Shown here: one piece after another, positions 1 through 64,000 of the stretch
Position numbering within the stretch: the first letter of the stretch is position 1
How the letters are laid out: every line of letters begins with the position of its first letter
NCBI GenBank assembly: GCA_934276735.1
Contig: CAKQTG010000002.1
Location: forward strand, 270,638-334,637
Direction: 5' to 3'
DNA length: 64,000 nt
Source: an uncultured Alphaproteobacteria bacterium
Lineage (GTDB): Bacteria; Pseudomonadota; Alphaproteobacteria; Rs-D84
Notes under the pieces: model-generated
Told to the model about the DNA's origin: nothing
Databases searched by the model: none
Seen by the model: only the letters and a program-made list of their open reading frames with translations
Made by a program: the position numbers and the translations under genes

Positions 1-11
1 ACAGTTTTTAC

Positions 12-794
12 TTGGCTGGCATGCGTGCAGGAATTCCGGCAGGCATTTTAGCCGACGTATATGATTTGCTGGCATTTGAAATGGACTTTGAACGTGATGT
101 TCGCGCGGGCCAAAAATTCTCGGTTTTATATGAAGAAAATTTTTCCAGCGGTCAGAAAATTGATAACGGTCGTGTCCTGGCAGTCCAATTCCAGGCACTG
201 CGCGGCGATGTCAAAATGTATCGCTTTCGCAAATCTGACGGCACCTCAGGCTATTATGACGAAGACGGTAATGGTGCAATAAAATCACTGAAACGCACGC
301 CAATAAACAATGCTAAAATCACCAGCAGTTTTTCTGGTCGACGCAAACACCCAGTGCTGGGCTTTACCCGTGCACACAAGGGTGTGGATTTCCGCGCATC
401 GACTGGGACGCCAATTCCTGCTGCGGGTGCCGGTCGCGTTGTTGCACGTGGATACAACCGAGGGCACGGAAACTTTATAAAACTGCGTCACAATGGTTCG
501 TATGAAACATTATATGCACACATGTCACGCTTTGCCAAGGGTGTTGTTGTTGGAACCGCTGTGCGCCAGGGGCAAACCGTTGGCTATGTTGGATCAACCG
601 GATTGTCTACGGGGCCACACTTGCATTATGAAATTATTAAAAATGGCAAACACGTCAACCCGATGACGGTTAAATTGCCCGCTATCAGCAATCTGGATTC
701 GGCAAACAAAAAGAAATTCTTGGAATATCGCAAAACATTGGATACGGCGATGGAACGCCTGGGGAATAATCCGAATTTATATATTCAATTATAA
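12..794 (+). CDS. M23 family metallopeptidase (LytM-like), probably truncated at the window start
   Basis: The C-terminal region reads HKGVDF...GSTGLSTGPHLHYEI, a typical M23 zinc-peptidase signature. The ORF runs from the window edge. Confidence 0.7.
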   Translation: MAGMRAGIPAGILADVYDLLAFEMDFERDVRAGQKFSVLYEENFSSGQKIDNGRVLAVQFQALRGDVKMYRFRKSDGTSGYYDEDGNGAIKSLKRTPINNAKITSSFSGRRKHPVLGFTRAHKGVDFRASTGTPIPAAGAGRVVARGYNRGHGNFIKLRHNGSYETLYAHMSRFAKGVVVGTAVRQGQTVGYVGSTGLSTGPHLHYEIIKNGKHVNPMTVKLPAISNLDSANKKKFLEYRKTLDTAMERLGNNPNLYIQL

Positions 795-796
795 AA

Positions 797-826
797 AACG
801 GGGCGTTTGCCCCGTTTTTTGTTTTG
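797..826 (+). terminator. rho-independent terminator
   Basis: The sequence aaaaaacggggcgtttgccccgttttttgtttt forms a GC hairpin followed by a T-run. Confidence 0.6.
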
Positions 827-830
827 TGCC

Positions 831-1580
831 CTATTTTGTTTTCTGGGGCATTGTGGCCAGGCGAGCAAATTCGCGTTCCAGACACGCCTTTAACCGCGGA
901 CTGTTGTTATGTGGCGCGACGTGAATTTCGGGTAATGCGCCCTGCTCTTGTATTCCGTATGCGATGATTTCAGATTTTTCATTGAAATAAACCAATGCGG
1001 TCGCGTGTTCCTGGTTTATCAATTTATAATCAAATGTCGCCTGGTATGCCGATGCAATTTCACGACAACGGTTGCGAACCTTGGGCAGCGCATAAAACAT
1101 CGGCACCACTGTACACGCAGGTTTTTTTGCCACCTGTTTTAACATATTGTTTGACAGCGTTGCCCCAACAGGAACCTGGGAATATCCCATTTTGCAATAG
1201 AACTGAACCGCGTGCGCCAAAGAAATCAATTCAATATTTTTTGCACCGATAATACGTTCCACCTGGGTCAACAATCTGCGCCCGACACCACGTCCCTGGT
1301 ATTCTGGGCGAACATACAAACTGTACACGCATACGTCGCCGTCAAAGCAACTGCCACGGGCAAACCCAATCATTTTGTTGATATCATACGCCGCAAATGC
1401 GAATTTCGCCCCAGACAACGACCAATACCGTTTCAGGTCACGTTTAACCCACAAATCTTCGTCTGGGGACAATGAAAACTTATAGTTATGTTCCAACGCC
1501 GCCGCACGAATACTGATAAAATCGTCCCAAATTTTGGGTGCAGCCTGGTCAAATATTGGAAATATTTTTATTTCGCTCAT
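831..1580 (-). CDS. GNAT family N-acetyltransferase with an N-terminal extra domain
   Basis: The motif RPEYQGRGVGRRLL is an acetyl-CoA binding Q/RxxGxG/A motif. The start was trimmed to MSEIKI (ATG at 1580). Confidence 0.55.
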   Translation of the reverse strand: MSEIKIFPIFDQAAPKIWDDFISIRAAALEHNYKFSLSPDEDLWVKRDLKRYWSLSGAKFAFAAYDINKMIGFARGSCFDGDVCVYSLYVRPEYQGRGVGRRLLTQVERIIGAKNIELISLAHAVQFYCKMGYSQVPVGATLSNNMLKQVAKKPACTVVPMFYALPKVRNRCREIASAYQATFDYKLINQEHATALVYFNEKSEIIAYGIQEQGALPEIHVAPHNNSPRLKACLEREFARLATMPQKTK

Positions 1581-1612
1581 ACTGGCGAATGTAATACACA
1601 ACTATTATTTTG

Positions 1613-2344
1613 TCAATATTTGATTTCAAGATTCTTGAAATCATCGTGCGTTGCGCCCGGAACAATCACAATATCCGAATCGCGCGCAAACCCAATCGTC
1701 AATTGCATTGGGACAACACGGTCACGCGTGCCGACATAGTGCAACTGGGGCACATCGGGCAACGCATCCATATCCAGCGACCGCGTCAACGGCGTATCAC
1801 CAAAATGCGCCGTCCATGCACCATGATTCAGGACACCCCCAATTGTAATCCACCGCATGACGTTTATTTCCGGGTGCCGCGTTATAACCAGGCCTGACAC
1901 CATCGCGCCGCCCGAATATCCAACCAACACAACAGGACGCGCACCGGCCACAGATTTTATTGCCGCTGCCACAGAATCAATAACATCGGCCGAAAAACGT
2001 CCGTCGGTCCAATCATGGCGCGAACAGGCGGGCGACATAATAAACTGGCACGGGCGCGCGATATACACGACGTTTGCCGCCGTATCACGCGTGGCCAAAT
2101 CGCGCACAAATGTGCCACGCGGCGTCGGGTCGGACGTTGGACGGCCACTGGAATTAAATGCGTGACCGTCACCTTCTATATAAATATGCGTTGGGGCGCG
2201 TGTGTCGGTGATTTTTTGCCACGTGGCAATTTGGTATTTACCTGCATCAACTGTTATCGGCGCGAATCCCAACAATTCGCCACGGGGCGCATGCGCGCAA
2301 GCGCATAAAACCAATACAAACAAAATCCACAGACGACGTATCAT
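1613..2344 (-). CDS. secreted alpha/beta-hydrolase fold protein
   Basis: There is a signal peptide, MIRRLWILFVLVLCACAHA. GYSGG is a nucleophile-elbow motif of the GxSxG type. Confidence 0.45.
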   Translation of the reverse strand: MIRRLWILFVLVLCACAHAPRGELLGFAPITVDAGKYQIATWQKITDTRAPTHIYIEGDGHAFNSSGRPTSDPTPRGTFVRDLATRDTAANVVYIARPCQFIMSPACSRHDWTDGRFSADVIDSVAAAIKSVAGARPVVLVGYSGGAMVSGLVITRHPEINVMRWITIGGVLNHGAWTAHFGDTPLTRSLDMDALPDVPQLHYVGTRDRVVPMQLTIGFARDSDIVIVPGATHDDFKNLEIKY

Positions 2345-2493
2345 TACTGGTATATATCATAGCCCGAATAACGCCCCGACGTCAAACCATATGCGCGGCG
2401 AACATTTGACAAAAACAATTGACAAAATACTTGACAAATAATATTTTTAGACTATTATTTCGATAAACAAAACGAACTAATAAAGGTGAATCC

Positions 2494-3252
2494 ATGTTCA
2501 ACAAATTAAAAATGAAAATCGCCGCCCGTCGCGTAGAACGCAAAAAGGCCCGCACGTCTGCAAAGCGTGGCACCGCCCGCAAGGCGCAAAAGAAAACGTT
2601 CTGGGGCCGCGTCCGCGAAATTGTATGCGCACCATTTAAATTCATCGCGCGCGTTGTTCACCGCATATGGGCATGGATTTGCCGCATTGATTTAATTGGA
2701 TTGGTAAATCTGACATTGTTGATTGCAATTATCGTCCTGTTCACAATGCTGATTGTGGACATTGTGCGCGCCCGTCGCACACCAAACGTCGTTGTGATTG
2801 AACAGCCGGTTGCCGCCACCGTTGTAAAGCCAACACCGCGTCGCCCGGTCCAAGTCGTCCCAACCCCAACATTACCGATTAAACGCACCGCGAACCGCGA
2901 ATACGTCGCCACCCCGGTCAGCGTTACAAACGTAAAACCGTGCCAGGCCACAATCCGCCAGACCGCACGTATGGGTCGCGACCTGTATGGGGACATCATT
3001 ATTGACCACCGCGACAGCGCGACAATCCTGCGCAGTGGTGATACCGTCCGCGGCAACCTGTATCTGCAAAACATGCGCAAATACACACTGCCCTGCGGTG
3101 TCCGTATCGAAGGCAACCTGTTCTTGCGCGATGTGAATATGGTGCAATTCTGTGGTGCGTTCACTGTTACCGGTAATATTTATGTCAGTCCGAAATCATC
3201 GTTTGGCCCACTGCCACGCACGGCGCGTCTGGGCGGCCAGGTGATTTTGTAA
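2494..3252 (+). CDS. membrane-anchored hypothetical protein with a repeat-containing C-terminal domain
   Basis: The N-terminus is basic (KKARTSAKRGTARKAQKK) and is followed by one TM helix. The C-terminus has GNLYLQN, GNLFLRD and GNIYV repeats suggestive of a beta-solenoid. A terminator hairpin lies at 3270-3305. Confidence 0.4.
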   Translation: MFNKLKMKIAARRVERKKARTSAKRGTARKAQKKTFWGRVREIVCAPFKFIARVVHRIWAWICRIDLIGLVNLTLLIAIIVLFTMLIVDIVRARRTPNVVVIEQPVAATVVKPTPRRPVQVVPTPTLPIKRTANREYVATPVSVTNVKPCQATIRQTARMGRDLYGDIIIDHRDSATILRSGDTVRGNLYLQNMRKYTLPCGVRIEGNLFLRDVNMVQFCGAFTVTGNIYVSPKSSFGPLPRTARLGGQVIL

Positions 3253-3378
3253 CCAGAAATTGTTCATATCTCCCTTGAACATAACCGCGGGATGTCCCGC
3301 GGTTTTTTATCATATATATTTTTGAAATCGCATTTTTTTGTGATATAATAAACATATCCAAACGAAAGGAATTATATC

Positions 3379-3627
3379 ATGAAAACAGCAGAGAAAATTT
3401 TAAATGTATTGGCCAAGAATTTGGGCTATACGGTTGTATTGGTTGCGGCGATTATATTGTTTGCAATCTTTTCCGATGGCCTGATTGATGGCGTCATAAC
3501 GGCACTGTCCGCGGTTATCGGATACACATGCGTCGTTATGTTATACAAAGAGTTCGCAAAAGAATCGGCAAAAAAGCCTGTGAAAGCCACAGCGCAAAAG
3601 AAACCGGTTTCGAAAAAGCGAAAGTAA
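3379..3627 (+). CDS. small membrane protein with a lysine-rich tail
   Basis: The 82 aa product has two hydrophobic helices. A terminator follows at 3645-3680. Confidence 0.35.
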   Translation: MKTAEKILNVLAKNLGYTVVLVAAIILFAIFSDGLIDGVITALSAVIGYTCVVMLYKEFAKESAKKPVKATAQKKPVSKKRK

Positions 3628-3694
3628 GGAACCCAAAACCTGAACGAAAAAATCGCCCATCCCCGGGCGATTTTTTTCATTATGATTTTTTTTA

Positions 3695-4027
3695 TTATTT
3701 TTCTGGGGCCACGTCTGGCAATTCCGCCGGGGCCACTGGCGCGCCGTCTTGCTGTAAAATTTCCTGGCGCAATTCGGATTGACGGGACGCAACATCTGAT
3801 TTTGATGCAACCAACGCCAATGCCGCGCACAGAATAAAGAAAATCGTCGCCAACCACGCTGTCAACTTGGTCAAGAAATTACCAGCCGCCGCACCCGTCA
3901 ACGCGCCACCAAACATTGATGCCGCCGCCGACCCGGACATACCGCTGCCCTCGGATTTCTGTAACAAGATGACGCCAATCATAAATACTGCGACAATTAT
4001 CAACAATACCAACAAAATAGAAAACAT
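3695..4027 (-). CDS. secG: preprotein translocase subunit SecG
   Basis: The 110 aa product reads LLQKSEGSGMSGSAAASMFGG...FLTKLTAWLA, which matches the characteristic SecG pattern. Confidence 0.7.
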   Translation of the reverse strand: MFSILLVLLIIVAVFMIGVILLQKSEGSGMSGSAAASMFGGALTGAAAGNFLTKLTAWLATIFFILCAALALVASKSDVASRQSELRQEILQQDGAPVAPAELPDVAPEK

Positions 4028-4079
4028 TATTTATCCCCTGGGTTATATTTAATTTTACTTGATTCTAGACACCCGGCAC

Positions 4080-4712
4080 CTAAATTGCAAGGATTTTCAG
4101 CAACGCGTCCGCGGCGTTTATACTGGCCACCTTTTTAGATGACCCGGTGGCGTCCGCGGTGTGACCCAATGCCGTCACACGCACATGGAAAACCGGACTG
4201 TGCGATGCGCCCGTCTGTTCCAAGAATTCATATACCGGCAATGCACCATCGCCACGTTTCTGGACCAGTTCCTGTAATGCGGTTTTGGCATCTTTGGGTG
4301 CGGTGGCATCGGCCGCCGCCAATTCGCGCCAGAACGATATTATCACCGCGCGCGCCGCATCAAACCCGCCATCGATAAAGATTGCACCGAAAATCGCCTC
4401 CATCGCGTTAGCCATGATATGACGGATACGACCGCCGGTCATATGTCCGTGCCGAATATGCGACGCCAGTTTCAATTTATCAGCAACCGACGCCAGTGTT
4501 TCTGTGGATACCAGCATTGCATGGCGACGCGCCAGTTCGCCTTCGGCCTCGGCCGGGTACATTTCATACAGCAATGCCGCCACCGTCAGTCCCAGCACAC
4601 GGTCCCCAATGAATTCCAGGCGTTCATTATTATGCGCCCCATCGGCCCCCGACTGGGTCAGTGCCAAATCCAATAATTCCGGATTCTTAAACGTGTAATT
4701 CAGTTTTTCCAA
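4080..4712 (-). CDS. rnc: ribonuclease III
   Basis: The ERLEFIGDRVLGL signature box is present, followed by a C-terminal dsRBD-like region. Confidence 0.85.
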   Translation of the reverse strand: MEKLNYTFKNPELLDLALTQSGADGAHNNERLEFIGDRVLGLTVAALLYEMYPAEAEGELARRHAMLVSTETLASVADKLKLASHIRHGHMTGGRIRHIMANAMEAIFGAIFIDGGFDAARAVIISFWRELAAADATAPKDAKTALQELVQKRGDGALPVYEFLEQTGASHSPVFHVRVTALGHTADATGSSKKVASINAADALLKILAI

Positions 4713-4713
4713 T

Positions 4714-5592
4714 TTACTTTACCCCCATGCCAAATCTGTCCCAGCGCATTTTGCTGTTCCAATTCCATACCGCAATCATTGGCGAATAATAGTTGTGTGA
4801 ATACCATATAAACCACGCCGGTCCCAACACATTATCACGTGGGACAAAGCCAACGTCGGCACGACTGTCCAAACTGTTATCGCGATTGTCACCCATAAAG
4901 AAATAGTGATTTTCAGGTACCGTGAACAACGGCGTGTTATCCAGGGGCGCGTCATCAGATGCCTCGATAATACTGTGCTGGACACCATTTGGTAATGTTT
5001 CAGTGTATTCGGTCATATGGAATACCCCGCACGCCCCGTCATACATACGGCACAGACGGTCATCTTTGTATTCAATTGTATAATTAAATGGCGCAGGCGC
5101 ATTATCAATCCAAATTTTGTTGCCCTTTATCGACATATTGTCCTGGTAATAGCCGACACTGCGTAACGATTTCGGCAGGTTCGCGACAATGTATTCACCC
5201 TTTTTTTCGCGCGGGACAATTGTGCCATTTATATACAGCCGCCCATCAATCATTTGCACCGTATCACCCGGCACGGCAATCAGACGTTTAATATAATCCT
5301 GGGATTCGTTGACGGGATTGCGAAATACCACCACATCGCCAACCGACGGATTATGCCCCCAAAATCGACCGTTCCACATTTTCCATGAACCAAACGGGAA
5401 CGAATAACGGGAATATCCATATGACCACTTTTGCACAAAGATATGATCCCCCACATGCAATGTCGGTATCATAGAGCCCGACGGGATATTAAACGGTTCC
5501 AGCAAAAAACTGCGAAAGATAATCGCAATCAACGCACCATAGAATATCGTGTTAAACCATTCACGCGCAGCATTAGTATTTTTCAGTGGCAT
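4714..5592 (-). CDS. lepB: signal peptidase I
   Basis: PSGSMIPTL supplies the catalytic Ser box. There is an N-terminal TM helix, and the gene lies immediately upstream of rnc in the conserved lepB-rnc arrangement. Confidence 0.85.
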   Translation of the reverse strand: MPLKNTNAAREWFNTIFYGALIAIIFRSFLLEPFNIPSGSMIPTLHVGDHIFVQKWSYGYSRYSFPFGSWKMWNGRFWGHNPSVGDVVVFRNPVNESQDYIKRLIAVPGDTVQMIDGRLYINGTIVPREKKGEYIVANLPKSLRSVGYYQDNMSIKGNKIWIDNAPAPFNYTIEYKDDRLCRMYDGACGVFHMTEYTETLPNGVQHSIIEASDDAPLDNTPLFTVPENHYFFMGDNRDNSLDSRADVGFVPRDNVLGPAWFIWYSHNYYSPMIAVWNWNSKMRWDRFGMGVK

Positions 5593-5665
5593 TTCTGTAT
5601 TCCCCTTTGTAACACGGGGTATTTTATAACTTGAATTGATTCAGCGCAAGTTTTAATATGCGAAT

Positions 5666-7192
5666 ATGATTTCACTGAATTCAATTATATTTAATGGGAT
5701 GGACGCCACGCGCATTGACGTCCAGGTTCAACTGGCGTCGGGCCTGTCCAGTCCGGAATTTAATATCATTGGCCTGGCTGACCGCGCGGTCAAGGAATCA
5801 GCAGAACGTATAAAAAGCGTATTGGGGGCACTGAACATAACAATGCCACCGAAAAGATTGACTGTAAACCTGTCGCCAGCAGACGTGGAAAAGACTGGCG
5901 CACATTTTGACCTGCCGATACTGTGCGGGATATTGTGCGCACTAGGTATTTTGCCCGAAGATAAACTGTCTCATTACCTGATATTGGGCGAAGTTGGCCT
6001 GAACGGCACAATCGTTCGCACCGATGGCGTTTTACCCGCCAGTGTGTGGGCGCGCCGCAATGGCCTGGGCGTGATTTGCCCCGCGCCCCAGGGGACCGAG
6101 GCCCGCCTGTCCGGGCATGCCGATATTTTGGCACCGGGGCACGTGTTGGAATTGATAAATCACTTTAATGGGACAAATGTCCTGTCTGCGCCCGACGCCG
6201 CACCCAATTATGCGCCCACCACCACATATGGCGACATGTCCGAGGTACACGGCCAAGCCGCCGCAAAACGCGCACTGGAAATCGCCGCGGCTGGTGGTCA
6301 CGCAATGCTGATGGTTGGGCCACCGGGGTCGGGAAAAACAATGCTGGCGTCACGATTGCCAGGAATTATGCCGGAAATGACCGCCGATGAAATTCTGGAA
6401 ACATCAATAATATATTCTATTGCTGGACTGTTGGGGACGCGCGGGCTGATTACTACGCGCCCATTTCGTAGCGTCCACCACACTGCGTCCCAGGTTGCAC
6501 TGGCAGGTGGTGGCGCAAACGCACGTCCTGGCGAAATATCACTGGCGCATAATGGCGTGCTGTTTTTGGACGAATTGCCAGAATTTAATCGCGCGACGCT
6601 AGAAATCCTGCGACAGCCGATGGAGTCTGGAAAAATTATGATTTCGCGTGCGAAAAATACCGCAACATATCCAGCACGATTCCAGCTGATTGCAGCGATG
6701 AATCCGTGTCCATGCGGACATCTGGGCAATGCCGCCCTGTCCTGTTCGCGTGCGCCCCGTTGCGCCGAAGCATACCAGAACAAAATATCAGGGCCACTGT
6801 TAGATCGAATAGACTTGCATGTTGATGTTGACCCGGTAAATCCCTGGGAAATGAATAATACTGACAACACACCACGCGAAAACAGTGCGCAAATCCGCAC
6901 CCGTGTTGTCGCCGCATATAAACGCCAGATTGTGCGCCAGGGTTGCCAGAATGCGCATCTGGACGGCACGGCATTGGACGCGGCGGCGACACTGGCACCA
7001 GAACTGCAAAACTTTTTAAACACTGCCGCAGAAAAGATGGGAATGTCGGCACGCGGATATAACCGCGTTCGTCGCATTGCACGTACAATTGCCGATTTGG
7101 CCGGACGCAACGAAATTGAAATGGGTGACATTGCCGAGGCGTTATCATACCGCCCCATCAATCGCGGAAAATATGGTGCAAACATTAAGTGA
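5666..7192 (+). CDS. YifB/ComM family Mg-chelatase-like AAA+ ATPase
   Basis: Walker A is GPPGSGKT and Walker B is LFLDELPEF. A zinc-finger-like CPCG motif is present. Confidence 0.8.
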   Translation: MISLNSIIFNGMDATRIDVQVQLASGLSSPEFNIIGLADRAVKESAERIKSVLGALNITMPPKRLTVNLSPADVEKTGAHFDLPILCGILCALGILPEDKLSHYLILGEVGLNGTIVRTDGVLPASVWARRNGLGVICPAPQGTEARLSGHADILAPGHVLELINHFNGTNVLSAPDAAPNYAPTTTYGDMSEVHGQAAAKRALEIAAAGGHAMLMVGPPGSGKTMLASRLPGIMPEMTADEILETSIIYSIAGLLGTRGLITTRPFRSVHHTASQVALAGGGANARPGEISLAHNGVLFLDELPEFNRATLEILRQPMESGKIMISRAKNTATYPARFQLIAAMNPCPCGHLGNAALSCSRAPRCAEAYQNKISGPLLDRIDLHVDVDPVNPWEMNNTDNTPRENSAQIRTRVVAAYKRQIVRQGCQNAHLDGTALDAAATLAPELQNFLNTAAEKMGMSARGYNRVRRIARTIADLAGRNEIEMGDIAEALSYRPINRGKYGANIK

Positions 7193-7232
7193 GTAGTGAT
7201 AGAGTGACAAAGTGATAGAGTGATAAAGTGAA
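7188..7232. repeat. left inverted-repeat arm built of iterated GTGATA(R)A units
   Basis: agtgagtagtgatagagtgacaaagtgatagagtgataaagtg pairs with the reverse complement of 7592-7628. Confidence 0.6.
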
Positions 7233-7593
7233 AGAAAGCGTTCTGAAAATTAAATCCGAATTGTTTGCAGACAGAATTGTCAGGTTATTCAAATATCTGC
7301 AAACAACGCATTCCGAATTTGTGTTATCAAAACAAATTTTACGTTCTGGGACCAGCATGGGCGCCAATGTATCAGAGGCTGCTTTTGCCGCATCAAAAAA
7401 AGATTTTTTAGCAAAAATGATTATTGCAACCAAAGAATACAATGAAACTATTTTCTGGTTGCAAAGGTTAAAAAATGCACATTATTTGTCAGACGAACAA
7501 TTTACATCAATACATAATGATTGTCTAGAACTGGGACGTTTGCTGATGGCCACAACGCGCACGACCAAGGCATCAATATTATCAGACAAATAA
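7228..7593 (+). CDS. four-helix-bundle protein of the 23S rRNA intervening-sequence protein family
   Basis: The sequence LQTTHSEFVLSKQILRSGTSMGANVSEA...ETIFWLQ is typical of the four-helix-bundle/IVS protein family. The GTG start lies inside the repeat arm. Confidence 0.65.
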   Translation: MKESVLKIKSELFADRIVRLFKYLQTTHSEFVLSKQILRSGTSMGANVSEAAFAASKKDFLAKMIIATKEYNETIFWLQRLKNAHYLSDEQFTSIHNDCLELGRLLMATTRTTKASILSDK

Positions 7594-7628
7594 CTTTATC
7601 ACTAAATCACTTTATCACTTACTCACTA
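7592..7628. repeat. right inverted-repeat arm
   Basis: cactttatcactaaatcactttatcacttactcact is the reverse complement of the iterated left-arm motif. A bidirectional terminator hairpin follows at 7629-7660. Confidence 0.6.
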
Positions 7629-7652
7629 AAAAATGGGGCATCGCCCCATTTT

Positions 7653-8618
7653 TTAAAATTCGAATCGCAGGCCCAACATTATGTTGGTATATATTAAATT
7701 CTTGGCACTGAACCAATCGCGATGCTTGGTATCATCAGAATTTGTCAGTTGCCATTCAACCTTGGGGATATACATGGCGCGAATGCCAAAGTCCAAAAAT
7801 GTGTTTTCTGCCAATCCATATGACACACCGACCGCCGCCAATGCCGCAACCATAGAATTGCTTTTTTCGGCGCGATAGAATTGGAACACGCCATTATCAT
7901 CAGGTGTGCTGAAATCCTGTAACGTATACACCCCCGACAGGTCGCCATACGGATCCGACAGGTTCAGGACCGTCTGGACATCTGCATATCCAATACCAAA
8001 ACCAACGTATGGGATTACCGTCTGTAACGGTTTCTGCAACCCGTCAAAGAAATCATAGAACGCCATCGCACTGATGACATCGGTCGTTATGTCCGATTGG
8101 ACCGCGCCACTGCTGACAACAACAGGGTCGGTATACGCGCCATCAAACAGGGTTGTTTCACCCTCTAAGAAAGGCGAGTGGTTATATTCACTCTTGCTGA
8201 CGTGATCCCAGCCCACTTCTAATCGCCACTGGGGTCGATTTGGCAATGTCCAACCAACCGATGCACCGGCCGCAAATGCAAATGCGTCCAATTTATCGTC
8301 ACGGACCGGCAATTCACCCAGGTTTGCATACCCCGCAAATGTATAACCACTGCACCCGCCGGCGCGAACGCATATAATTTCAGGGAACGGCGCACCGCCA
8401 GATTCCATATAATACGCCGGGGTCAAATCACCCACGTCATTTTGAATTTTTGCCGTGCCGAACGACATGCCACCACGCACTGAAATAACAAAGCGCGAGC
8501 CATCATCACTGAACCAGCCATCGCCGATATATTCGCCATCATATTGCCAATTTGCATGGGCCGCACTTCCAAATAATGCGACGAAAATAGGTAACAAAAA
8601 TAAAAATCTTTTTCTCAT
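7653..8618 (-). CDS. outer-membrane beta-barrel protein
   Basis: The signal peptide is MRKRFLFLLPIFVALFGSAAHA. The protein has amphipathic beta-strand character and a C-terminal ...LGLRFEF ending in aromatic Phe. Confidence 0.55.
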   Translation of the reverse strand: MRKRFLFLLPIFVALFGSAAHANWQYDGEYIGDGWFSDDGSRFVISVRGGMSFGTAKIQNDVGDLTPAYYMESGGAPFPEIICVRAGGCSGYTFAGYANLGELPVRDDKLDAFAFAAGASVGWTLPNRPQWRLEVGWDHVSKSEYNHSPFLEGETTLFDGAYTDPVVVSSGAVQSDITTDVISAMAFYDFFDGLQKPLQTVIPYVGFGIGYADVQTVLNLSDPYGDLSGVYTLQDFSTPDDNGVFQFYRAEKSNSMVAALAAVGVSYGLAENTFLDFGIRAMYIPKVEWQLTNSDDTKHRDWFSAKNLIYTNIMLGLRFEF

Positions 8619-8663
8619 GTCAAATATTATATCACAAAACGCATATGATAAAAACAGATTTTA

Positions 8664-10463
8664 TTATTTAGAAATAAATCCACCAGACTGCATCTTCCAC
8701 AGGCGGGCATACACGCCACCGCGACGCAACAATTGGTTGTGGGTTCCCTGCTCTATAATCTGGCCATGGTTGATTACGATAATCCTGTTCATATTGCGCA
8801 ATGTTGACAGACGGTGCGCAATTGCGATTGTCGTGCGCCCCGCCGACAGGCGTTCAAATGACGACTGGATTGAAACCTCGGTTTCACTGTCCAGGGCGGA
8901 CGTTGCCTCGTCCAGGACCAAAATCGGGGCATCTTTCAGAAACGCGCGAGCGATTGCGATACGCTGACGCTGGCCGCCGGACATACGCATACCGCGGTCG
9001 CCAACCATTGTGTCGTATTTGCTTTCGGTCGACATGATGAAATTGTCGGCCTGGGCCGCGCGGGCGGCAGTGCGTATTTCGGCATCGGTCGCATTGGTGC
9101 GGCCATACGCGATATTTTCACCAATCGTGCGGTTAAACATCGTCGGTTCCTGGGGGATAAATGCGATTGCCCGACGTAAAGAATCCTGGGTCACGTCACG
9201 AATATTCTGGCCATCAATCAAGATTTCGCCCTGGGTCGGTTCATAAAATCGCAATAACAAATTCACCAGTGTTGTTTTGCCCGCGCCCGAGCCCCCAACC
9301 AGCCCAACGCGTTCGCCGCTGTTTATCGTCAGGTTTAAATTATGCAGCACCCATTTACGTTTATACTTAAACGACACATTGCGGAATTCAATACGCCCAC
9401 AACGCACATGCAATTCGTGCGCATTTGGCGCGTCGGTGATTTCCAGTGGCGCACTGAGTTCTTCGTATGCCTTTTGCGCACTGCCCACTTTTTCAACAAT
9501 CTGGGGGATTTGGTCAACGATACGCGCGATTGTGCCCATCACGCTGAAAAACACCGATGTTGTGAACACGATTTCAGAAACCAATAATTTCCCATGCATA
9601 AACAGCCATACGCACAACAACATCGTTGCGCCAAACGCGACGTCCCACACGAAATTAGGCACCGCCCAGAAAAACCGCTGGACAAAGTAAGAGTGCATAT
9701 GATCCCTGACCCGTTGACGACGTGGGGCAGCCAAATACTGACGTTCGGCGTTTGCGCCGGCAAACAATTTCACCACTGAATAATTGGCCAAACTGTCCAC
9801 CAATTTACCGGCCAGGTGACTGCGCGATTCACTGGCGGTCTTGGACGCACGGTTCATTGGACGTATCAGCAAAATTCCATACACAATACGAAACACGAAC
9901 ACAAACGCAAATATTATCGCAACATATGCGTTCATGCCCATAATCAATCCAACATTTACCAAAATAACCGCGACGGCACCGAATATTTCCATAAAATTCA
10001 GAATCACCGTAAACCCATCGGCAACAAAATTTATCTGGGTATTTAATTTACCCGCCATGCGCCCGGACCAGAACGACATAGACTGGTGCTGGATATAATC
10101 CGACAGAACATCGGATACCTGGTTATCAATCTTGGGCTGCCAATGACCGCGCGCCCACGCACGCAAAACCGTGCACACGTCCAGTAAAATCAACGTTGAT
10201 GCGATTATGGCAATCGTCGGTAAAGCAAAACGGACAAACGATACGCCATCGGGCGGTGTCTGTTCAAACAGCGCGATAAACATACGCTGGAAATTCGGGA
10301 ACAGAACCCCTTCGGACATAACGGCCAGGAACAGCAATCCCCACACCAACAACGCAGCCCAGTGACCACGTGCGGCATATTTTATATAAAACTTCCATAA
10401 CGATTTTGGTAAATTTTGTGACATAGCTTGCCCAATGTTATAAGACAAATGGCGCAAAATCAA
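8664..10463 (-). CDS. ABC transporter permease/ATP-binding protein, MsbA-like exporter
   Basis: A six-TM domain is fused to an NBD with Walker A GGSGAGKT, the signature LSGGQRQR and Walker B ILVLDEATSALD. An alternative start is at 10424 (MSQNLPK). Confidence 0.8.
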   Translation of the reverse strand: MILRHLSYNIGQAMSQNLPKSLWKFYIKYAARGHWAALLVWGLLFLAVMSEGVLFPNFQRMFIALFEQTPPDGVSFVRFALPTIAIIASTLILLDVCTVLRAWARGHWQPKIDNQVSDVLSDYIQHQSMSFWSGRMAGKLNTQINFVADGFTVILNFMEIFGAVAVILVNVGLIMGMNAYVAIIFAFVFVFRIVYGILLIRPMNRASKTASESRSHLAGKLVDSLANYSVVKLFAGANAERQYLAAPRRQRVRDHMHSYFVQRFFWAVPNFVWDVAFGATMLLCVWLFMHGKLLVSEIVFTTSVFFSVMGTIARIVDQIPQIVEKVGSAQKAYEELSAPLEITDAPNAHELHVRCGRIEFRNVSFKYKRKWVLHNLNLTINSGERVGLVGGSGAGKTTLVNLLLRFYEPTQGEILIDGQNIRDVTQDSLRRAIAFIPQEPTMFNRTIGENIAYGRTNATDAEIRTAARAAQADNFIMSTESKYDTMVGDRGMRMSGGQRQRIAIARAFLKDAPILVLDEATSALDSETEVSIQSSFERLSAGRTTIAIAHRLSTLRNMNRIIVINHGQIIEQGTHNQLLRRGGVYARLWKMQSGGFISK

Positions 10464-10464
10464 C

Positions 10465-12228
10465 TTATTTTACAATATCGTGAAATATTTCTGCCGGGAT
10501 TGTGCCACCTGTAACCTTGGACGACATAGGGGTAAAATCGTCATTTCCGACCCAAACACCAATCACCCAATCAGGCGTTGCCCCAACGAACCACGCGTCG
10601 CGATTATTATTGCTGGTCCCGGTTTTCCCGCCCAGGACGTTATCTGAATTTGCGCGACGGCCCGTGCCACGAACAACAACATCGGCCAACAATTCGGTCA
10701 TGTATTCAACCGTCTGGGGTTGCAAAACCTGTAACGCGTCGGACGGATTACGTTCATACAGCACGTTGCCACGCGGATCAGTTATCTTGGTAATTGAATA
10801 TGGCCGCACCGACGCGCCATCGTTCCAAATCACCGCATATATCGTCGTTAAATCCACCAGTGACATTTCCGACGCGCCCAATACCGTTGAATATTCACGG
10901 CGTAATTTTGTTCCCACCCCCAGGCGCGACGCCATATCCAACACGGCGTCAATTCCATATGTTTCGGTCAATTTCAGTGGGACAGAATTCACACTTTTTG
11001 CAAACGCGGTTGCCAACGTTATGTCGCCATAATAACGCGCATTGTAATTTTTCGGATTGTAATCACCAATCGCAAATGGTGAATCATTGACATACGTTTC
11101 CGGCGTCATACCGTGTTCCAGCGCAACCAGATATACGACGGGTTTAAACGAACTGCCGGGTTGGCGCATTGTTGTCGCACGGTTGAACTGGCTGGTCTGG
11201 TAATCAGTGCCACCAACCATCGCACGCAACGCCCCCGACGACGTCATTGCGACCACCGCACCCTGGTATTGGTCAACATGTGACGGCAAAATTGCGGCAA
11301 TACGTTCCTGCAAATTCCGGTCCAGCGTAGTGTGCACAATCAAATCAGAATCTGTCACCCCCAGGCGCGAGTGCACCTCGTCCAAGACATAGTCCGTCCA
11401 ATAGCGATATATATTTGTATCCGGCACAGGGGTCGCAGGTGCCAATTCACGTGCGGCGGCGCGCGCATCGTCCAGGCTGACGTATCCCTGGCGCACCATT
11501 TCCTGTAACACAACGCGGGCGCGTTTAATATTACGCTCTGGGTTTTTCAGCGGACTGTATGACGTTGGGGCCTTTAACATTGCGGCGATTTGCGCCGATT
11601 GTGCCAATGTCATTTTATCGGCCGATGTTTGGAACATAACGCGCGCGGCGGCATCAATACCACGCATACCGCCAACCAATGATACGCGGTTCATATATAA
11701 ATCCAAAACCTGGTTTTTATCAAAGCGATTTTCCAGCCAGTATGACAGTATCAATTCCTGGACCTTGCGCGAGAGTTTCTTTTCCCGGGACAAGAATATG
11801 TTTTTTGCGGTCTGTTGCGTAATAGACGACCCGCCCGCCGCCAATCGGCCATGGATTGCATTTGAAAACATTGCGCGCGTAATCCCGCGGATATCAATCG
11901 GTCCATGTTCAAAGAAACGTTTATCTTCGATTGCGACGATTGCCTGCCATACGTGTGGGGGCAATGTGTCAACCGATACCGGCGTGCCCATAATGCGACC
12001 CGCGCTGCGTATTTCATTACCATTTTTATCCAGGAATATCACCGCCGCCGGACGCGTTTCGTGCAATATCGCATCCAAGGACGGCATCTGCAAGAATATA
12101 ACCGCGACATACGTCGCCACCGCCACCGCGCACAACAGCCCCAGATTTATCATCCACACAAACAGACGCCACCGCCAACTGGGGCGCGGCTTTTCCGGCG
12201 TTAAATCGGTGTTTTTTGCACGTGGCAA
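10465..12228 (-). CDS. class A penicillin-binding protein (transglycosylase-transpeptidase)
   Basis: A GT51 motif (EDKRFFEHGPID) sits after the TM anchor. The transpeptidase motifs SSFKP, SVN and KTGTS are present. At 587 aa it is unusually short for PBP1A. Confidence 0.75.
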   Translation of the reverse strand: MPRAKNTDLTPEKPRPSWRWRLFVWMINLGLLCAVAVATYVAVIFLQMPSLDAILHETRPAAVIFLDKNGNEIRSAGRIMGTPVSVDTLPPHVWQAIVAIEDKRFFEHGPIDIRGITRAMFSNAIHGRLAAGGSSITQQTAKNIFLSREKKLSRKVQELILSYWLENRFDKNQVLDLYMNRVSLVGGMRGIDAAARVMFQTSADKMTLAQSAQIAAMLKAPTSYSPLKNPERNIKRARVVLQEMVRQGYVSLDDARAAARELAPATPVPDTNIYRYWTDYVLDEVHSRLGVTDSDLIVHTTLDRNLQERIAAILPSHVDQYQGAVVAMTSSGALRAMVGGTDYQTSQFNRATTMRQPGSSFKPVVYLVALEHGMTPETYVNDSPFAIGDYNPKNYNARYYGDITLATAFAKSVNSVPLKLTETYGIDAVLDMASRLGVGTKLRREYSTVLGASEMSLVDLTTIYAVIWNDGASVRPYSITKITDPRGNVLYERNPSDALQVLQPQTVEYMTELLADVVVRGTGRRANSDNVLGGKTGTSNNNRDAWFVGATPDWVIGVWVGNDDFTPMSSKVTGGTIPAEIFHDIVK

Positions 12229-12337
12229 TTGTAATCCTTGTGTCCTTTCGGTGGAATTATATCACAAACAACTTGCGTTATGCCAGATTTTAAAACTATA
12301 ATTCAGCACGAATGTAACCCCAGGGGGAAAAGGAATA

Positions 12338-13062
12338 TGAAAAAATTATCTGTTTTGTTTTTAACCGCGATGTGCGCCGTGCCTGCGATGGCGGAACCAA
12401 TGTATGGCACATCTGACGAATACGATTATACGGACGAAGAAATCGCCCCATTGTCACAAGGTGCGCCATCGGTTGGATATTCCGCCCCGGCCCCCACATC
12501 AACATCGCGGCGCGGCGCGCGTGACAATTATGTTGGATTTCGCGTGCACCAGAACGCGCACCTGGCCATGAAATACGATGTAAATCACGGATACACCACA
12601 CATAAAACGAAAAAGAACACGGGGCTGAGTCTGAACGTCGGCAACCGTCTGACCGAATATGTGAAAATTGAATTTGAAACGGGATACACTGGCGCAAAAT
12701 TTACCAAGCGCGACACACATCACGATTACGATTTGTGGTCTAATATGCTGAACGTGTATATGTATAAAAACTTTGGCGGTGCGGTTGAACCGTATGCCGG
12801 ACTGGGCGTCGGAATGACCGGAATCTGGGGCGAAATATCCGGTGCGGCACCGCACATCACCGCATCAACGTTGGATTTGTCGGTCCAGGGTATGTTTGGT
12901 GTGAACTTTGCATTAAATGACCGGGTTGACCTGAACCTGGGGGCAAAGTATATTCGATATGGCCGCATTGAATTTGAACATAACAACGGCGAATACGCAA
13001 ACACCCGAATTGACGCCACCGAATTCTTTATCGGCGCGGCGTATAAGTTTGATGTAAAATAA
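12338..13062 (+). CDS. outer-membrane beta-barrel protein, OmpA/OmpW-like barrel domain
   Basis: An RBS (gggggaaaaggaa) lies upstream. The signal peptide is MKKLSVLFLTAMCAVPAMA. The protein has alternating-hydrophobic strands and ends FFIGAAYKFDVK. A terminator follows at 13063-13088. Confidence 0.5.
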
Positions 13063-13083
13063 AAATGCCCGTTTGGGCATTTT

Positions 13084-15413
<2,330 letters not shown>

Positions 15414-15523
15414 GTTCTCTCCATTACCAAAACTGTTATACCTGTTGCGTTTATTGTTTTATATTCTAATTATGATTGAATTCTTAGTAAAAATCAATTA
15501 CTTTTTTCATATAAATCACAAAA

Positions 15524-15558
15524 AAATAAAAACGCCCGCCAAAATCGACGGGCGCAGT
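15524..15558 (-). terminator. rho-independent terminator downstream of fabI
   Basis: On the minus strand, ctgcgcccgtcgattttggcgggcgtttttatttttttgtg forms a hairpin followed by a T-run. Confidence 0.55.
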
Positions 15559-15570
15559 GTGTGGATGAAA

Positions 15571-16383
15571 TTATTTTTCATCCAGCCCCTTTAACAAAAT
15601 ATCTTTCAATTCGTTCGGCATCATGCCCGTTGTGGAATAGCCACAGTCAACATGATGAATCTCGCCCGTGACGGCGGATGCCAGGTCACTGAACAGATAC
15701 ACCGCCGCCCCCGACACATCGTCCAGCGTCATGTTGCGACGCAATGGTGTCTGTTCCGCATTCAAGCGCAACATCGCCTTGAAACCGCCAACGCCCGACG
15801 ACGCCAGCGTCATAATCGGTCCTGCCGAAATCGCATTGACGCGAACATTGTCACGCCCCAGGTCGGATGCCAGATAACGCACACTGCTGTCCAAGGCAGA
15901 CTTTGCTACGCCCATAACATTATAATTCGGCACGGATTTTTCCCCACCAAAATACGTCAGGGCAACAATGCTGCCCCCATCGGTCATCAATTTTGACGCA
16001 CGACGAGTTAAGTCAACCAACGAATACACAGAAATATCCATTGTATTCTTGAAGTTCGCGCGAGTTGTATCGACATAGCGACCAGTCAATTCATTTTTAT
16101 CAGAAAACGCAATCGCGTGCAACATGCCGTCCAAATGCCCCCACTCGCGTTCAATGTTCGCAAACAACGAATCCATCTGTTCATCATTTTGGACATTACA
16201 TTCCTGGACAAATTTAGCCCCAATCGATTCGGCCAACGGACGCACGCGACGTTCCAGTGCCGGCATCGCGTAAGGCATCGCGATTTCCGCGCCCATTTCA
16301 TGCGCACGCCGTGCAATTGCCCACGCCATAGACCAATCGTTTGCAACGCCAGTAATCAGAATCTTTTTTCCTTTTAATAACAT
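15571..16383 (-). CDS. fabI: enoyl-ACP reductase (NADH)
   Basis: The product is an SDR with N-terminal GVANDWSMAWAIA. The catalytic Y...K is within the motif SVPNYNVMGVAKSALD. The start was trimmed to MLLKGKK (RBS aagggaag). Confidence 0.85.
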   Translation of the reverse strand: MLLKGKKILITGVANDWSMAWAIARRAHEMGAEIAMPYAMPALERRVRPLAESIGAKFVQECNVQNDEQMDSLFANIEREWGHLDGMLHAIAFSDKNELTGRYVDTTRANFKNTMDISVYSLVDLTRRASKLMTDGGSIVALTYFGGEKSVPNYNVMGVAKSALDSSVRYLASDLGRDNVRVNAISAGPIMTLASSGVGGFKAMLRLNAEQTPLRRNMTLDDVSGAAVYLFSDLASAVTGEIHHVDCGYSTTGMMPNELKDILLKGLDEK

Positions 16384-16474
16384 AATCTTCCCTTTTGTTA
16401 TTGATATTGGACACGACCAATATAGCACCCCTGTTTTAATAATTCTAGTATGAATTACTCCAACAAGATTCTTA

Positions 16475-17707
16475 TTACAAACAATCTCTTAACTCTTTAT
16501 TATATCGTAACATTGTTGGTTGATTGGCAGGATCGTACAATATGTTTTTTTGATCAAAAATTAATTCTACAGCATTACCATGATGATCAATCAACAAAAC
16601 ATCATTGCCTCTAGACCGCATTTCTATATTTCTGTTGCGATTTTGGGTTATTATTGCATGTCTATATGCATCTATGTAAACCATATTTTCCCATTTATCG
16701 AACAACTTATATTGTTCAGGGCTTTCCGCCCAAGACAAAGGAACAACATGATGTAGTTCAAACCCTACTGTTCTTTTAACTTTGTGTTTATTGAAATACG
16801 CTTCCTTCTCAGCAATCGAACGAGTCATAACATCAATTACCTCGCCTGCTTTCGTTTTAATCTTATGTGTTGACAAATTCAAGTCATCCCCCACCACATC
16901 AAAATGAGGACTTTGTGCAAACAAATGATATACTTGATCTATTTTATTTTTCCAATTATGCCAATCTCGCTGTGCAGTCTTATCCCCATCAAAATTTTCT
17001 GGTTTTAATTTATCAGACAAAATCTCTATAACTTTTATTTGCAGATATTTGCCTAACCTGCGATATGTGTGTATCAAATCAACACACTGTTCTAAAGTTA
17101 TAGAAAAACTCGTTCCCGAATCTACGGCTGAAACAAAAAACATGAATTCATATTTTGTAATCGTACCGATATGATATTCAGGCTCCTTCAATAATTGTAA
17201 AGCAATTTCTATATATCCACCCAACAAAGTATCTATCGCCTTTGTAAAAATAAATGATCTATTCAACAGATCTCTTTCTCTTATAAACTTTACGCCATCT
17301 GGTGATAACGACACATATTTTGGCGATATGCGCCCGTACGGCGAAATAAAATTTCTATTCTTGTCATATCTAGTTATCAGCCCCATACGGTGTAAGTCAA
17401 CGAAAATGTTTTTGCGTATTGAGTCTTGAGTTCCCTTTCCAACGGCTGCGTTAACTTCCTCACAAAATCTAGCATAATCATATTCATCTATTGTGTTTTC
17501 TGGCCGTTTCTTTGAATCGGTATCCCTTATTCTCAAAAGTTGATTATTTGGGGCATACCTATCCAAACACATAAGCATTTTATAAATTTCATCCATATCA
17601 TAACGATTATGTTCTGACGAAACACCACCGCGATAATTAACATCATTAACTCTTGCATCTATAAAAGATAACGCCTCGTTTGGACTCAATCCACTAACAT
17701 AAATCAT
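16475..17707 (-). CDS. putative restriction endonuclease (third gene of the RM operon)
   Basis: This 410 aa product has no recognisable motif. It overlaps the upstream methylase stop by 4 nt (ATGA) and shares the AT-rich composition of the methylases. Its size is comparable with Type IIS R proteins. Confidence 0.35.
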   Translation of the reverse strand: MIYVSGLSPNEALSFIDARVNDVNYRGGVSSEHNRYDMDEIYKMLMCLDRYAPNNQLLRIRDTDSKKRPENTIDEYDYARFCEEVNAAVGKGTQDSIRKNIFVDLHRMGLITRYDKNRNFISPYGRISPKYVSLSPDGVKFIRERDLLNRSFIFTKAIDTLLGGYIEIALQLLKEPEYHIGTITKYEFMFFVSAVDSGTSFSITLEQCVDLIHTYRRLGKYLQIKVIEILSDKLKPENFDGDKTAQRDWHNWKNKIDQVYHLFAQSPHFDVVGDDLNLSTHKIKTKAGEVIDVMTRSIAEKEAYFNKHKVKRTVGFELHHVVPLSWAESPEQYKLFDKWENMVYIDAYRHAIITQNRNRNIEMRSRGNDVLLIDHHGNAVELIFDQKNILYDPANQPTMLRYNKELRDCL

Positions 17708-18495
17708 TGCACTACCCCTAGATTATTTTTTGTTAACTCTACATATTTTTTTGATTTGTCAGCACAAATATAGTTTCTATGCAATTTTTTTGCAACAACA
17801 GCTGTTGTTCCACTACCAACAAAACAATCCAAAACAAGTTCTCCTTTATTTGAACTCGCCAAAATCATGCGTTCAATCATTTCCTCTGGTTTTGGTGTGA
17901 CGTGCTGTTGTTTTTGCACTTTGCCATTAACTTTATTTTTGTGACGCTGACTTGTTATGTGCCACACTTCACCACATAACCTGCCATTCGGATTTGGAAA
18001 CCAACGTTTCCCATTTTTTAATATTCCTTTCGTTTTTGCAGCTTCTATTCTGTCTGTAGATTCATAAGGAACACGTATGTCATTGTGATTAAAAGTATAT
18101 TTATTAGACTTTGTAAAAAATAATATACTCTCTTGTCCATTTGCATATTTTTTTGTGGATGTACCGAGTCCATCCCTTTTATCCCAAGTGATCCAATTTT
18201 GGAACACTAGTCCACGTTTTAACAAATGCTGCAAAATAAACGCACAATTAAAAGGTGTATTAAAAATATATATACTTCCTGTATCTTTCAGTTTTGGTAT
18301 AAGTGCGTCTATCCATTTTCTTGTAAATTTCATAAAATCATCATGCGATGCAAATGTGTCCCAATCAGCTTTCCCCATATTGTAAGGTGGATCTATGACA
18401 GCCAAATCAACAGATAAGTTCTTTACCTGTTTCAGGAAGTTTATACAATCCATATTATAAATTTCGTTAATCGCCAAACAACCCATCGCTAGCAC
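17704..18495 (-). CDS. beta-class DNA methyltransferase (N6-adenine type, DPPY)
   Basis: Motif IV is VIDPPYNMG near the N-terminus and motif I is LDCFVGSGTTAVVA near the C-terminus. Confidence 0.75.
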   Translation of the reverse strand: MLAMGCLAINEIYNMDCINFLKQVKNLSVDLAVIDPPYNMGKADWDTFASHDDFMKFTRKWIDALIPKLKDTGSIYIFNTPFNCAFILQHLLKRGLVFQNWITWDKRDGLGTSTKKYANGQESILFFTKSNKYTFNHNDIRVPYESTDRIEAAKTKGILKNGKRWFPNPNGRLCGEVWHITSQRHKNKVNGKVQKQQHVTPKPEEMIERMILASSNKGELVLDCFVGSGTTAVVAKKLHRNYICADKSKKYVELTKNNLGVVQ

Positions 18496-19387
18496 CTAAC
18501 TTTTTATTGATTATATCTTTGTAATGATCATACAATTCATATCCTACAAAATGTCTCTTGTTTTCTTTTGCAACTTTAAGTGTTGTTCCGCTACCCGCGA
18601 AAGGATCAAGTATCAATTCACCAACAAAAGAATACAATCTAATCAATCTGCGAGCTATTTCTTCAGGCATGATAGCTGAATGTATACCAAATGCAAGATC
18701 GCCTTTTCCAGGGATTGGTATGTTCCAAATCTGCTTTGTATATTCGACCCACTCTTGCTGTGTTAGCTGGCTGGCATCTTTTATATCCTGTGGCAACCCA
18801 TTTTCAGGACTTCCTTCTTTCACAAATACTACTATGAATTCACACGAATTCTGGGCATAAAAATTACGTGGATATGGATAACTGCCAAACATCAATTTCT
18901 TGGACGAATTTGTTCTGTTCCATATAAACAAATCCAATAAAAATAATTTTGTGTTTTTTAATATTGACTGTTGTATGTGACTCTGTAAATCAAATATGTC
19001 CCTGTTATAATGCGTGCACATTTGGGATTTCAACATCGGCATTAACGGAACATTTATGCACAACTTACCATTAGGCTTCAACACCCTTTCACATTCTTTC
19101 CAAATTTTTACTAAACCTGCGATATAATCATCAAAATCGGCATAAGCCCCCATATCATCACACTTCCTTTCAGAATGTTTACAATCTTGGTGACCATCTT
19201 TACTGTAATCTTTTATGTTAAAATATGGCGGTGATGTCACAATAACCTGAACCGAATTATCCGGCAATTCTGACATTTTTTCCGAACTTTTGTAGAAAAC
19301 TTTATCAATGTATTCTTTCATTTTCTTTCCTTGCTGAAAACTTAGCCCAAAACAATGGATAAAGTCAAGGGAACAATCAAAAAACAT
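18467..19387 (-). CDS. beta-class DNA methyltransferase (SPPY type, N4-cytosine or N6-adenine)
   Basis: Motif IV is VTSPPYFNIKDY and motif I is LDPFAGSGTT. It overlaps the next methylase gene by 29 nt. Confidence 0.75.
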   Translation of the reverse strand: MFFDCSLDFIHCFGLSFQQGKKMKEYIDKVFYKSSEKMSELPDNSVQVIVTSPPYFNIKDYSKDGHQDCKHSERKCDDMGAYADFDDYIAGLVKIWKECERVLKPNGKLCINVPLMPMLKSQMCTHYNRDIFDLQSHIQQSILKNTKLFLLDLFIWNRTNSSKKLMFGSYPYPRNFYAQNSCEFIVVFVKEGSPENGLPQDIKDASQLTQQEWVEYTKQIWNIPIPGKGDLAFGIHSAIMPEEIARRLIRLYSFVGELILDPFAGSGTTLKVAKENKRHFVGYELYDHYKDIINKKLGASDGLFGD

Positions 19388-20025
19388 ATAAGCCTTTGAT
19401 ATTATATAACACTTGAAAAAATTATTACTTTTGTGTACGATTTTATTGTTTGCCAGAGAGGTTCCTTTTTGGCTTGGTGCATTGCCGTAATACCTATTGA
19501 AAAGGGAGGCAATATAACATTGTGCCCGAGTCCGATGAGCTTGAACTCATCAAATAACAAAAAGGATGTCACCATGGTAAAATACCAAATTGGCAGAAGT
19601 GCTGTGACAGGACGTTTTGTACCAGTTAGGGCTGCGCAAAACAAACCTCGCACACACGTTGTTGAAACTATAAAGAAAAAGTAGTTTTAACGTTCTCTCC
19701 GGCAAACATTATACCACATTTTGACATTTATTTGTATAAAAAACTAAACACACATTAAAAAAATGAAAAAAAGACACATTTGATAACGAAATTGTGGACA
19801 TGATAAAAACCCTTGAATATTGTAAAGTCACCGCCCGCGCGAACATAATGACACACGGTTTGTTTTATAAAGAATTACAATATTACATACGCATTGGTTT
19901 TTATCCTTTTGATTTATGCCAATTCTAGCACACACCCAAAAAATGTCAATTTTTATATAATTTACAACAAATGAAAAAAAAAAACTTGAAATGCATAAAA
20001 AAAAATTATAAGATATGCGGGCTAT

Positions 20026-20101
20026 TCGGGCATAGTTCAGTCGGTAGAACAACGGACTGTTAATCCGTATGTCACTGGTTCGAGTCCAGTTGCCCGAGCC
20101 A
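20026..20101 (+). tRNA. tRNA-Asn (anticodon GTT)
   Basis: A cloverleaf can be drawn with acceptor TCGGGCA/TGCCCGA, D-arm GTTC-AGTCGGTA-GAAC, anticodon arm ACGGA-CTGTTAA-TCCGT and T-arm ACTGG-TTCGAGT-CCAGT. CCA is encoded. Confidence 0.85.
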
Positions 20102-20746
20102 CCTATTTCCGCAGATTTCTGCGGATTTTTTATTATCTATTCTCTACCACGTTTTTATGCAAAATTGGATGAAAGTTGCTCTAAATTGCCCTAGTTATAA
20201 AACAAAAACACATATTTGACACACAGTAATATATACTATTACTGCTGAAATCATCTCTGAAATCACACAGATTTCATACTTGAAACCATAGATGAAATCG
20301 TGATGGAATCATACCTGATTTCAGTATTGATTTCATACCTGAAAAGAGCCTTTTTTTGCCTGCGAAATATGGAACGCTATTCCGTCAGTCACAAAACCAA
20401 AACACACAAAAATCAAACAGTTATAAAAATACGATTTTTCCCCATGTGTCAAATATGTGTCTTTATTTTTGCACTTTTTTATTTTTGAATAAACAACTGG
20501 ACAAAGACAAAAAATAAGCACAAATGCAATGATTACTTAAAGTATTTATAAACGACAAATATCCAACCGGCCTAATAATAGCCCACCCCCAAAAAAAGCA
20601 AACGTGTTTTATATCGCTATGGGGTACAAAATTTACATAAAATATAACCTGCTTCCTCTTGAAAAATTTGAATTCGATCCTATATCTATCTGCACAAAGG
20701 AAGATTTTTATGCGTATATTTATAAACATAATCGGATATTGTACAG

Positions 20747-21262
20747 ATGGAGAATGGCATGCAACCAAAACACCAAGTGTTTTTTAGTTTTCATTTTGCC
20801 CGCGATGCCTGGCGAGCAGGTCAGGTAAGAAACATTAGAGATTTGGACGGCAATACGCCCGTGTCTGATAATGATTGGGAACAGGTTAAACGCGGCGGGG
20901 ATGCGGCGATTCGAACTTGGATAGAAAATCAATTGAAATACAAATCTTGTACAATTGTTTTGATAGGGACGGAAACTGCAAGTCGTCCATGGGTTAATTA
21001 TGAAATTAAGCGAAGTTGGGAGCTTGGCAAAGGCGTGTTGGGGATTTATGTGCATAATTTGCAAGACCGCATGTGCACTCAATCGCCCAAAGGGTCAAAC
21101 CCTTTTGCAAATTTTAATTTGAATGGTGTGCCTTTTGATAAAATTGTTCCAGTATATTGTGTCGAAGATTGGGAACCAAGCACAGAAGTTTATAAAAAAA
21201 TTGCCACAAATATTGGTTCGTGGGTGGAGAACGCAATTAGGATCCGGCAATTATACCCTTAA
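20747..21262 (+). CDS. TIR-like domain protein (DUF1863/MTH538-type, ThsB-like)
   Basis: The N-terminus VFFSFHFARDAWRAGQV and the segment CTIVLIG...SRPWVNYEIKRSWELGKG are hallmarks of the DUF1863 TIR-like family. Confidence 0.65.
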   Translation: MENGMQPKHQVFFSFHFARDAWRAGQVRNIRDLDGNTPVSDNDWEQVKRGGDAAIRTWIENQLKYKSCTIVLIGTETASRPWVNYEIKRSWELGKGVLGIYVHNLQDRMCTQSPKGSNPFANFNLNGVPFDKIVPVYCVEDWEPSTEVYKKIATNIGSWVENAIRIRQLYP

Positions 21263-21267
21263 CAGAT

Positions 21268-21921
21268 ATGGAGGAATATATGAGCAATTATTTTAATATA
21301 AAAGATTTCGATACACTTGAATTAAAATCACCCCCACGGCATTTTAATAATAGTTTTGCGTGTGACGAGTCGATTGGCAAACAGGGTGCGTATGATATAT
21401 TTATCTCCCATAGCTCTGCAAACAGGGAGCTTATCAGCAAATTACGGCAAGTTTTGGAAGAACGGTTTGGTTTGTCCGCATATATTGATTGGGATGAAGA
21501 TGGTGGTACAATAAGAGACGAAATTACAGAAAAAATAAAAAACGCTATGGATCGTTCTAAATCTCTATTATATGTAAAGACATCAGAATCTGACGACTCT
21601 CAATGGGTAGCATGGGAGGTAGGAAGGTTCGATGCAAAAAAACCAGATAATATTGCTGTCTTGCTTATTGAAGATGATAAATTTACCGAGGACACATGGC
21701 GACACAGAGAGTTTTTAAAGGATTATCAAATATTAGATAAAACAGATAATATTAAAGATTTTGTAAATATGGGACATAAAAAATTCTTCACTGCCAAACA
21801 AGCGCGCGACCTATCTTCTAAACTCAATTCTGGTGCAATCGCGGCAGTGGCTGCAATGGGGTCGTTATGCGATGTAACCCCCGGGTTAGGAACGCCAACG
21901 AAATACTTTGGTGACGAATAA
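21268..21921 (+). CDS. TIR domain protein (canonical bacterial TIR, ThsB-like)
   Basis: The sequence YDIFISHSSANRE...SAYIDWDE...SQWVAWEVGRF contains a candidate catalytic Glu in WEVG. The RBS is ggagg, and the gene is 5 nt downstream of the previous gene. Confidence 0.7.
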   Translation: MEEYMSNYFNIKDFDTLELKSPPRHFNNSFACDESIGKQGAYDIFISHSSANRELISKLRQVLEERFGLSAYIDWDEDGGTIRDEITEKIKNAMDRSKSLLYVKTSESDDSQWVAWEVGRFDAKKPDNIAVLLIEDDKFTEDTWRHREFLKDYQILDKTDNIKDFVNMGHKKFFTAKQARDLSSKLNSGAIAAVAAMGSLCDVTPGLGTPTKYFGDE

Positions 21922-21927
21922 TATAAA

Positions 21928-22458
21928 ATGAGAAAATTTACGAACACCAAACCCAGTTTATGGTATTTTAGACTTGCATTTGTAATTTTGAGCAGGTTCC
22001 CTAATTGTAAATGTCGCTGGGGTGCGAGAGACAAATTTATTATTTGGGAATATACGTATGTTTCACAAATAACACACAAGGCGTTCACGTTTTGTTTAAA
22101 TTACGAAATCTATCAAGAGCCTCGAATATGGGTTGTAGAGCCAGACCTTACACAACTTGCAGCTACAGAATTAAAACACGTTTATCCCCAACACTGCAAT
22201 CGTTTATGCTTGTTTCACCCCCACGATGCGCCATGGAATACACGCAAGGATATTATTAACACTATCATTACATGGGCGTTTTTATGGGTCGAATTTTATG
22301 AGTCCTGGAAAATTACAGGTTTTTGGTATGGAGCAGAGGCAGATCATACTCCAATACAAAAAACACACCAAAGCAATTTATCAAGGGAAACGCACCAGAA
22401 AAAACACTATAATAAAAATCTTCCTAAATATTTGAAAAACCATCCAATTAGATACTAG
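21928..22458 (+). CDS. hypothetical protein, third gene of the TIR operon (candidate effector)
   Basis: The 176 aa, Trp-rich product has no recognisable motif. It starts 6 nt after the TIR gene stop. Confidence 0.45.
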   Translation: MRKFTNTKPSLWYFRLAFVILSRFPNCKCRWGARDKFIIWEYTYVSQITHKAFTFCLNYEIYQEPRIWVVEPDLTQLAATELKHVYPQHCNRLCLFHPHDAPWNTRKDIINTIITWAFLWVEFYESWKITGFWYGAEADHTPIQKTHQSNLSRETHQKKHYNKNLPKYLKNHPIRY

Positions 22459-22569
22459 CCGTGTGTTTTATCGATATGACATTTGCTAACTTTTTACAAT
22501 CTTGTTTATAACCTCAATAAAACCATTCCCATTTTTCGCTGAATAAAGCCAGTGCTGTTTTTTTGCCTG

Positions 22570-23079
22570 TTATAGCTTTAGATGGCAGGTCCCTATTGTT
22601 GATAGGACATAATATACTACTAGTATCAATATGATAAAAAATGCAATCTTATAAACACTAAGCGATTTTGAGTTTAGAACATCTGACATACGAATGTACG
22701 TTTGTATATTTGCGATATTCATATCAAATAGAGCACATTTGTCCGCCAACGCATCGGTATATTTTTGGCGATAACACCGTTCCAGCCACAAATAATAAGC
22801 ATCAAACCAGAAAAAGCTAAGTGTCAATATAATTGCTAAAACAAGCAAGGCTACGTTTGGCAGTTTAAAATACAAAGCTATGAGTCCGCCGACAGAAACC
22901 ATAAACCAATTTTTTATCGAAAAGGAATTGCCATTCATTCTGGCAATAATATTCTGCAACATTTCTAAAAATTTAATTTTTTCGCTTTGCATACGATTAA
23001 CGATACTACACATCGATATAAATGCAAGTAAAACCAGAATTTTTGCACAAAAACCGGACTTCCGCAAAAAAACAAGCAC
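22570..23079 (-). CDS. small multi-pass membrane protein
   Basis: There are three to four hydrophobic helices across 169 aa. The start is ambiguous and could be 23079, 23010 or 22992. Confidence 0.4.
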   Translation of the reverse strand: MLVFLRKSGFCAKILVLLAFISMCSIVNRMQSEKIKFLEMLQNIIARMNGNSFSIKNWFMVSVGGLIALYFKLPNVALLVLAIILTLSFFWFDAYYLWLERCYRQKYTDALADKCALFDMNIANIQTYIRMSDVLNSKSLSVYKIAFFIILILVVYYVLSTIGTCHLKL

Positions 23080-23109
23080 AAATGCAACAACTTTTAAAGG
23101 GGTTGCATA

Positions 23110-23375
23110 TGAATTTCAAACATTTTGATGATATTAAACCAAATGATAAGGCACAATTTGAGATGCTATATTTTTCTGCCCAAAGGGCTTTAAGAAGGTT
23201 AGAACTTAAACTAAACAGGATTTATAACGGTAAAACGCCAAAACATTTGCGTATAGAATTAAAACAACTCAACCGCAAACTCACCCAAATGGCAGGCACA
23301 TGGAAAAATATATATTCCCCTTGCATTTACATAGAATTTTTTATATTCATTATGAATGAGAAAGAATACGTATGA
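23110..23375 (+). CDS. small hypothetical protein
   Basis: An RBS (aaagggg) lies 8 nt upstream. The 88 aa basic helical product starts MNFKHFDD.... Confidence 0.3.
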
Positions 23376-23431
23376 AACGGCTCTAAAATAGTTATTGATA
23401 TATTAAAAATATTTGTATATTAGGAGATATT

Positions 23432-23635
23432 ATGAAATTCGGAATCAGAACACCTTCGTTGAGTAAAAGAATTGCAGCAAGAACATCTTTAAAAAGAATT
23501 ATTAGACATAATTTGGGTGTTAAAGTTCCCAGAGGCTTCGGATGGATAACAAACCCTAAAAAAGCTGCCTATAACAGGGTATATAATAGAACCTCTATAA
23601 GCATCGATAAGCTATTCAAGAAAATCTTTAAATAA
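23432..23635 (+). CDS. small basic hypothetical protein
   Basis: A strong RBS (ttaggagatatt) precedes the ATG. The product is 67 aa and lysine/arginine rich. Confidence 0.35.
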   Translation: MKFGIRTPSLSKRIAARTSLKRIIRHNLGVKVPRGFGWITNPKKAAYNRVYNRTSISIDKLFKKIFK

Positions 23636-23650
23636 CATAGGAGTCAAGTT

Positions 23651-23884
23651 ATGAGTTCTACAATATGGCATTCAAATACAGAAGTTCCAGAAAATGGGGC
23701 TGATATTTTATGTATCGGCCATAACAGTAATGGCGACTTTATAATTTATGGCAAGGCAGAACATTATCAAAATAGTTTTTGTATTGTTGACAATGTAGAG
23801 GTTGAATATGCCACTGATATAGACAAGTGGTGTTATGCGAAAGATTTATTGGAATTATTAAAAAAAACTGACAGTTATAAATAA
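23651..23884 (+). CDS. small hypothetical protein
   Basis: The RBS is cataggagtcaagtt followed by ATG. The product is 77 aa. Confidence 0.35.
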   Translation: MSSTIWHSNTEVPENGADILCIGHNSNGDFIIYGKAEHYQNSFCIVDNVEVEYATDIDKWCYAKDLLELLKKTDSYK

Positions 23885-24141
23885 CCCATTAAAAATTCTA
23901 TAATATAACTATGATATGTTGGTACTAGGTACATCGTATATAACCGCATAAATTGCGGTTATATATTTAGTCGTTTTAAAGAACTTGAGAATTGAACGAG
24001 GCGCATAAACTCTCTTTCTTTATTTCAAAACAATTTGTTTTAGTATTTTACAGCTCCTCTAGTACACTTCTAATTTGCTCAGAAACGTTTAACCTGCCAA
24101 CGAGCCCCAGTAGTTTTTTTAAGAATTTGGGAAATTTAAGA

Positions 24142-25836
24142 TTATTTTGATAAGCGCACATCTATTAAATCTTTTATCTCGCTATTCTTGAATAAATTGT
24201 TATATGAAAATTTTGATCCAAGTTCTTCTTGCTTTTTGCTTGCTATATTTTTGACAACCTCTTCTGCTTTTTCTATATTTTTATTAAAAAGAGCCACAAC
24301 TTCTTTTTCTTGGATATTGGGAAGTTTTAAATTAGCTTCTATAGATGATAATGCATACATTATTGCATAAATAGCATGCGAAAAGAAAGTATCTGTTGCT
24401 GCTTTATTTTTTATTTCTTTCCAAACAATGTATGCGTTATACAATTTATTTTGTATATTATTTTCTAGTTCTTTTTCAGAAAAAACAGAATCAAAATACT
24501 GGTTAAAAACAGATATTTTTGACACCTTCGCTTTTCCCGGCTCATTCAAAAACATAGCCACATAAGCCTGTAATAAATTTTCATTAGTTATGCTATCATT
24601 ATAATCTGTTAGTTCCTGTCCAACTTTTACAATTAAAGCAACTCCCTTGGTTTTAAAATACAGAGCTACTTTTTCTTGAATAAGATCATTAGATTTTAAA
24701 TCAACAACATTGATTGGGTTTTGGGAATTTGTTGCTTGTGCTATTTGTTGCATAATATCAGGATCTTTAGTTTTATACACACGCAATAACACTTTCGCCT
24801 TACTTAATTGTTCATAATTTTGTGATTCCCGATAAAATTTTGATAAAGCAGCAACGGTTTGCCCACCGTTAACTATACTCGGGCGCGTCAAAGTCAAGTT
24901 TATTTTTTCCTTATTACCTGTATGACCAGTTTTATAATCATCTGCTATAATTGTAATACCATTATTAAAAAACCAAAACAGTTCTGGTTTTTCACTTGCT
25001 GTTTTAATAATTTCTTTATTAATTTTACTTTTAGGCAAAAGATATCTCACATTGGAATTCAACAAAGCACCTTCATTGTTTTGTTTATAAAAATCAACTA
25101 AGTCACTTAAATATACTTCGGTTATAAACCCCGTTATAACCTGTGGTAAATCTTGTTTTAGAGTTTTGTCATCACAAATAATTTTTATTGTCGCACTATC
25201 AGGAACCTTCTCTTTTAATCCAAAATTTGTACTATCTATAAAATTTACATTTATCTCGTTGTTTATAGCTGTTTCTACAGCATCAGATTGCTTTAACACT
25301 TCCCCAATTATACCATTCGTTGAAAAGAAAACATGTACTCTGAGAGTAGGCCAATCATTTTGCTCACAAACCTCTCTAAGTTTATCAAGTTTTGATTTTA
25401 GCAACAAATTTGTAGTAGATAAATTCTCGCCCTTTTTTATTTTTTCTACGTTTTTTAGACATAATTCTATTTCATCTTGTGTAAATGTATTTTTGGCCTT
25501 TTTAGAAACGTGTTTGGCTTGTACTACAATCACATCCATAAATTTTTCATTAGAATTTGGCAGGGACACTATACTTTCATCATCAAAATATAGCAAATCT
25601 ATTTTGTTATCGCCACTGCCGTCCGTTAAGAAACAAATCGAAGAATTTATATCTACTTTTTTATATTCCATTATAGTAACTACAGCAGTAGCCAAAGAGT
25701 TAATATATTCTTTGTTTTGCAAACCTTGCCCATAATGCTTTTTAGCATATTCAGACTTTTTTATTAGCTTAGTGTTATCTTCTATTAGTCTATTAAATTT
25801 ATTTAAAGCATATTCATTTATGGAGGCATTAGACAT
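24142..25836 (-). CDS. AIPR family abortive-infection protein
   Basis: The N-terminal region reads CFLTDGSGDNKIDLLYFDDESIV, resembling the AIPR DGSGDxGID core. The gene is 564 aa and starts 10 bp after the R gene stop. Confidence 0.6.
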   Translation of the reverse strand: MSNASINEYALNKFNRLIEDNTKLIKKSEYAKKHYGQGLQNKEYINSLATAVVTIMEYKKVDINSSICFLTDGSGDNKIDLLYFDDESIVSLPNSNEKFMDVIVVQAKHVSKKAKNTFTQDEIELCLKNVEKIKKGENLSTTNLLLKSKLDKLREVCEQNDWPTLRVHVFFSTNGIIGEVLKQSDAVETAINNEINVNFIDSTNFGLKEKVPDSATIKIICDDKTLKQDLPQVITGFITEVYLSDLVDFYKQNNEGALLNSNVRYLLPKSKINKEIIKTASEKPELFWFFNNGITIIADDYKTGHTGNKEKINLTLTRPSIVNGGQTVAALSKFYRESQNYEQLSKAKVLLRVYKTKDPDIMQQIAQATNSQNPINVVDLKSNDLIQEKVALYFKTKGVALIVKVGQELTDYNDSITNENLLQAYVAMFLNEPGKAKVSKISVFNQYFDSVFSEKELENNIQNKLYNAYIVWKEIKNKAATDTFFSHAIYAIMYALSSIEANLKLPNIQEKEVVALFNKNIEKAEEVVKNIASKKQEELGSKFSYNNLFKNSEIKDLIDVRLSK

Positions 25837-25846
25837 TTTATTTACC

Positions 25847-26743
25847 TTACCTTAATAGCCCTTCCAACACACCTTTTTGAACCATGTCGATGTTAAGGAT
25901 ATAATCTGTTGTATCAAAAGTATCGCGTAACGGTCGCTGAGTTTTCTGCCAGCCTAAACCATCCGTTATCCATATAAACTGGTGCCCGTCTTTTGTCCAC
26001 TGATGATAAATATCTGCATATTCGCCTGCGGTTGATTTTAATTTTGATCCGCCACCGCCATAGAAATTTGTTTCTATCAGATATAGTTTATTAGGGGTAT
26101 TTATAGCAAAATCAACACGCTTGGATGATTTATTCACAATAATATTTTTACTCCATTTTCTATAAATTTTATCTGCTGTCGCCTGCGCAATATATTCATA
26201 ACCATTACGGTCACAAATATCTTTTATAAAATATTCCATCAAGTTTTCCATTGATGTGCCACTGCGGTTCTTGCGCCCATTTGAATCAAGTCCAACTTCT
26301 ACACCAAGAAAATAATCTGGTATAGATTTAATTGTACGGTCAGATACTAAATCAAGGAAGCCACTTGCTTTCATAAATAGGACACCATCCTCTGCAGACA
26401 TAGGCTTTGAAAAGTCAAAGCATTTAAGTCCAAAAGTTTTTATATCTGAAACAAGTTTAATTTTCTTTTCTCTATCGGCTAACAGTGCCGGTATAACACC
26501 TATAATTTTTGGATATTCCTTTAATAAATCTTTTGCTGCTTTTTCAACATCCGCCTTACCAATCAGAGTATTCAATAAGTTTAGTGCAATCTCTGCTTCG
26601 TGATAATTATTGATAACTTTTGACCAGTTAACAAAATAATCCCAAGATGTTATACTTTCTTTTAGGGTTGAAATCAAATAACCAAAAACGTCATCTTCGT
26701 TCTTGCAGCCCAAAAGTTCATCAAAAATTTTAGAATACTTCAT
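25847..26743 (-). CDS. Type II restriction endonuclease, DpnII/MboI-like (GATC-type system inferred)
   Basis: This is the third gene of a Dam-like M / beta-class M / R cassette with the same order and similar sizes to dpnM-dpnA-dpnB. It overlaps the upstream methylase gene by 4 nt. The product is 298 aa. Confidence 0.5.
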   Translation of the reverse strand: MKYSKIFDELLGCKNEDDVFGYLISTLKESITSWDYFVNWSKVINNYHEAEIALNLLNTLIGKADVEKAAKDLLKEYPKIIGVIPALLADREKKIKLVSDIKTFGLKCFDFSKPMSAEDGVLFMKASGFLDLVSDRTIKSIPDYFLGVEVGLDSNGRKNRSGTSMENLMEYFIKDICDRNGYEYIAQATADKIYRKWSKNIIVNKSSKRVDFAINTPNKLYLIETNFYGGGGSKLKSTAGEYADIYHQWTKDGHQFIWITDGLGWQKTQRPLRDTFDTTDYILNIDMVQKGVLEGLLR

Positions 26744-27525
26744 TTTATTCCTTTCTTTTCAAGGATATCATACAGCCTTTTTTCTGCCAATTCAACAAAT
26801 TGCGTTTCCTGTTCTATACCGACAAACATTCTGTCATATTTTAATGCCGCAACCCCAGTTGTACCACTGCCCATAAAAGGATCTAATATTAAATCGCCCA
26901 GATTTGTACAACATAAAATTATTCTTTCCAATAAATCCAAAGGCTTTTGTGTTGGATGCTTGCCAAAAGTTTTTTCTGATTTTGATGGCGTTGGAATAGA
27001 CCAAACACTGCGCATCTGGCAATCTGGCTTTTTCAAAATATCTTTTGGGAATGAACCACATTTCATGGCATCGTAATTAAATATATGTTTCGCGTTCTTA
27101 CTTTTTCTCGCCCAGATAAGTGTTTCATGGCTCGCGGTAAAGTATCTACAAGACATATTTGGACTAGCATTTGGTTTATACCACGCAACATCATTTAATA
27201 TATGAAAGCCCAACAACTGCATTGCAAAGCCACATGAGTATATACTGTGGTATGTACCACTTATCCAAATTGTGCCATTTGGTTTTAACACTCGCCAGCA
27301 TGCAGAAAGCCACTTTTTATGAAACTCAAAATCATTCATCAGTCCGTGCGACTCGTCCCACTTGCCTTTATTAACCGATACAACTTGACCATTTTGGCAC
27401 GTTATCCCCCCATTTGACAACATATAAGGCGGATCCGCAAAAATCATATCAAAGGTATTTTCTGGAATCTTTTCCAGACACGTTAAGCAATCTTCACAAT
27501 AAAGGCGAAAAGGTTTCTTAGTCAT
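26740..27525 (-). CDS. beta-class N6-adenine DNA methyltransferase (DpnA-like)
   Basis: Motif IV is IFADPPYMLSNGG near the N-terminus and motif I is LDPFMGSGTTGVAA near the C-terminus. Confidence 0.8.
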   Translation of the reverse strand: MTKKPFRLYCEDCLTCLEKIPENTFDMIFADPPYMLSNGGITCQNGQVVSVNKGKWDESHGLMNDFEFHKKWLSACWRVLKPNGTIWISGTYHSIYSCGFAMQLLGFHILNDVAWYKPNASPNMSCRYFTASHETLIWARKSKNAKHIFNYDAMKCGSFPKDILKKPDCQMRSVWSIPTPSKSEKTFGKHPTQKPLDLLERIILCCTNLGDLILDPFMGSGTTGVAALKYDRMFVGIEQETQFVELAEKRLYDILEKKGIK

Positions 27526-28450
27526 AATTAGTTATCAATAACTCACGAATAGCACTGCGCCCGTCTGCATTTGCATTTATCAAACGCTTTGCAAGTATTC
27601 TATTTATATTATAGTCTTGGTATAAATCATCAAAGAATGTGTCTTTTATATAATTTGTTGGATCAGAATTACTTAACATTTGTAAAGCACCCGCTTTATC
27701 ACACGCTTCAAAAACATTCTTAAGGCGAATTTGCTCATCATCATTAAAATCCCCAACAGCATAAGAATTAAACGAAGATGTTTTTCTAATCGGGCGATAT
27801 GGTGGGTCGTAATAGATAAACGTATCTTTATTTACATACTCTTGAACAGAACTAAAATCTGTTTGGATAATAGTCGCAATCTGTAAAGCGTCTGATACAT
27901 TGCGCAAATTTTCTGCGTCTAATATTCTTGGGTTGGTATACTTACCCATCGGAACATTAAACATATTTTTCGAATTAACACGAAACAATCCATTAAAACA
28001 CGTTCTGTTTAAGAATATGGTCAACGCTACACGTCTGACAAACCGCTGATTATAAATATTTGCATCGACGGTTTTGTCCATGTTGTTATATTCATCACGC
28101 CTTGCGTAATAATATTCTTTTTTATCTTCTGTATGATTATACTCTGCACTTATTTTTGTCAGTTCAACTATCAATTTTTCAACATCATGTTTGATAACAT
28201 TATACAGAATAACCAACTCAGGATTGATATCAAACAAGAAAGCCTCTTTGATTGAGAACCGATTATAAATATCGAAGAACACAGCCCCACCACCAACAAA
28301 GGGTTCTATGTATCTTTTTATCCCACCCATTTTCAATTTTAAGGGCAGTTTTTCATCGATTTTATCTAATAGCTGTCCCTTGCCCCCTGCCCATTTTAAT
28401 ACAGGTTTGCACTCAATATAATCCGCTAATTTTGCTGGCAGTGGTGACAA
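27518..28450 (-). CDS. Dam-family (alpha-class) N6-adenine DNA methyltransferase (DpnM-like)
   Basis: Motif I is EPFVGGGAVFFDI near the N-terminus and motif IV is IYYDPPYRP. The Dam family recognises GATC. Confidence 0.8.
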   Translation of the reverse strand: MSPLPAKLADYIECKPVLKWAGGKGQLLDKIDEKLPLKLKMGGIKRYIEPFVGGGAVFFDIYNRFSIKEAFLFDINPELVILYNVIKHDVEKLIVELTKISAEYNHTEDKKEYYYARRDEYNNMDKTVDANIYNQRFVRRVALTIFLNRTCFNGLFRVNSKNMFNVPMGKYTNPRILDAENLRNVSDALQIATIIQTDFSSVQEYVNKDTFIYYDPPYRPIRKTSSFNSYAVGDFNDDEQIRLKNVFEACDKAGALQMLSNSDPTNYIKDTFFDDLYQDYNINRILAKRLINANADGRSAIRELLITNYD

Positions 28451-28671
28451 TTTTTCCTTTCCTTTACGATTTGATATTACAAAATCACGCCACCTAAATC
28501 CAGTAGTTATTTTTTACTTGTGGTTGTTTTTAATTGCTTTTGATTACTTTAAAAACTTTGAACAAAAACACACAGAAACACATAGAAATAGTACACAGCC
28601 GATGTCACCACAAACAAAAAAATCCAAGTTTTCTGCGGAATTCAGCCATTTTTGAAAAAATTGTACAATTC

Positions 28672-28728
28672 ACTGTTAATCTGTATGTCACTGGTTCGAG
28701 TCCAGTTGCCCGAGCCACAAATTCCAGG
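28672..28728 (+). repeat. direct repeat of the tRNA-Asn 3' half (att-type island boundary)
   Basis: The 47 nt sequence actgttaatctgtatgtcactggttcgagtccagttgcccgagccac matches tRNA positions 20056-20102 with one mismatch. Confidence 0.8.
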
Positions 28729-28748
28729 GTTCCCAATCGGGGCCCTGT

Positions 28749-29135
28749 TTATTTTTTCAATTCCACCAATTTTTGAGATATGATGTGGTCGGCGGGTAAT
28801 TGCGGATGCGCCAGCAATTCGGTCACATGCACCCAGTGCATTTGGTCATGAACGCGCAATTCTATTTCCCCAGAAAAACCCGTAATTTCATACGCATACA
28901 AATTGATTTCACGTCCCGTATCGGTCACAAAGTGCACAACCGTCACCAGGTCACCAATTTCGGCATTTATGCCCAATTCTTCGTTCAATTCACGGGCCAG
29001 ACACGACGGGCCATCTTCGCCCGGCTCAAATTTACCCCCGGGATATTCCCACGCGCCGGCACATGGCTGGTTTTGCGCACGCCGCATCAGTAAAACAGAG
29101 TTACCATCACGAAAAATTGCCGCCGTTACGTTCAT
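28749..29135 (-). CDS. Nudix hydrolase (MutT-like)
   Basis: The Nudix box is GGKFEPGEDGPSCLARELNEELGI. Confidence 0.75.
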   Translation of the reverse strand: MNVTAAIFRDGNSVLLMRRAQNQPCAGAWEYPGGKFEPGEDGPSCLARELNEELGINAEIGDLVTVVHFVTDTGREINLYAYEITGFSGEIELRVHDQMHWVHVTELLAHPQLPADHIISQKLVELKK

Positions 29136-29274
29136 GTGTTTTATGATATAAAACCACTCATATCAATGCAAGGAATTTGGACTATAAACCGATTGACAAA
29201 ATATGATTTTTTAGTCTATGCTGGCCCCATAGTCATAAGACAAATTTCTGCATCTAAATCCCGGGGGGCACGCA

Positions 29275-29612
29275 TGGAACGCACAGAAACACATAAAATC
29301 ACAATTACGTTGAAATTTGAACTGTTACTAGGCGACAAAGACATATGTTGCAGCATTTGCGGCCAACCGATAACCAAGAAACAAAAAATGTCCATTGATC
29401 ATCACATTCCGCGCATGCACGGCGGGACCGACTATCGCGGAAATCTGTTTCCGGCGCACCAAATTTGCAATTCGATAAAGGGCGACCTGATGCCCGAGGA
29501 ATTTGAGGCCCGCAAAGAAGACCTGTTTGGGCACGCATTAGTTTCGTGGAAATTAAAGAAGGTTGATGTTGCAATCGTCGCACGCGCGTTGGCCAGCATG
29601 CGCAGCAAATAA
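29275..29612 (+). CDS. HNH endonuclease domain protein
   Basis: The motif CSICGQP...SIDHHIPRMHGGTDYRGNLFPAHQICNSIKG is an HNH motif. The start was trimmed to MERTETH (RBS gggggg). The long ORF from 29136 would abut the Nudix gene start codon. Confidence 0.55.
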
Positions 29613-29979
29613 AAATCCATTAAACCGTGAACTTGATAGGTATAAAAAAGGACCACTCACAGCAGAGAGCGGTCGGGGAGTTAACAAATCATATTCACGG
29701 ATGATTCTGTCGCCTTTGGGTTGTCCCTGTTTTATAGCGATCAGCCCCCCGACCCGTTCAGGTCAGGGTATCGGTATTACTTGATTCATACCGACGGCGG
29801 ATATGATGCATCCATGCACCACGTGAATATGGACTTGTTAAAGTCCTGAACCAAAATCCCTTTTGTGTTCGCAGACCATTTTACAAAAACCCGGCCATCA
29901 TTTCAATATAAAATTATAAAAAACGCCCCGACGGGTATCCATGAGGGGGCGAGAATGACATGAAAACTGTTGCGCCGCA

Positions 29980-30192
29980 TCAGCGTTCGCTGGTCGCGGG
30001 CTGGTCAATAAAGATCCAAATCAACCAAATCAATGCCGCAATACCAATCAGGCTGTATACGATACTGCTGGCGATGGTGGCCGGTCCGAAAATCCATGCG
30101 ACCAAATCAAAACCGAATATACCAATCAGTCCCCAATTCAGGGCACCAATAAATGTCAACGGTTTCAACACATAGTTTGTCAGTCCTCTCAT
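29980..30192 (-). CDS. DUF378 family small membrane protein
   Basis: The sequence GALNWGLIGIFGFDLVAWIFG is diagnostic of DUF378. Confidence 0.55.
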   Translation of the reverse strand: MRGLTNYVLKPLTFIGALNWGLIGIFGFDLVAWIFGPATIASSIVYSLIGIAALIWLIWIFIDQPATSER

Positions 30193-30354
30193 CTGTTTTT
30201 TCTCCTTTGAACAGGTTTAATATTGTCTGTATCCAGACACGACAATTATAGCGGACTTTATCATGCATCGCAATCCGTTTATACGACTTAGGAAAACGTT
30301 CTTAGCCACGGAATTCGCGATGTTTGGCGCGTCACGCCGGGACACATTGCCGCA

Positions 30355-31041
30355 TTACACACCAGCATCAATTATATGTTTTATTGCATAATTTGCGCAT
30401 ACCAGGCCAAATGCGCCCGTAATTGTTACCATTGATCCGAACGTATGGTTTGGCGCGACGTTGGGGTTGGCACCCTCGGTCGAATAGACGACGGGATAAT
30501 CAGGTATGTGCGCCGCGCGTATCAGTCGGCGAATCTTGGCTGCCAATGGACACACTGTTGTTTTAGATAACCGCCCCACCCTGATTTGCGATGGGTCGGT
30601 TTTGCGCGCCGCGCCCATACTGGATATAAACGGGATATTGCGCGCCTGGCACCATGCGGCCAGTGCAATTTTGGACGGAACAGAATCAATTGCATCAATC
30701 ACAAAATCGGGGCGAACATCCGGCGCGTGCGCATCATCAAAGAACATATCAAATGTATCCACAACCGCGTCTGGGTTTATATCATGAATTCGCGCAGCGG
30801 CAACCGCAACCTTTGGCATGCCGATGGTTGACGTCAGTGCGAACAACTGGCGATTTATATTTGATTCTTCGACCCGGTCAAAATCAACAACGATTATATG
30901 GCCAATGCCACTGCGGGCCAGGGCCTCGGTCGCGAACGACCCGACCGCGCCACACCCAACGACCATAACGGTTGCGGCGCGCAGTTTTTCAATATTTTCA
31001 TCACCCAACAGTAATCTGATTCTGTGTAATCTGTCAGCCAT
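30355..31041 (-). CDS. tcdA: tRNA threonylcarbamoyladenosine dehydratase (ThiF/MoeB-like E1 fold)
   Basis: The sequence VVGCGAVGSFATEALARSGIGHIIVVDFDRVEESNINRQ is the E1-like Rossmann motif characteristic of TcdA/CsdL. Confidence 0.65.
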   Translation of the reverse strand: MADRLHRIRLLLGDENIEKLRAATVMVVGCGAVGSFATEALARSGIGHIIVVDFDRVEESNINRQLFALTSTIGMPKVAVAAARIHDINPDAVVDTFDMFFDDAHAPDVRPDFVIDAIDSVPSKIALAAWCQARNIPFISSMGAARKTDPSQIRVGRLSKTTVCPLAAKIRRLIRAAHIPDYPVVYSTEGANPNVAPNHTFGSMVTITGAFGLVCANYAIKHIIDAGV

Positions 31042-31747
31042 TTTTTATCATCCGTTGTGTATTATTATAAATTGTTTCCGCCATTGTTTGCGCAGTGCAG
31101 CCAACCAAATCCGCAATTTGCGCAACCGTGCGCGGCAAAATCCCGCGTGCGACTGAAATTGACGCCGCATCTGATTCAACCAGAATGCGGTCTGGGTCAA
31201 TCGCGCGGGCCGCCACCCCAGGATTTGCCCCGAACGAAAAGTATGCATTTGCGTGCCGCATTATGGCCGAAACAATTTCCGGCGTGCCCCGAAATCCATG
31301 CAGTACCACTGCCGGTGGCATTTTTTGCGTGGCAAATATGTGCAGAATTTTATCCCATGCGCGAACACAGTGAATATGCGCAATGCGCCCAAATTCGCGC
31401 GCTAAATCCAATTGGCGAATAAATACGGGCATTTGCGCATCTATATCGCCACGCGACGCGTCCAGCCCTATTTCACCGACCATCAGTTCGGGATTCGAGC
31501 GCAATAATTGCGCCATCTGGTCCGGTAAAGCGCACGACAATTCATCTACATACCACGGATGAACGCCAATCGCACCCGCCCCGCCACCCACACGCGTGGC
31601 ATCAACCGCGACCGACCAATCGCACGGGCGCGCAGAATTATATATAAATCCACAAACCGCGCCATCGGGCACTGGGGTTACATAATGACAATGCGCATCA
31701 ATATATTTTTGCATATGTTCAGTATATCTGTTTTTTGCGATTTGCAA
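31034..31747 (-). CDS. TatD family metal-dependent hydrolase
   Basis: The N-terminal IDAHCH and the motifs GEIGLD and HCVRAW follow the TatD pattern. Confidence 0.7.
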   Translation of the reverse strand: MQIAKNRYTEHMQKYIDAHCHYVTPVPDGAVCGFIYNSARPCDWSVAVDATRVGGGAGAIGVHPWYVDELSCALPDQMAQLLRSNPELMVGEIGLDASRGDIDAQMPVFIRQLDLAREFGRIAHIHCVRAWDKILHIFATQKMPPAVVLHGFRGTPEIVSAIMRHANAYFSFGANPGVAARAIDPDRILVESDAASISVARGILPRTVAQIADLVGCTAQTMAETIYNNTQRMIKNG

Positions 31748-34358
31748 ACAATATTTTTCCCAGTATCCCGATTGGAATCACCATCGCGGCCAGCAATAAA
31801 ATCGACCACCACTGGTGCCCAGCTAATGGCACGGTATTAAACACGACGCCATCGTATTGGACCAAAACAAACACGCCCACAAATACCATTGCCGCGATAT
31901 AAACAAAGCGCATGTTTTGCCCCAGTCCCGCAAACAGATTTAGACGCGCTGTTCTGATGTTAAATCCGTTCAGCATTGCAACCCAGACCAGCAACACGAA
32001 ACGCGCCGTCATATACTGGCCATCGGCAAAGATGCCAACATTGTGCATCAGCCACAGTCCCGCAAACAGCGCCATAAACACCGCCGTGTATCCGACGATT
32101 TCCCACTTTATCGCGCGTGTCAGCATTGGCGTCCCCTTGGGCACCGGCGGAACATCAAAGTATTCTGGCTTTTCCGGCTCGCCCCCAAACGCCAGGCTGT
32201 TTAGACTGTCCATCAGGATATTCACAATCAAAATCTGGCTGGCAACCAATGCCGGCACCGCCCAGACCAATGGGAATATCACACTCAGCAGCACCAACGT
32301 GAAATTTATCGGCAACTGGAACCGCAAGAACATCGTTATGTTATGCATAAACGTGCGCCCCAGTAATACAGATTTTACGATTGATACAAAATTACTGTCG
32401 GTGACGATGATGTCAGCAGCATCCTTGGCCACATCGGTGCCATTGCCCATGGCGTATCCGACATCCGCCTTTTTCAGTGCCGGCGCGTCATTTGTGCCAT
32501 CGCCACACATCCCACAGCACAGGTGTAATTTCTGGGATATTTTAACAATCCGCAGTTTTGTCGTTGGGGTCGCGCGCGCCACAACACGCAATTTTGGCAG
32601 CAAACGCATCAATGCACCATCTGATTTTTGTTCCAATTCCGCCGCGTTGATACATACATCGCTGTCCCCTGACACGATTCCAGCACTGCGCGCAACCGCA
32701 ATCGCGGTTTCCAGGTTGTCGCCCGTTATCATCATTACCTGGACCCCGGCGCGCTGTATCTGTGCGACGGCGTGTGGAACCTCGGGCCGGACACCATCGT
32801 GAATTGTTACCAATGCCACCAGGACCAAATCCGATGGCAATTCGCCCGCCGACGCGGCGCCACCGCGCCGATATGCAATCGCCAATACGCGCTTTGCCTC
32901 GCGTGCAGATGTGGTCAGGATTTTATTTATCACGCGCCGCGAAATTGGCTGGGCGTTTCCCGCATCATCAACATACGACATGACGCGTTCCAAAATGCAT
33001 TCGGGCGCGCCGGTGTAAAACGTCATATTTCCCGCCACACTGGCCGCGGTGAATTTATACTCACTGTCAAATGGCAATTTGTGTTTGATGCGCAATTTGG
33101 CCACGGTTTCAGAATATTGCGCGTCCGGCACCAGTGCCAGTAATGCGCGATCGGTACTGTTTCCGCCACGGATTTCACGGCCAACATATTCCGCGCCATT
33201 TGTCGCAACAATTGCATTTTGTAACAAATGACGCAATTTCGCGGGCCCATGCGCCATATCCAGCGCATCGCCATTGCCACGGAACACATCCGCCACAACC
33301 ATATTTCCATATGTCAGTGTTCCCGTTTTATCGGTGCACAGTAATTGGATATTGCCGGCCTCGGGTATCTTGGCGGGATTCTTTGCCAATATGTTTGCGC
33401 GCGCCATACGACCCGCATTTTGTGATGTCACCAATGAAATAATCAACGGCAATCCCTCGGGCACGGCGGCGATTATAATAACAAATGCCGTGGTCAATAC
33501 GGTGCACACATCGCGAAATATCGCCAGTCCCCCACCCGCCAAATATGCCGTCATACCGCCGGCCGTCCAAACATCCGCGCCCAGCAAGATTACCGCAATA
33601 ATCGCCGCCCCAATAAACCCGAATATGCTGATTTTCTGGGCCAGGTCATCCAGTTGCATCTGCAGTGATGTTTTTTCAGGGGTTATATCCTGCATCATGA
33701 TAATTCCAGCGGCATTTTCTGTGGCGGTGCCAACATTGCTGACCCGCATTATTCCAACGCCCGACGTCACCATTGTGGCGGCAAACAAACTGGATTCATC
33801 TGTGAAATCATCGCCAGATACCGTGCGCCGCACCCCAATTTCAAATGGCGGGCGCGCACCGCGCCACGCGACCTTTGGCGCACTGGCCGATTCACCGTTT
33901 AACGCCGAATTATCCACAGAAATTTGTCCGTCAACCAGGTATCCATCGGCATATATTCCGTCACCCGCGGCCAACGCAACCAAATCACCCACCACAATGT
34001 CGGACGACAATATTCTGGATTTTTGCCCATTGCGAATAACGTTCACATAGTGCACCGAATTCTGGCGACGCAAATCATTGGCGAAACGTTGACTTTTCAG
34101 ACCGGTACTGGTGTTTATTATACTGATTATGACCAGAATCAGACCGATACCAATAACCTCGGTCACATTATCAAAACCAAAGAATGACAGCACCACAAAC
34201 AGCAGCAATAACACCAGCAGTATCAGATTCAGTTTATCCTTGAACGTGTCGGCCCAAAATTGAAACCAGGTTTTCAACCTGGGTTCTGGCAGAACATTTT
34301 TACCATATCGTTGTCGGCTGTTTATTACGTCAGAATCTGACAGTCCTGAAAGTTTCAT
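31719..34358 (-). CDS. cation-transporting P-type ATPase (Mg/Ca-type)
   Basis: The phosphorylation site is CTDKTGTLT. MITGDN and GDGTNDAPALKKADVG are present, and there are 8-10 TM helices. Confidence 0.85.
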   Translation of the reverse strand: MKLSGLSDSDVINSRQRYGKNVLPEPRLKTWFQFWADTFKDKLNLILLVLLLLFVVLSFFGFDNVTEVIGIGLILVIISIINTSTGLKSQRFANDLRRQNSVHYVNVIRNGQKSRILSSDIVVGDLVALAAGDGIYADGYLVDGQISVDNSALNGESASAPKVAWRGARPPFEIGVRRTVSGDDFTDESSLFAATMVTSGVGIMRVSNVGTATENAAGIIMMQDITPEKTSLQMQLDDLAQKISIFGFIGAAIIAVILLGADVWTAGGMTAYLAGGGLAIFRDVCTVLTTAFVIIIAAVPEGLPLIISLVTSQNAGRMARANILAKNPAKIPEAGNIQLLCTDKTGTLTYGNMVVADVFRGNGDALDMAHGPAKLRHLLQNAIVATNGAEYVGREIRGGNSTDRALLALVPDAQYSETVAKLRIKHKLPFDSEYKFTAASVAGNMTFYTGAPECILERVMSYVDDAGNAQPISRRVINKILTTSAREAKRVLAIAYRRGGAASAGELPSDLVLVALVTIHDGVRPEVPHAVAQIQRAGVQVMMITGDNLETAIAVARSAGIVSGDSDVCINAAELEQKSDGALMRLLPKLRVVARATPTTKLRIVKISQKLHLCCGMCGDGTNDAPALKKADVGYAMGNGTDVAKDAADIIVTDSNFVSIVKSVLLGRTFMHNITMFLRFQLPINFTLVLLSVIFPLVWAVPALVASQILIVNILMDSLNSLAFGGEPEKPEYFDVPPVPKGTPMLTRAIKWEIVGYTAVFMALFAGLWLMHNVGIFADGQYMTARFVLLVWVAMLNGFNIRTARLNLFAGLGQNMRFVYIAAMVFVGVFVLVQYDGVVFNTVPLAGHQWWSILLLAAMVIPIGILGKILFANRKKQIY

Positions 34359-34457
34359 AATTTATCCCCTGTGCGCGTAATTATTATAAAACATAGGGCC
34401 GCTTTGCAATGGTTATTTTTTCACGCGCACGCGACGCAATTTATGGTATAATATGGG

Positions 34458-34990
34458 GTAACAAAGGGGAGCGGCAATGAAAGTATCATTTGTTATGTAT
34501 GATATGCCACATGGGTTTGACTGTATAGATTGCACACCACAGCAACTCAGGTTTTTCGAGAATATGTATCGCCCTGACCAATGGGGACGTTGTATACAGT
34601 TATCTGATGTATCCGGACAAAAACACGCCATTTCTGGACTGTGACGGGCGTGGCGGCACGTTTCTGGGGATGTCAATCGTGTTGCCCGGCATATATCTGC
34701 GCAACACGGACAAATTGGATAAATTCTTTCAAGAATTTTGTAAAAAATACATAGATAACCAGATTGTTTCCACGCGACCAAATGGTGTGCGTCGGTTTCT
34801 GGTGTCACGCCTGGGCACGCCCCAGATGGAAAAGTATATTACAAACGCGCTGAACGAATTTGCGCGCGAACGGCCCGATTTAAATTTCACAGAATCTGCC
34901 GCGCATATATTCAACGCCAATCCAATTCACGATAAACCCGCCCATTTCGGGCGGTTTTTGTGCCAGGATATAGAAAAAATATTTCAAACT
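34458..34990 (+). other. possible frameshifted gene (ORF 34458-34628 continuing in +1 frame from 34607)
   Basis: Two overlapping ORFs in adjacent frames are joined across an A5 run (ggacaaaaacacg). The downstream ORF has no stop before it overlaps the convergent CYTH gene. Confidence 0.25.
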
Positions 34991-35544
34991 CCCTGCTGTT
35001 TGCGCAACATCAGTTCGGGCTTTCCCGCATTTAACTCTGGCGACACAGAGAACCCCAGCGCATCTATGAATGATTGTATTTGTGATTTGATATGCGCAAC
35101 GTCCACATCATCTGCGGTGCAATATTCTACCTCTAAAAACAAGCCAAGATTCGTCACTGTTTCAAACTCAATCATATAATCGCCGGCCCGATATGTGCGT
35201 TTCAAATTGTCAATTTTTACCAATTCACGCAATCCCAATGCATTGATTATGCCGGTCAATATGGTCATATCGCCAACAGTTGTTTCCAATTCTTCCGAAT
35301 ACAACCAAGTATCACCATCAAAATGGTCTTTTTTATACGTAATGTAATTTATACCGTCTTTCTGGCGCGTACGAAAGCAAGCACACAAACGCCCGCCATG
35401 ATCTGGACACAAATCTGTGCGCAATGGGTCATAATAATATGTATCAACAGTATGTTTATTACCGACAAATTCAAAAGATGATAATTTTTGCAACACTGTC
35501 TGCTCGTCTGCAAAAACCTGAACCAAGATTTCAATTTCCTTCAT
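34984..35544 (-). CDS. CYTH domain protein (class IV adenylate cyclase/triphosphatase fold)
   Basis: The N-terminal MKEIEILVQV contains the ExExK signature. The length of 186 aa is typical for CYTH. Confidence 0.55.
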   Translation of the reverse strand: MKEIEILVQVFADEQTVLQKLSSFEFVGNKHTVDTYYYDPLRTDLCPDHGGRLCACFRTRQKDGINYITYKKDHFDGDTWLYSEELETTVGDMTILTGIINALGLRELVKIDNLKRTYRAGDYMIEFETVTNLGLFLEVEYCTADDVDVAHIKSQIQSFIDALGFSVSPELNAGKPELMLRKQQGV

Positions 35545-35607
35545 TTAAGCTCTCCATTTCTTATCGGCCTGGTCGATAAAAACTAAAACGCCCATTGCGG
35601 GTGGGGG

Positions 35608-35973
35608 TTACATGCATGAATACGAATAGGATTCTGGCATTCTGTATAAATTATTGGTCACCGCATCAATAAATACTGGTATTATTCCCAATAGGAATCC
35701 GGGAAATACGTCCAACACGACCGCGCCCGTATTCAGATTACGCGGCACGGTTGGTGACGGACAATCTGTATTCTTGCTGGTGATTGTCATTTCATTTGCC
35801 GAATATATTTTCATACTTTGTTCTGGTTTGATTTTATAGATTCCACTGTCCGCGGACACCGTTATCATTTCATCAGAATTGTTATAAATATTGGTTTCAT
35901 GATTACTGCCGATACCAATCGCACCACATGACGCCAACACGCCCACAGAACACAAAATTGCCAATTTTCTCAT
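35608..35973 (-). CDS. lipoprotein
   Basis: The signal peptide MRKLAILCSVGVLASCG carries the lipobox LASC. Confidence 0.5.
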   Translation of the reverse strand: MRKLAILCSVGVLASCGAIGIGSNHETNIYNNSDEMITVSADSGIYKIKPEQSMKIYSANEMTITSKNTDCPSPTVPRNLNTGAVVLDVFPGFLLGIIPVFIDAVTNNLYRMPESYSYSCM

Positions 35974-36185
35974 TTCTTACATCCCCCTTGGGTATTATTT
36001 CCCAGTATGCGGGCCAACGCATCCGCTGTCAACAAATTTACGGTCTGGAATTTACCGCCGTAAAATACCGCACAGGTGTTCGTCCGCGATATTTTCAGGC
36101 GTTAAATTTATAAACTCCGGCATATGCGTTTCCTTTTGCCAAATTATAGCACAAAAAACAGCAAGATAAAAACCTTTATCTATCT

Positions 36186-36213
36186 TGACAAAACGAAACT
36201 TTGTATTACAATA
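36186..36213 (+). promoter_or_regulatory. near-consensus sigma70 promoter
   Basis: TTGACA-N16-TACAAT lies 7 nt upstream of the ATG at 36220. Confidence 0.45.
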
Positions 36214-36219
36214 TTCGGT

Positions 36220-37419
36220 ATGGAACACAGACAATATTGTATTTACTGTAACAAAGAAATCACCACCCGCAGCAGCGAGCACGTTATACAAAACGCGCTG
36301 GGCGGCCTGTTGGAATCCGAGGATATTTGTTGTCCTGAATGCAACAATTATATCAGCAAGTATATTGATGCGCCGTTCACCAAGACATTCAACCCAATTA
36401 TCAGCCGCATAGACAATTTTTCCAAGACAAACAACACTAAATCCACACCGCCATGCACAGGCACTGTTTCATATAATGGCCGGGAATACAGCGCAAATAT
36501 CAAAAATGGCAAGGTTGTATCATGCCCTGATTTAAGTCGTGAATTGCGTTGCGATATATCAAAACTGGAAACGCCACCGCAAATTGTATCGTATAATTTT
36601 GATTTGGAAAATACTGCATTTCAGACCGGCATGGCCAAGATTGCATTCAACTATGCAATGTCACAAAACGTGGATTTCAAATACCTGGCGTCTGGTTTGA
36701 TGGTTGAACGCACGGGTAATTCCGTGAATAACATACAGTATAATTACCCTGTTGTGCCGTTTTGCCCGCTGAACCCGGTCGACGCGTTCATAGAAAGTGC
36801 GCCCAACACCACGCCTTTCCACAACATGATTTTGTTTTCCCAGTGTAATGAACTGTGGTGCTATGTCGATTTATTTAATACGTTTCAGTACTATGTATTG
36901 TTATCAGACAATGTACCAAATGGCAAACAGGTATACGCGAATTACACCCAGACGTTGCAAAAACTGAACCGTAATGCGCCAGTATTGGACGATTTGCATG
37001 ACCCGAAAACAGTTATGATTTATGCCCAACAATACGGGGTTGAACCAACCATGAACGCCGCAGAATTTACGCGGCGCGTGAATAATGCCGTGGCAATCAA
37101 ATCGCAAAAGGTGGCGATGTCCAAAATAATTGGTCCGAAAATTGCGAGTATGCCGTTTATGTCAATGATGATGCAAATGCAGGGCGACGCGGCCAGCATG
37201 CAACTGATGTATGATTGTATGCACCTGTATTTTGATGATGATATTTTCCAAGAAAAAAATTTCAGAACCGTGACCCCGGCCCTGGCCGGCGATGGGTCTG
37301 TCGCATACCCGCATGAAATAGTGCGCCTGGTGTCAGAAACCCCAGACATGCTGAGACAATATACAACAATGAAATTCAATAATTTGAATAACCAGTTGCG
37401 CACACAAAAGCAACGATAA
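36220..37419 (+). CDS. HNH-motif protein with a large uncharacterised C-terminal domain (candidate standalone defence nuclease)
   Basis: The N-terminus reads CIYCNKEITTRSSEHVIQNALGG...CCPECNNYIS, which gives two Cys pairs plus H..N. The remaining ~340 aa are unrecognisable. Composition is lower GC than the neighbours. Confidence 0.5.
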   Translation: MEHRQYCIYCNKEITTRSSEHVIQNALGGLLESEDICCPECNNYISKYIDAPFTKTFNPIISRIDNFSKTNNTKSTPPCTGTVSYNGREYSANIKNGKVVSCPDLSRELRCDISKLETPPQIVSYNFDLENTAFQTGMAKIAFNYAMSQNVDFKYLASGLMVERTGNSVNNIQYNYPVVPFCPLNPVDAFIESAPNTTPFHNMILFSQCNELWCYVDLFNTFQYYVLLSDNVPNGKQVYANYTQTLQKLNRNAPVLDDLHDPKTVMIYAQQYGVEPTMNAAEFTRRVNNAVAIKSQKVAMSKIIGPKIASMPFMSMMMQMQGDAASMQLMYDCMHLYFDDDIFQEKNFRTVTPALAGDGSVAYPHEIVRLVSETPDMLRQYTTMKFNNLNNQLRTQKQR

Positions 37420-37519
37420 TATAAAATATGATCGCGGCTCCCTCGCCCACGCGCTGCATGGGACTGCGGGGCATTCGTGACAACGCGCCCGTCAAATTGA
37501 CGTGCGCGTTTACTCATTG

Positions 37520-37771
37520 TCGAACCCCTTCTTCGGGTTCTTCGTCCCTGCGCCCCGGAAAAATTAAACGGCCGCATTAGCGACCGTTGAATTTTTCTGG
37601 TGGGGACACAGGGATTGGCTGCGCCGACCTTGGGCAATCGCCTGGCGGCGACCGGCGTTATTCCGCCTTTGCCCGGCGGTTCGAACCCCTTCTTCGGGTT
37701 CTTCGTCCCGTGTCCGGCAAAAATTAAAACGCCGACAAGCGGCGTTTGAATTTTTGGTGGGGACACAGGGA
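37520..37771. repeat. two ~95 bp direct-repeat units, each a terminator hairpin plus a tRNA-Lys 3'-end copy
   Basis: Units lie at 37520-37614 and 37676-37771. They share ttcgaaccccttcttcgggttcttcgtccc, a terminator-like hairpin, gaattttt and tggtggggacacaggga. The second unit runs into the tRNA gene itself. Confidence 0.6.
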
Positions 37772-37830
37772 CTCGAACCCTGGACCCAATGATTAAGAGT
37801 CATTTGCTCTACCAACTGAGCTATGTCCCC
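37755..37830 (-). tRNA. tRNA-Lys (anticodon CTT)
   Basis: The reverse complement reads GGGGACATAGCTCAGTTGGTAGAGCAAATGACTCTTAATCATTGGGTCCAGGGTTCGAGTCCCTGTGTCCCCACCA, and a full cloverleaf can be drawn. Confidence 0.85.
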
Positions 37831-37928
37831 AAAAACGGAACCTGAATCCGGGGCGTGGTGCCCTCTGTTCAAGGTTCGGGGCAAATTTTGACATAATCTA
37901 AAATAAAAATCAAGTAAAAATCACATTT

Positions 37929-38603
37929 TTATTTATTTTTTGTTGCGCGGATTTGTGCCGACGCCAACAGGCGTTCAAAATCAATCGCACCACCTGCATC
38001 TGTATCCAGCCAATCGGTCACATGCGTCACAATGTTTTCTATATGGTGCGCAATCACCATTTTATTATTACGATATCTGGTTTCGTTAACCATATGTAGC
38101 AATTCGCGCCCCAGGCTCGCCAGCGTCTGAATTTGCGGGGCGGACAACAAATTTGACTGGGCGGCGGCATAGACCACCCCCTCCAATTCTATATGATATG
38201 AGCGCAAGACTTCTATGGTCGACGGTGTTAGATGTATCTTGCGTGCGATTGCCGTCGCAGATAATCCGTCCATCCGGTTCAGTGATTCCAATGTCGCACG
38301 CCCACGCAACCCAACGGATTTACGTAACTGCATTATAATATTCAACACCAGGACATTTATCTTGTCAGTCATATTAGCGGCCAATGTAGTGCTGAGGCGA
38401 CTGGAAATCCGCGAATTTGAATAGTCATACAGCAAAAACACCAATGGTATCGACAACAATGACGCCGCAATATTCGTCACTAAATCAGCCAGTTCTTTGT
38501 CGGCAAGATTATCCTTGGTCACGATAAACAGCACCACCCCACCTGCAATTGATAACAGGTATGGGATACTTTTTAGCATAAAATCACGGAATCGCATGCC
38601 CAT
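37929..38603 (-). CDS. hypothetical membrane protein
   Basis: The 224 aa product has two N-terminal TM helices and a cytoplasmic helical domain with no recognised motif. Confidence 0.4.
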   Translation of the reverse strand: MGMRFRDFMLKSIPYLLSIAGGVVLFIVTKDNLADKELADLVTNIAASLLSIPLVFLLYDYSNSRISSRLSTTLAANMTDKINVLVLNIIMQLRKSVGLRGRATLESLNRMDGLSATAIARKIHLTPSTIEVLRSYHIELEGVVYAAAQSNLLSAPQIQTLASLGRELLHMVNETRYRNNKMVIAHHIENIVTHVTDWLDTDAGGAIDFERLLASAQIRATKNK

Positions 38604-38651
38604 ATATCCAGCATATCAGAAATCATCAAACAAATTCACAGGAACAAAATT

Positions 38652-39890
38652 CTAGGCTATTTCACCACCATACGGACGCACAGTGGTGTTTGGCGTGGGA
38701 TTTGGCATCGTCGCACGACGCGCCGCACGACGACGAGCAAATATCATCGCCCATCCGCCCAGCGACACCAACAGCACCGCTAAAATCGCAATGCTGTTGC
38801 GCCAACTGCCCAGCATAGAACCCAGACCAATTACCAAACAGATAATCATATATGACGTCTGGTCCGCAATGCTGTAAAACGATAAAACCTCCATCCGGTT
38901 TTGCGATGGGATTAAGTTCTGGAATCGTGCATATAACAAAATTTTTATCACCGCACAAATCACATACCCTGCCCCCAACGCCACCAGGCCCCAAATCGTG
39001 TAATCCAGCGCAAACAGTCCAAACAAAGCACCTGCGACAATTATCATCGTATACATTATCATTGGTGACATACCAACGAATTTATGAGCAAATGCCTGAC
39101 CAATAACTTGGCACCCCATAATAAAAAAAGGCACTGCCCCAATGTATGACGCGGGCACCCCAATATCGTATCCTATCAGTGCCAGATAATCGTTCAAATA
39201 TGCAAAATTCGTCACCAACACACACAGCACCAACATAGTCACAATCATGGGCGTCGCACGCATTACTGACACAGCCCCACATATAGATTTTATAACCGAG
39301 CATCCGTTATCGGCGATTCCGCGGTATTTCTGAATCAGATTCATCCGCGATATAAACAGCATCGACAACGCCAGCGACACAATTGACAGTGCAGTTATCC
39401 ATTCATACCCCCACGTCCACAACAGCGACCCCGACGACGACACCGCCGTACCGATGGCGGCAACATTCTTGCGCTGTCCCAAGATTCGTTCATATGCCAG
39501 TGCGTTTGTCCGCGCACGCAATTCGTCATACAGGACGTCTTCGGATACAACGTTATAAATCGCCCCATGCATTCCCCACAGCAGCATTCCAACCGCAAAC
39601 CCGGCAAATGTCGGCCACAAAATCCACAAGATGAACGCCGCCGCCTTTAATACCTGGCCGCTAAACAGCACATTTTTTGCCCCGAAACGTCGCGCCAGGT
39701 GCGCCACCGGGAATTGCGTCACCAGAACTCCGCCTGACCATAACATCAGCAGGACAGATATGCCAAAGTCACTGACCCCGCGGGACTGCATAAACACGGC
39801 ATAGACCGGTGCCAACAGCATTGTTGCGTTAAAGAATGTGTATCCATATATGCACGTCAAAAAATTTCGAACCGAATATTTGTTCGCCAT
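38652..39890 (-). CDS. MFS transporter
   Basis: There are about 12 TM helices across roughly 410 aa, with a G-rich loop motif between TM2 and TM3. Confidence 0.65.
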   Translation of the reverse strand: MANKYSVRNFLTCIYGYTFFNATMLLAPVYAVFMQSRGVSDFGISVLLMLWSGGVLVTQFPVAHLARRFGAKNVLFSGQVLKAAAFILWILWPTFAGFAVGMLLWGMHGAIYNVVSEDVLYDELRARTNALAYERILGQRKNVAAIGTAVSSSGSLLWTWGYEWITALSIVSLALSMLFISRMNLIQKYRGIADNGCSVIKSICGAVSVMRATPMIVTMLVLCVLVTNFAYLNDYLALIGYDIGVPASYIGAVPFFIMGCQVIGQAFAHKFVGMSPMIMYTMIIVAGALFGLFALDYTIWGLVALGAGYVICAVIKILLYARFQNLIPSQNRMEVLSFYSIADQTSYMIICLVIGLGSMLGSWRNSIAILAVLLVSLGGWAMIFARRRAARRATMPNPTPNTTVRPYGGEIA

Positions 39891-40013
39891 GTGGTGGGTG
39901 TATCCTTCCTCTTGCTGCGGGGGCATTATACACTATGTTTTACGGGCCTGTATATTGATTTTTTTTCAAAAAACACTATAATTATATGTGTATTGGATGC
40001 AAAGGATGTGCCC

Positions 40014-42401
40014 ATGGCCGTAAAGATGAACGAATTTTTATTACAGTATTATATGCAGTTGCGGTTTAACCACATGCCGGCCGAGGTTCGTGCCAAATAC
40101 GACGAATATGCCAAGAACGACGATTTTCGCGGCAATATGAAGGATTGGAAAAAGAATCTGATGGGCAAACCCATGCCTGACCCGACCGAGGTGGGTGGCG
40201 CATGGGAACTGAGTGATGACGAGTGGAAAAAACTGTTCAAGGCATTTCAGAACGCATTTCGTGCCATGGCCGCCGACCAGGGGTCGTTTAAAGAAAACAA
40301 GGATGCGAACGATTTCTTGAATGAATATTTTGGCGATGCGCTGACCCACCTGTTTTCAAACAGCACCGCCAGCAATGCCGCCGAAACCCAGATTCAGGGT
40401 GCGTTCAAATCATTTTTGACAACAAAACGCAACAGCCTGGAAATTTATTTCAAGCAATGGGGGCTGACGAACGACGATTTTTCGTATTCTGATTTAATTG
40501 ACGGTATTGGTAAAAAAGAATACAACGCATCGCCAAAATTCCAGAATAAAATCAAGCAAATTGCCCAGTATCTGACGTTCTATTCCAACCAGCCGGATTT
40601 TCAAACCGCGATTGGTATAAATGCGCCACTGGATTTCAACGATATTGAAAAAGGATTTGACGACGCGGCAATTGACCCGCAAAAGTTGGATTATTTCAAG
40701 CGGAATCATCGCGACCTGTTGGATACGCTGAACAACAAGTCCAAGGTCTTGGACGTCTTCAAAAATTACGATGGCGGCAAAATTTCCAAGCATATCGCCA
40801 CCGCCAAGACCAAGGTCAATTATGACGACAAGGAATCTGATGACTATGTTCCGCCAAAACGCCAGGACGAATTGACCCCGTGGCAGCAATTGTCCAAAAA
40901 CGTCGGCGACACATGGACCGATTATATGGACAAGTATGTCAAGTTTCATGGCGATCGTCTGTATATGTCCAATTCGGCAAAACTGATTGTCAAGGCATTG
41001 GATGGCGCAAAAATAAAACCGACCGATGGCCTGGGCAAGGTATTGGAAAACGCAGGAAAAATCAAAGAAAACCTGCGATACAAATCGCCAACCGCGACCA
41101 AGCATTTTGATTGGTTCACCAAGGCAATGGGCCAATTAAAGGAAACAATGCCCAAGGCATTTGCCGGCGCGCTGAAAAACGGTCGCCAGATGCGCGCGAT
41201 TATATCTGAATTGATTATGATGGCGGTGCGCGATGGCAAGGTGGACGAGGCCAAGACCGCGATGGAGGTTTTGTCTGTCATCAAATACGGTTACACCACC
41301 AGCAAGATTATGGACGCATTGGGCAAGGAAAAATTGTCTATATTTTCAGACAAGGGCCTGTCGTGGAATAAAAACGAAGGCGTTCAATTCGTCACCACGG
41401 CCATGGATAAAAGTATCAAGGCCGCATTTATGGGCATTGGATACGGAATCACAATCGCGGGCAACGCAATCAAATTAAACGGCAGTAAATTCGGTGGTCA
41501 CGATACCAAGCGGATGCAGACCGCGCACAAGGATGCATTGACCAAAAATACGAACGACCTGACCGACAAAATCAATGAAACCAATCTGCGCAACGCCCAG
41601 GATCGCCAGATAATCCAAAACGCCCAGAATACAATCAATCAAACGGGCATAACCGCGGCGACGGTGGCCCAAAAACGCCAGGATCTGCAAAACGCCCAGA
41701 ATATCGAAGAGCAAAAGAAAAACGCCCTGGATGCGGCACGCACGCAATTGAGTGATACGGACAAAAAACTGACCGAATATGCCGAAATCACAAACGATTT
41801 GGCCGCGGCCCAGCAGCAGTTGCAACAGGTTCAGGCCGACCTGCAACAGGCGCAAAACGCGCTGAACGATCCAAATACGTTCAATGGCATGACCCCGCAA
41901 GAAGCGGACGCCCTGCGCACCAGTCTGCAACAGCAAATTGCCGGCATGCAGATGACGTCTGCGACGTTGCAACAAACAATTACAAATCTGACCACGCGCC
42001 AGCAACAGGCAGCCCCAGATGTCCAGGCGGCACTGGCCAATCGCCCCGCATACGAGGCCGCATTTAACGCGGCCGAGGCTGACTATAACGCCGCCACTGC
42101 AAATACCGCCCAACTGAGCACGCCAATCCAGCAATTTGACGAGGCGACCCAAATCATTGACGAAATGAACACACGAATTCAAAAGCGCGACGATGAAATT
42201 GCCAACTGGGACGATAATCACCAGGATAAATATCGCGAATTGATGGCGTATTGGGATTTCTTGGAATCTGGGCGCGATTCACACACTGGGCGTCTGTATT
42301 CATGGCGTCCAGGCAGCGCGTCCAAAAAGCAAAAGAAATTTGACCAAAATTCCGGCGCGATGTTCCAGCAATACCTGAACGGGTATCAGTATGTGCCATA
42401 A
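40014..42401 (+). CDS. large coiled-coil protein with a Q/A/N-rich heptad region (candidate secreted effector or structural protein)
   Basis: The 795 aa product has no signal peptide. The region 41560-42100 encodes a long coiled coil (QQLQQVQADLQQAQNALN...). The RBS is aaagga. Confidence 0.55.
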   Translation: MAVKMNEFLLQYYMQLRFNHMPAEVRAKYDEYAKNDDFRGNMKDWKKNLMGKPMPDPTEVGGAWELSDDEWKKLFKAFQNAFRAMAADQGSFKENKDANDFLNEYFGDALTHLFSNSTASNAAETQIQGAFKSFLTTKRNSLEIYFKQWGLTNDDFSYSDLIDGIGKKEYNASPKFQNKIKQIAQYLTFYSNQPDFQTAIGINAPLDFNDIEKGFDDAAIDPQKLDYFKRNHRDLLDTLNNKSKVLDVFKNYDGGKISKHIATAKTKVNYDDKESDDYVPPKRQDELTPWQQLSKNVGDTWTDYMDKYVKFHGDRLYMSNSAKLIVKALDGAKIKPTDGLGKVLENAGKIKENLRYKSPTATKHFDWFTKAMGQLKETMPKAFAGALKNGRQMRAIISELIMMAVRDGKVDEAKTAMEVLSVIKYGYTTSKIMDALGKEKLSIFSDKGLSWNKNEGVQFVTTAMDKSIKAAFMGIGYGITIAGNAIKLNGSKFGGHDTKRMQTAHKDALTKNTNDLTDKINETNLRNAQDRQIIQNAQNTINQTGITAATVAQKRQDLQNAQNIEEQKKNALDAARTQLSDTDKKLTEYAEITNDLAAAQQQLQQVQADLQQAQNALNDPNTFNGMTPQEADALRTSLQQQIAGMQMTSATLQQTITNLTTRQQQAAPDVQAALANRPAYEAAFNAAEADYNAATANTAQLSTPIQQFDEATQIIDEMNTRIQKRDDEIANWDDNHQDKYRELMAYWDFLESGRDSHTGRLYSWRPGSASKKQKKFDQNSGAMFQQYLNGYQYVP

Positions 42402-42514
42402 CATACTTGCATTTTTGGGCATTTTATGGTATAATGCACCACATAATGACACCGCCGATGGCGGTGTTTTTTATTGCAAAAAATAATCTCTCATTTTAAC
42501 CAAAGGATTTAACA

Positions 42515-43078
42515 ATGGCACGAATTTTGCAAATTCGCCGGGGCACCACCGCGCAAAATGATAATTTTACAGGACTGGCCGGGGAAATAACCATGGACAC
42601 AGAAACCAAGACACTGCGTGTGCACGATGGCGAAACGCTGGGCGGCGTTACACTGGCGCGCGCCGACGCAATTGCGGACGCATCATTTGATATAACAACG
42701 GTTTCCGATGATTTTTGGAACGCACTGTTTGCGCGTATGGGCGCGACCACCCCAACACTGATGTCATCGCGCGAGTTGCCCATCCAATCGGACGTCGTTT
42801 CAACATATACATTTAATACAACGCGCACACCGATTTTTGCGCGCGCTGTGCTGGTATGCAACACGGATGACGCCGGATACACCGCGGGCGACACGGTTGC
42901 CGCGTTTGGCATTGGCGCGCGCACCAATCCCGCCCCAAACGTCCGCCAGTCTGACGATGGCGTCACGGTGCAACTGGTTATCGGATCTGACGCGTTTTGG
43001 GTATCCAATCCCCAGGACGGCACGTCCACCCCAATCACCACCACCGCATGGCGTATGAAATACCTAGTTTACTGTTGA
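42515..43078 (+). CDS. phage tail-fibre N-terminal-like protein (orphan)
   Basis: The N-terminus reads ILQIRRGTTAQNDNFTGLAGEITMDTETKTLRVHDGETLGG, matching the conserved tail-fibre N-terminal pattern (RRGT..W....L..GE.G.ETDT..L.IGDG.T.W..L). Confidence 0.4.
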   Translation: MARILQIRRGTTAQNDNFTGLAGEITMDTETKTLRVHDGETLGGVTLARADAIADASFDITTVSDDFWNALFARMGATTPTLMSSRELPIQSDVVSTYTFNTTRTPIFARAVLVCNTDDAGYTAGDTVAAFGIGARTNPAPNVRQSDDGVTVQLVIGSDAFWVSNPQDGTSTPITTTAWRMKYLVYC

Positions 43079-43128
43079 AAAAATAAAAATACTTTGCTAT
43101 GCTGGCGCACATAGAAAAGAGGAAACAA

Positions 43129-44385
43129 ATGTACATACTTGCATTGAACTGTGGGTCTTCGTCGTTGAAATACCAGGTTTTTGACGCGAATTCCAAAAAG
43201 GCCGTCGTTGGCGGTAATGTTGAAAAAATCGGTCTGCCGGATTCTTTTGTTACGCAAAAATATCCGGACGGCACCAAACAACGCAAAGACGCCGTTATGA
43301 AAAATCATGACGAGGCATTAAACGTTGTTCTGTTCATGCTGCGCGAGGCGTCAATTGACCTGAACGAAATAAAGGGTGTTGGTCACCGCGTTGTTATGGG
43401 TGGTGATAAATTCGCATCGTCGGTTGAAATCACCGATGACGTTATGAAGACAATTGATAAATTGTCCCCGTTGGCACCACTGCATAACCCACCGGCATTG
43501 ATGGGTATTGTGACCGCAAAGCAGTTATTGCCGAACGCGAAACAGGTTGCCGTATTTGACACCGCATTTCACCAGACTATGCCGGATTACTCGTATCGCT
43601 ATGCCGTGCCGACCGCATGGTATAAAGAGTTAGGTGTTCGCCGCTATGGTTTCCACGGAACATCGCATTTGTATGTATCAAAACGCGCGGCGGCAATGCT
43701 GGGCAAACCGGCGGACCAGTGCAATCTGATAACCCTGCACATCGGTTCGGGTGCATCGGCGACCGCAATCAAAAACGGTATCTCGGTTGATACATCGTTG
43801 GGTATGACACCACTGTCGGGTCTGACCATGGGCACACGTCCGGGCGATTTGGATCCAGGTGTTGTTCTGTATGTTATGAACACATTGAAATTGACACCGG
43901 ACCAAATGCAGAAACATTTGAACAAGGATTCCGGTCTGATGGGCCTGACCGAATGCTATGCCGACCGTCGTGACGTCGAAGAAAACAAGGAAGGCAACGA
44001 TAAATGCCGTCTGGCCATTGATACCGAAGTGCACAATGTAAAAAAATACATCGGCGCATATATGGCCGAATTGGGTCACACCGATGCATTGGTATTCACC
44101 GCGGGCGTTGGCGAAAACGACGATTACCTGCGTGAACGCTTCTGCACAGGATTGGAAGAATTGGGTATCAAACTGGACAAAGAAAAGAACGCCGCGGCCT
44201 TGGCACGCAAAGGCGTTGACGAAGCGGTCATCAGCACACCTGACAGCCGCGTCAAGGTATTCATGGTTGCAACCAACGAAGAATTGGTTATTGTCGAAGA
44301 TACATTGGCAATCATGAATGGCACATATAATCCAAATCATCTGAAAATGGATTATTCATTTGCTGGCGGTCAAAAGACCAGATAA
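43129..44385 (+). CDS. ackA: acetate kinase
   Basis: The N-terminus is ILALNCGSSSLKY. The motifs VGHRVVMGG and VFDTAFHQTMP are present. The RBS is aagagg. Confidence 0.85.
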   Translation: MYILALNCGSSSLKYQVFDANSKKAVVGGNVEKIGLPDSFVTQKYPDGTKQRKDAVMKNHDEALNVVLFMLREASIDLNEIKGVGHRVVMGGDKFASSVEITDDVMKTIDKLSPLAPLHNPPALMGIVTAKQLLPNAKQVAVFDTAFHQTMPDYSYRYAVPTAWYKELGVRRYGFHGTSHLYVSKRAAAMLGKPADQCNLITLHIGSGASATAIKNGISVDTSLGMTPLSGLTMGTRPGDLDPGVVLYVMNTLKLTPDQMQKHLNKDSGLMGLTECYADRRDVEENKEGNDKCRLAIDTEVHNVKKYIGAYMAELGHTDALVFTAGVGENDDYLRERFCTGLEELGIKLDKEKNAAALARKGVDEAVISTPDSRVKVFMVATNEELVIVEDTLAIMNGTYNPNHLKMDYSFAGGQKTR

Positions 44386-44392
44386 CAAAAAA

Positions 44393-44425
44393 TAAAAAAC
44401 GCGCCAATGGCGCGTTTTTTTATTC
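44393..44425. terminator. bidirectional rho-independent terminator
   Basis: aaaaaacgcgccaatggcgcgtttttttatt lies between the convergent ackA and rph genes. Confidence 0.6.
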
Positions 44426-45136
44426 CAATACTTGTTTTTGTAATTCTATCAATTTCTGGCAACCGGCCGCGGCCATATTCATCAGTTCGGTAATTTGTGC
44501 CGCGTCGAATGGGTGCTGTTCCCCGGTTGCCTGGATTTCTACAAACCGGCCGGATTCGGCAACAACAAAATTAGAATCCAATTCAGCCACACAATCTTCG
44601 TCATAATCCAGGTCCAAGACCAATTCATCGTGAAACAGCCCCGCCGATATTGCGGCAACATGTTCACGGATTGGATTCTGGGATATACGACCTGCCTGCA
44701 TCAGGTGCCGCACAGCCAAACATAACGCGACAAAACCACCCGTAATTGACGCACAACGCGTCCCGCCGTCGGCCTGAATCACATCACAGTCAATTGTAAT
44801 CGTGTGCCGCCCCAGCGCATCCATATCAACAACACTACGAAAAGCCCGCCCAATCAGACGCGAAATTTCCGCACTACGATGATCCTTGATAATGGCATCA
44901 CGATTTTTACGTGTGCCACATGCACGTGGTAACATTGAATATTCCGCAGTTACCCAACCACCGGTTTTGTTTTGGACACGTTTCCATAACGGCTGATTCA
45001 AATCCACCGATGCTGTGCATAACACCTGGGTTCCGCCAATTTTTATCAGGCACGACCCCTCGGCCCATTTGTTGACGCCTGTTTCCATGGATACAGGACG
45101 CATCTGATTTGGCTTGCGCAACGATGGACGTATCAT
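44420..45136 (-). CDS. rph: ribonuclease PH
   Basis: The sequences GSCLIKIGGTQVLCTA and DCDVIQADGGTRCASITG match the RNase PH signature. Confidence 0.85.
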   Translation of the reverse strand: MIRPSLRKPNQMRPVSMETGVNKWAEGSCLIKIGGTQVLCTASVDLNQPLWKRVQNKTGGWVTAEYSMLPRACGTRKNRDAIIKDHRSAEISRLIGRAFRSVVDMDALGRHTITIDCDVIQADGGTRCASITGGFVALCLAVRHLMQAGRISQNPIREHVAAISAGLFHDELVLDLDYDEDCVAELDSNFVVAESGRFVEIQATGEQHPFDAAQITELMNMAAAGCQKLIELQKQVLE

Positions 45137-45262
45137 TTTTTGCCTTTTGTTATATAGTTATTGTGTAATCAGTATATATTACCCCGCCCAGATTGCAATA
45201 TTTTTTACATTTGCATTTTCGCGCCTATGTTGTTATGCTGGGTGTTTGTTAAAGGAAGTTTT

Positions 45263-46291
45263 ATGTCGGCACAAGCAAAACGCGTGATTAAAAAGGTTAT
45301 CAGTTACTCGGGAATTTTCTTTTTTATCCTGGCCGCTGGGATGTTATGGTGGCAACTGCGCAATTACACATTTTATGATATTATTCGCGCTATTACGGCG
45401 ATTCCGTTGATGAATCTGGTTGGGGCATGCTGCGCATGTCTGGCGGGATATTTCGCATTGTCATTATATGATTTCCTGGCCTTGAATTATGTCGGCGAAA
45501 GTAAAAAGGTCACATGGTGGAAATGGATGCTGGCCGGAATGCTGGGGTTCGCAATCAGCAACAACGCCGGTCACGCCGTAGTCAGCGGGGGTGCAATACG
45601 ATATCGCCTGTATACCCGGTGGCGTATTCGAGGTGGTGACATTGTAAAAATGCTGACCATTTCTGGTTTTACATATTTCTTGGGGTGTGCAGCAATTGTG
45701 TTGATTGGGTATTTCCTGGTTCCACGCGATATATTCACTGCTTCGACCGGGGCGGCCGTTGGATTGAATGCGCTGTTTATATTCTGTGCAGCGGCGTTAC
45801 TGGCGTATTTTGCAATGACATTACTGTTCCATGGTAAAAGCATTAAAATCGGCCAAATAAAGTTCCAGATTCCATCAATCAAGATGGCCTGGTTGCAAAT
45901 GATGCTGGGTATTACAGACAGTGTTCTGGCTGGACTGGTGCTGTATTTTTGTTTAATTCCGTTCGTTGACATACCGTTTGGGACGTATATCGGCCTGTTC
46001 GTAATTGCCCAAACCACTGGCGTATTCAGCCAGGTTCCAGGTGGCATCGGCGTGTTTGAAACGGTCTTTATGCTGGCGTTGCCTGACACCGTAGATAAAG
46101 CCAATATTTTCGGTGCCCTGTTGGCATACCGCATTATTTATTATGTGTTACCACTGATTGGCGTTGGGGGACTGTTTTTCATATATGAACGCTGGTTGCG
46201 GGCGCGTATGAAACGCTGGGCCGACGAAGCGCGCGAAAAAATTTCCCAGATTCCTGCGAAAATCAAACATATTAAAACACGCAAAAAATAA
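45263..46291 (+). CDS. lysylphosphatidylglycerol-synthase-TM-like (flippase-like) membrane protein
   Basis: About eight TM helices and a UPF0104-like topology. The start was trimmed to MSAQAKR (RBS aaagga). Confidence 0.45.
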   Translation: MSAQAKRVIKKVISYSGIFFFILAAGMLWWQLRNYTFYDIIRAITAIPLMNLVGACCACLAGYFALSLYDFLALNYVGESKKVTWWKWMLAGMLGFAISNNAGHAVVSGGAIRYRLYTRWRIRGGDIVKMLTISGFTYFLGCAAIVLIGYFLVPRDIFTASTGAAVGLNALFIFCAAALLAYFAMTLLFHGKSIKIGQIKFQIPSIKMAWLQMMLGITDSVLAGLVLYFCLIPFVDIPFGTYIGLFVIAQTTGVFSQVPGGIGVFETVFMLALPDTVDKANIFGALLAYRIIYYVLPLIGVGGLFFIYERWLRARMKRWADEAREKISQIPAKIKHIKTRKK

Positions 46292-46497
46292 ATACCTTGC
46301 CATAACGGGGTTGGGCATGCTAGACTGGGACTTGTCGTATGACAATGGGGTATAGCAAGTGTTTGTATTATCACTATTTTATACATTTTGGATTTTGCCA
46401 CTGGTTTATGTGGCTGTTTCCCTTGGCATGGGCTGGACCGCCCCACGGGGACGAAATGTATCCGTTGCATACGAACCCGCAACAAAAGGATTACTAA

Positions 46498-48291
46498 ATG
46501 TCAAAGAAAATCTATGTGGACGCTGTCCACCCGGAAGAAACCCGTGTGGTGGTGGTGGATACAGCAACCAATCGTGTTTCTGATTTTGATGTTGAAACAA
46601 CAACAAAACCTCAGATAAAAGGGAACATTTATCTGGCCAAGGTTATTCGTGTAGAACCGTCATTACAAGCGGCATTCGTAGACTATGGCACAGGTAAAAA
46701 TGGCTTCTTGCCGTTTTCAGAAATTCATCCGGACTATTACCAGGTGTCACCCGAACAGAAAAAGAAACTGTTGGAATTAGCACATGCCAATATCGTTGAC
46801 GACGATGACGACCCAGATGATGAAAACGATGAAATTGCAGAATACGACGACCACAGTGCCGGTGAAGATAACAAGGAATTTGCCAAACGTGCACGCGAAT
46901 TCAAGATTCAAGATGTTATAAAGCCAAAACAAATTTTGTTGATTCAGGGCGTCAAGGAAGAACGTGGCCAAAAAGGTGCGTCAATGACGACGTATCTGTC
47001 ATTGGCGGGACGTTTTGCAGTTCTGATGCCGAATTCGCGCAAACGCAACAGTTATGGCATTTCAAAAAAGATTTCCGATAAATCTGAACGCGCCCGTCTG
47101 CGCGACATCTTGCATGGCTTAAAGATTCCCAAGGGAATGACGGTCGTTCTGCGCACGGCGGCGATGGGGGCCGATGCCACATCAATCGCGGCTGATTACG
47201 ATTATCTGGTAAATCTGTGGAATGAAATCCGCAAAACAACGCTGGAATCTGTTGCGCCGGTCACAATTCATACCGAAGATTCATTATTGCGTCGGGTCGT
47301 TCGCGATTTCTTGGCGGACAAAGATGACGTCTTGGTCGTCCAGGGCGAAGAAGCATACGATGCTGCGAAAATGTATTTCCAGCAAATGTACGGTCGCGCA
47401 CCACGCAAACAGTTGGTTCAATACAAAGACGTTGCCGTCCCATTGATGGTCAAGGCTGGTGTTGAAAAACAACTGGAAGGATTGCATGGCCCATACGTTC
47501 AATTGCCATCGGGTGGGTCGCTGGTTATAAACCAGACCGAAGCGATGGTCACGATTGACGTCAATTCGTCACGTGCGATAAAAGAAAAAGATATCGAACA
47601 AACCGCCCTGAATACTAATTTAGAGGCAGCCGAAGAAATCGCATTGCAACTGCGCCTGCGCGATTTGGCTGGTATTGTCGCGATTGACTTTATTGATATG
47701 GAAGAAGAACGCAACAACCGCAAACTGGAAATGAAAATGCGCGAGGTTATGAAGCGTGACCGCGCCCGCACCCAGGTTGCAAAAATCAACGCATTTGGTG
47801 TATTGATGTTGTCGCGTCAACGCCTGCGCAGCAGTTTTATTGAAACATCGTATGTCCAGTGTCCGCACTGTTTGGGTGCCGGCGTTGTGCCATCTATCCA
47901 GACGGCGGCGTTGATTATGTTCCGCCATCTGCAAGAAAAACTGCTGGCAAAAAGCGCACAGAAAATCATTATGACGGTTCCGACCGATGTGGCAATTTAC
48001 CTGTTGAATAACAAACGCTCTGAATTGGCTGCGATGGAATCAGAATTCGAAACCGAAATAGTGATTGTTGGCGACGACAGCATGATGAGCATCGAACAAT
48101 ATTCAATTCAACGCGTCGCGCCCGAGGCTGCCAAGACCGAAGACCTGTTAGATGCGCACACGCCATCAACAGATGCAAAAAAGAAAAACGCCCAGCACAC
48201 CGAGGCACGAAAAACAACAATGAATGCCCCACGTCGCAAGCGTAAAAAGCAACCAAAAAAACAATCTTTTTGGGAAAAATTGATTGGATAA
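46498..48291 (+). CDS. RNase E/G family endoribonuclease with an acidic insertion and basic tail
   Basis: The S1 domain is KGNIYLAKVIRVEPSLQAAFVDYG and the DNase I-like catalytic core is present. A DDDDDPDDENDE insert and a KKKNAQHTEARK...RRKRKKQPKK tail are present. Confidence 0.8.
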   Translation: MSKKIYVDAVHPEETRVVVVDTATNRVSDFDVETTTKPQIKGNIYLAKVIRVEPSLQAAFVDYGTGKNGFLPFSEIHPDYYQVSPEQKKKLLELAHANIVDDDDDPDDENDEIAEYDDHSAGEDNKEFAKRAREFKIQDVIKPKQILLIQGVKEERGQKGASMTTYLSLAGRFAVLMPNSRKRNSYGISKKISDKSERARLRDILHGLKIPKGMTVVLRTAAMGADATSIAADYDYLVNLWNEIRKTTLESVAPVTIHTEDSLLRRVVRDFLADKDDVLVVQGEEAYDAAKMYFQQMYGRAPRKQLVQYKDVAVPLMVKAGVEKQLEGLHGPYVQLPSGGSLVINQTEAMVTIDVNSSRAIKEKDIEQTALNTNLEAAEEIALQLRLRDLAGIVAIDFIDMEEERNNRKLEMKMREVMKRDRARTQVAKINAFGVLMLSRQRLRSSFIETSYVQCPHCLGAGVVPSIQTAALIMFRHLQEKLLAKSAQKIIMTVPTDVAIYLLNNKRSELAAMESEFETEIVIVGDDSMMSIEQYSIQRVAPEAAKTEDLLDAHTPSTDAKKKNAQHTEARKTTMNAPRRKRKKQPKKQSFWEKLIG

Positions 48292-48299
48292 CCCCACCG

Positions 48300-48880
48300 C
48301 CCCGTCCGGGGCGGTCGTCTTTTTTCCAGAGAGCAGAGAGCAATGAAAGAGTCCGCATTCGCGGACAACTCTAATGACCTGGATTCTGGGGTCAAGCCCC
48401 AGAATGACAAAGGCTGGACATAGATTTTATTTTATGAACATTGTTCACTTTTATATCGCAAGCCTTTTCTTAGGTGTCATTCTGGGGCTTGACCCCAGAA
48501 TCCAGGTGATAATGTCGCACACAGTGCGTGCTTATTGTCATTCCTGCGCAGGCAGGAATAGGGTCCAGGCAGTGCGAGCGATGCGAGCCGTGTCCGAGCA
48601 ATTGCGGATTTTATTATTGGTGACTAATTGCCGAATTACGACCAACCAAGGGAACACAATGGACCCCGGCCTGCACCGGGGTGACGCTGGTGTGTGGTTG
48701 GGCGCCATATTTTACGAACATTGTGCAACAATGAGCAAAAGTAATTTCTTAGGCCCTATTCCTGCCTGCGCAGGAATGACAAGTTTTTAAGTTCTCTATT
48801 CTAAAACTAAATCACTTTATCACTCTGTCACTTACTCACTTTATCATTGCTCTCTGCGCATTGCTCTCTGTAATTTGTAA
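48300..48880. repeat. composite nested inverted-repeat (MITE-like) element
   Basis: The outer pair is cagagagcagagagcaatg (48318) against cattgctctctg (48845-48870). Palindromes ttctggggtcaagccccagaa occur at 48383 and 48479. The pair gtcattcctgcgcaggcaggaatagggtc (48538) and ggccctattcctgcctgcgcaggaatgac (48749) is also inverted. The right end carries the cactttatcac motif of the 7.2 kb cassette. Confidence 0.6.
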
Positions 48881-48916
48881 TTGCCAAATGGGGCAAATTC
48901 GGCTACCGTTTGATAT

Positions 48917-50968
48917 ATGAATGCGGAACTGTTGGATTTTTTGAAAACCGACCTGCAATTCGTCAAGGGCGTGGGCCCCGTTCTGGCCGCGCGTTTTGAC
49001 GATGTATTGGGCGGACGGCGCGTGCTGGATTTTATGCTGCATATCCCGGCATACATTCGCGCACGCGGCGTTACCGAATGCGTGGCGGACGCAACGCCGG
49101 GCGAAACACTGATAATCCCGTTACAGGTAAAATCCCACCGTCGTGGTCGCACATTTCGCGGTCGCCGTATTCCGACCCAGATTATTTGCAATGACCGCAC
49201 GGGTGGCACGGTCACGTTACAGTTTTTTAATACGCATTTCTTGGATTACTGGTTGGAAAAATTGCCGATTGGCGCGTGGCGTATGGTCAGCGGGAAACTG
49301 GAAAAATCCGCACGCCCCACAATCAATCATCCGGACTTTATCGAACCCATGGAAAATGCCGCACGCATTCCGTCGATCCAGGCGATTTACCCATCTGGCG
49401 AGGGGTTGACCCAGAAAACATTTGCCGCCGTTCGGGACCAGATTTTTACCGCCCTGCCCGATAAATTGGCGGGCGAGACAGATGAAAACGTGCGCGAATT
49501 CTTTGATGCGATTGCGCATGTGCACTACCCAGAATCCAACGATGATTTAATGCCAAATGCCAAATATATTGTGAAATTGGCGTATTGGGAATTACTGGCG
49601 CACCAGACCGCCATCGCAATCAGCCGGCGCAACCGCCGCGACCCGCGCAATCGACGCACTGTGCGCCCATTAAAATACAATCTAATGGATAAATTCCGTG
49701 CGATATTACCATTTGCATTGACTGGCGCACAACAGCGCACAATTGATGAAATTTTTGCCGATATGGCGGCTCCAGTGCCAATGATGCGACTGGTTCAGGG
49801 TGATGTCGGCAGTGGAAAAACCATCGTTGCCATGGCGGCGGCGGTACGCATGGCAGAAATGGGCGGTCAGACGGCAATGCTGGCCCCGACAGATGCCTTG
49901 GCGTTGCAACACTATAATAAATTGAAACCTATGTGCGATAAAATCGGCATTGTGTGCGACATATTGACCGGTCGGGACAAAGGCGCGGCGCGACGTGAAA
50001 AACTGATATCATTGCGTTCTGGGCGCACGCGACTGGTTATCGGAACGCATGCACTGTTTTCAGACGATGTTGAATATCGCGATTTGGGATTGGTCATTGT
50101 GGACGAACAACACCGTTTTGGTGTCACCCAGCGCGAGGCCCTGCGTGCCAAAGGCACGAACCCAGATTTGGTGGCGTTGTCGGCGACACCGATTCCACGA
50201 ACGTTGTCTATGACAATATATGGTGACATGGACGTATCTGTCATAAATGAAAAGCCTGCAGGCCGTCTGGCCATCAAGACAACAAAACTGCCGATTTCAC
50301 GTATTGGCGACCTGGTTGCACGCATATCGGCACAAATTGCCACCGGGGCCAAGGTGTTTTGGGTTTGTCCCTTGGTCGAAGATAGCGAAGACGCACCCGC
50401 GGCCGCCGCTACCGCACGATATGAAGACTTAAAGAGATTTTTTCCAACTGCCGGCCTGGTTCATGGTCAAATGGATAAAAAGCAGCGTGACGCCACAATG
50501 GCAAAATTTGCCGATGATAATTCTGATATGTCATTGCTGGTTGCCACCACTGTCATAGAGGTTGGCATTGACGTCCCACGCGCAACAATTATGGTGATTG
50601 AAAACGCCGAACGTTTCGGATTGGCCGCCCTGCACCAGTTGCGCGGTCGTGTCGGACGCGGCAATACCCAATCGTATTGCGTGCTGTTATTTGGGAAAAC
50701 AACGGAACACGGAATGCAACGCTTGGACGTATTGTGCGCAACCGACGACGGATTTGCAATCGCAGAACAAGATTTAATGATGCGTGGCACAGGTGAATTG
50801 ATTGGCACACGTCAAAGCGGTTGGATAAACTATCACTTTGCTGATTGGCGCGAACATCGCGACCTGTTCCGCATGGCGGCAAATGCCGCCCGTGACCAGG
50901 CCACCACTGACACCTGGGCACGTGATCTAATGTTTATATTTGACCGGGGGGCACAAATCAGTGCATAG
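48917..50968 (+). CDS. recG: ATP-dependent DNA helicase RecG
   Basis: The wedge/OB domain is followed by helicase motifs GDVGSGKT, DEQH and ATPIPRT. Confidence 0.85.
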   Translation: MNAELLDFLKTDLQFVKGVGPVLAARFDDVLGGRRVLDFMLHIPAYIRARGVTECVADATPGETLIIPLQVKSHRRGRTFRGRRIPTQIICNDRTGGTVTLQFFNTHFLDYWLEKLPIGAWRMVSGKLEKSARPTINHPDFIEPMENAARIPSIQAIYPSGEGLTQKTFAAVRDQIFTALPDKLAGETDENVREFFDAIAHVHYPESNDDLMPNAKYIVKLAYWELLAHQTAIAISRRNRRDPRNRRTVRPLKYNLMDKFRAILPFALTGAQQRTIDEIFADMAAPVPMMRLVQGDVGSGKTIVAMAAAVRMAEMGGQTAMLAPTDALALQHYNKLKPMCDKIGIVCDILTGRDKGAARREKLISLRSGRTRLVIGTHALFSDDVEYRDLGLVIVDEQHRFGVTQREALRAKGTNPDLVALSATPIPRTLSMTIYGDMDVSVINEKPAGRLAIKTTKLPISRIGDLVARISAQIATGAKVFWVCPLVEDSEDAPAAAATARYEDLKRFFPTAGLVHGQMDKKQRDATMAKFADDNSDMSLLVATTVIEVGIDVPRATIMVIENAERFGLAALHQLRGRVGRGNTQSYCVLLFGKTTEHGMQRLDVLCATDDGFAIAEQDLMMRGTGELIGTRQSGWINYHFADWREHRDLFRMAANAARDQATTDTWARDLMFIFDRGAQISA

Positions 50969-52259
50969 ACTATTTGCATTTTTATTATGCGCCTTATTGA
51001 CAACGCCTGGGCACACAGCGTCACTAATAAACGACACAGAAATTGAACGATATCTGACTGAATTGGTCACACCGATTGCCACTGCCGCTGATATTCCGGC
51101 AAAACGCCTGCGTGTGCATATTGTGCGCGATGATGATTTTAATGCGTTTGTTATGGGCGGTGACGATGTTTATATTTATACCGGTCTGTTGATGCAAATC
51201 AAAACCCCCGACGCATTGCAGGCTGTTGTGGCGCACGAATTGGGGCATACCATCGGCGGTCACATGGCCCAAATGTCATCACGTATGACCGCAGAAATGC
51301 GTCGCGCAATGCTGATTCAGGCGTTGGGTATCGGCCTGATGGTGGCGGGCGGAAACCCCAGTCTGGGTGCAGGCGTCGTGGCGGGTTCCAGTGGTATCGC
51401 CACGCAATCCATGCTGGCATTTTCCCGTGACGAAGAACGCATTGCCGATAACCTGGGACTGGATTTGATGGTGCGTGCCGAACAAAATCCAAACGGATTT
51501 ATTACTGTATTTGAACAAATGCAGGAACAGACCGGTGTAATGGAATCACGTATAAACCCAACACGAGTCAATCACCCTTTGACAGCGGAACGATTAAAAA
51601 ACGTCCGTGACCGCATTGCAAAAATGAACTATACGCCAAAAAAACAGAACACCACACGCGACGCAAAATTTGAACTGGTGCGAGCCAAGTTGATTGGATA
51701 TCTGGACACGCCGACGCGCGTAAATGAACTGTATCCATCGCGCGACAAACGTGACGCCGCAATATACGCACGCGCCATCGCCGCAATGCAAGCGGGCGAC
51801 CTGGCCACGGCCCAGCGTGGAACCCAAACCCTGATTTCACGCGACGGACAAAATCCATATTTCTATGAATTGTTGGGCGACATCCAATATCAATTTGGTC
51901 ATTATGACGATAGCGTCGTCGCATACGAACACTCGCTAAAACTGGCGGGCAACGCCCCCCAGATTCAAACTGCATTGGCACTGGTATTAACCGAACGACG
52001 CAAACCTAATGATACCACGCGTGCTATTGAATTGTGCAAACGCGCTATACTGACCGATGCTGCGCCGCTAACATACTGGGTGTTAGCGCGTGCATATGGC
52101 GACGATGACCCTGGGCGTGCGGCATGGGCAACCGCCGAATACCATAATATGATTGGCAACACCAAGAACGCAAAAAAATACGCAAAACTAGCCCAGAAAA
52201 AATTAAAATCAACCGACGCCGAATATATAAAGTCTGGCGATATTTTGGCTGGAAAATAA
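50940..52259 (+). CDS. M48 family metalloprotease with TPR repeats (BepA-like)
   Basis: A signal peptide is present and the zinc-binding motif is HELGHTIGGH. The C-terminal region is TPR-like. Confidence 0.7.
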   Translation: MTGGHKSVHRLFAFLLCALLTTPGHTASLINDTEIERYLTELVTPIATAADIPAKRLRVHIVRDDDFNAFVMGGDDVYIYTGLLMQIKTPDALQAVVAHELGHTIGGHMAQMSSRMTAEMRRAMLIQALGIGLMVAGGNPSLGAGVVAGSSGIATQSMLAFSRDEERIADNLGLDLMVRAEQNPNGFITVFEQMQEQTGVMESRINPTRVNHPLTAERLKNVRDRIAKMNYTPKKQNTTRDAKFELVRAKLIGYLDTPTRVNELYPSRDKRDAAIYARAIAAMQAGDLATAQRGTQTLISRDGQNPYFYELLGDIQYQFGHYDDSVVAYEHSLKLAGNAPQIQTALALVLTERRKPNDTTRAIELCKRAILTDAAPLTYWVLARAYGDDDPGRAAWATAEYHNMIGNTKNAKKYAKLAQKKLKSTDAEYIKSGDILAGK

Positions 52260-52342
52260 GTCCCATGTTTGTGGTTGACACCGGCACGCAAAAATTACTA
52301 TTATCCGATTGAAAATTGACACGAACCGTGGGGGACGGTTTC

Positions 52343-53935
52343 ATGTTACGTTACATGCGCCGTGTTTTATCGGCAATTTGTTGTGTTGCATTGATTATGG
52401 CGATGACAATCATTACATCGCCCGTGCCAGCAACCGCCGCGTCACCATCTGAACCAGTGACATCTGTCACGACCAGCCCCGCTGTCAATGTGAACTATGT
52501 TCACGGTGCAATAAATTCATATTGGGGGATTGATATACCGCCCAACGCCGCCATCTCTGACACCAAGAACGCCGTAAACATGAAATACTTGCTGGGCATG
52601 GTGGACATCGCGAATGCGCGCCTGGGGACAACAACATCATATGGCACGGGCGAATATGCAACGTCTGGTGCGGCATCACAGAACACGGCCAATACCGCAA
52701 TAAAAACACTGATACGGCACAGTTATCCATTTACAATAACGACCACATCAACAAACAGTTTTTCGTTTAATATCAGTGCCAGCGGCCTGTTCTATATTGA
52801 CTGGGGCGACGGCACCAAAATACAGCAAATCGTCAAAACCGATACCAATCCCCAAACAATCAGCCACACATACACGTCAACCGGTGCGCATACGATAAAA
52901 ATGGGCGGCCGTGCGACCGGGTATTCTGCGTCGGCGGCAATCAGTTTTGCCCAAAACACCATGCTGGCCAAAATCAGTGGCAGTCTGGGGCGCATATTCA
53001 TAACCCTGGGTGACGGCACACAGCCCAGTTTTTCGTCGGCATTTATGGGTTGCACCAATTTATCTGGCAGCATACCGGCCGAATTATTCGCAGGTATATC
53101 GGGCGCGCCCCGCACATCTATGTTCGAAGATACGTTTAACGGGTGCGTGGGCCTGACTGGGGCGATTCCATCGGGGCTGTTTTCTGGCATAACCGGCGCA
53201 CCAGCGACATTGATGTTCAAGCATACTTTCTATGGCTGCACGGGATTGACCAGTATTCCGTCCGGACTGTTTGCGGGGATTTCTGGCACCCCACAGAGCA
53301 GTATGTTCAACGGCACATTTTACGGTTGCACCGGACTGCGCGGGGCGGTGCCATCTGGGCTGTTTTCGGGCATTACCGGCGCGCCAGCATACGCAATGTT
53401 TCACGAAACGTTTTATGGATGTTCGGGTCTGACATCAATTCCAGCCAACCTGTTTGCAAGGGTATCGGGCGCACCCGCAGGATTGATGTTTAAAAATACT
53501 TTTTATGGATGTAGTGGCCTGACCAGTATCCCGTCGGGACTCTTTGCCGGCATCAAAGGTGCACCCGCCAGCAGTATGTTTAACAGCACATTTGCAAATT
53601 GCACGGGGCTGACCAGTATTCCATCGGGATTATTTGCCAGCGTCAACGGTGCGGCCGCCAGTGCGATGTATTACAGCACGTTTTCAGGGTGCACGAAACT
53701 CTCGGGTCAAATACCCGTGGGCGTGTTCGGCACCCTGTCGGGGTCCCCGGCCAGTTTGATGTTCAAACAGACATTTTCTGGGTGCAGTGGTCTGACCGGG
53801 CCATCGGCGCGCAATCCAAATGGCACATATTTGTATAATGTATTTTCCAGCGCAACCGCATCGCACGTTGGCTCGATGTATTACGGGGTCAAGAGCCTGT
53901 CTGACTATTCATCCATCCCCACCGCATGGAAATAG
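52343..53935 (+). CDS. BspA-type leucine-rich-repeat surface protein
   Basis: There are about twelve tandem ~23 aa repeats of the form F(Y/N)GCTGLTSIPSGLF(A/S)GI(S/T)GAP.S.MF..TF, fitting the LRR_5/BspA pattern. The N-terminus is hydrophobic. Confidence 0.6.
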   Translation: MLRYMRRVLSAICCVALIMAMTIITSPVPATAASPSEPVTSVTTSPAVNVNYVHGAINSYWGIDIPPNAAISDTKNAVNMKYLLGMVDIANARLGTTTSYGTGEYATSGAASQNTANTAIKTLIRHSYPFTITTTSTNSFSFNISASGLFYIDWGDGTKIQQIVKTDTNPQTISHTYTSTGAHTIKMGGRATGYSASAAISFAQNTMLAKISGSLGRIFITLGDGTQPSFSSAFMGCTNLSGSIPAELFAGISGAPRTSMFEDTFNGCVGLTGAIPSGLFSGITGAPATLMFKHTFYGCTGLTSIPSGLFAGISGTPQSSMFNGTFYGCTGLRGAVPSGLFSGITGAPAYAMFHETFYGCSGLTSIPANLFARVSGAPAGLMFKNTFYGCSGLTSIPSGLFAGIKGAPASSMFNSTFANCTGLTSIPSGLFASVNGAAASAMYYSTFSGCTKLSGQIPVGVFGTLSGSPASLMFKQTFSGCSGLTGPSARNPNGTYLYNVFSSATASHVGSMYYGVKSLSDYSSIPTAWK

Positions 53936-54266
53936 TGATGTTTTCGTGTCATCCGGGCGGCTTTACTCGCCGGGGCGACACGTTATACACTTGCCACGCT
54001 TACCTGCACGCGAACCGCGGTTCGAATCCGGACCCGCCCAAGATTATTATAAATGCCCGCCTGAACGGCGGGCACAAATCGGCTGGCGGATAACCTCAAT
54101 TGCTTCGCCACCTTGCAAAATCCACCTTCGTTAAAACTACGGTGGACCGGCGTGTTTCCGCCTTTTTGCTACGGCGCGCCACGGCTTTATTCGCCGGTTC
54201 GAATCCGGTGAGATACGACCGGTTTAATAAAAAACGCCAACCGTTTGGTTGACGTTTTTTATTAAA

Positions 54267-54344
54267 TGGGGCGGATAACCGGATTCGAACCGGCGACACC
54301 TGGTACCACAAACCAGTGCTCTAACCAACTGAGCTACATCCGCC
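54267..54344 (-). tRNA. tRNA-His (anticodon GTG) with G-1
   Basis: The reverse complement reads G-GCGGATGTAGCTCAGTTGGTTAGAGCACTGGTTTGTGGTACCAGGTGTCGCCGGTTCGAATCCGGTTATCCGCC-CCCA. Confidence 0.8.
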
Positions 54345-54348
54345 ATAC

Positions 54349-54424
54349 TGGTGGAGCTGATCGGACTCGAACCGACGACCCCTTGCATGCCATGCAAGTG
54401 CTCTACCAACTGAGCTACAACCCC
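54349..54424 (-). tRNA. tRNA-Ala (anticodon GGC)
   Basis: The reverse complement reads GGGGTTGTAGCTCAGTTGGTAGAGCACTTGCATGGCATGCAAGGGGTCGTCGGTTCGAGTCCGATCAGCTCCACCA. It has a G3-U70 pair typical of tRNA-Ala. Confidence 0.8.
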
Positions 54425-54505
54425 ATGCGAAGCCTTATTTTATATTTCTTCTTGCCAAATGTCAAATCAATTTGCTAACCTTTTTACACAAGAAGGAGAT
54501 TTAAT

Positions 54506-55066
54506 ATGGATTATCAAGCATTGAAATCAGAAGTGGAACAGAAAACTCAGCAAACACTGGACGTTTTGTCGGGCGAATATGCTGGTTTGCGCACGGGGCG
54601 TGCGTCGGTGCACCTGTTGGACGGTGTGCGTGTACCAGTATATGGTTCTGATATGCCGTTGAACCAGGTCGCGACCGTCGCAACCCCAGACAACCAGACA
54701 CTAAGCGTTACCGTGTGGGACATCAATAACGCGGGCGCGGTTGAAAAAGCAATTCGCGATTCGGGTTTGGGTCTGAATCCAAACACGGCGGGCGGCGTTA
54801 TCCGTCTGAATTTGCCACCATTGACCGAAGAACGTCGTCGCGAACTGACCAAGGTTGCCGGTAAATACGCCGAAGAAGCCAAGATTTCTATGCGTAATAT
54901 TCGCCAGGACGCGATGGGCAAAATCAAACGCGCCGTCACCGATAAAGAAATTTCCGAAGATGACCAGCACAAATTCGAAGATGATTTGCAAAAGGTGTTT
55001 GATATGCGTGCCGGCCAGGTTGACGCATTGGCAAAACAAAAGGAAGCGGACATTATGTCTGTCTAG
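54506..55066 (+). CDS. frr: ribosome recycling factor
   Basis: The product is 186 aa. VTVWD and EERRRELTKVAGKYAEEAKISMRNIRQDAM are typical of Frr. Confidence 0.85.
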   Translation: MDYQALKSEVEQKTQQTLDVLSGEYAGLRTGRASVHLLDGVRVPVYGSDMPLNQVATVATPDNQTLSVTVWDINNAGAVEKAIRDSGLGLNPNTAGGVIRLNLPPLTEERRRELTKVAGKYAEEAKISMRNIRQDAMGKIKRAVTDKEISEDDQHKFEDDLQKVFDMRAGQVDALAKQKEADIMSV

Positions 55067-55143
55067 GTCGCACGTGACGGGGGATTGTTATCACAACGCA
55101 AAAGCAAAAAATTCATTACAACAATAAAATATCGGATAGAAAA

Positions 55144-55902
55144 ATGTTTAAATTCCTGAAAAAGAAAACCGCACCAGTCACAGAAACCGCCAAAATTCCC
55201 CAGCATATCGCATTTATTTGCGATGGTAATCGCCGCTGGGCCGAGGCACGCGGATTGCCACCATTGATGGGTCACAAGGCTGGTATTTCTAACTTTGAAA
55301 ACCTGGTTGACTGGTATATCGCGCGTGGCGTGTCGACTGTTACGTTCTTTCTGTTTTCAACCGAAAACTGGAACAGAACCAAGGAAGAAGTCGATTTCTT
55401 GATGGATTTGTTCTATACCGAATTGCACAAAAATATGAAACATGCGTTGGAAAAAAATCTGCGCTATCGTGTGATTGGGTCGCGGGATCGCCTGCCAAAA
55501 CGGTTGGCAAATATGTGCGATAAACTGGAACAGGCGTCGGCCGAAAACACCGGCGGAACGGTTGTGTTTGCACTGAACTATGGTGGCCAAGACGAAATCG
55601 TTGCCGCGGTCAATGCCGCAATTGAAAACGGTGAACCGGTTACGCGCGAAACATTTGAAACGTTCCTGGACACGGGCGAATTGTTGCCGATTGATTTGAT
55701 GGTCCGCACCAGCAATGAATTCAGAATTTCTAATTTCTTGTTATGGAAATTGGCATATGCCGAATTGATGTTCGTCCCAGAACACTGGCCTGATTTGGTC
55801 AAAGACGAAAAAATGTGGCAACGCACATTGGACGAATACGCACACCGCAATCGCAGATTTGGTGGCGGGAAAAAGGCAAACTATTCCGGCAAGAAAAAAT
55901 AA
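55144..55902 (+). CDS. uppS: di-trans,poly-cis-undecaprenyl-diphosphate synthase
   Basis: HIAFICDGNRRWA is present, and the C-terminal RISNFLLWKLAYAEL is RFGG-like. Confidence 0.85.
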   Translation: MFKFLKKKTAPVTETAKIPQHIAFICDGNRRWAEARGLPPLMGHKAGISNFENLVDWYIARGVSTVTFFLFSTENWNRTKEEVDFLMDLFYTELHKNMKHALEKNLRYRVIGSRDRLPKRLANMCDKLEQASAENTGGTVVFALNYGGQDEIVAAVNAAIENGEPVTRETFETFLDTGELLPIDLMVRTSNEFRISNFLLWKLAYAELMFVPEHWPDLVKDEKMWQRTLDEYAHRNRRFGGGKKANYSGKKK

Positions 55903-55933
55903 GTAACACAAAAAAACCTTAGGGATGCATGTC

Positions 55934-56584
55934 ATGTCAAACACAAAACAGAGAATCATTGTTGGTGGCGTAATGGCATTGGTTGCCGTTGCCGCTGCGG
56001 TTGGTGAATATTTCGGATTCCATACCGTTCGGTATTTGGCGATCTTGGTCGCATTGGGTATGATTGTTGAAATGATTTTGGCAACCATCCGCACCCCGCA
56101 CGACCAGTTGATGCAAAATAAAAACTGGCTGGTGTGTGGTGGATTCTTGGTATGGCTGTTTGTTGTGTTGGCGGCGGCCAGTTCGGTTGGCACACGCCCG
56201 TGGATTATGCTGTTGCTGCTGTTGATTATCAGTGGGGCCGATATTGGCGCATGGTTCTTTGGCCGGTTATTCGGTGGTGACAAGATGTGGGAACGCTTGT
56301 CAGAACACAAAACCTGGGCCGGCCAGATTGCAGGCATTTTATGCGGGACATTTATGTCGATTATGTATGGTTTACTGGGAACAGATATGTTTATGCCACA
56401 ACTGATGTGGATTGGTATCAGTGTTGCCCTGCTTAGCCAATATGGTGATCTGACCGCCAGTTGGGTAAAACGTCGCCTGGGGATAAAAGATTTTGGCCAC
56501 GTCTTGCCGGGACATGGCGGAATTTTGGACCGCTTTGATGGATGGATTTATGCACTGGTTTTGGTTTGGCTGGTTACAATGTAA
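55934..56584 (+). CDS. cdsA: phosphatidate cytidylyltransferase
   Basis: This multi-TM protein has a C-terminal signature KRRLGIKDFGHVLPGHGGILDRFD. Confidence 0.7.
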   Translation: MSNTKQRIIVGGVMALVAVAAAVGEYFGFHTVRYLAILVALGMIVEMILATIRTPHDQLMQNKNWLVCGGFLVWLFVVLAAASSVGTRPWIMLLLLLIISGADIGAWFFGRLFGGDKMWERLSEHKTWAGQIAGILCGTFMSIMYGLLGTDMFMPQLMWIGISVALLSQYGDLTASWVKRRLGIKDFGHVLPGHGGILDRFDGWIYALVLVWLVTM

Positions 56585-56605
56585 GGGTTACTGGGGGTTG
56601 TTGGC

Positions 56606-57664
56606 ATGCATATTATTTTAGCCGTTATCGCATTGTTAGTTGTTCTGGGGGTTGTGGTTTTTATCCACGAATTGGGACACTTTTTCGCGGCGCGTTGGGC
56701 CGGTGTTCGTGTCGATAAATTTTCCATCGGATTTGGCCCGGCAATTATCAAGTGGCATGACCGACACGGAACACAATGGCAAATAGCGTGTCTGCCCCTG
56801 GGCGGATACGTTTCCATATATGGCCAGGATATGATGTTCAATCGTGGCGAATATGCCAAACTGGATACCAAGAAAAAGCATGGACATTACCTGTCGGCAC
56901 CTGCTTGGAAACAGTTTTTGATTGTTGCTGCTGGTGTAACAATGAATTTTTTCCTGGCGTGGGTAATTTATTCTGGGCTGTTTATGGCACGTCCGAAAAC
57001 TGTTCAATTGCCCGTCGTTGGCCAGGTTATTCAAGAATCTGTCGCATTTAATGCTGGGGTTAAACCTGGCGATATAATTATGCGTATTGATAGTGAAAAA
57101 ATCACAAACTGGGGCGAATTGATTATTGCCAAAGAATTGGCTTCAAATCGCACGGCCAAAGTTGTAATTCTGCGGGATACAAAATTAGTAAATGTTGAAT
57201 TGACGCCCGCCGAACGTTGGGGACTAGTTGCCGATGGCAGCAAAACCGAATTGCGCAAAAAAGGCTTCTTTGGTGCAATGTTGGCTGGGGCACGCGAAAC
57301 GTATTACCAATCAAAAACACTGCTGGTTGTGTTGAAACAGATTGTGACGGGCGAACGTTCATCAAAACAACTAGGCTCGTTTATCACAATAGCCCAAGTT
57401 TCTGGCCAAGCGCTAGAGGCAGGAATCTTTGCCCTGTTGTCTATTATTGCCTTGCTGTCGGTGAATTTGGCTGTTATAAACCTGTTACCGTTGCCGGTGT
57501 TGGATGGTGGTTACCTGATGATATTGATTATCGAGGGGGTAATCCGTCGCAAATTGGGCGGACGCGGGATGGAAATTGCAATCATTATCGGTTGGATTTT
57601 AATATTCGGATTATTTGCGTTGACCATGTGGAATGATGTGGCACGCGTATTTGGGTTGAACTAA
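56606..57664 (+). CDS. rseP: RIP zinc metalloprotease RseP
   Basis: HELGHF lies in TM1. A PDZ domain is present, and the C-terminal LDGG is an NPDG-like motif. Confidence 0.8.
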   Translation: MHIILAVIALLVVLGVVVFIHELGHFFAARWAGVRVDKFSIGFGPAIIKWHDRHGTQWQIACLPLGGYVSIYGQDMMFNRGEYAKLDTKKKHGHYLSAPAWKQFLIVAAGVTMNFFLAWVIYSGLFMARPKTVQLPVVGQVIQESVAFNAGVKPGDIIMRIDSEKITNWGELIIAKELASNRTAKVVILRDTKLVNVELTPAERWGLVADGSKTELRKKGFFGAMLAGARETYYQSKTLLVVLKQIVTGERSSKQLGSFITIAQVSGQALEAGIFALLSIIALLSVNLAVINLLPLPVLDGGYLMILIIEGVIRRKLGGRGMEIAIIIGWILIFGLFALTMWNDVARVFGLN

Positions 57665-57666
57665 GG

Positions 57667-59937
57667 ATGAGCAAGAAAAAACTTTTTATCGCAACAGTCT
57701 GTGCAATCGCCACCACTGGCGCGACCGCGGCAACGGTTTCGCGCATTGATGTTACCGGCGCACGCCGCATGGACAGTGAATCTATCCGTATTCTGTCGGA
57801 CGTGAAAATCGGCGACAACGTGGGCGAGGCACGCGCCAACGAAATCGCCAAGAAATTACAGGAAAGCGGATATTTTTCGCGTATCAACGTCCGCATGTCT
57901 GGGAACGTGTTAAAAATTGACGTGACCGAGGCACCGACCGTCAACATGGTCACGGTCGAAGGCAACGATGAAATTTCCACCGACGATTTAAAGAAAGAAA
58001 TTCGCCTGAAGGAACGTGCGTCATACGATGAATCCGTCATCGGTGCTGATACCCAGCGGATGCTGACCATATACCAGCGCAAGGGTTTCTTTGGCACCAA
58101 GATAGAGCCCAAGAAAATCGAACTGGACGACAACCGCGTAAATGTCGTCTATGAAATTACCGAAGGTCACCCGACGTATATTACAAAAATTGAATTTGCC
58201 GGCAACAAACATTTCCGTTCCAGCGTATTGCGCGGTGCAATTCTGTCGCGCGAACACGCGTGGTGGCGTTTTATGACGCAATTTGATGTCTTTGACGAAG
58301 ACCGTATCCAGTATGACCAGCAGTTGTTGCGTCAGTATTATCTGCGCAATGGTTATGCTGATGTCCAGATAACCGACACAACGGGGGTATTCACACCTGA
58401 CCGACAATACTATTCTGTGAAATTCACGATTGACGAAGGGGAAAAATATAAATTCGGCAAACTGGGTGTGGACAATCCGTTCGATGATGTCCCAGACAGC
58501 GAACTGATGGACGCGATGAAAATGTCGCGTGGCGATACATATAACGTGGACAAGGTAGAAGAAACGATTTCTGCCCTGCGTGGGGTTGTTGCCGATCATG
58601 GATATGCGTTTATCAATGTTGAACCAATTCCGACCAAGGATGACGAAAATCGCACAATTGGTATGACGTTCAAGATACACAAGACCAATCGTGTTTATTT
58701 GAATTCTATCAATATCCTGGGCAATGTTCGCACGTTTGACACGGTGATTCAGCAACTGATTCCGATGCGACCGGGCGATCCTTTTTCCCTGCAAACGATT
58801 GAACAGGGTCGCCAGAATTTGATGCGCACCCGCTATTTCAAAGATGTCCAGATGGTCCCGACACGCGTCGCGGATGCGAACATGATGAATTTGGATATCA
58901 AGGTCGAAGAACAGCCGACCGGCGAATTATCCGGTGGTTTTGGTTGGTCAAACATCAACGGTTTTATGGTTGATGCCGGCATTACCGAGAGTAATTTTAT
59001 GGGTCGTGGCCAAACGGTGCAATTGCGCGGATCCATTGCGCAATACCAGAAACAGGCATTGTTCAGTTTTACCGAACCATATCTGTTTGGTCGCGCGCTG
59101 TCTGGTGGATTCGATGTGTCATACACAATGTATAACTATTCATCACTGGGCGGGTTTGGATATGACCGTGATTCATTGACACTGGCGACACGTATGGGGT
59201 GGCGTTTGACCGATAACTGGACCCAGAGTGTGCGCCTGTCCGCATCATTTGACCAGAACTATGACCTGCAACTGGGCAGCCAGTGGCGTAATTCCAACCT
59301 GTATACATTGGGAACATATTTAAAATATTATAACCTGGACACCAATTTCCAACAGAACACGCACACCGGCGTTGTGGCGAATTTGGGCCTGGCGTATACC
59401 GGGTTTGGTGGCACCGAAACATTTATGCGTTACAGTGCGGACATAACCGGTATGGTAAAATTCCTGAATGACCGGTGGCAGTTGCGTTCGTCGCTGGATT
59501 TCGGTTATATCCAGCCACTGGATGGCGATTATGTATCCCGTGTGTATCGTTATTTCTTGGGCGGGGAATCACTGCGCGGGTTTGATATTGCCGGCGTCGG
59601 CAGCCGTAACTGGTATTACCAATCATACTCATTGGGTGGCATGTGGAAATTGAACGGATCAACCCAGTTGAATTTCCCGGTATTTATCCCCGACGAATAC
59701 CAGATAAAAGGATTTGTGTTCGCAGATTACGGTCTGTTGGGCAAACCGCCACGTGATGAATACACATATCTGGGGCGTGACAACTTTATTGACAGCGACC
59801 TGCGCACATCGGTTGGTTTTGGTGTTTATTGGAATACCCCAATGGGTCCGATGAATTTCAGCTGGGGCTGGCCATTGAAACTGAACAAATATGACCAGGA
59901 ACAGCGTTTCTTACTGTCATTTGAAACACAATTTTAA
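57667..59937 (+). CDS. bamA: outer membrane protein assembly factor BamA
   Basis: There is a signal peptide, POTRA repeats and a C-terminal 16-strand barrel ending ...LLSFETQF. A terminator follows at 59938-59965. Confidence 0.85.
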   Translation: MSKKKLFIATVCAIATTGATAATVSRIDVTGARRMDSESIRILSDVKIGDNVGEARANEIAKKLQESGYFSRINVRMSGNVLKIDVTEAPTVNMVTVEGNDEISTDDLKKEIRLKERASYDESVIGADTQRMLTIYQRKGFFGTKIEPKKIELDDNRVNVVYEITEGHPTYITKIEFAGNKHFRSSVLRGAILSREHAWWRFMTQFDVFDEDRIQYDQQLLRQYYLRNGYADVQITDTTGVFTPDRQYYSVKFTIDEGEKYKFGKLGVDNPFDDVPDSELMDAMKMSRGDTYNVDKVEETISALRGVVADHGYAFINVEPIPTKDDENRTIGMTFKIHKTNRVYLNSINILGNVRTFDTVIQQLIPMRPGDPFSLQTIEQGRQNLMRTRYFKDVQMVPTRVADANMMNLDIKVEEQPTGELSGGFGWSNINGFMVDAGITESNFMGRGQTVQLRGSIAQYQKQALFSFTEPYLFGRALSGGFDVSYTMYNYSSLGGFGYDRDSLTLATRMGWRLTDNWTQSVRLSASFDQNYDLQLGSQWRNSNLYTLGTYLKYYNLDTNFQQNTHTGVVANLGLAYTGFGGTETFMRYSADITGMVKFLNDRWQLRSSLDFGYIQPLDGDYVSRVYRYFLGGESLRGFDIAGVGSRNWYYQSYSLGGMWKLNGSTQLNFPVFIPDEYQIKGFVFADYGLLGKPPRDEYTYLGRDNFIDSDLRTSVGFGVYWNTPMGPMNFSWGWPLKLNKYDQEQRFLLSFETQF

Positions 59938-59981
59938 AAACGGGGCATTCGCCCCGTTTTTTATTGTCATAAATAAATCTG

Positions 59982-60770
59982 TTAAAACGCGTATGGTTTT
60001 GCCATAAAATGTTCGCGCGCCTGTTGGACATTTTTGGCCGCGTCGGACGCATTGCGACCATTATCCACCAAATCCAGCGATCCATAATACGCCGTCATCA
60101 TCGGATCATATGCGTTTGTTGTGGAAATCCATTTATCGGTCCCAGAATTAGGCGCGCCGTATTTATCCAAAACATTTTGCCAAAAAGCCAGAATTTTCTT
60201 TTGACGCTGGTTTTCAAATTTGTCCGCCGCCCCTTCCAGTTCGTTCACATCGTTATTATACACAACGCGCCACACGACGTTATCGGTTGCGTTACTGGTA
60301 AAATATACCGTGATTGTTTCGCCTGTATTTTCCCGCACCAGGTGCAATTCCGACGCATACATCAATCCACGATTGCGGGCCAGACTGTTTATACACTTGG
60401 TCAATTCGGCAGGAATAACCGTGCCATTTTGACGACATTCATAATCCAGGTTGTATTTCCAATCCTGGGCAATGGAATAAATTATACTGTGTTCCTTGCG
60501 CGGGGCATACAGACCGCGTGTTTTGAAAAACAGCGTCTGGACATCATCGAATTGCATGCCCAACATAATGCCCGCAATATCAAAATTTGACACCGCCGCC
60601 GGCGTTGCGCCGGTATTCAGCGCGACCGATGACACATTGATATCATCGCCCCCAGAATCGGTAACAACAAAATTTTCAAAATCCATTGGATCGGCATCGC
60701 CCGACGCATCCACGGCAAATGCCGGGGACGTCATGCACAAAATCATAAAAAATCCAAAAATTCGTTTCAT
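59982..60770 (-). CDS. secreted hypothetical protein
   Basis: The start was trimmed to MKRIFGFFMILCMTSPAFA, a signal peptide. Confidence 0.4.
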   Translation of the reverse strand: MKRIFGFFMILCMTSPAFAVDASGDADPMDFENFVVTDSGGDDINVSSVALNTGATPAAVSNFDIAGIMLGMQFDDVQTLFFKTRGLYAPRKEHSIIYSIAQDWKYNLDYECRQNGTVIPAELTKCINSLARNRGLMYASELHLVRENTGETITVYFTSNATDNVVWRVVYNNDVNELEGAADKFENQRQKKILAFWQNVLDKYGAPNSGTDKWISTTNAYDPMMTAYYGSLDLVDNGRNASDAAKNVQQAREHFMAKPYAF

Positions 60771-60789
60771 CTGTCGCCCCAATGTATGG

Positions 60790-61425
60790 TTATTTAAGAA
60801 CAACCTCTTGCACCATGAATTTAAAAAATCCCGCGGGGTCGCCGCCCTCTTCCAAATAACGATGCAGACCGTATTCCAATCTGGTGTCACGGATTCCTGG
60901 TTCATATCTAACCTTTAAGAAAACAGTTCCCGTGGTAACGACCGGCCCGGTTGCCAAATTGTTTGGTGTCTGCCACGTCCGCAATTCATAGTCGGCGCGC
61001 CAATAATCCCCATCGCCCGGACGCGTAATGTCGCCCACAACGGTTGCAGTGCGCATCATGCCCTTGGTCGCCATATTTTGACTTTCGGGCGCAACGTTTG
61101 CCTGCCAATCACGAAATACCGACTGTGATGATGTTCCGGATAACATCTTGTTTGATGTTCCAGTATAATCACCACCAGGCAAAACGCCAAAATATTCGGC
61201 GACATATCGCGTAATCAGCATATCAATCAAACGCGTATCGCCAATTTCAGACAACGTTTCCAATTCGCCGGGCCGTTCGGTTGACAGATTGTTCGGGCGA
61301 AAGAAATACGTATCCACCGTGCGCTTTTCACCGGCATCATATATCGCACCCGTCAAGAATATTGCGCCAAACACCAGCACAAGTAACAGTAACCCAGCAA
61401 AAAACATCAATATCTTTTTCATCAA
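60790..61425 (-). CDS. membrane-anchored hypothetical protein
   Basis: An N-terminal TM helix (MMKKILMFFAGLLLLVLVFGAIFL) is followed by a periplasmic domain. Confidence 0.4.
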   Translation of the reverse strand: MMKKILMFFAGLLLLVLVFGAIFLTGAIYDAGEKRTVDTYFFRPNNLSTERPGELETLSEIGDTRLIDMLITRYVAEYFGVLPGGDYTGTSNKMLSGTSSQSVFRDWQANVAPESQNMATKGMMRTATVVGDITRPGDGDYWRADYELRTWQTPNNLATGPVVTTGTVFLKVRYEPGIRDTRLEYGLHRYLEEGGDPAGFFKFMVQEVVLK

Positions 61426-62117
61426 TTCAATCTGTATGCGTTAAAGTCTGTAATGTAATACCCCAATGTGCGCGGATACGATTTTGTATCGCGTCCCACA
61501 CGCATAAATGCGATAATTTGCATAGATGGTGTCACGTTACCAGAAATCGTTGCCCGCACGCGCCACATACCACCATTGTTTCCAACCGCGCCGACCGGCT
61601 CAATCTGTAATGACGATGTATCCAAATTCAACCGTCCCGACGCGGCGGCAATTTCCTGCCATGTGGGAACGACATCATTTGTAAATCTGTTAAATACGGT
61701 GTCATTTGTCGCACAATATATCGCGCAAACGCCATCGGCGCGCGCGGGCGCGTTTTCAGACATGCATACCTGGCCCCGATCACACGTTTGCCACAGTGCC
61801 TGGTTTTCAGAATCATCGCCAACGGTGAACCAATCACGTGTGAAATTTGCGACAACCGATTCCTGCATTGTGCGTGATGCACTGTATTGCATTGTGCCGT
61901 GCGAATGTCCAACCACCGACCACGTGCCGGTCACACTGTCCACCGATATGATAAACGGGTCAACGGTCGCACTGCGCGATGTCCAAATCAACAGGCCGCA
62001 CACGCATATGATTACAAAGAACAACGCCGACACTAAAATAGACACAGCGCGGGAAACGGCAATGCGCTTTCCCGCTGGAAATGCCGGTGTGTCAAAATTA
62101 CTTGGATAGTCCAACAA
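61422..62117 (-). CDS. membrane-anchored hypothetical protein
   Basis: An N-terminal TM helix is followed by a ~190 aa periplasmic domain. A 4 nt overlap with the downstream gene indicates an operon. Confidence 0.4.
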   Translation of the reverse strand: MLDYPSNFDTPAFPAGKRIAVSRAVSILVSALFFVIICVCGLLIWTSRSATVDPFIISVDSVTGTWSVVGHSHGTMQYSASRTMQESVVANFTRDWFTVGDDSENQALWQTCDRGQVCMSENAPARADGVCAIYCATNDTVFNRFTNDVVPTWQEIAAASGRLNLDTSSLQIEPVGAVGNNGGMWRVRATISGNVTPSMQIIAFMRVGRDTKSYPRTLGYYITDFNAYRLN

Positions 62118-62147
62118 AATCCCCCCACATAAACTTACCGGTGGATT

Positions 62148-62294
62148 TTATGCCTGGAATACCATGATGCAGGCGCACGGACTCAGTTTCAATTCATTGT
62201 TGTCATAACCGACACCAACAGGTTCACGGTCATATACCTGACCACAGCCGGCCAATGCCAACGCAACAAAGAACGCCAGAAATACTTTCTTCAT
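62148..62294 (-). CDS. small lipoprotein (48 aa), below the ORF-track cutoff
   Basis: Translated manually as MKKVFLAFFVALALAGCGQVYDREPVGVGYDNNELKLSPCACIMVFQA, with lipobox LAGC. Confidence 0.35.
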   Translation of the reverse strand: MKKVFLAFFVALALAGCGQVYDREPVGVGYDNNELKLSPCACIMVFQA

Positions 62295-62437
62295 GATTTT
62301 TCCCCACTTTGCTTTCAATTCTTGATTAAAGTATAAGAAAATTCACGCGCCCCGGTCAAGGATAAAAACACAACGTGCGCCCGCACCCGCGCATGATTTT
62401 TATTTCTTGGCGTTTATTGGATTTGATTGTTATAATA

Positions 62438-62785
62438 ATGGGTATGAATTCATATGAATCTGGGTTATTTGCAGAATTTTGGGCGCGCATGTATTTGCGC
62501 ACACATGGATACCGTATTCTGCGGTCGCGATATGTTACCGGACGCAACACGGGACGCGCGGAAATTGATATTATTGCCCGCCATGGTAAAACCATCGTAT
62601 TTATAGAGGTAAAACGTCGCCCAACCATCACTGCTGGCTGGGGTGCAATTACGCATAAACAAAGCATGCGTCTGCGTCGCAGTGCAGAAACATTTTTGAC
62701 GCAAAAATTCCCCGGGGTTGACGCACGTTTTGACGTTATAATCGTGTGTGGCCTGCGCGTGCACCACGCACGCGGCGCAATATAA
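62438..62785 (+). CDS. YraN family (UPF0102) endonuclease-fold protein
   Basis: The sequence GYRILRSRY...GRAEIDIIARHGKTIVFIEVKRR is the UPF0102 signature. Confidence 0.6.
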   Translation: MGMNSYESGLFAEFWARMYLRTHGYRILRSRYVTGRNTGRAEIDIIARHGKTIVFIEVKRRPTITAGWGAITHKQSMRLRRSAETFLTQKFPGVDARFDVIIVCGLRVHHARGAI

Positions 62786-62849
62786 ATACTTGCATTTAGG
62801 AATCACTTCTTGTATAATTTGCCCAGACTTTTGGACAAAAGGAGAAAAC

Positions 62850-62993
62850 ATGAAAAAAGTTATGTTGGCATTGTTTGCCGTTATGACATTGGCCGCCTGC
62901 ACAGGTTCTTACAAATCTGGCAACTGCGAATACGATTTCTTGCTGCACAAAGATATTTCTATCTCTAAAATGATCGGTAGCTGTGGCAAATAA
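62850..62993 (+). CDS. small lipoprotein (47 aa)
   Basis: The RBS is aaaggag. The product starts MKKVMLALFAVMTLAACTG, with lipobox LAAC. A terminator follows at 63003-63028. Confidence 0.4.
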   Translation: MKKVMLALFAVMTLAACTGSYKSGNCEYDFLLHKDISISKMIGSCGK

Positions 62994-63026
62994 TCAAGTA
63001 TAAAAACGGGGCGTCTGCCCCGTTTT

Positions 63027-63287
63027 TTATTTTATCACGGCGGTTTTTATTAACGACACATCATCGCGAATTGTATCCAGTTTTATCTGTAATTGACCGA
63101 TGCCAGTTTCCAATATCGTCGTCCGATTTTCCAGCGTGGTAATACGCGTGTCGGCGCGTTGAATGTCCGCCAATGACGAATCCTGGCGTGCAACCCAATA
63201 AATCAAGCCGCCGATAAACGCGATTAAAAACCAACTGTCGCGCAGGGTCGCGATAATACCGCCCAGGGCATTTGATTCCTGTTTCAT
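63027..63287 (-). CDS. small TM and coiled-coil protein (phage-like)
   Basis: An N-terminal TM helix is followed by a coiled coil (ITTLENRTTILETGIGQLQIKLDT). Confidence 0.3.
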   Translation of the reverse strand: MKQESNALGGIIATLRDSWFLIAFIGGLIYWVARQDSSLADIQRADTRITTLENRTTILETGIGQLQIKLDTIRDDVSLIKTAVIK

Positions 63288-63478
63288 TTTCGCCCCCGTG
63301 ATATCATATTTTCAATCAAATGCACCAACGCACGCTGGGATTCCAGGCTGCGCAATTCGGCGTCCGACGCATTTGGCCCCAAGACACGTTCAATCGTCAT
63401 TTTTCGCAGATGTTGTAATACTGCCGCACCGGCGGCGGTTGAAAATGCGCGTGCGTAATTTTGTTCTGTTTCGTTCAT
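63284..63478 (-). CDS. small hypothetical protein
   Basis: The 64 aa ORF is coupled to neighbours by 4 nt overlaps. Confidence 0.3.
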   Translation of the reverse strand: MNETEQNYARAFSTAAGAAVLQHLRKMTIERVLGPNASDAELRSLESQRALVHLIENMISRGRK

Positions 63479-63492
63479 AGTTTCCCCCGTTG

Positions 63493-63999
63493 TTAAATCA
63501 AGTTTTCAGACACAGCCATTTGTGCGATTGGCGCAATGTATTTCAATTCTGCGTCACTGTTCAGCGCGATTGGCGCAATAACCCCACGGCGCGATAAAAT
63601 CTGTAATCCCCGGTCGGTCAATGGCCGAATAAATTCATGCAGCAATCGCCCGTATGTCGCCCCCAGAATTCTAACCATATCAGAATTACGTGCCATGATT
63701 TCGGTCGCGGTCATTTCTTTTTCAGACAGCAACCCCAATCGGTCGGCCAACAACGCGTGGCGAATCCGTTCGCGCAGGTCTTTTAATATTATTTGCGATA
63801 CATCAAAATCTGCGCCCGACGACAGCGGCGTCAGCCCTGATGACCCAACGGCCTTGGGGATAATTGCCCCCGGCGTCAGGTTTATATTGTTCAGATTTAT
63901 GACGCCATCATCGTCGGCCTGCCATATCCCAGACACGGCAATCGTTGCGTTTTTCAGCACCAGTTCAACAACCTTGTTCGCAGTTTTAATATCTGGCAA
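63493..63999 (-). CDS. hypothetical protein, possibly phage structural, 5' end beyond or near the window edge
   Basis: The ORF reaches the window end and has no recognisable motif. Confidence 0.3.
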   Translation of the reverse strand: MPDIKTANKVVELVLKNATIAVSGIWQADDDGVINLNNINLTPGAIIPKAVGSSGLTPLSSGADFDVSQIILKDLRERIRHALLADRLGLLSEKEMTATEIMARNSDMVRILGATYGRLLHEFIRPLTDRGLQILSRRGVIAPIALNSDAELKYIAPIAQMAVSENLI

Positions 64000-64000
64000 T

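Follow-up and report, generated by a model that had tools for sequence, protein, structure and literature searches.

The S23p protein family has been known since the early 1990s from open reading frames carried by intervening sequences (IVSs) of 23S rRNA, and neither the origin of these elements nor the function of the protein is understood (PMC4990558). In the window analysed here, the whole stretch of 64,000 nucleotides, a gene of this family stands between yifB and an OMP-like gene and is flanked by two inverted arrays of AGTGATAA-like octamers. The features of the locus are listed in Table 1.

Table 1. Features of the cassette, its surroundings and the second copy (window coordinates).
Feature	Position	Strand	Description
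RNase III gene (rnc)	4080..4712	-	PF14622, PF00636, dsrm; outside the element
yifB	5666..7192	+	yifB/comM-type Mg-chelatase-like AAA ATPase; host gene, cassette in its 3′ UTR
5′ arm	7188..7231	+	AGTGAGT AGTGATAG AGTGACAA AGTGATAG AGTGATAA AGTG; five units and a sixth AGTG core
Predicted long-range stem	7188..7627	+	7188-7221 paired with 7593-7627, 31 bp
121-aa four-helix-bundle gene	7228..7593	+	PF05635/TIGR02436, "S23p"/23S rRNA IVS protein family; GTG start
3′ arm	7588..7628	+	Reverse-complement units; reverse complement reads AGTGAGTA AGTGATAA AGTGATTT AGTGATAA AGTT
Bidirectional intrinsic-terminator hairpin	7627..7655	.	AAAAAATGGGGC ATC GCCCCATTTTTT; 13-nt arms, 100% complementary
Downstream convergent gene	7653-8618	-	OMP-like
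Probable decayed second cassette	48327..48875	+	Array remnants and ORF-start remnant

Judged from its sequence, the 121-aa product is a clear member of the PF05635/TIGR02436 family. It matched PF05635 with 81.7 bits (cut-off 33.8, E 5e-23), TIGR02436 with 92.6 bits (cut-off 24, E 2e-26) and PDB 2RLD over residues 1-114 (E 2.8e-31). The RxxxSxxxNxxE motif reported for the family (PMC3936711) is complete in the protein (R39, S43, N47 and E50); in the family alignment A1, E50 was invariant and R39 nearly so, while S43 and N47 were not among the listed residues. No database record matched the 121-aa product exactly, and a PADLOC search for anti-phage defence gave no match for the feature at E ≤ 0.1. 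The dN/dS of the gene was 0.06 against the orthologue L007 (90% identical, dS 0.84), the same as for yifB (0.062), and by this measure the protein is under strong purifying selection. One allele of the same species (L096) carries a truncated ORF, so that the protein is dispensable, at least transiently.

In each unit of the 5′ arm, 3-4 variable bases come after an A-R-T-K core, and a period of 8 (also 16) was detected in both arms using Tandem Repeats Finder. C is almost absent from the 5′ arm. The yifB stop codon TGA (7190-7192) lies inside its first unit and is thus contributed by the arm, while the GTG start (7228) lies within its last AGTG core. The 3′ arm lacks G and overlaps the TAA stop of the cassette gene (7591-7593). 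The C-terminus of YifB is ...GANIK* in the window, versus ...GAKL*, ...GAKI* or ...GAK* at sites without an ORF cassette. When up to two mismatches were allowed, the 12-mer AGTGATAAAGTG had 17 matches in the window, where 4.0 ± 2.0 would be expected, and none of 100 shuffles reached that number; 12 of the 17 matches fell in the two arms and one more site (48813-48848).

An inverted repeat of 36 nt, 83% complementary and with its arms 363 nt apart, was returned by a repeat finder. In the minimum-free-energy fold of 7180-7665, the arms were paired in a stem of 31 bp with two G-U pairs, one bulge and one 3 × 3 internal loop (mean pair probability 0.95). The predicted ΔG of the arm duplex was −43 kcal/mol and the z-score of the whole folded region −8.4; either arm folded alone gave no structure (ΔG about 0), and the stems of orthologues were predicted at −32 to −46 kcal/mol. 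The stem encloses almost exactly the ORF. Since the loop (7222-7592) consists of the ORF and a 6-nt leader, the ribosome-binding region upstream of the GTG falls inside the predicted stem. Two characters of IVSs, terminal inverted repeats forming a long enclosing stem and, as in Coxiella, variable tandem short repeats just upstream of the ORF, are thus present in the cassette, the former by prediction and the latter as the octamer array. The first-pass annotation had described a stand-alone IVS-type four-helix-bundle gene, bracketed by imperfect inverted repeats of AGTGATAA-like units and with its GTG start embedded in the left arm, and our matches and the sequence itself agree with it on these points. 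Its right-arm repeat was also as described, apart from the letters "cactttatcac...", which should read "aactttatcac..."; the long stem that it expected does pair in the RNA fold, over 31-36 bp and not about 40.

No promoter-like site was found between yifB and the cassette ORF. The terminator hairpin directly 3′ of the 3′ arm is common to the yifB-cassette transcript and the convergent gene, and the same hairpin also follows the site in L102, which carries no ORF. The "OMP" label of the convergent gene, for which no Pfam match was found, is a provisional one based only on a signal-peptide-like N-terminus and a C-terminal Phe. The genes within about 4 kb of the cassette are rnc (2.5 kb away), lepB, yifB, the OMP-like gene, an ABC transporter and a PBP. 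Hence the prerequisites of the RNase III excision without religation that is typical of IVSs, a predicted dsRNA stem of >20 bp and a host rnc gene, are both at hand. Searching the window against Rfam gave four tRNAs only, no rRNA, and nothing at the gathering threshold in the cassette region. A strict IVS replaces the tetraloop of helix 9, 25 or 45 of 23S rRNA, whereas the flanks of the cassette are the yifB coding sequence and the terminator.

In related strains and lineages the yifB site was found empty, with an ORF-less mini element or with the full cassette, and the locus sequence was recovered in independent assemblies. The 5′ arms of near-identical strains of the same species differed by exactly one unit (8 nt), with 27, 35 or 43 nt from the yifB stop to the start codon, and arrays held 4 to 6 units among strains of one species. 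A homologue with 60% identity in a different gene context (L008) has AGTGATAA-type arms on both sides. Within the window, a probable decayed second cassette was recognised from its remnants. At its left end, (CAGAGAG)x2-CAATG (48327-48345) continues into ATGAAAGAGTCC, which encodes M-K-E-S, the same N-terminus as that of the four-helix-bundle gene. At the other end, 5-6 reverse-complement AGTGATAA units (48801-48848) are almost identical to 7590-7628, and two copies of CATTGCTCTCTG (48845-48870) are complementary to the left end. No four-helix-bundle coding sequence remained in it by tblastn, and its interior is occupied by two palindromic repeat elements. The earlier suggestions that the gene is a cassette, that its arm motif should recur elsewhere and that its likeness to IVSs goes beyond the protein were therefore borne out, by the three states of the yifB-OMP intergenic site, the same arms in another context, the second copy, and the comparable stem and heptamers of the Coxiella IVS (PMC4990558).

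The design is shared by relatives from many phyla. The complementarity between upstream and downstream flanks was above the 95th percentile of displaced-flank controls in 70 of 80 genome loci, with a median score of 36 in the family and 14 in the controls; family-wide, the arms are only about 84% complementary. Alignment scores were used for this control, since displaced coding flanks, being GC-richer, gave duplex energies as low as those of the arms and were unsuitable as an energy control. A period of 7 was found in 56 of 59 upstream and 50 of 52 downstream arrays, while 2% of control windows had any comparable array. The A-R-T-K core was present in 100 of 106 arrays against 40 expected (A 97%, R 99%, T 94%, K 98%), and its total information was 6.0 bits versus at most 4.0 in column-permuted controls; the octamer of the window equals the core of the period-7 family unit plus one extra base. 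Exact-7 chains peaked sharply at 5 units upstream (26 loci with 5, only 1 with 6) and at 4-5 units downstream, and many loci had 5 units in both arms. The same design was replicated in 25 IMG/VR loci, including a case with an 8-nt unit (L114).

The elements also have a preferred direction. Co-orientation was seen for the upstream neighbour in 60 of 67 loci (about 90%) and for the downstream one in 61 of 74. The sense-strand arm duplex was more stable than the antisense one in 52 of 77 loci (p = 0.006), and the order of units was mirrored between the arms (Stouffer Z = 2.6). Arm mismatches in the family loci showed no excess of G:U over A/C (70 vs 74). As the mismatch test is neutral and the energy test favours the sense strand (52 vs 25), the evidence for selection on the sense RNA is mixed. 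Two further ideas about the arrays were rejected. A period not divisible by three could serve to place stops in all three frames, and the window unit with its TGA and TAA fits this, but stops are missing from frequent units such as AATTACG, AGTTCAA and AGTGGAG. The other idea, that arrays run into the start codon in register, found no support in the form of a preferred phase. Because the same design recurs across many phyla, the elements known from rRNA are apparently a single instance of a far broader class inside mRNAs. The literature searched gave no description of family-wide arm arrays, the core motif, operon co-orientation or ORF-less derivatives.

Our analysis makes it reasonably probable that the cassette is an mRNA-borne element of the IVS type that is transcribed together with yifB and has a stem cut by RNase III. 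Having no promoter of its own and lying in the yifB 3′ UTR upstream of the shared terminator, the element would be included in the yifB transcript. The 5′ arm, with almost no C, and the 3′ arm, with no G, would not fold on themselves but would pair with each other into a dsRNA stem of roughly 31 bp with the four-helix-bundle ORF as its loop. This stem may be a substrate of the host RNase III, as in the ORF-carrying 23S IVSs of Coxiella and Leptospira; cleavage would free the ORF RNA from the yifB message, and as the start region would be buried in the stem, its formation or cutting could govern access. The strong purifying selection suggests that the protein is produced and benefits either the element or the host. 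The arms, as arrays of about five short units, would expand and contract by slippage, and the element family would turn over at intergenic sites within operons.

The closest parallel is the 23S IVS of Coxiella burnetii, in which a 28-bp terminal inverted-repeat stem is cut in its middle by RNase III, as mapped by RACE, and 2-3 tandem heptamers of strain-variable number stand just upstream of a seemingly untranslated, decaying S23p ORF (PMC4990558). The window cassette shares with the IVSs of Coxiella and Leptospira the protein family in the loop, a terminal stem of about 28-31 bp, copy-number-variable tandem repeats immediately upstream of the ORF, a poor or absent Shine-Dalgarno sequence and, as proposed here, transcription from a host promoter. 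It differs in that its host RNA would be an mRNA, that its unit is of 8 nt with an AGTG core whereas that of Coxiella is GACAGAT, that both of its arms are visibly built of units, and that its ORF is strongly conserved by selection rather than decaying. RNase III is not known to need a strongly conserved 4-nt core with a 7-nt periodicity, and the stem model alone therefore fails to explain the arms; some factor would have to read the core, most obviously the pentameric protein itself.

This leads to a second explanation, compatible with and not exclusive of the mRNA IVS explanation, which we regard as possible though rather doubtful: the arrays may primarily be RNA or DNA binding sites for the encoded homopentameric protein, with the stem and the RNase III cut being secondary. 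About five A-R-T-K units per arm would correspond to five subunits, in autoregulation or in a self-recognising ribonucleoprotein. Consistent with this, the core is kept across phyla with three spacer bases free, and a comparison of the window with L007 (dS 0.84) shows the core AGTGA preserved in all units while the variable bases have changed; the preference for 5 units points the same way. Avd homologues, the accessory proteins of diversity-generating retroelements (DGRs), have a homologous pentameric four-helix-bundle fold and bind nucleic acid. Members of the family form pentamers: structure 2RLD contains 5 chains, and Xcc0516 is cited as a homopentamer in PMC4990558. However, strains of one species have anywhere from 4 to 6 units; 7-nt and 8-nt units both exist, which a rigid ring might not readily accommodate; the core is missing from the Coxiella heptamer GACAGAT; and ORF-less minis retain their arms although they encode no protein in cis. 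Around DGRs, PF05635 is more frequent than any other Pfam family (PMC10053308), but the window gene has no adjacent reverse transcriptase, template repeat or variable repeat, and no reverse transcriptase was called in the orthologous loci.

That the cassette is instead a MITE- or transposon-type DNA element, with the arrays as terminal inverted repeats for a transposase supplied in trans and an incidental RNA stem, seems unlikely. Like MITEs and REP/BIME elements, the family comprises short intergenic elements with inverted-repeat ends, often by terminators, with multiple copies, presence or absence among strains and alternative elements at one site. The ORF-less mini L103 has an arm identical to one in a full cassette at another place (L016), short assemblies break within an arm, and a transposition origin of IVSs was proposed by Burgin et al., as cited in PMC4990558. 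But no transposase was found in or near the cassettes, and although the inverted ends are there, no target-site duplication was recognisable when filled, mini and empty sites (5-20% diverged) were compared. The arms are tandem arrays of 7-8-nt units whose sequence is lineage-specific and whose 4-nt core alone spans phyla, unlike typical terminal inverted repeats; many of the copies contain a conserved gene that is not a transposase; and the strong sense orientation in host operons would be unexpected unless selection were strong.

It is quite improbable that the arrays are simple-sequence contingency repeats, in which slippage in unit number switches or tunes the small gene or its neighbours. 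The one-unit differences among near-identical strains would suit such a role, Coxiella strains likewise vary in heptamer number (PMC4990558), and H. influenzae hmw1A combines strain-variable 7-nt tandem repeats upstream of the gene with RNase III acting on a structured 5′ UTR (PMC12721329). Yet the hmw1A repeat is a one-sided, long, perfect SSR with no inverted pair around a gene, whereas the arrays here are imperfect and have no more than 4-6 units, for which slow slippage would be expected, and the matching inverted array at the other end of the gene is left without explanation. An origin as random low-complexity sequence or as an artefact of assembly has only the AT-rich composition in its favour; it is refuted by the shuffling controls, the independent assemblies and the family-wide recurrence, and its likelihood is negligible.

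A further comparison is with the stand-alone TIGR02436 genes, such as those of Bacteroides thetaiotaomicron (2RLD) and Xanthomonas (Xcc0516). The window protein clearly belongs with these small genes, which are scattered among unrelated genes, with many copies in Bacteroidota, Clostridia, Cyanobacteria and other phyla, but which are annotated as isolated genes of unknown function. In the most speculative form of the mRNA IVS explanation, of which there is little expectation that all parts hold, the rRNA IVSs could be the visible tip of a large, phylum-spanning group of selfish "mRNA intervening sequences". These would be self-contained modules with five A-R-U-K-core repeats per arm, read by the loop-encoded homopentameric four-helix-bundle protein, in a ribonucleoprotein that would control RNase III excision and possibly, as an Avd relative, copying into new transcribed sites; the ORF-less minis would be non-autonomous derivatives.

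S23p and Avd belong to one family, whose members rank with the most frequent small genes still lacking an explanation in Bacteroidota, Clostridia and Cyanobacteria. Its stand-alone genes keep the IVS architecture, with the 4-nt core, the 7-nt period, the preferred five units and the sense orientation in operons, and this makes of a "hypothetical protein" a defined cis-plus-trans module with testable parts. The finding also bears on metagenome assembly, in which contigs end at these arms. If the mRNA IVS explanation is true, an insert cleavable by RNase III would lie between cistrons in hundreds of host operons.

We found that the 121-aa four-helix-bundle (4HB) ORF behind yifB is enclosed by inverted arrays of a short unit (see the table). 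Period 8 was detected on both sides of the ORF using Tandem Repeats Finder (TRF), the flanking inverted repeat was 36 nt with 83% complementarity, and the 12-mer arm motif was enriched five-fold in the window, its observed count being reached in 0 of 100 shuffles. The GTG start lies inside the last AGTG of the 5' array and the stop codon within the first, degenerate unit of the 3' array. The first-pass annotation had already described the ORF behind yifB, the inverted arms around it and the GTG in the left arm; its only error was two wrong letters in the right-arm sequence. With the cassette, YifB ends in ...GANIK* and takes its stop codon from the first arm unit (7181-7192), while it ends in ...GAKL*, ...GAKI* or ...GAK* at the related loci without the ORF cassette (L102-L108). 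Judging from these termini, the native yifB stop seems to have been replaced by the insertion.

Features of the cassette and of other elements in the window
Feature	Position	Strand	Remarks
Host RNase III gene	4080-4712
yifB	5666-7192	+	Mg_chelatase domains; stop TGA 7190-7192
5' arm	from 7188	+	AGTGAGT AGTGATAG AGTGACAA AGTGATAG AGTGATAA AGTG
4HB ORF	7228-7593	+	121 aa; GTG start, TAA stop 7591-7593
3' array	7588-7628	+	reverse complement of 5' array units
Terminator-side hairpin	7627-7655		perfect 13 bp, then T-run; directly after 3' array; common to cassette side and convergent gene
Convergent gene	7653-8618
ABC-transporter gene	8664-10463		between OMP-like and PBP genes
Apparent second cassette	48327-48875		decayed
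Palindromic MITE-like elements (two)	48374-48510, 48535-48782		fill interior of second copy
90-nt tandem repeat	53519-53683		1.8 copies, 78% identity, TRF score 218
Three AATT-core heptamers	55715-55738		AATTCAGAATTTCTAATTTCT; core pattern matched on both strands; no 4HB gene nearby by tblastn

The family assignment made earlier was borne out by matches of the product to PF05635 (E 5e-23), TIGR02436 (E 2e-26) and the solved Bacteroides protein 2RLD (E 3e-31); PADLOC gave no match. Compared with the 90%-identical orthologue in the sister lineage L007, the 4HB gene had a dN/dS of 0.06 at dS 0.84. Since yifB gave 0.062 in the same pair, this value argues that the protein is functional and the ORF no decaying passenger. 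In L096, from the window's species, the 4HB match (gene 2501-2849) was 14 nt shorter and the ORF just 91 aa; the allele is frameshifted or truncated in this one strain, despite the low dN/dS elsewhere.

In the minimum-free-energy fold of 7180-7665, nucleotides 7188-7221 paired with 7593-7627 over 31 bp, of which two were G-U; the helix had one bulge and one 3x3 loop. Pair probability averaged 0.95, and the region z-score was -8.4. The long pairing proposed in the first-pass annotation was thus recovered in the predicted fold, at 31-36 bp instead of about 40 bp. The loop consists of the ORF and six leader bases, which would bury the ribosome-binding region in the stem. A single arm folded alone was unstructured (dG about 0); because the 5' arm is almost free of C and the 3' arm free of G, the arms can pair only with each other. 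No promoter-like site was found between yifB and the ORF.

At the yifB site, the cassette was kept in the same-species strains L001-L006 and L092-L094 and in L007. The 5' array varies by whole units, with the ORF start 27, 35 or 43 nt from the yifB stop; the variable unit bases change among these loci and the AGTGA core stays. Several short metagenome contigs (L003-L006) end within the 3' arm (...ATCACTTTA); assemblers break at such arrays, owing either to repeat copies or to unit-number heterogeneity. The ABC-transporter gene is variable among close relatives: the window and L001 have it, and L002 and L007 lack it at this place.

More distant relatives carried other states of the site. L102 (YifB identity 95%) has an ORF-less mini-element whose left side has CAGAGAG units and whose right side has a single TTTATCACT unit, followed by the window's terminator. 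At 87% YifB identity, L103 and L106 have a different mini of about 90 nt, ordered as (AGTTCAA)x4, ATGAATAAAG, GC hairpin, TTTGAACTTTGAA and terminator, with a predicted 15-bp stem in L103, and L104 and L105 retain 1.5 units after a microhomology deletion. L107 and L108 (80-81%) have an empty site with the terminator alone. The left arm of L103 is identical over 30 nt to that of L016, a full cassette at a different locus in a gut alphaproteobacterial MAG. The arm motif also recurs elsewhere, as the first reading had led one to expect: a 60%-identical homologue in another context, after a RodZ-like gene (L008), is flanked on either side by AGTGATAA-type arms, and the window holds further arms within 48327-48875. 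There, a CAGAGAG arm runs into ATGAAAGAGTCC (M-K-E-S), the right array is almost identical to 7590-7628, and two palindromic repeat elements have taken the place of the interior; by this sequence likeness it looks like a decayed second cassette. One palindromic element has 36-nt arms, 97% complementary (ATTCTGGGGTCAAGCCCCAGAAT type), and the other 29-nt arms, 100% complementary (GTCATTCCTGCGCAGGCAGGAAT type); neither motif occurred again in the 64 kb. From these site states, the L016 and L008 arms and the apparent second copy it follows that the element is gained and lost, that it occurs both with and without its ORF, and that it takes its arms with it.

The design was then examined in a sample of 80 loci whose products are relatives at 47-60% identity; Bacteroidota, Clostridia, Cyanobacteria, Acidobacteriota, Verrucomicrobiota and Chlorobiota were represented, as were several classes of proteobacteria. 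When 110 nt upstream was aligned to the reverse complement of 110 nt downstream, the median score was 36 versus 14 for displaced flanks of the same loci, and 70 of the 80 loci exceeded the control's 95th percentile. Period 7 was found in 56/59 strong upstream and 50/52 downstream arrays, and any such array in just 2% of control windows. In register, the units read A (97%), A/G (99%), T (94%), G/T (98%) and three nearly free positions, with 6.0 bits in total versus at most 4.0 in column-permuted controls; the core was present in 100 of 106 arrays versus 40 expected from letter-shuffled units. The window unit AGTG+ATAA equals this core plus one extra spacer base. Exact-spacing core chains peaked at five units upstream (26 loci; six units in one locus) and at four to five downstream, with about one in controls, and unit order was mirrored between arms weakly but consistently (Stouffer Z = 2.6). 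The pattern was replicated in 25 IMG/VR loci, down to 30% protein identity, among which L114 is another 8-nt-unit case. Six loci (L027, L032, L036, L043, L069, L085) had much longer or multiple arrays of up to about 100 nt, sometimes with two unit types lying next to or within one another, which suggests adjacent or nested elements.

Family cassettes were co-oriented with the upstream neighbour in 60/67 loci and with the downstream one in 61/74, at a median of 52 nt from the upstream stop; by this orientation and short distance, they are wedged in sense within host transcription units, like rRNA IVSs. The sense-strand arm duplex was stabler than the antisense one in 52/77 loci (p = 0.006), and a plain count of arm mismatches was even (70 G:U versus 74 A/C). 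An RNA-level reading of the arms is favoured, not proven. RNase III alone leaves the conserved periodic core unexplained, and the units are presumably read by something sequence-specific. The homopentameric 4HB protein would be a natural candidate: 2RLD has five chains, and the family member Xcc0516 is pentameric (PMC4990558).

A diversity-generating retroelement does not fit, as its reverse transcriptase and repeats are absent from the window element. The Coxiella burnetii 23S IVS has the same anatomy as the cassette: a 28-bp terminal inverted-repeat stem, in the middle of which cleavage by RNase III has been mapped, an S23p ORF whose Shine-Dalgarno sequence is poor, and two or three tandem GACAGAT heptamers, strain-variable in number, before the start (PMC4990558). 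By location the cassette is no IVS, as it does not lie in rRNA. Scattered PF05635 genes are also on record from cas loci (PMC3936711) and from insertions in the 16S/23S of CPR bacteria (bioRxiv 2024.02.27.582315), both of which fit promiscuous insertion into transcribed regions. For stand-alone genes, no description of inverted heptamer arrays, the core or the unit count, nor of the operon orientation or ORF-less derivatives, was found in the literature searched.

In conclusion, the initial observation is real, and its interpretation as a mobile or RNA-processed cassette outside rRNA is supported. On this analysis, the best description of the element is that of an IVS-type cassette residing in mRNA, with predicted RNase III processing. 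From the loci compared, it appears to exemplify an undescribed architecture that is very widespread and in which its 8-nt unit is unusual.

Follow-up and report, generated by a model that had tools for sequence, protein, structure and literature searches.

A probable Type IIS restriction-modification cassette of the MboII family, flanked by fabI and tRNA-Asn, from an uncultured gut alphaproteobacterium

Results

We analyzed a 64,000-nucleotide stretch of DNA from an uncultured gut alphaproteobacterium (the "window"). Neither the DUS motif of Neisseriaceae nor the USS motif of Pasteurellaceae, which we looked for as markers of the host, was present. Between fabI and a tRNA-Asn gene, at positions 16475–19387, there are three co-oriented and overlapping genes on the minus strand (Table 1). 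Based on comparisons to characterized systems, we consider it very likely that these genes form a complete and apparently functional Type IIS restriction-modification (RM) cassette of the MboII family, which is organized as one operon (M2 -> M1 -> R) and whose inferred site is GAAGA. By sequence comparison, each of the three genes has its orthologue in the MboII system of Moraxella bovis. The cassette is an ordinary copy of this well-known RM system, and it matters little beyond annotation.

Table 1. Features of the cassette and its surroundings (window coordinates).
Feature	Coordinates	Strand	Description
M2 methylase gene	18467..19321	-	284 aa from the likely start, ATG 19321; maximal ORF to 19387; beta-class, SPPY
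M1 methylase gene	17704..18486	-	260 aa from the likely start, ATG 18486; maximal ORF to 18495; beta-class, DPPY
R gene	16475..17707	-	410 aa; predicted Type IIS restriction endonuclease, MboII/NcuI/HpyAII family
Predicted DNA-recognition region, R residues 1-290	16838..17707	-	Helical / winged-helix-like subdomains
Putative HNH (beta-beta-alpha-Me) catalytic block, R residues 315-356	16640..16765	-	GFELHH...DKWENMVYIDAYRHAIITQN
Recombinant segment, last ~65 M1 codons and R residues ~1-335	16700..17900	-	Divergent from sister MAG L002; nearly identical to MAG L001
Non-coding leader upstream of M2	19322..19722	-	Travels with the cassette; inside the 94%-identical block common to L001
tRNA-Asn (GTT)	20026..20101	+	ARAGORN; neighboring landmark, with the cassette on its 5' side

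Gene organization

The maximal open reading frames (ORFs) in the ORF list are at 18467–19387 (306 aa), 17704–18495 (263 aa), and 16475–17707 (410 aa), and they overlap by 29 nt (M2/M1) and 4 nt (M1/R), as a first-pass annotation of this DNA had described. The true start of M2 is likely to be slightly downstream of the maximal-ORF start, at the ATG at 19321. This ATG has a Shine-Dalgarno sequence (AAGGA), the orthologous ORF in another metagenome-assembled genome (MAG L001) opens exactly there, and, if M2 is read from there, its register agrees with that of M2.MboII. Similarly, M1 likely begins at the ATG at 18486, which has a Shine-Dalgarno sequence as well (AGGTG) and which gives a protein of the same length as M1.MboII. 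With this start for M1, the M2/M1 overlap is 20 nt. The M1/R junction (CAATGATT) is an ATGA stop/start overlap. On the other side of R, 46 nt separate its stop codon from the end of fabI at 16428, so the placement of the operon between fabI and the tRNA was also correct.

A promoter scan did not confidently place any promoter immediately upstream of M2, and its only find was a stronger consensus promoter further upstream (19949–19922). In the sequence of the leader, we noticed two candidate -10 elements, TGgTATAAT at 19716–19708 and TATAAT at 19406–19401.

The methylases are orthologues of M1.MboII and M2.MboII

Both of the methylases match PF01555 (E = 2.5e-45 for M2 and E = 1.5e-63 for M1). 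M2 contains SPPY at residues 30–33 (19223–19234) and FAGSG at residues 241–245 (18587–18601), while M1 contains DPPY at residues 32–35 (18382–18393) and FVGSG at residues 222–226 (17809–17823). Because motif IV precedes motif I in each protein, both have the beta-class order, and the earlier reading of one SPPY and one DPPY enzyme with motif IV ahead of FxGxG stands.

M1 is 66% identical (E = 4e-134) to M1.MboII as encoded at L088:6001-6783, whose product is identical to 1G60_A, and its match to PDB entry 1G60 (M.MboIIA) has E = 1.9e-119. M2 is 64% identical (E = 2e-140) to M2.MboII as encoded at L087:4495-5316; that this locus is authentic is shown by the published N-terminus of the enzyme, MNTIFFKDSR, and by the peptide LKNTKLF. 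From this homology, we assign M1 as the orthologue of M1.MboII, an N6-adenine methylase that targets the GAAGA strand, and M2 as that of M2.MboII, an N4-cytosine methylase that targets the TCTTC strand. The blocks that are best conserved relative to these prototypes (residues 151–180 of M1 and 121–150 of M2) are central, between motifs IV and I, and are 87% identical.

The resemblance extends to the whole locus. MboII (M. bovis ATCC 10900) and its near-identical isoschizomer NcuI (from Moraxella (Neisseria) cuniculi) comprise the same three proteins as the window, with the same beta-class motif order, a C-terminal HNH-type block in R, and the same co-oriented M2 -> M1 -> R arrangement. The contiguous layout in M. 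cuniculi is identical to that of the window, whereas in M. bovis, M2 and M1 are separated by an additional ORF of 217 aa, which is absent from the window. The neighbors are different as well: the Moraxella MboII systems are next to yebC/ilvA-like genes, whereas the cassette in the window, from an uncultured alphaproteobacterium, is next to fabI and tRNA-Asn. This comparison of all three genes with the authentic M. bovis locus bears out the first-pass annotation, which had suggested a Type IIS system like MboII. We rejected an HphI-type system, as every best match among the sequences that we compared is to an MboII-family protein. HphI has one m5C and one m6A methylase, a pair that would not fit two PF01555 enzymes, so the analogy to HphI is probably not apt.

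The endonuclease has an HNH-type block

R shares 39% identity with R.MboII, the 416 aa protein encoded downstream of M1.MboII in M. bovis, along the full length (residues 3–404, E = 6e-98), and it is 40% identical to the corresponding M. cuniculi protein. R also matches a PADLOC profile for Type II restriction endonucleases (PDLC03506, REase_II; E = 1.5e-117) across residues 9–406 of 410. With these matches, R falls in a nuclease family and not in some non-nuclease family. In contrast to an early statement that the 410 aa protein had no motif, R contains an HNH block (Table 1), with ELHH at residues 317–320, NMVYID at residues 341–346, and RHAI at residues 349–352. Across 32 homologues of R, the residues E317, H319, H320, D337, W339, N341, H350, and N356 are invariant. 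In the structural models of R, a strand-strand-helix topology surrounds the HNH residues.

The closest experimental evidence for these residues is from HpyAII of Helicobacter pylori 26695, which, like the window, has two exocyclic methylases and a Type IIS HNH endonuclease. H319, H320, N341, and H350 of R align with H328, H329, N350, and H359 of HpyAII, which were tested by mutagenesis; mutating them abolishes or alters cleavage (PMC7494987). Furthermore, FELHHVVPLS and YIDAYRHAIITQN from the window correspond to the peptides that the primers for HpyAII mutagenesis encode (FELHHIVPLC and YIDAFNHAKISQT). The first HNH element is H-H in the window and in most of the family, as compared to D-H in the Moraxella enzymes.

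Searches against Pfam, NCBIfam, and PDB sequences with the 410 aa protein found no match, and neither did a search of PDB sequences with a profile of the 32 homologues. When each of the 32 homologues was scanned against Pfam (E <= 10), we found only sub-threshold hints of the HNH superfamily (AHH for 6/32 and GmrSD_C for 2/32). R also has weak matches to Cas8f-HNH domains, and these are in the correct register. A Foldseek search with a model of the isolated C-terminal domain (pLDDT 92.6) gave no significant HNH match, so the HNH assignment rests on the conservation of the motif, the topology, and the homology to HpyAII. Overall, the catalytic site of R appears to be of the HNH type, with only weak confirmation from folds and profiles. 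(Alignments of around 57 columns to autotaxin/NPP, below significance, recur in the Foldseek results for the C-terminal domain.)

A listing of the HNH superfamily includes MboII (PMC2441816), while one paper ascribes a PD-(D/E)XK site to MboII, which conflicts with both that listing and our alignment of R. The R protein from the window backs the HNH classification of R.MboII, against the published PD-(D/E)XK statement.

The AlphaFold2 model of R is confident over the whole protein (pLDDT 91.2). For the N-terminal ~280 residues, the best Foldseek matches in the PDB, and the only structural ones, are the recognition regions of Type IIS-type enzymes, namely Nt.BspD6I (E = 1.8e-3 to 2e-2) and BpuJI (E = 1.4e-2 to 2.8e-2), with TM scores of 0.3–0.46. 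These matches are marginal and only suggest that residues 1–290 may be the DNA-recognition region. FokI, BpuJI, and Nt.BspD6I are modular like R, with an N-terminal recognition region of multiple subdomains and a separate cleavage domain, but their cleavage domain is PD-(D/E)XK rather than HNH, they lack sequence similarity to R, and the structural matches have E values of only ~1e-3 to 3e-2. We therefore rejected the idea that R is a FokI-type PD-(D/E)XK enzyme, as the catalytic block is HNH and the resemblance of the recognition domain is marginal.

Predicted specificity and activity

Four properties of the system are inferred: its exact site (GAAGA), which bases are modified, where R cleaves relative to the site, and activity in vivo. 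The characterized enzymes MboII, NcuI, and HpyAII share the target GAAGA/TCTTC. For HpyAII, cleavage is at 8/7, M1.HpyAII forms m6A, and M2.HpyAII forms m4C (PMC7494987). By analogy to these systems, M1 would add an N6-methyl group to adenine in 5'-GAAGA-3', and M2 would add an N4-methyl group to cytosine in the complementary 5'-TCTTC-3'. After replication, each daughter duplex would retain one protective mark, given the asymmetry of the site. R, with its N-terminal recognition region of ~290 residues and its C-terminal HNH nuclease, would bind unmethylated GAAGA and cut both strands at a set offset on its downstream side (in MboII and HpyAII, 8/7 nt); DNA that carries two sites would probably be cut more efficiently. 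The ATGA overlap of M1 with R and the position of R as the last gene would favor making methylase before, or together with, the nuclease.

It is quite unlikely, in our view, that the cassette has the same family and architecture yet acts at an asymmetric site other than GAAGA/TCTTC. The specificity of restriction enzymes can differ at 39% identity, which is the similarity of R to R.MboII, and R is just 36–38% identical to its homologues from Helicobacter (these are homologues from the genus, not HpyAII of H. pylori itself). The R proteins of the Moraxella and Helicobacter types are only 36–40% identical to each other, however, and the R of the window is equally distant from both, so the characterized branches share GAAGA despite being just as divergent. 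The methylases are also far better conserved (64–66%, and 87% in their central regions). Another consideration is that the recognition segment of R is clearly exchangeable by recombination (see below), but in the sister MAG L002, methylases that are 93–98% identical to those of the window are paired with an R that is only 72% identical, and with such similar methylases, that R must still respect the same methylation. Finally, GAAGA is not avoided in the host part of the window (observed/expected or O/E = 1.30), whereas inside 69 cassettes, GAAGA/TCTTC is the most depleted of ten words of the same composition (O/E = 0.70), and it is likewise the most depleted in those cassettes that belong to the same clade as the window's (O/E = 0.64).

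A functional cassette acting at GAAGA is also favored over a decaying or partly inactive system, with active methylases and a silenced or non-functional endonuclease, which we view as very improbable: hpyAIIR is phase-variable in H. pylori (PMC7494987), the cassette contains four A7 tracts (at 18148–18154, 17785–17791, and 17746–17752 in M1 and at 16545–16551 in R), and the scan found no clear promoter, but tracts of A7 are short for phase variation to be efficient, none of the three ORFs is truncated, R has every residue that is invariant in the family and a model that is confident throughout, and the identical R protein is present on 9 contigs. HpyAII is also flanked by 80 bp repeats that allow its deletion and reacquisition (PMC7494987), whereas the window has neither flanking repeats of this sort nor long homopolymer tracts.

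Acquisition and recombination of the cassette

The GC content is 0.33–0.36 across 16250–19750 (~0.34 for the operon), as compared to 0.50–0.58 in ligA/fabI, which agrees with the first-pass annotation of the operon as AT-rich and compositionally foreign. A block of 3.25 kb that contains the cassette (16469–19722) is 94% identical to MAG L001, although ligA/fabI are only 75% identical. This difference in identity, together with the foreign composition, indicates that the cassette was horizontally acquired. Its location relative to tRNA-Asn varies: it is on the 5' side in the window and in L002, but in L001 it is part of an islet, bounded by repeats, on the 3' side.

We saw no recombinase gene or flanking repeats next to the cassette in the window, and when we looked on either side of it for inverted repeats or target-site duplications, we found only short matches of low identity that resemble chance. 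We consider it unlikely that the cassette behaves as a mobile unit on its own, with an endonuclease that evolves separately from the methylases.

Within the cassette, sliding-window identity to L002 is 97–100% at 17900–19100, drops to 53–75% at 16700–17900, and returns to 96–97% at 16400–16700. In contrast, identity to L001 is 99–100% at 17000–17900. From these identities, we conclude that the recognition segment of R (residues ~1–335) was swapped by recombination between lineages whose methylases are 93–98% identical. If the alternative alleles of R differ functionally and yet fit the same methylation, then this would be an example from nature of diversifying selection on a Type IIS endonuclease under a methylation code that stays fixed. 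The alleles might differ in their cleavage offset, in whether they require one site or two, or in their resistance to anti-restriction proteins from phages.

On the other side of tRNA-Asn, there is a separate tRNA-integrated defense island, with a ThsB-like TIR protein, AbiU/AIPR, and a DpnII-type RM system. The tRNA is thus flanked by RM DNA on both sides, as first proposed, with the DpnII-type system on its 3' side. We rejected the possibility that the cassette is part of this island, as the island's direct repeats bound only 20102–28718.

Distribution of the family

Cassettes of the MboII/HpyAII family occur very widely and keep a rigid M2-M1-R layout. We found 518 homologues of R, each of ~410 aa, and these >500 proteins are from Patescibacteria, Chloroflexota, Clostridia, Campylobacterota, Alphaproteobacteria, and even a methanogen. 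A search of a phage collection found no homologue of R. The M2-M1-R order and the tight spacing are kept in ~75 of the best 80 loci, from many phyla. (These 80 loci, from a scan of contigs, do not include Moraxella; the M. bovis locus was reached via the cluster for M1.) As the endonuclease has no Pfam or NCBIfam model, most copies are labelled "hypothetical."

For the host MAG, the predicted methylation is GAAG(m6A)/m4C-TCTTC, which could aid in binning and in linking mobile elements to their hosts in gut metagenomes. Separately, in Moraxella macacae we observed only a solitary M1-like methylase.

An MboII-family cassette between fabI and tRNA-Asn

Judged by sequence homology, the three minus-strand genes between fabI and tRNA-Asn are an MboII-family Type IIS restriction-modification (RM) cassette, comprising an SPPY methylase (M2), a DPPY methylase (M1), and a 410 aa endonuclease (R). 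All three proteins are homologous to those of the Moraxella bovis MboII locus, and the first-pass annotation, which read the genes as Type IIS and MboII-like, was essentially right. The ORF listing reproduced exactly its three co-oriented ORFs with overlaps of 29 nt and 4 nt, and the GC content (0.33-0.36, versus 0.50-0.58 in neighbouring ligA and fabI) agrees with its description of the operon as compositionally foreign. Systems of this kind are well characterised, and a library of defence-system profiles already includes them. Only two features stand out as mildly unusual: the recombinant endonuclease allele and the alternative positions of the cassette around the same tRNA.

Coordinates of the cassette, the tRNA, and the genes of the adjacent island in the window
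Feature	Position	Strand	Remark
R ORF	16475-17707	-	410 aa, ORF listing
M1 maximal ORF	17704-18495	-	263 aa, ORF listing
M2 maximal ORF	18467-19387	-	306 aa, ORF listing
tRNA-Asn	20026-20101
ThsB-like TIR protein	20747-21262		island
Second TIR protein, ThsB-like	21268-21921		island
AIPR/AbiU	24142-25836	-	island
DpnII endonuclease	25847-26743	-	island, DpnII-type RM
N6_N4 methylase	26740-27525	-	island
Dam-type D12 methylase	27518-28450	-	island

The true starts of M2 and M1 are likely to be slightly downstream of the maximal-ORF starts. The ATG of M2 at 19321 is preceded by an AAGGA Shine-Dalgarno sequence, and the orthologous ORF in L001, the closest related locus (from an uncultured alphaproteobacterial MAG), starts exactly there. 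With this start, the peptide LKNTKLF falls at residue 121, versus 117 in M2.MboII. Starting M1 at the ATG at 18486 gives 260 aa, which is the length of M1.MboII. The stop codon of M1 and the start codon of R overlap in an ATGA.

Both methylases match PF01555 (N6_N4_Mtase; E = 2.5e-45 for M2 and 1.5e-63 for M1) and have motif IV before motif I (SPPY...FAGSG in M2 and DPPY...FVGSG in M1), so the beta-class assignment stands. M1 matches the sequence of the M.MboIIA crystal structure (1G60) with E = 1.9e-119. We reached the authentic M. bovis locus via the 90%-identity cluster that includes UniProt P23192 and 1G60_A. M1 is 66% identical to M1.MboII, and M2 is 64% identical (E = 2e-140) to the methylase upstream of it, which has the N-terminus published for M2.MboII (MNTIFFKDSR) and also contains the published peptides (PMC4417176).

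An HNH block in the endonuclease

Searches of R against Pfam, NCBIfam, and PDB sequences were all empty. It has 518 homologues of about equal length, and it is 39% identical, over nearly its full length (E = 6e-98), to the 416 aa M. bovis gene directly downstream of M1.MboII, whose size and position are as published for R.MboII. R also matches the PADLOC Type II REase profile PDLC03506 (416 positions) with E = 1.5e-117. The marginal resemblance of its N-terminal ~280 residues to the recognition regions of Nt.BspD6I and BpuJI is consistent with a modular Type IIS enzyme.

The 410 aa protein had been described as lacking any motif, which is wrong: E317, H319, H320, D337, W339, N341, H350, and N356 are invariant among 32 diverse homologues. 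In AF2 models, these residues lie on a strand-strand-helix unit (pLDDT 91.2 for the full protein and 92.6 for the C-terminal domain). The block FELHHVVPLS...YIDAYRHAIITQN agrees with the peptides encoded by the mutagenesis primers for HpyAII, the Helicobacter pylori isoschizomer of MboII. The HNH residues of HpyAII are H328, H329, N350, and H359, with mutagenesis done on H328, H329, and H359 (PMC7494987), and the HNH superfamily list of Orlowski and Bujnicki includes MboII (PMC2441816). Fold and profile searches lend the HNH assignment weak independent support: the C-terminal profile of R meets Cas8f-HNH domains in the right register at an E of only about 0.3, Pfam hints of AHH/GmrSD_C in the family are sub-threshold, and Foldseek with the C-terminal domain gave no significant match.

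The HNH block is common to HpyAII-type proteins and is also present in R.MboII and in the enzyme of M. cuniculi (the NcuI host), as D-H...N...H with D-H replacing H-H. These two enzymes (L088 6792-8042 and L089 6791-8047) align over their full length with HpyAII-type proteins from three Helicobacter loci (L042, L050, and L052) at 36-40% identity. The shared block and alignment contradict a remark that the active site of MboII is PD-(D/E)XK and unrelated to that of HpyAII (PMC7494987).

Recognition site

We infer that the cassette is specific for GAAGA/TCTTC. MboII, NcuI, and HpyAII all have this site (for HpyAII, PMC7494987). M2.MboII targets 5'-TCTTC (PMC4417176), and the corresponding products in the HpyAII system are m6A in GAAGA (by M1) and m4C in TCTTC (by M2) (PMC7494987). 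Mutual identities among R.MboII, the Helicobacter-type proteins, and the window's R are 36-40%, which places R inside the divergence already known to retain GAAGA. The methylases are much more conserved than R, and their best 30-residue blocks (87%) are central, between motifs IV and I.

Across 69 cassettes, GAAGA/TCTTC was the rarest of ten same-composition words and had the lowest observed/expected ratio (O/E; 0.70 for the full set, 0.64 for the clade to which the window belongs, and 0.76 for the remainder), which is not independent evidence because the cassettes are homologous. The window's cassette contains one such site. We looked for GAAGA avoidance in the host part of the window and found none (O/E 1.30).

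Distribution and layout

Among the best 80 species-level genomes with an R homologue, about 75 encode M2 and M1 directly upstream of it, with order and orientation kept. Hosts include Patescibacteria, Chloroflexota, Clostridia, Helicobacter, Brachyspira, Alphaproteobacteria, Gammaproteobacteria, and one Methanofastidiosum MAG; the family also occurs on small Helicobacter suis plasmids, and the phage records searched contained no homologue. M. cuniculi has the contiguous M2-M1-R layout of the window, whereas the M. bovis locus has an extra 217 aa ORF (L088 5343-5996) between mboIIM2 and mboIIM1. This ORF has no Pfam hit on record and is missing from M. cuniculi, the window, and almost all other loci.

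Three proteins (P0055, P0097, and P0114) are fusions of a PF01555 methylase and an R.MboII-like endonuclease (666-672 aa), that is, single-chain M-R variants. Moraxella macacae encodes a solitary M1.MboII-like methylase (L086 5001-5774; 77% identity to M.MboIIA) with no adjoining M2 or R, possibly an orphan remnant of an MboII system.

Acquisition, position, and recombination

A 3,254 bp block (16469-19722) is 94% identical to L001, versus only 75% for ligA/fabI, which indicates that the cassette was transferred horizontally, with some 400 bp of upstream leader moving along with it. The cassette is on the 5' side of tRNA-Asn in the window and in L002 (from a sister MAG) and on the 3' side in L001 (4543-9882, versus 16469-20131 in the window). 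There, the tRNA lies between fabI and R, and the cassette is enclosed by the intact tRNA (9749-9824) on one side and, beyond M2, by a partial tRNA repeat (4543-4618) on the other. A 294 aa ORF (L001 5073-5957) is in the same tRNA-bounded segment; its N-terminal HYVPRF is presumably DUF4238-like. We found no flanking repeats or mobility genes for the window's cassette.

The window and L002 are 97-100% identical over M2/M1, 53-75% at 16700-17900, and again 96-97% into fabI. The divergent segment covers residues ~1-335 of R and the 3' tip of M1, has sharp breakpoints, and is 99-100% identical to L001. Recombination has therefore swapped the recognition part of R and left the methylases unchanged.

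As the first-pass annotation proposed, acquired RM DNA flanks the tRNA on both sides, with the MboII-family cassette 5' and an island carrying a DpnII-type RM system 3'. This separate island (20102-28718) has inserted at the tRNA-Asn 3' end, and its two boundaries are marked by a direct repeat of 47 nt (20057-20103 and 28672-28718) that corresponds to the 3' half of the tRNA. L002 lacks the island and has an empty site. No integrase or ThsA partner was recognised in the island.

Two overlapping 83 aa ORFs (19433-19684, plus strand, and 19402-19653, minus strand) lie in the leader that separates M2 from the tRNA. The plus-strand ORF has no Pfam match; its C-terminal 36 residues (MVKYQIGRSAVTGRFVPVRAAQNKPRTHVVETIKKK) resemble a small conserved peptide, and both L001 and L002 conserve the two-ORF region (89-99%).

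Follow-up and report, generated by a model that had tools for sequence, protein, structure and literature searches.

We found that the AT-rich defence island lying between a tRNA-Asn gene and a partial copy of its 3' end is best read as a non-autonomous, CIME-like element that sits at tRNA-Asn and is moved by a P4-type phage tyrosine integrase not of its own making; we give this reading a probability of about 0.7, the movement being something we infer. The window, that is the whole stretch of 64,000 nucleotides analysed here, comes from an uncultured Alphaproteobacteria bacterium. The insertion site has the following features:

20026..20101, + strand: intact tRNA-Asn(GTT) gene, its 3' part forming the attL core (ARAGORN; Rfam tRNA, 74 bits)
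20056..20102, + strand: first copy of the 47-nt core (attL), starting in the anticodon loop and ending 1 nt past the CCA (repeat alignment)
20108..20125, + strand: island-borne terminator hairpin, TCCGCAGATTTCTGCGGA plus a T-run, conserved behind the core in almost all related elements
28672..28718, + strand: second copy of the 47-nt core (attR), an incomplete tRNA-Asn 3' end that differs at 28682 only
28725..28747, + strand: native tRNA-Asn terminator, displaced by the insertion; the same hairpin lies directly 3' of the tRNA in contigs L001 and L002

The two core copies are identical at 46 of 47 positions, the sole difference being C at 20066 versus T at 28682. They are spaced 8,616 bp apart, with 8,569 bp of sequence between them. 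Within the 64 kb window the core occurs exactly twice (shuffled sequence contains none). A sequence-only reading had proposed that an intact tRNA-Asn(GTT) at 20026-20101 shares its 3' 47 nt, with one mismatch, with a repeat at 28672-28728, and that this is the signature of integration into a tRNA 3' end. The gene is confirmed by ARAGORN and Rfam and the shared 47 nt by alignment of the copies; the start of the repeat is also correct, but its true end is 28718, so that the proposed end overshoots by 10 nt.

The proposed mode of insertion is borne out by relatives with an empty site. Two metagenome contigs of the same species (L001 and L002; nucleotide identity 96% for ligA, 97% for fabI, 99% for the Nudix gene and 100% for the upstream restriction-modification (RM) system) lack the island. 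Their tRNA-Asn, identical in sequence to that of the window, is followed directly by the terminator and the Nudix gene, and the sequence after it is the one found after the partial core copy in the window. Because same-species contigs carry the unoccupied site joined to the distal flank, the island is a clean site-specific insertion of 8,616 bp, and integration into the tRNA 3' end is thus demonstrated directly. The tRNA is now terminated by the island hairpin at 20108-20125 and no longer by its native terminator. Of the hallmarks of tRNA-targeting genomic islands, the tRNA with its 3' direct repeat and the unoccupied site are present, and an internal integrase gene is absent.

GC content is 0.337 inside the island versus 0.494 at 1-16429 and 0.481 at 28719-64000. 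The earlier claim that the island is AT-rich, unlike the flanking fabI and Nudix genes, therefore stands for the island itself, but its left neighbour does not fit the picture, since the DNA that adjoins the tRNA on the left (16430-19965) has just as low a GC content (0.343). This segment is a separate insertion with a three-gene restriction-modification system and not native sequence; because it is also AT-rich, the contrast with fabI starts only 3.5 kb upstream of the tRNA.

Between the arms described below, the island carries the following genes and repeats:

20480..20529, + strand: left repeat flanking the TIR cassette, ~50 nt, its last 21 nt 95% identical to the right copy
20747..21262, + strand: ThsB-type TIR protein, 171 aa (Pfam ThsB_TIR, 7.7e-26; PADLOC ThsB1, 3.3e-66, and PDC-M50B, 2.9e-59)
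21268..21921, + strand: second TIR protein (TIR_2), 217 aa (Pfam TIR_2, 4.4e-11; PADLOC ThsB, 3.3e-29)
21928..22458, + strand: CBASS-type E2-like protein, 176 aa (PADLOC E2, 4.3e-29; PF26395 E2-CBASS, precomputed on the identical protein)
22570..23013, - strand: small predicted membrane protein of the PDC-M50A family (PADLOC PDC-M50A, 6e-27; 147 aa in L005)
23038..23087, + strand: right repeat flanking the TIR cassette
23109..23375, + strand: Orf70, conserved small gene and marker of the element family (homologues in related loci)
23432..23884, + strand: two small ORFs of 67 aa and 77 aa
24142..25836, - strand: AIPR / AbiU-like abortive-infection protein, 564 aa (Pfam AIPR, 6.1e-38; PADLOC AbiU, 1e-40)
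25847..26743, - strand: DpnII-family restriction endonuclease (Pfam DpnII, 8e-93, full length)
26740..27525, - strand: N6_N4 DNA methyltransferase, DpnA-like (Pfam, 1.1e-57; 96% amino acid identity in L023, OZ007020.1)
27518..28450, - strand: D12-class (Dam-like) adenine methyltransferase (Pfam MethyltransfD12, 1.3e-59; 95% amino acid identity in L023)

These Pfam and PADLOC matches agree with the cargo proposed earlier, namely a TIR operon, AIPR, a DpnII-like RM system and small ORFs. The endonuclease and the Dam-like and DpnA-like methylases form one co-directional cluster, a predicted DpnII-type RM system. The TIR-TIR-E2 genes together with the membrane protein gene look Thoeris-like: the ThsB TIR sensor/signal producer is represented by two ThsB-type TIR proteins, while a recognised ThsA effector (SIR2-SLOG or Macro-TM) is absent from the TIR cluster. 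The sole effector candidate, and the probable effector, is the PDC-M50A-family protein, whose membrane character is read from its hydrophobic sequence. The CBASS-type E2 is an additional component; Thoeris operons with Cap2/Cap3 are on record (bioRxiv 10.64898/2025.12.03.692087). L015, L021 and L023 lack the TIR cassette and have a single copy of the repeat that flanks it; the island is a composite with a nested, repeat-flanked TIR cassette.

The conserved part of Orf70 spans ~66 aa, and its C-terminal tail changes with the cargo (the gene is listed as a 117-aa ORF from 23022). Homologues lie ~330 nt past the left-arm motif in L014, L015, L021 and L023; in L027, L030, L033 and L035 an inserted cassette or extra sequence separates the left arm from Orf70, and 20 further homologue clusters were found (P0002-P0021). 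An AF2 model of Orf70 is a two-helix hairpin (pLDDT 71.5), with which a PDB fold search returned no match. The 67-aa ORF matches PHROG 3374 and other PHROGs of unknown function. Both small ORFs also occur in L035 and L043 and are missing from the otherwise similar L030 island.

The statement that the island has no integrase, excisionase or transposase withstood every search. Pfam, PADLOC, NCBIfam and PHROGs scans of the main island ORFs detected none of the three, and tblastn of the whole 64 kb window with the integrase and Xis proteins of the lineage itself gave no match. Moreover, the contigs that carry the best 120 integrase homologues are all shorter than the 745 kb contig of the window. 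Since no candidate was found either in the window or among these homologues on a contig of comparable length, a helper integrase in this genome is unproven and may be absent.

The two ends of the island are conserved and contain repeated motifs:

20102..20529, no strand: conserved left arm (P' side), 87-94% identical to related loci whatever cargo follows
20202..20214, + strand: candidate arm-type integrase-binding motif, the 13-mer ACARAAACACAYA
20246..20335, no strand: cluster of direct and inverted GAAATCA/TGATTTC repeats (inverted-repeat scan and left-arm alignment)
20396-20408: second left-arm copy of ACARAAACACAYA, with 1 mismatch
28534..28671, no strand: conserved right arm (P side), ~140 nt, matching the end of the L037 element and both right ends in L033, with further matches in L023, L026, L028 and L034
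28562-28584: two overlapping right-arm copies of ACARAAACACAYA

The first ~160 nt of the left arm are common to all family members and the remainder, to 20529, to the Orf70 subfamily. The 13-mer has five matches in the window versus 0.66 expected; four of them fall in the arms and share one strand, and these may be arm-type integrase-binding sites. The GAAATCA/TGATTTC cluster, whose copy number and orientation differ among family members, is a putative protein-binding array.

Related gut Alphaproteobacteria, also uncultured and with a Ca. Enterousia MAG among them, have elements at the same tRNA-Asn. These elements have the left arm, Orf70 and the right arm in common and differ in their defence cargo, and they frequently stand in tandem. 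About 15 loci have a left arm with 87-94% identity to that of the island, while the downstream content varies (matches in L011, L013-L021, L023, L024, L026-L028, L039 and L042); what follows it includes PLD-helicase/Eco57I, a reverse transcriptase, EcoO109I RM, GmrSD, type IIG RM with a TIR protein, and a MetK-like gene. Right-arm matches of 85-94% identity occur in L023 (two copies), L026, L028, L033 (two copies, 90-94%) and L034. Arrays of the form core-element-core are found in L015, L033 and L023, the last from the closed genome OZ007020.1. Contig L005 consists of the island only, which is accounted for by an assembly break at the repeat; it gives no direct evidence of excision.

Some larger elements use the same core as the island and carry recombinase genes. 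Arm plus core of the window (28534-28719, 186 nt) match L037 280-96 at 90%, and this end of L037 lies ~200 nt from the genes for an HTH_17 Xis and a 407-aa integrase. The core is identical at 44 of 46 positions in L037 (91%) and at 45 of 45 in L033, where the order is int, xis, DUF5677, the shared right arm and the core, followed by an Orf70 element that has no integrase. Over its first 390 nt, L023 matches the end of the L037 element at 96% identity, the start of xis included. The integrases of this lineage are P4-type with an Arm-DNA-bind_3 N-terminal domain (PF13356). In L036, which has the same integrase as L037, genes for DUF6362, a ParB-methylase and a GpA terminase lie beside int; the same genes accompany int in L039-L042, where the integrase is related and the right arm different. 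Hence the integrase-bearing partner appears to be a temperate phage, and likely is one. The core and the right arm are the parts seen to be common to the island and the L033/L037 elements, and blastn against the available 11 kb of phage-type elements gave no similarity beyond the att region, a search that a short cos site would escape.

Modules of the island are far more similar between hosts than the hosts are to each other. In L035, ligA and fabI are 76% and 78% identical to those of the window versus 98% for the TIR cassette, 99% for Orf70 and 99% for AIPR; in L030 the values are 69% and 77% versus 96% for the TIR cassette. The methylases of L023 are 94% identical, and L017, from the same genome, gives 75% for ligA and 80% for fabI. 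These identities show recent horizontal spread of island modules between species. Since the left arm of L035 is only 89% identical while the adjoining TIR cassette reaches 98%, homologous exchange within the element family is also shown.

We suggest the following sequence of events. A P4-type tyrosine integrase, not encoded by the island, would have inserted ~20102-28718 into the 3' end of tRNA-Asn. The island supplies a new tRNA 3' end and terminator at the left (attL), and the original pair is pushed to the right (attR). Family members retain only the att core, the left arm with Orf70 and the ~140-nt right arm, with interchangeable anti-phage cargo in between and a second, repeat-flanked cassette slot just upstream of Orf70. 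Larger elements using the same core encode the integrase and an HTH_17 excisionase. Because they share the core and, in one lineage, also the right arm, the Int/Xis pair of a phage-type element probably integrates and excises the island in trans; where island and element stand in tandem, the two may also move together, in cis. We infer both that an Int/Xis pair of the L033/L037 type acts on the island and the route by which the island passes between cells.

The sequence-only reading offered two fates, a fixed, degraded island or mobilisation in trans; the evidence speaks for the latter, given the conserved ends, the match of the right end to sequence close to Int/Xis and the near-identical modules in divergent hosts. 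Against mobilisation stand the lack of a helper integrase in the 64 kb window, the mismatch in attR and the decay of several related loci. The same observations fit a fixed relic that lost its own xis/int beside the right arm by deletion and is now immobile, its similarity to other hosts stemming from transfer before the loss. Decay is frequent at this locus (an N-terminal integrase remnant in L011, a DUF5677 fragment in L027, left arms without attR in several loci such as L019 and L011); many family members are decayed, and the island of the window could therefore be decayed too. However, we regard a relic as unlikely. Integrase-less elements with other cargo stop at the same arm boundaries, near window position 28534-28552, which independent deletions would not produce; both arms are still ~90% identical to functional-looking counterparts, and no xis or int pseudogene is left between 28450 and 28534. 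Moreover, the species has genomes with and without the island, whose modules keep 96-99% identity between hosts 20-30% apart.

Alternatively, homologous recombination (by transduction or transformation) could have copied the whole attL-island-attR unit from a donor within a larger piece of DNA, without a site-specific event in this genome; the mosaic of modules, with the 89% left arm and 98% TIR cassette of L035, fits this, and the tRNA and core offer identical anchors in all hosts. This is very unlikely, since the DNA right of attR is the species' own terminator and Nudix gene, the left junction falls exactly at the tRNA, and the right-hand crossover would have to fall within the 47-nt core. 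No wider imported tract is visible, because genomes that have the island and genomes that lack it share the same upstream RM block (100% identity), and site-specific integration would still be needed for the first formation of the unit. We find it scarcely credible that the island encodes a recombinase of an unrecognised kind, be it Orf70, the 67-aa or 77-aa ORF or another unannotated product. Orf70 is conserved in the family and always accompanies the left arm (with a cassette or sequence between them in some loci), and three small ORFs have no assigned function, but the predicted ~66-aa hairpin of Orf70 has no catalytic fold, the other two ORFs are missing from the similar L030 island, and the att geometry, the arms and the adjoining Int/Xis in relatives fit a classical tyrosine integrase.

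Mobility of defence islands often leaves no trace, and mobilisation by a phage-type element is a concrete, testable answer: the island keeps only that element's recombination sites, so its integrase could shuttle the island. If so, phages would spread host anti-phage genes in this uncultured, genome-reduced gut lineage, and a single tRNA gene would be the landing point for exchangeable immune cassettes. Further such cargo, including candidate systems like the TIR-TIR-E2-membrane protein cluster, can be searched for with the conserved arms and Orf70 as a signature. Tentatively, and with rather less than even confidence, the family might be viewed not as decayed islands but as minimal, self-sustaining 'att-hitchhikers', recombinase-free cassettes which would keep only the two attP arms and Orf70 of a temperate phage, use phage Int/Xis for integration, excision and joint travel in tandem, and form integron-like, swappable defence arrays at tRNA-Asn with a second nested slot upstream of Orf70, perhaps as the main route of immune-gene exchange in the reduced, ~1 Mb genomes of gut Alphaproteobacteria.

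tRNA-integrated islands with P4-type integrases, such as pathogenicity islands and P4-like satellites, encode their own integrase beside the tRNA. Our island resembles them in its tRNA 3'-end integration, direct repeat, atypical GC, defence cargo and PF13356 integrase family, but has no integrase. Like phage satellites (PICI, cf-PICI, P4-like, PLE) it is a small integrated element with defence genes and probably depends on a temperate phage; however, it lacks integrase, replication, regulation and capsid-redirecting genes. No island protein matches an integrase or the regulatory/replication modules of the satellites (PICI / P4-like). Integron arrays similarly consist of promoter-proximal, tandem, recombinase-less cassettes between repeated recombination sites, whereas here long arms flank the site, which is the 3' end of a tRNA, and the units are multigene, 2.6-9 kb long and have their own promoters. 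For an integron, IntI, attI and attC are lacking, and what is repeated is a tRNA 3' end and not an attC hairpin.

CIMEs of the ICESt1 family in streptococci stand in tandem with autonomous same-site elements (accretion) and are mobilised by the integrase of the partner (PMC5704250). The island is similar in retaining attL and attR (both cores and both arms) without integration and transfer genes, and in the relatedness of its att core and right arm to Int/Xis-bearing L037 and L033. Its mobilisation by the integrase of a partner is putative, with indirect support from the tandem helper-plus-island arrays of L023 and L033 and from the 96-99% identical modules in divergent hosts. In contrast to CIMEs, the partner is apparently a temperate phage and not a conjugative element, the integrase-less elements are a family with its own arms and Orf70 and not one-off deletion products, and the cargo is almost wholly anti-phage defence. 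Dehalococcoides ssrA islands form tandem arrays 3' of a small RNA gene, with 3'-end direct repeats and variable cargo, and those without an integration module are called cis-mobilizable by the authors (PMC3146451). Arrays at a small RNA gene, bounded by repeats, variable in cargo and in part without an integration module, are also what we found. The Dehalococcoides islands have a CcrB-like serine recombinase, a 20-bp repeat, a tmRNA gene and dehalogenase cargo (PMC3146451), whereas in the present system the recombinase is a tyrosine integrase, the repeat measures 46-47 nt, the target is tRNA-Asn, the cargo serves defence and the partner is likely a phage.

The intact tRNA-Asn(GTT) gene at 20026-20101, called by ARAGORN and Rfam, contributes its final 46 nt plus one base to a core (20056-20102) that recurs at 28672-28718, 8,616 bp away. 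Alignment of the two copies bore out the direct repeat of the tRNA 3' end with one mismatch (C at 20066 versus T at 28682) that the sequence-only reading had proposed; the right-hand limit it had set, 28728, was 10 nt too far. Further copies were found neither in the window nor in shuffled sequence. In an Rfam scan of 15-31 kb the tRNA alone passed, and no known RNA was found in the left arm (20102-20529). A sub-threshold match to sRNA-Xcc1 (37 bits versus a gathering score of 53, E = 0.0018) lies on the minus strand at 29663-29754, just downstream of an HNH gene.

An exact look-up of the Nudix protein (28749-29135) in metagenome contigs retrieved two contigs with an empty site, L001 and L002. 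Both belong to the same species as the window, as judged from nucleotide identities of 96% for ligA, 97% for fabI, 100% for the RM block and 99% for Nudix. Both have the gene order Nudix, tRNA-Asn and then, directly upstream, the RM genes and fabI. Their tRNA continues directly into CGAATTCCAGGGTTCCCAATCGGGGCCCTG, the terminator found 3' of the partial copy in the window. The window's intact tRNA has, in its place, a terminator contributed by the island (20108-20125). The junctions have the textbook attL/attR geometry of tRNA 3'-end integration, and the unoccupied site in the same species upholds the earlier claim of site-specific insertion. The island-only contig L005 was considered as evidence for a circular form and discarded: it begins and ends in the repeated core, which an assembly break at a repeat would produce.

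GC content is 0.337 between the core copies, versus 0.494 in 1-16429 and 0.481 in 28719-64000. The supposed contrast between an AT-rich island and its flanks holds by these values but fails for the left neighbour: a second insertion, equally AT-rich (GC 0.343), lies immediately left of the tRNA, where its 3.5 kb (16430-19965) come between fabI and the promoter of tRNA-Asn. Hence, the tRNA sits between two foreign blocks. The left block encodes a 410-aa type II restriction enzyme (PADLOC REase_II, 1.5e-117), two N6_N4 methylases and an 83-aa ORF. It is present at 100% identity in the same-species empty-site contigs but missing from related species, whose fabI and tRNA are ~150 nt apart. At its junctions, a short stretch around TAGCAC is imperfectly duplicated.

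We also considered a resident, integron-like integrase platform 5' of the tRNA, prompted by loci L009 (1-570) and L011 (3414-3508 and 5585-6028), in which int and xis precede a full tRNA-Asn with its own promoter. This was rejected for the window, because relatives have fabI directly beside the tRNA and, in the window, the space is filled by an RM insertion free of int remnants. L011 keeps a second copy of the promoter and the first ~38 nt of the tRNA beside fabI. These loci suggest that, in some integrase-bearing elements, the attP arm includes a complete copy of tRNA-Asn.

The island carries the following genes:

20747-21262, ThsB TIR protein
21268-21921, second TIR protein
21928-22458, CBASS-type E2
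22570-23013, small membrane protein, divergently oriented (PADLOC candidate family PDC-M50A)
23109-23375, Orf70, a small conserved gene
23432-23884, two small ORFs
24142-25836, AIPR/AbiU-like protein
25847-28450, DpnII endonuclease with N6_N4 and D12 methylases

The cargo is thus as first described, TIR, AIPR and DpnII-type RM genes plus small ORFs. Integrase, excisionase and transposase genes, also said to be missing, were not found when the main ORFs were scanned with Pfam, PADLOC, NCBIfam and PHROGs. The integrase and Xis proteins of the lineage, used as tblastn queries against all 64 kb, gave zero matches. Thoeris operons with CBASS-type ancillary genes have been described previously (bioRxiv 10.64898/2025.12.03.692087), so the island cargo is a variant of known systems. 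The C-terminus of the second TIR protein, whose gene adjoins that of the CBASS-type E2, reads ...KYFGDE, placing a glycine close to the end. This is reminiscent of the C-terminal tail on which Cap2-mediated conjugation relies in type II CBASS and in Cap2/Cap3-containing Thoeris operons.

A 26-mer from the left end of the island, scanned against species-representative genomes, had matches at 14 loci, each of them from an uncultured Alphaproteobacteria or proteobacteria MAG; among these are Ca. Enterousia avistercoris and OZ007020.1, a closed genome of 958 kb. Enterousia is part of the order Rs-D84, and it is the gut-dwelling members of this order that have genomes smaller than about 1 Mb (PMC12306168). 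In these relatives fabI is directly beside tRNA-Asn, and 3' of the tRNA or partial core come the same terminator and then a left arm 87-94% identical to that of the window. Approximately the first 160 nt of this arm are universal; a subfamily shares ~430 nt, followed by Orf70. In the left arm, a palindrome comes after a promoter-like TTGACA, and GAAATCA repeats form a variable array. In locus L033, an ~830-nt insertion with a 181-aa ORF (8026-8852) separates a core from the usual terminator and left arm, which is interrupted by a further ~300-nt insertion.

A protein search with Orf70 returned 21 clusters, the window's own among them, and without exception the gene is on the left-arm side. It starts ~330 nt past the left-arm motif in L014, L015, L021 and L023, and farther in wherever a cassette or extra sequence intervenes. 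Its AF2 model is a helical hairpin, for which Foldseek against PDB gave only E > 1; by neither the predicted fold nor Pfam is it an HTH excisionase. The cargo that follows the arm varies among the related loci:

L011 and L017, T5orf172, PLD-SNF2 helicase and Eco57I methylase with a resolvase shufflon
L015, MetK-like protein and resolvase
L023, GmrSD, PD-(D/E)XK nuclease and the window's two methylases
L027, reverse transcriptase and EcoO109I RM
L033, type IIG enzyme and TIR protein

An S-adenosylmethionine-synthetase-like gene occurs as cargo at 4177-5265 in L015, where a serine resolvase adjoins it, and at 5629-6639 in L023. The contig of L006/L011, followed toward its far end for an integrase, yielded only further defence genes and a serine invertase, which resembles a component of a specificity shufflon.

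Inserted between the left arm and Orf70 of the window are 2.5 kb (20530-23066) that L015, L021 and L023 lack and that hold the TIR-TIR-E2-membrane protein cluster. This cassette is flanked by a ~50-nt direct repeat (20480-20529 and 23038-23087; last 21 nt 95% identical), which is single-copy in the three loci without it. The slot holds the same cluster in L030 and L035. A 494-aa reverse transcriptase occupies this slot in L027-L029, where the duplication is found as well (8233-8283 and 9956-10006 in L027).

At the other end, a right arm of ~140 nt (28534-28671) is kept before partial cores in L023 (twice), L026, L028, L033 (twice) and L034. Core-element-core-element arrays are found in L015, L023 and L033; the second junction of L027 has decayed, with the right-arm motif present and the core absent. 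For the 13-mer ACARAAACACAYA, the window has five copies versus 0.66 expected. Four copies fall in the arms (20202, 20396, 28562 and 28572), all on the plus strand, as would be expected of candidate arm-type sites if the integrase has an arm-binding domain. A fifth, exact copy (ACAGAAACACATA, 29283-29295) lies inside the HNH ORF 29136-29612, ~565 nt beyond attR. The ~18 nt around it resemble right-arm sequence, and it could be a chance occurrence or a trace of an older element.

Integrases with these features are found at related loci. In L007, a partial tRNA-Asn core has a tyrosine integrase of 420 aa ~550 nt away; L009 and L033 encode homologues, L011 retains a remnant, and an HTH_17 (excisionase-type) gene stands between int and core in each homologue locus. 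The integrase domains are PF00589, Arm-DNA-bind_3 and Phage_int_M. L033 reads int, xis, DUF5677, a right arm as in the window, core and an integrase-less Orf70 element. Window positions 28534-28719 match L037 at 90% over 186 nt, just upstream of its xis and int. L036 has the same integrase as L037; L039-L042 have a related integrase and the same core with a different right arm. Further along, L036 and L039-L042 carry phage genes (DUF6362, ParB-methylase, GpA-type large terminase), so the integrase-bearing partners look like temperate phages. IMG/VR scans with the att core, left-arm motif, right-arm motif and Orf70 profile returned no phage with an intact attP; the core was found in L006 and L007 only, and the left end of the integrase-bearing elements was absent from the matches.

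L023, like L017 a stretch of the closed genome OZ007020.1, opens with 390 nt that match the end of the L037 element at 96%, the start of xis included. OZ007020.1 therefore holds a xis-bearing element in tandem with an integrase-less one, in which the window's methylases recur at 94% nucleotide identity. The right arm of L023 is also 94% identical, while ligA and fabI of this genome, read from L017, are at 75% and 80%. L035 matches the window at 98% in the TIR cassette, 99% in Orf70, 98% in the small ORFs and 99% in AIPR, versus 76% in ligA and 78% in fabI; L030 matches at 96% in the TIR cassette, versus 69% and 77%. Island-module identity is decoupled from host divergence.

Overall, we suggest, with a probability of roughly 70%, that the island is a non-autonomous element moved by a phage-type Int/Xis. 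No helper integrase lies within the 64 kb window, and none of the best 120 integrase homologues is on a contig as long as the 745 kb contig of the window. We consider a fixed relic unlikely, since both the decoupling from host divergence and the same-species contigs without the island argue against long fixation. Acquisition solely by homologous exchange appears improbable. DUS/USS uptake signals, sought to test a transformation route, were not found in the window. A hidden recombinase is the least credible explanation.

In keeping its att sites and lacking integration and transfer genes, the island fits the published definition of cis-mobilizable elements (PMC5704250). It is also similar to the Dehalococcoides tandem ssrA islands, some of which are without an integration module (PMC3146451). 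Four points set it apart from both of these systems: its partner looks like a phage, discrete arm boundaries and a marker gene are common to the integrase-less elements, defence genes make up the cargo, and a second cassette slot is present.

At least four right-arm types occur on the same 46-nt tRNA-Asn core: besides that of the window, type 2 (L013, L016, L018, L020), type 3 (L007, L024) and another in L039-L042. Three of them have an adjacent integrase, 25-63% identical to that of L033, and several are directly followed by the conserved left arm. Several element lineages hence compete for, or stack at, the tRNA-Asn site.

Follow-up and report, generated by a model that had tools for sequence, protein, structure and literature searches.

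Our analysis suggests that the four genes lying between positions 20,747 and 23,013 of the window, i.e. of the whole 64,000-nucleotide stretch of DNA analysed here, make up one composite Thoeris-type abortive-infection system, in which one of two ThsB sensors would be governed by an E1-independent E2, a reading to which we assign a probability of roughly 0.6. Namely, the third gene encodes a ubiquitin-E2-like enzyme that belongs to the known E2-CBASS family, as judged from sequence and predicted structure, and, by analogy with E2-CBASS, it probably controls one of the two TIR proteins, the product of gene 2, through the C-terminal tail of the latter. So far, an E2 control module of this kind has been described only for cGAS-type (CBASS) systems. 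The initial annotation had proposed a Thoeris-like TIR defence system at this locus, with the 176-aa product of gene 3 as a possible novel receptor or effector. Of this proposal, a TIR system that lacks ThsA and has a membrane protein as its candidate effector has stood, while the role given to the 176-aa protein has not.

Genes 1 to 3 lie on the + strand at 20747..21262 (171 aa), 21268..21921 (217 aa) and 21928..22458 (176 aa), respectively, and the ORF coordinates confirm the tight coupling originally noted, with gaps of 5 nt (CAGAT) between genes 1 and 2 and 6 nt (TATAAA) between genes 2 and 3. In relatives of genes 1 and 2, the gene calls begin at internal ATGs (167 and 213 aa), and gene 1 indeed has an alternative start at 20759 that gives 167 aa; if the internal ATGs were used in the window, the first gap would be 17 nt. 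A promoter-like site (20691..20720, +), which is a weak consensus match only, is located 27 nt upstream of gene 1, and terminator-like hairpins (22537-22554 and 22565-22590, pattern match only) accompany the 111-nt convergent intergenic gap behind gene 3 (22459..22569). Gene 4 follows on the - strand (22570..23013) and, being convergent in the window, would need its own promoter. All four genes have homologues, 32-67% identical, on many unrelated contigs, and since these homologues keep both length and linkage, the four ORFs are not chance occurrences. The locus is part of a low-GC island at approximately 16.0-29.0 kb, with 30-39% GC versus about 49% in the GC profile, and its defence-island neighbours are two restriction-modification systems and AbiU/AIPR. 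The description of this island as tRNA-bounded could not be upheld: tRNA-Asn(GTT) (20026..20101, +), a landmark outside the system, falls within the low-GC island, and the next tRNA called by ARAGORN lies only at 37755. Domain searches across the tested ORFs of the island returned neither SIR2 nor Macro nor SLOG, in agreement with the earlier statement that no such ThsA is present, and no SMODS/CD-NTase, SAVED, STING or patatin domain was found within the island either. Moreover, no ORF of the window locus or of 13 related loci matched an E1 or a JAB. A remnant of CBASS with a TIR effector was also considered and rejected, given that there is no CD-NTase and that gene 2 contains neither SAVED nor STING.

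The identity of gene 3 follows from several independent kinds of search. Its product matches the PADLOC E2 model at 4.3e-29, all of its homologues carry Pfam PF26395 in precomputed annotation, its profile retrieves SmE2, the CdnG-associated E2 of Serratia marcescens (8hsb_B/8yjy/9kkb), from the PDB sequences at 4.6e-20, and its AF2 model (pLDDT 77.7) has 8yjy_B as its best Foldseek match (E 1e-7, TM 0.63/0.69), followed by eukaryotic UBC enzymes. The local Pfam-A gave no match to gene 3, that copy apparently lacking PF26395. Together, these PADLOC, Pfam, PDB and Foldseek matches rule out an unknown protein, and with it the earlier view of a novel 176-aa protein devoid of any recognisable motif. 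In particular, H87 and C101 of SmE2 align to His84 (codon 22177-22179) and the catalytic Cys94 (22207-22209) of gene 3, and H84, C94, W133 and G135 are invariant across TIR-linked and CBASS E2s. His140 (22345-22347) is invariant in the TIR-linked clade, and CBASS E2s have a His at the corresponding position. By experiment, SmE2 requires C101, H87 and H152. In other words, gene 3 has the E2 fold, the Cys and the two His of the E2-CBASS enzyme, and its conserved catalytic residues, along with its tie to gene 2, speak against a signal receptor or effector. Beyond a disordered Lys-rich linker, the protein carries the C-terminal motif PKYLKNHPIR (22423..22452, +), which is specific to the TIR-linked E2 clade: motifs of this type occur in P0182-P0189 and P0191, whereas CBASS-type E2s lack them. 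Within it, P166, L169 and P173 never vary, K170 and R175 show a conservation of at least 90%, and Lys170 is a candidate isopeptide acceptor; in SmE2, the acceptor K159 is located in the unstructured C-terminus (PMC12948482). The TIR-linked E2s make up a small clade of their own, about 10-12 out of 1376 clusters at 50% identity, and one relative belongs to a Candidatus Enterousia MAG. Neither the Neisseriaceae DUS nor the Pasteurellaceae USS occurs in the window. A scan of viral contigs revealed no phage-borne relatives. On plasmids, every E2 match was below 31% identity, and the three that were inspected all looked like E2-CBASS, as judged by neighbourhood (H2, H10) or by feature label (H1).

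Gene 2 is, as proposed at the outset, a TIR protein with a putative catalytic Glu (Pfam TIR_2 4.4e-11; PADLOC ThsB 3.3e-29; PDB 8btn_B 2.7e-13), its TIR domain spanning approximately residues 42-165. The ThsB-type TIR with a catalytic Glu that characterizes Thoeris is thus encoded twice, with the putative Glu86 in gene 1 and the putative Glu117 in gene 2. Gene 2 also has a C-terminal tail (residues 170-217, from HKKFF to GTPTKYFG and then DE; 21775..21918, +), a predicted E2-recognition module, which ends in ...TKYFG215-DE, and, by analogy with CdnG, Gly215 (codon 21910-21912) is where attachment and cleavage are predicted to take place. Such a tail of approximately 48 aa is found on every E2-adjacent TIR, i.e. 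in all 13 distinct related loci, and in 11 of the 13 it ends in [FY][FY]-Gly followed by 1-7 residues, the two tailed TIRs without the canonical Gly being those of L001 (...FFNDH) and L036 (...FFSSGQ). TIRs located away from an E2, including the untailed ones in the same loci, do not have it. What is more, the tail is carried by two different TIR families: an HMM built from TIR_2-type tails alone matches ThsB_TIR-type tails (6.7e-7 and 3e-6), and the tails of L036, L037, L039, L040 and L041, which were left out when building the tail HMM, match it at 1e-5 to 2e-13. Since every E2-adjacent TIR has a matching C-terminal Gly tail, the E2 is tied to gene 2 and not to the system as a whole. A terminal motif of the form [FY][FYCH]G+1-5 is shared by all 10 E2-linked CD-NTases examined and by about 2 out of 590 unrelated ORFs. 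TIR tails and CdnG tails agree in length, position and terminal motif only, and the idea that the TIR tails are homologous in sequence to the E2-binding motif of CdnG was dropped, as the best E-value of 0.24 is not significant. This agrees with the report that the C-terminal E2-binding motif of CdnG is conserved in structure and not in sequence (PMC12948482). The tail motif ...[TS]K[YF][FY]G-xx could serve as a simple marker in sequence searches for further enzymes under E2 control.

Gene 1 encodes the untailed ThsB-type TIR, and its earlier assignment to the DUF1863 type is corroborated by Pfam ThsB_TIR (PF08937, 7.7e-26) and by PADLOC, where it matches ThsB at 3.3e-66 and PDC-M50B at 2.9e-59. 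Its PDB matches include 8wcf_A (2e-40) and BcThsB (6lhy, 6e-16). The protein is 54% identical (E 4e-58) to IMG 2620551307, a ThsB labelled 'DUF2270 - Type V' in Table S1 of 10.64898/2025.12.03.692087, and it fits the TIR cluster that pairs with ThsF in type V Thoeris. TIRs of this type pair with ThsA and HIT effectors as well.

The small multi-TM protein reported as convergent just downstream is likewise there: the ORF 22570..23079 (-) has two strongly hydrophobic segments and a weaker third one, its hydropathy being consistent with three membrane helices, and the AF2 model of gene 4 (pLDDT 86.4) consists of three long helices. While the ORF reaches a GTG at 23079, the protein would have 147 aa if started from the ATG at 23013 and 140 aa from 22992, and comparison with homologues suggests one of these two as the true start. 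Gene 4 matches PADLOC PDC-M50A at 6e-27 and belongs to a family of at least 264 members with no Pfam annotation. In all 13 loci inspected, a TIR gene of the ThsB type adjoins a member of this family; in L011, L036, L041, L037, L019, L002/3 and L016 the family is co-linear with TIR/E2 genes, and it also adjoins ThsB-type TIRs in Halorussus, Terrisporobacter, Vibrio, E. coli and L. salivarius plasmids. Both parts of PDC-M50 are therefore present in the window, PDC-M50A being gene 4 and PDC-M50B gene 1, with two genes between them. On the strength of these matches and neighbours, gene 4 is the best candidate effector, which lends support to the initial suggestion that the membrane protein might play this part. 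Among recognised ligand-binding or sensor domains of signal-binding effectors, none was found in gene 4, and it did not match Pfam DUF2270 (PF10028) even at E<=1. In its family, 18 of 115 members match DUF2270, the validated type V effector, below the threshold (best E 5e-5), and the comparisons made for a DUF2270/ThsF or SLATT identity gave sub-threshold matches only.

How might such a system work? Genes 1 and 2 would act as infection sensors, converting NAD+ into an ADP-ribose-derived signal, probably a cADPR isomer, e.g. 3'cADPR, since close relatives of gene 1 have SIR2-SLOG ThsA and type V effectors as their partners. In response to the signal, gene 4, a predicted signal-activated membrane effector, would oligomerise and breach the membrane. 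Gene 3 would serve gene 2 alone: acting in analogy with Serratia CdnG-E2, it would bind the tail of this TIR, and its Cys94/His84 centre would remove the terminal Asp-Glu after Gly215. The resulting Gly215~Cys94 thioester could then be passed to a lysine on the E2 tail or on another TIR, and the covalent linkage would prime or polymerise the TIR and in this way set the threshold for signal production. SmE2 itself has been shown to cleave after the conserved C-terminal Gly of CdnG and to link covalently without an E1 (PMC12948482).

Do the four genes belong to a single system? The initial annotation had called for a check of whether they are co-conserved elsewhere, and linkage held in all 13 distinct related loci, where the gene directly upstream of the E2 is always a tailed TIR, at a spacing of -17 to +9 nt. 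As in E2-CBASS, this upstream partner has a C-terminal module ending in Gly with a short leaving peptide. The same set of four genes recurs in at least four different orders. One could still argue that two independent neighbours have been merged here, namely a Thoeris-like pair of genes 1 and 4 (PDC-M50) and a module whose tailed TIR would deplete NAD+ as an effector in its own right, switched by the E2 and sending no signal to gene 4. The TIR-E2 pair does look like a cassette, as it adjoins three types of effectors and in L001, L004 and L039 lies on the strand opposite to the Thoeris genes, which marks it as a separable module; the PDC-M50 pair is abundant without any E2, e.g. in IncF plasmids, Lactobacillales and haloarchaea; and defence systems cluster for unrelated reasons, too. 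However, a Thoeris-type effector stands beside the tailed-TIR/E2 pair in all 12 loci with enough flank (gene 4 family in 8, SIR2-SLOG in 2, SLOG+TIR in 2), and the sole TIR beside the membrane protein in L002/L003 and L016 is the tailed one. In L040, the E2 directly precedes ThsA-ThsB on the same strand and overlaps ThsA, while the pair in the window, L011 and L036 either sits between the two PDC-M50 genes or comes after them in one operon. With this in mind, we regard two separate systems as rather improbable.

A different question is in which direction the E2 would act. Instead of priming the tailed TIR, the E2 could serve as a safety catch, covalently capturing or capping it in an inactive state and thereby limiting autoimmunity, such that release or failed linkage during infection would turn signalling on. 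Regulators of toxic abortive-infection systems are often inhibitory, and the purified SmCdnG-SmE2 adduct is a stable 1:1 heterodimer, both of which would suit a catch. Nevertheless, TIR catalysis generally requires self-association, and covalent chaining would favour exactly that. As regards precedents, Cap2/Cap3 conjugation in type II CBASS is reported to be a reversible form of regulation (PMC11153139), but in the sole studied E2-CBASS, E2-driven poly-cGASylation is reported to activate the cyclase (10.1101/2022.05.25.493364). On balance, we find an inhibitory E2 unlikely. It is also conceivable, though highly improbable in our opinion, that the E2 uses the TIR tail as a ubiquitin-like handle, conjugating the TIR to phage or host proteins, so that its NADase would be localised or triggered there in place of soluble signalling. 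Cap2 does conjugate CD-NTases to cellular targets in type II CBASS, and the extra C-terminal motif of the E2 clade could serve as a docking element, but without an E1 for recharging each TIR would allow a single transfer, powered by the cleaved peptide bond, and the strict linkage to signal-activated effectors favours a role in signalling.

If the composite system with one E2-governed sensor is indeed the correct reading, E1-independent ubiquitin-like self-processing would extend beyond cGAS-type enzymes to the second major family of immune signal synthases, that of the TIR enzymes, which is common to bacteria, plants and animals. One would then have, in four genes, a compact system in which to study how TIR catalysis is gated by covalent modification, and roles could be given to two families that so far lack one, namely to the membrane proteins of PDC-M50A, as Thoeris effectors, and to the E2s of the TIR-linked clade. 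More tentatively, one may propose that the tail and the stand-alone E2 constitute a portable, E1-independent ubiquitin-like control cassette, which has come to act on at least three unrelated synthases (CD-NTases, TIR_2-type TIRs and DUF1863/ThsB-type TIRs). In this scenario, the bond energy of the cleaved tail would be used to chain TIRs together ('poly-TIRylation'), creating the TIR-TIR contacts for NAD+ cyclase activity and leading to a burst of signal upon phage sensing.

Compared with known systems, the locus shares several parts with E2-CBASS, i.e. Serratia marcescens CdnG-E2 (PDB 8hsb/8yjy/9kkb; type II 'short' CBASS): the E2 family is the same, the E2 gene comes directly after the gene of the signal synthase, there is no E1 and no JAB, and the synthase ends in a C-terminal module of approximately 50 aa with aromatic-aromatic-Gly and 1-7 further residues. 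It differs in that the upstream partner is here a TIR, from either of two TIR families, and not a CD-NTase, that the effector is of the Thoeris type and not activated by cyclic oligonucleotides, and that the TIR-linked E2s carry the extra C-terminal motif PxYLKxxP[IT]R. Thoeris operons with Cap2 and Cap3 have been predicted (Fig. 6F/S10A of 10.64898/2025.12.03.692087), and they, too, have a CBASS-type ubiquitin-like ancillary module acting on a Gly-tailed ThsB. Their module, however, is an E1-E2 fusion (Cap2) with a JAB peptidase (Cap3), whereas gene 3 is a stand-alone 176-aa E2 with the E2 domain only, and most loci described here have an untailed ThsB in addition. In the literature searched, these Cap2/Cap3-linked operons of the 2025 preprint 10.64898/2025.12.03.692087 were the only related case, and no description of Thoeris with an E2 of the E2-CBASS type was found. 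PDC-M50, a computational candidate on which our literature search returned no paper, and type V Thoeris, which consists of ThsB and ThsF/DUF2270 (10.64898/2025.12.03.692087), both resemble the present locus in combining a ThsB_TIR-type TIR with a small 3-TM protein; they differ from it in having two genes, no E2 and no tailed second TIR and, in the case of type V, in that gene 4 stays below the Pfam DUF2270 threshold. Finally, type I Thoeris with multiple ThsB proteins and a SIR2-SLOG ThsA also couples several TIR sensors to one effector, and in L001 and L040 the tailed TIR-E2 pair adjoins a canonical ThsA+ThsB. What sets the window apart from it is that there is no ThsA and that one of the ThsB paralogues comes with a dedicated E2.

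The locus comprises three plus-strand genes, which the initial annotation had described as tightly packed and which the ORF coordinates confirm to be separated by gaps of 5 and 6 nt, together with a fourth, convergent gene. As had been proposed, gene 1 (20747-21262, 171 aa) is a ThsB_TIR/DUF1863 protein (Pfam, 7.7e-26) and gene 2 (21268-21921, 217 aa) a TIR_2 protein (Pfam, 4.4e-11), both retaining the putative catalytic Glu. Gene 3 (21928-22458) encodes 176 aa, and gene 4 (22570-23079), the small hydrophobic membrane protein noted earlier just downstream, gives a confident AlphaFold2 model of three long helices (pLDDT 86.4). Upstream of genes 2 and 3, no Shine-Dalgarno sequence is obvious (21247-21267, ...CCCTTAACAGAT ATG; 21907-21927, ...AATAATATAAA ATG); their translation may be coupled, or weak Shine-Dalgarno signals may suffice in this host.

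The locus lies within a low-GC block at about 16-29 kb (30-39% GC vs about 49% in the flanks), with ligA/fabI-like genes on one side and a NUDIX gene on the other. Contrary to the initial annotation, tRNA genes do not bound the block: tRNA-Asn (20026-20101) sits inside, and no other tRNA follows before position 37755. Directly upstream of tRNA-Asn, on the minus strand, a 410-aa REase-like protein (PADLOC type II REase model, 1.5e-117; no Pfam match) and two N6_N4 methylases occupy 16475-19387. Between tRNA-Asn and gene 1 there is an element of about 270 bp (20199-20469), in which imperfect 42-nt inverted repeats (20199-20240 / 20428-20469, 76% complementary) enclose a cluster of iteron-like repeats, TGAAATCA/TGATTTCA, at 20246-20345; possible readings are a MITE, the remnant of an att or ori site, and regulatory DNA. 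Beyond gene 4 follow three small plus-strand ORFs (117, 67 and 77 aa; 23022-23884) without a match in the PADLOC scan, an AbiU/AIPR gene (24142-25836) and, at 25847-28450, a DpnII restriction-modification system, which includes two methylases. The absence of a canonical ThsA stands, as no scanned ORF of the island has a SIR2, SLOG or Macro domain.

What did not stand is the description of gene 3 as a novel partner without a recognisable motif. Namely, a local Pfam scan gave no match, but the PADLOC CBASS 'E2' models recognise the protein (best 4.3e-29), and every homologue of it in a large protein collection is precomputed as Pfam family PF26395, 'E2-CBASS'. A profile from 14 homologues (alignment A1), run against the sequences of solved structures, matched a single family, the E2 of Serratia marcescens CdnG-E2 (SmE2; 8hsb/8yjy/9kkb; 4.6e-20), and Foldseek with the AlphaFold2 model (pLDDT 77.7) ranked 8yjy_B best (E 1e-7, TM 0.63/0.69) and eukaryotic UBC enzymes next. 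Gene 3 is an E2 of the E2-CBASS family and not a known ThsA-type domain. In SmE2, C101 and H87 are required for cleavage and covalent linkage, and H152 controls switching from one bond type to the other, isopeptide or thioester (Yan et al.). SmE2 His87 aligns with His84 and Cys101 with Cys94 of gene 3; both are invariant in the TIR-linked clade and in the collected CBASS E2s, and a His matching H152 is conserved in both groups, in the same place or close to it.

Searching 1.84 billion representative proteins gave 1376 E2-like clusters, of which the top block of only about 10-12 (E<=1e-30) shares a C-terminal PxYLKxxP[IT]R that CBASS E2s lack; one cluster picked by this motif alone, P0184, proved TIR-linked too. 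More broadly written, P-x-[YFH]-L-K-x-x-P-[IT]-R is common to the TIR-linked E2s (gene 3 and clusters P0182-P0189 and P0191). In the window it lies at 22423-22452, at the extreme C-terminus after a disordered Lys-rich linker, with pLDDT of 71 and 90 in the last two residue blocks vs 28-39 in the linker, and it could carry the acceptor lysine or be a peptide for docking.

The neighbourhood of gene 3, which the initial annotation had proposed to compare with other genomes, is conserved. In all 13 distinct loci with a related E2 (37-99% identity; the window group L005-L010, L011, L036, L041, L037, L019, L002/3, L016, L001, L040, L004, L039 and L017), the gene directly 5' of the E2 (-17 to +9 nt) encodes a TIR. 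More distant E2s (23-32% identity; L012-L028 and inspected plasmid hits) have a SMODS/CD-NTase gene upstream, not a TIR, and belong to ordinary E2-CBASS loci with SAVED-2TM, patatin or HNH effectors. What is more, every E2-adjacent TIR of the 13 loci is extended at its C-terminus by about 48 aa, a segment absent from other TIRs of the same loci (gene 1, the downstream TIR of L019, the ThsB of L001). This tail occurs on two TIR families, the TIR_2-type, to which gene 2 belongs, and the long ThsB_TIR-type (L002/L003 and L016). An HMM built from the TIR_2-type tails alone finds the ThsB_TIR-type tails (6.7e-7 and 3e-6), with no other significant match in a set of 1308 ORFs; the tail HMM also matches five loci outside its training set. 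The tail's end is conserved at 11 of the 13 loci as [FY][FY]-Gly plus 1-7 residues (...TKYFG215-DE in the window). All ten CD-NTases beside CBASS E2s end in [FY][FYCH]-Gly plus 1-5 residues (e.g. ...NQFYGD), a pattern seen in about 2 of 590 unrelated ORFs. In Serratia, proteolysis by the E2 exposes the Gly before a one-residue leaving group, and this Gly is linked first to Cys101 and later to Lys159, with neither E1 nor ATP; just before it, CdnG has an E2-binding helix and beta-sheet of about 47 residues, reportedly conserved in structure and not in sequence. TIR and CdnG tails show no significant sequence similarity (E 0.24), which fits such a module. The tails of the L001 (7373-8011) and L036 (5194-5847) TIRs lack the canonical terminal Gly (...TKFFNDH; ...TKFFSSGQ); they may have decayed, or another attachment residue may be used.

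Gene 4 matches PADLOC candidate model PDC-M50A (6e-27) and gene 1 its TIR-like counterpart PDC-M50B (2.9e-59). The gene 4 family has at least 264 members, without Pfam annotation, and a ThsB-type TIR adjoins it in every locus opened: eight E2-containing loci, a Halorussus plasmid, a Terrisporobacter Thoeris island, a Vibrio parahaemolyticus filamentous prophage, E. coli IncF plasmids and a Ligilactobacillus salivarius plasmid. In the Vibrio genome (GCA_049025105.1; L029, 3014-4408), the ThsB (267 aa, PADLOC ThsB 2.3e-59, no Pfam TIR match) and its membrane partner lie beside Zot-type filamentous-phage genes, which suggests a prophage-borne two-gene Thoeris-like pair. On numerous conjugative plasmids of enterobacteria, namely the E. 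coli IncFIA/IncFII plasmid CP098957.1 (L033, 2175-3461) and about 50 others from Escherichia/Klebsiella, a gene 4 family protein and a TIR protein are encoded as a pair near repA, annotated only as 'hypothetical protein' and 'TIR domain-containing protein'. A ThsB that Yirmiya et al. (10.64898/2025.12.03.692087) list with a DUF2270 (type V) effector shares 54% identity with gene 1; the same preprint shows that type V ThsBs make 3'cADPR and that the effector ThsF is a three-TM protein predicted to form a ring. Since the link between gene 4 and DUF2270 is only sub-threshold, we do not class gene 4 as ThsF.

Do the tailed TIR and E2 belong to the same system as the rest of the locus? In 12 of 12 loci with enough flank, a Thoeris-type effector adjoins the pair: the gene 4 family in eight, SIR2-SLOG ThsA in two (L001, L040) and an LD_cluster3/SLOG protein with a long TIR in two (L004, L039). 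Writing tTIR for the tailed TIR and TM for the gene 4 family, the window's ThsB-tTIR-E2 with convergent TM recurs, with the same four-gene content, as TM-ThsB-tTIR-E2 in L011 (a Candidatus Enterousia MAG) and L036 and as tTIR-E2-ThsB-TM in L041, so that the co-conservation looked for by the initial annotation is found. Related arrangements are TM-tTIR-E2-TIR (L019) and the five-gene TIR-tTIR-E2-TM-TIR (L037, 443-3645), where two extra ThsB-like TIRs (251 and 254 aa; PADLOC 3.5e-42 and 4.1e-67, no Pfam match) flank the tTIR-E2-TM core; the minimal form is TM-tailedThsB-E2 (L002/3 and L016). The pair is a separable cassette, being sometimes on the opposite strand, and one could take this to mean that two systems merely sit side by side. 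We consider this improbable, as gene content is kept under shuffled order and the minimal three-gene form exists, which argues that the E2-controlled TIR acts through that same effector.

Going past sequence and synteny, we infer that the two ThsB sensors, genes 1 and 2, would produce a signal from NAD, and that this signal would open or assemble the three-TM effector, gene 4. The E2 would bind the tail of gene 2, cut off Asp-Glu after Gly215 and form a thioester and afterwards an isopeptide adduct with gene 2, the acceptor possibly being Lys170, conserved in the E2's own tail, or else another TIR; the adduct would then tune or trigger TIR activity. TIR catalysis relies on self-association. 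This dependence, together with the analogy to poly-cGASylation, leads us to favour E2 processing as activating. An inhibitory 'safety catch', with the E2 holding the TIR off, is less probable but a serious alternative, and more probable than two separate systems.

Our literature search, incomplete in coverage, found nothing pairing a stand-alone E2 with a TIR, and an earlier description is possible. Three known systems come close. Preprint 10.64898/2025.12.03.692087 mentions, without experiments, Thoeris operons associated with Cap2/Cap3; their regulator is of the other type, an E1-E2 fusion with JAB. PDC-M50/type V Thoeris has the same core pair as the window, but without an E2. Finally, E2-CBASS shares the E2 family and the logic of the tail with the window, while its synthase and effector are different.
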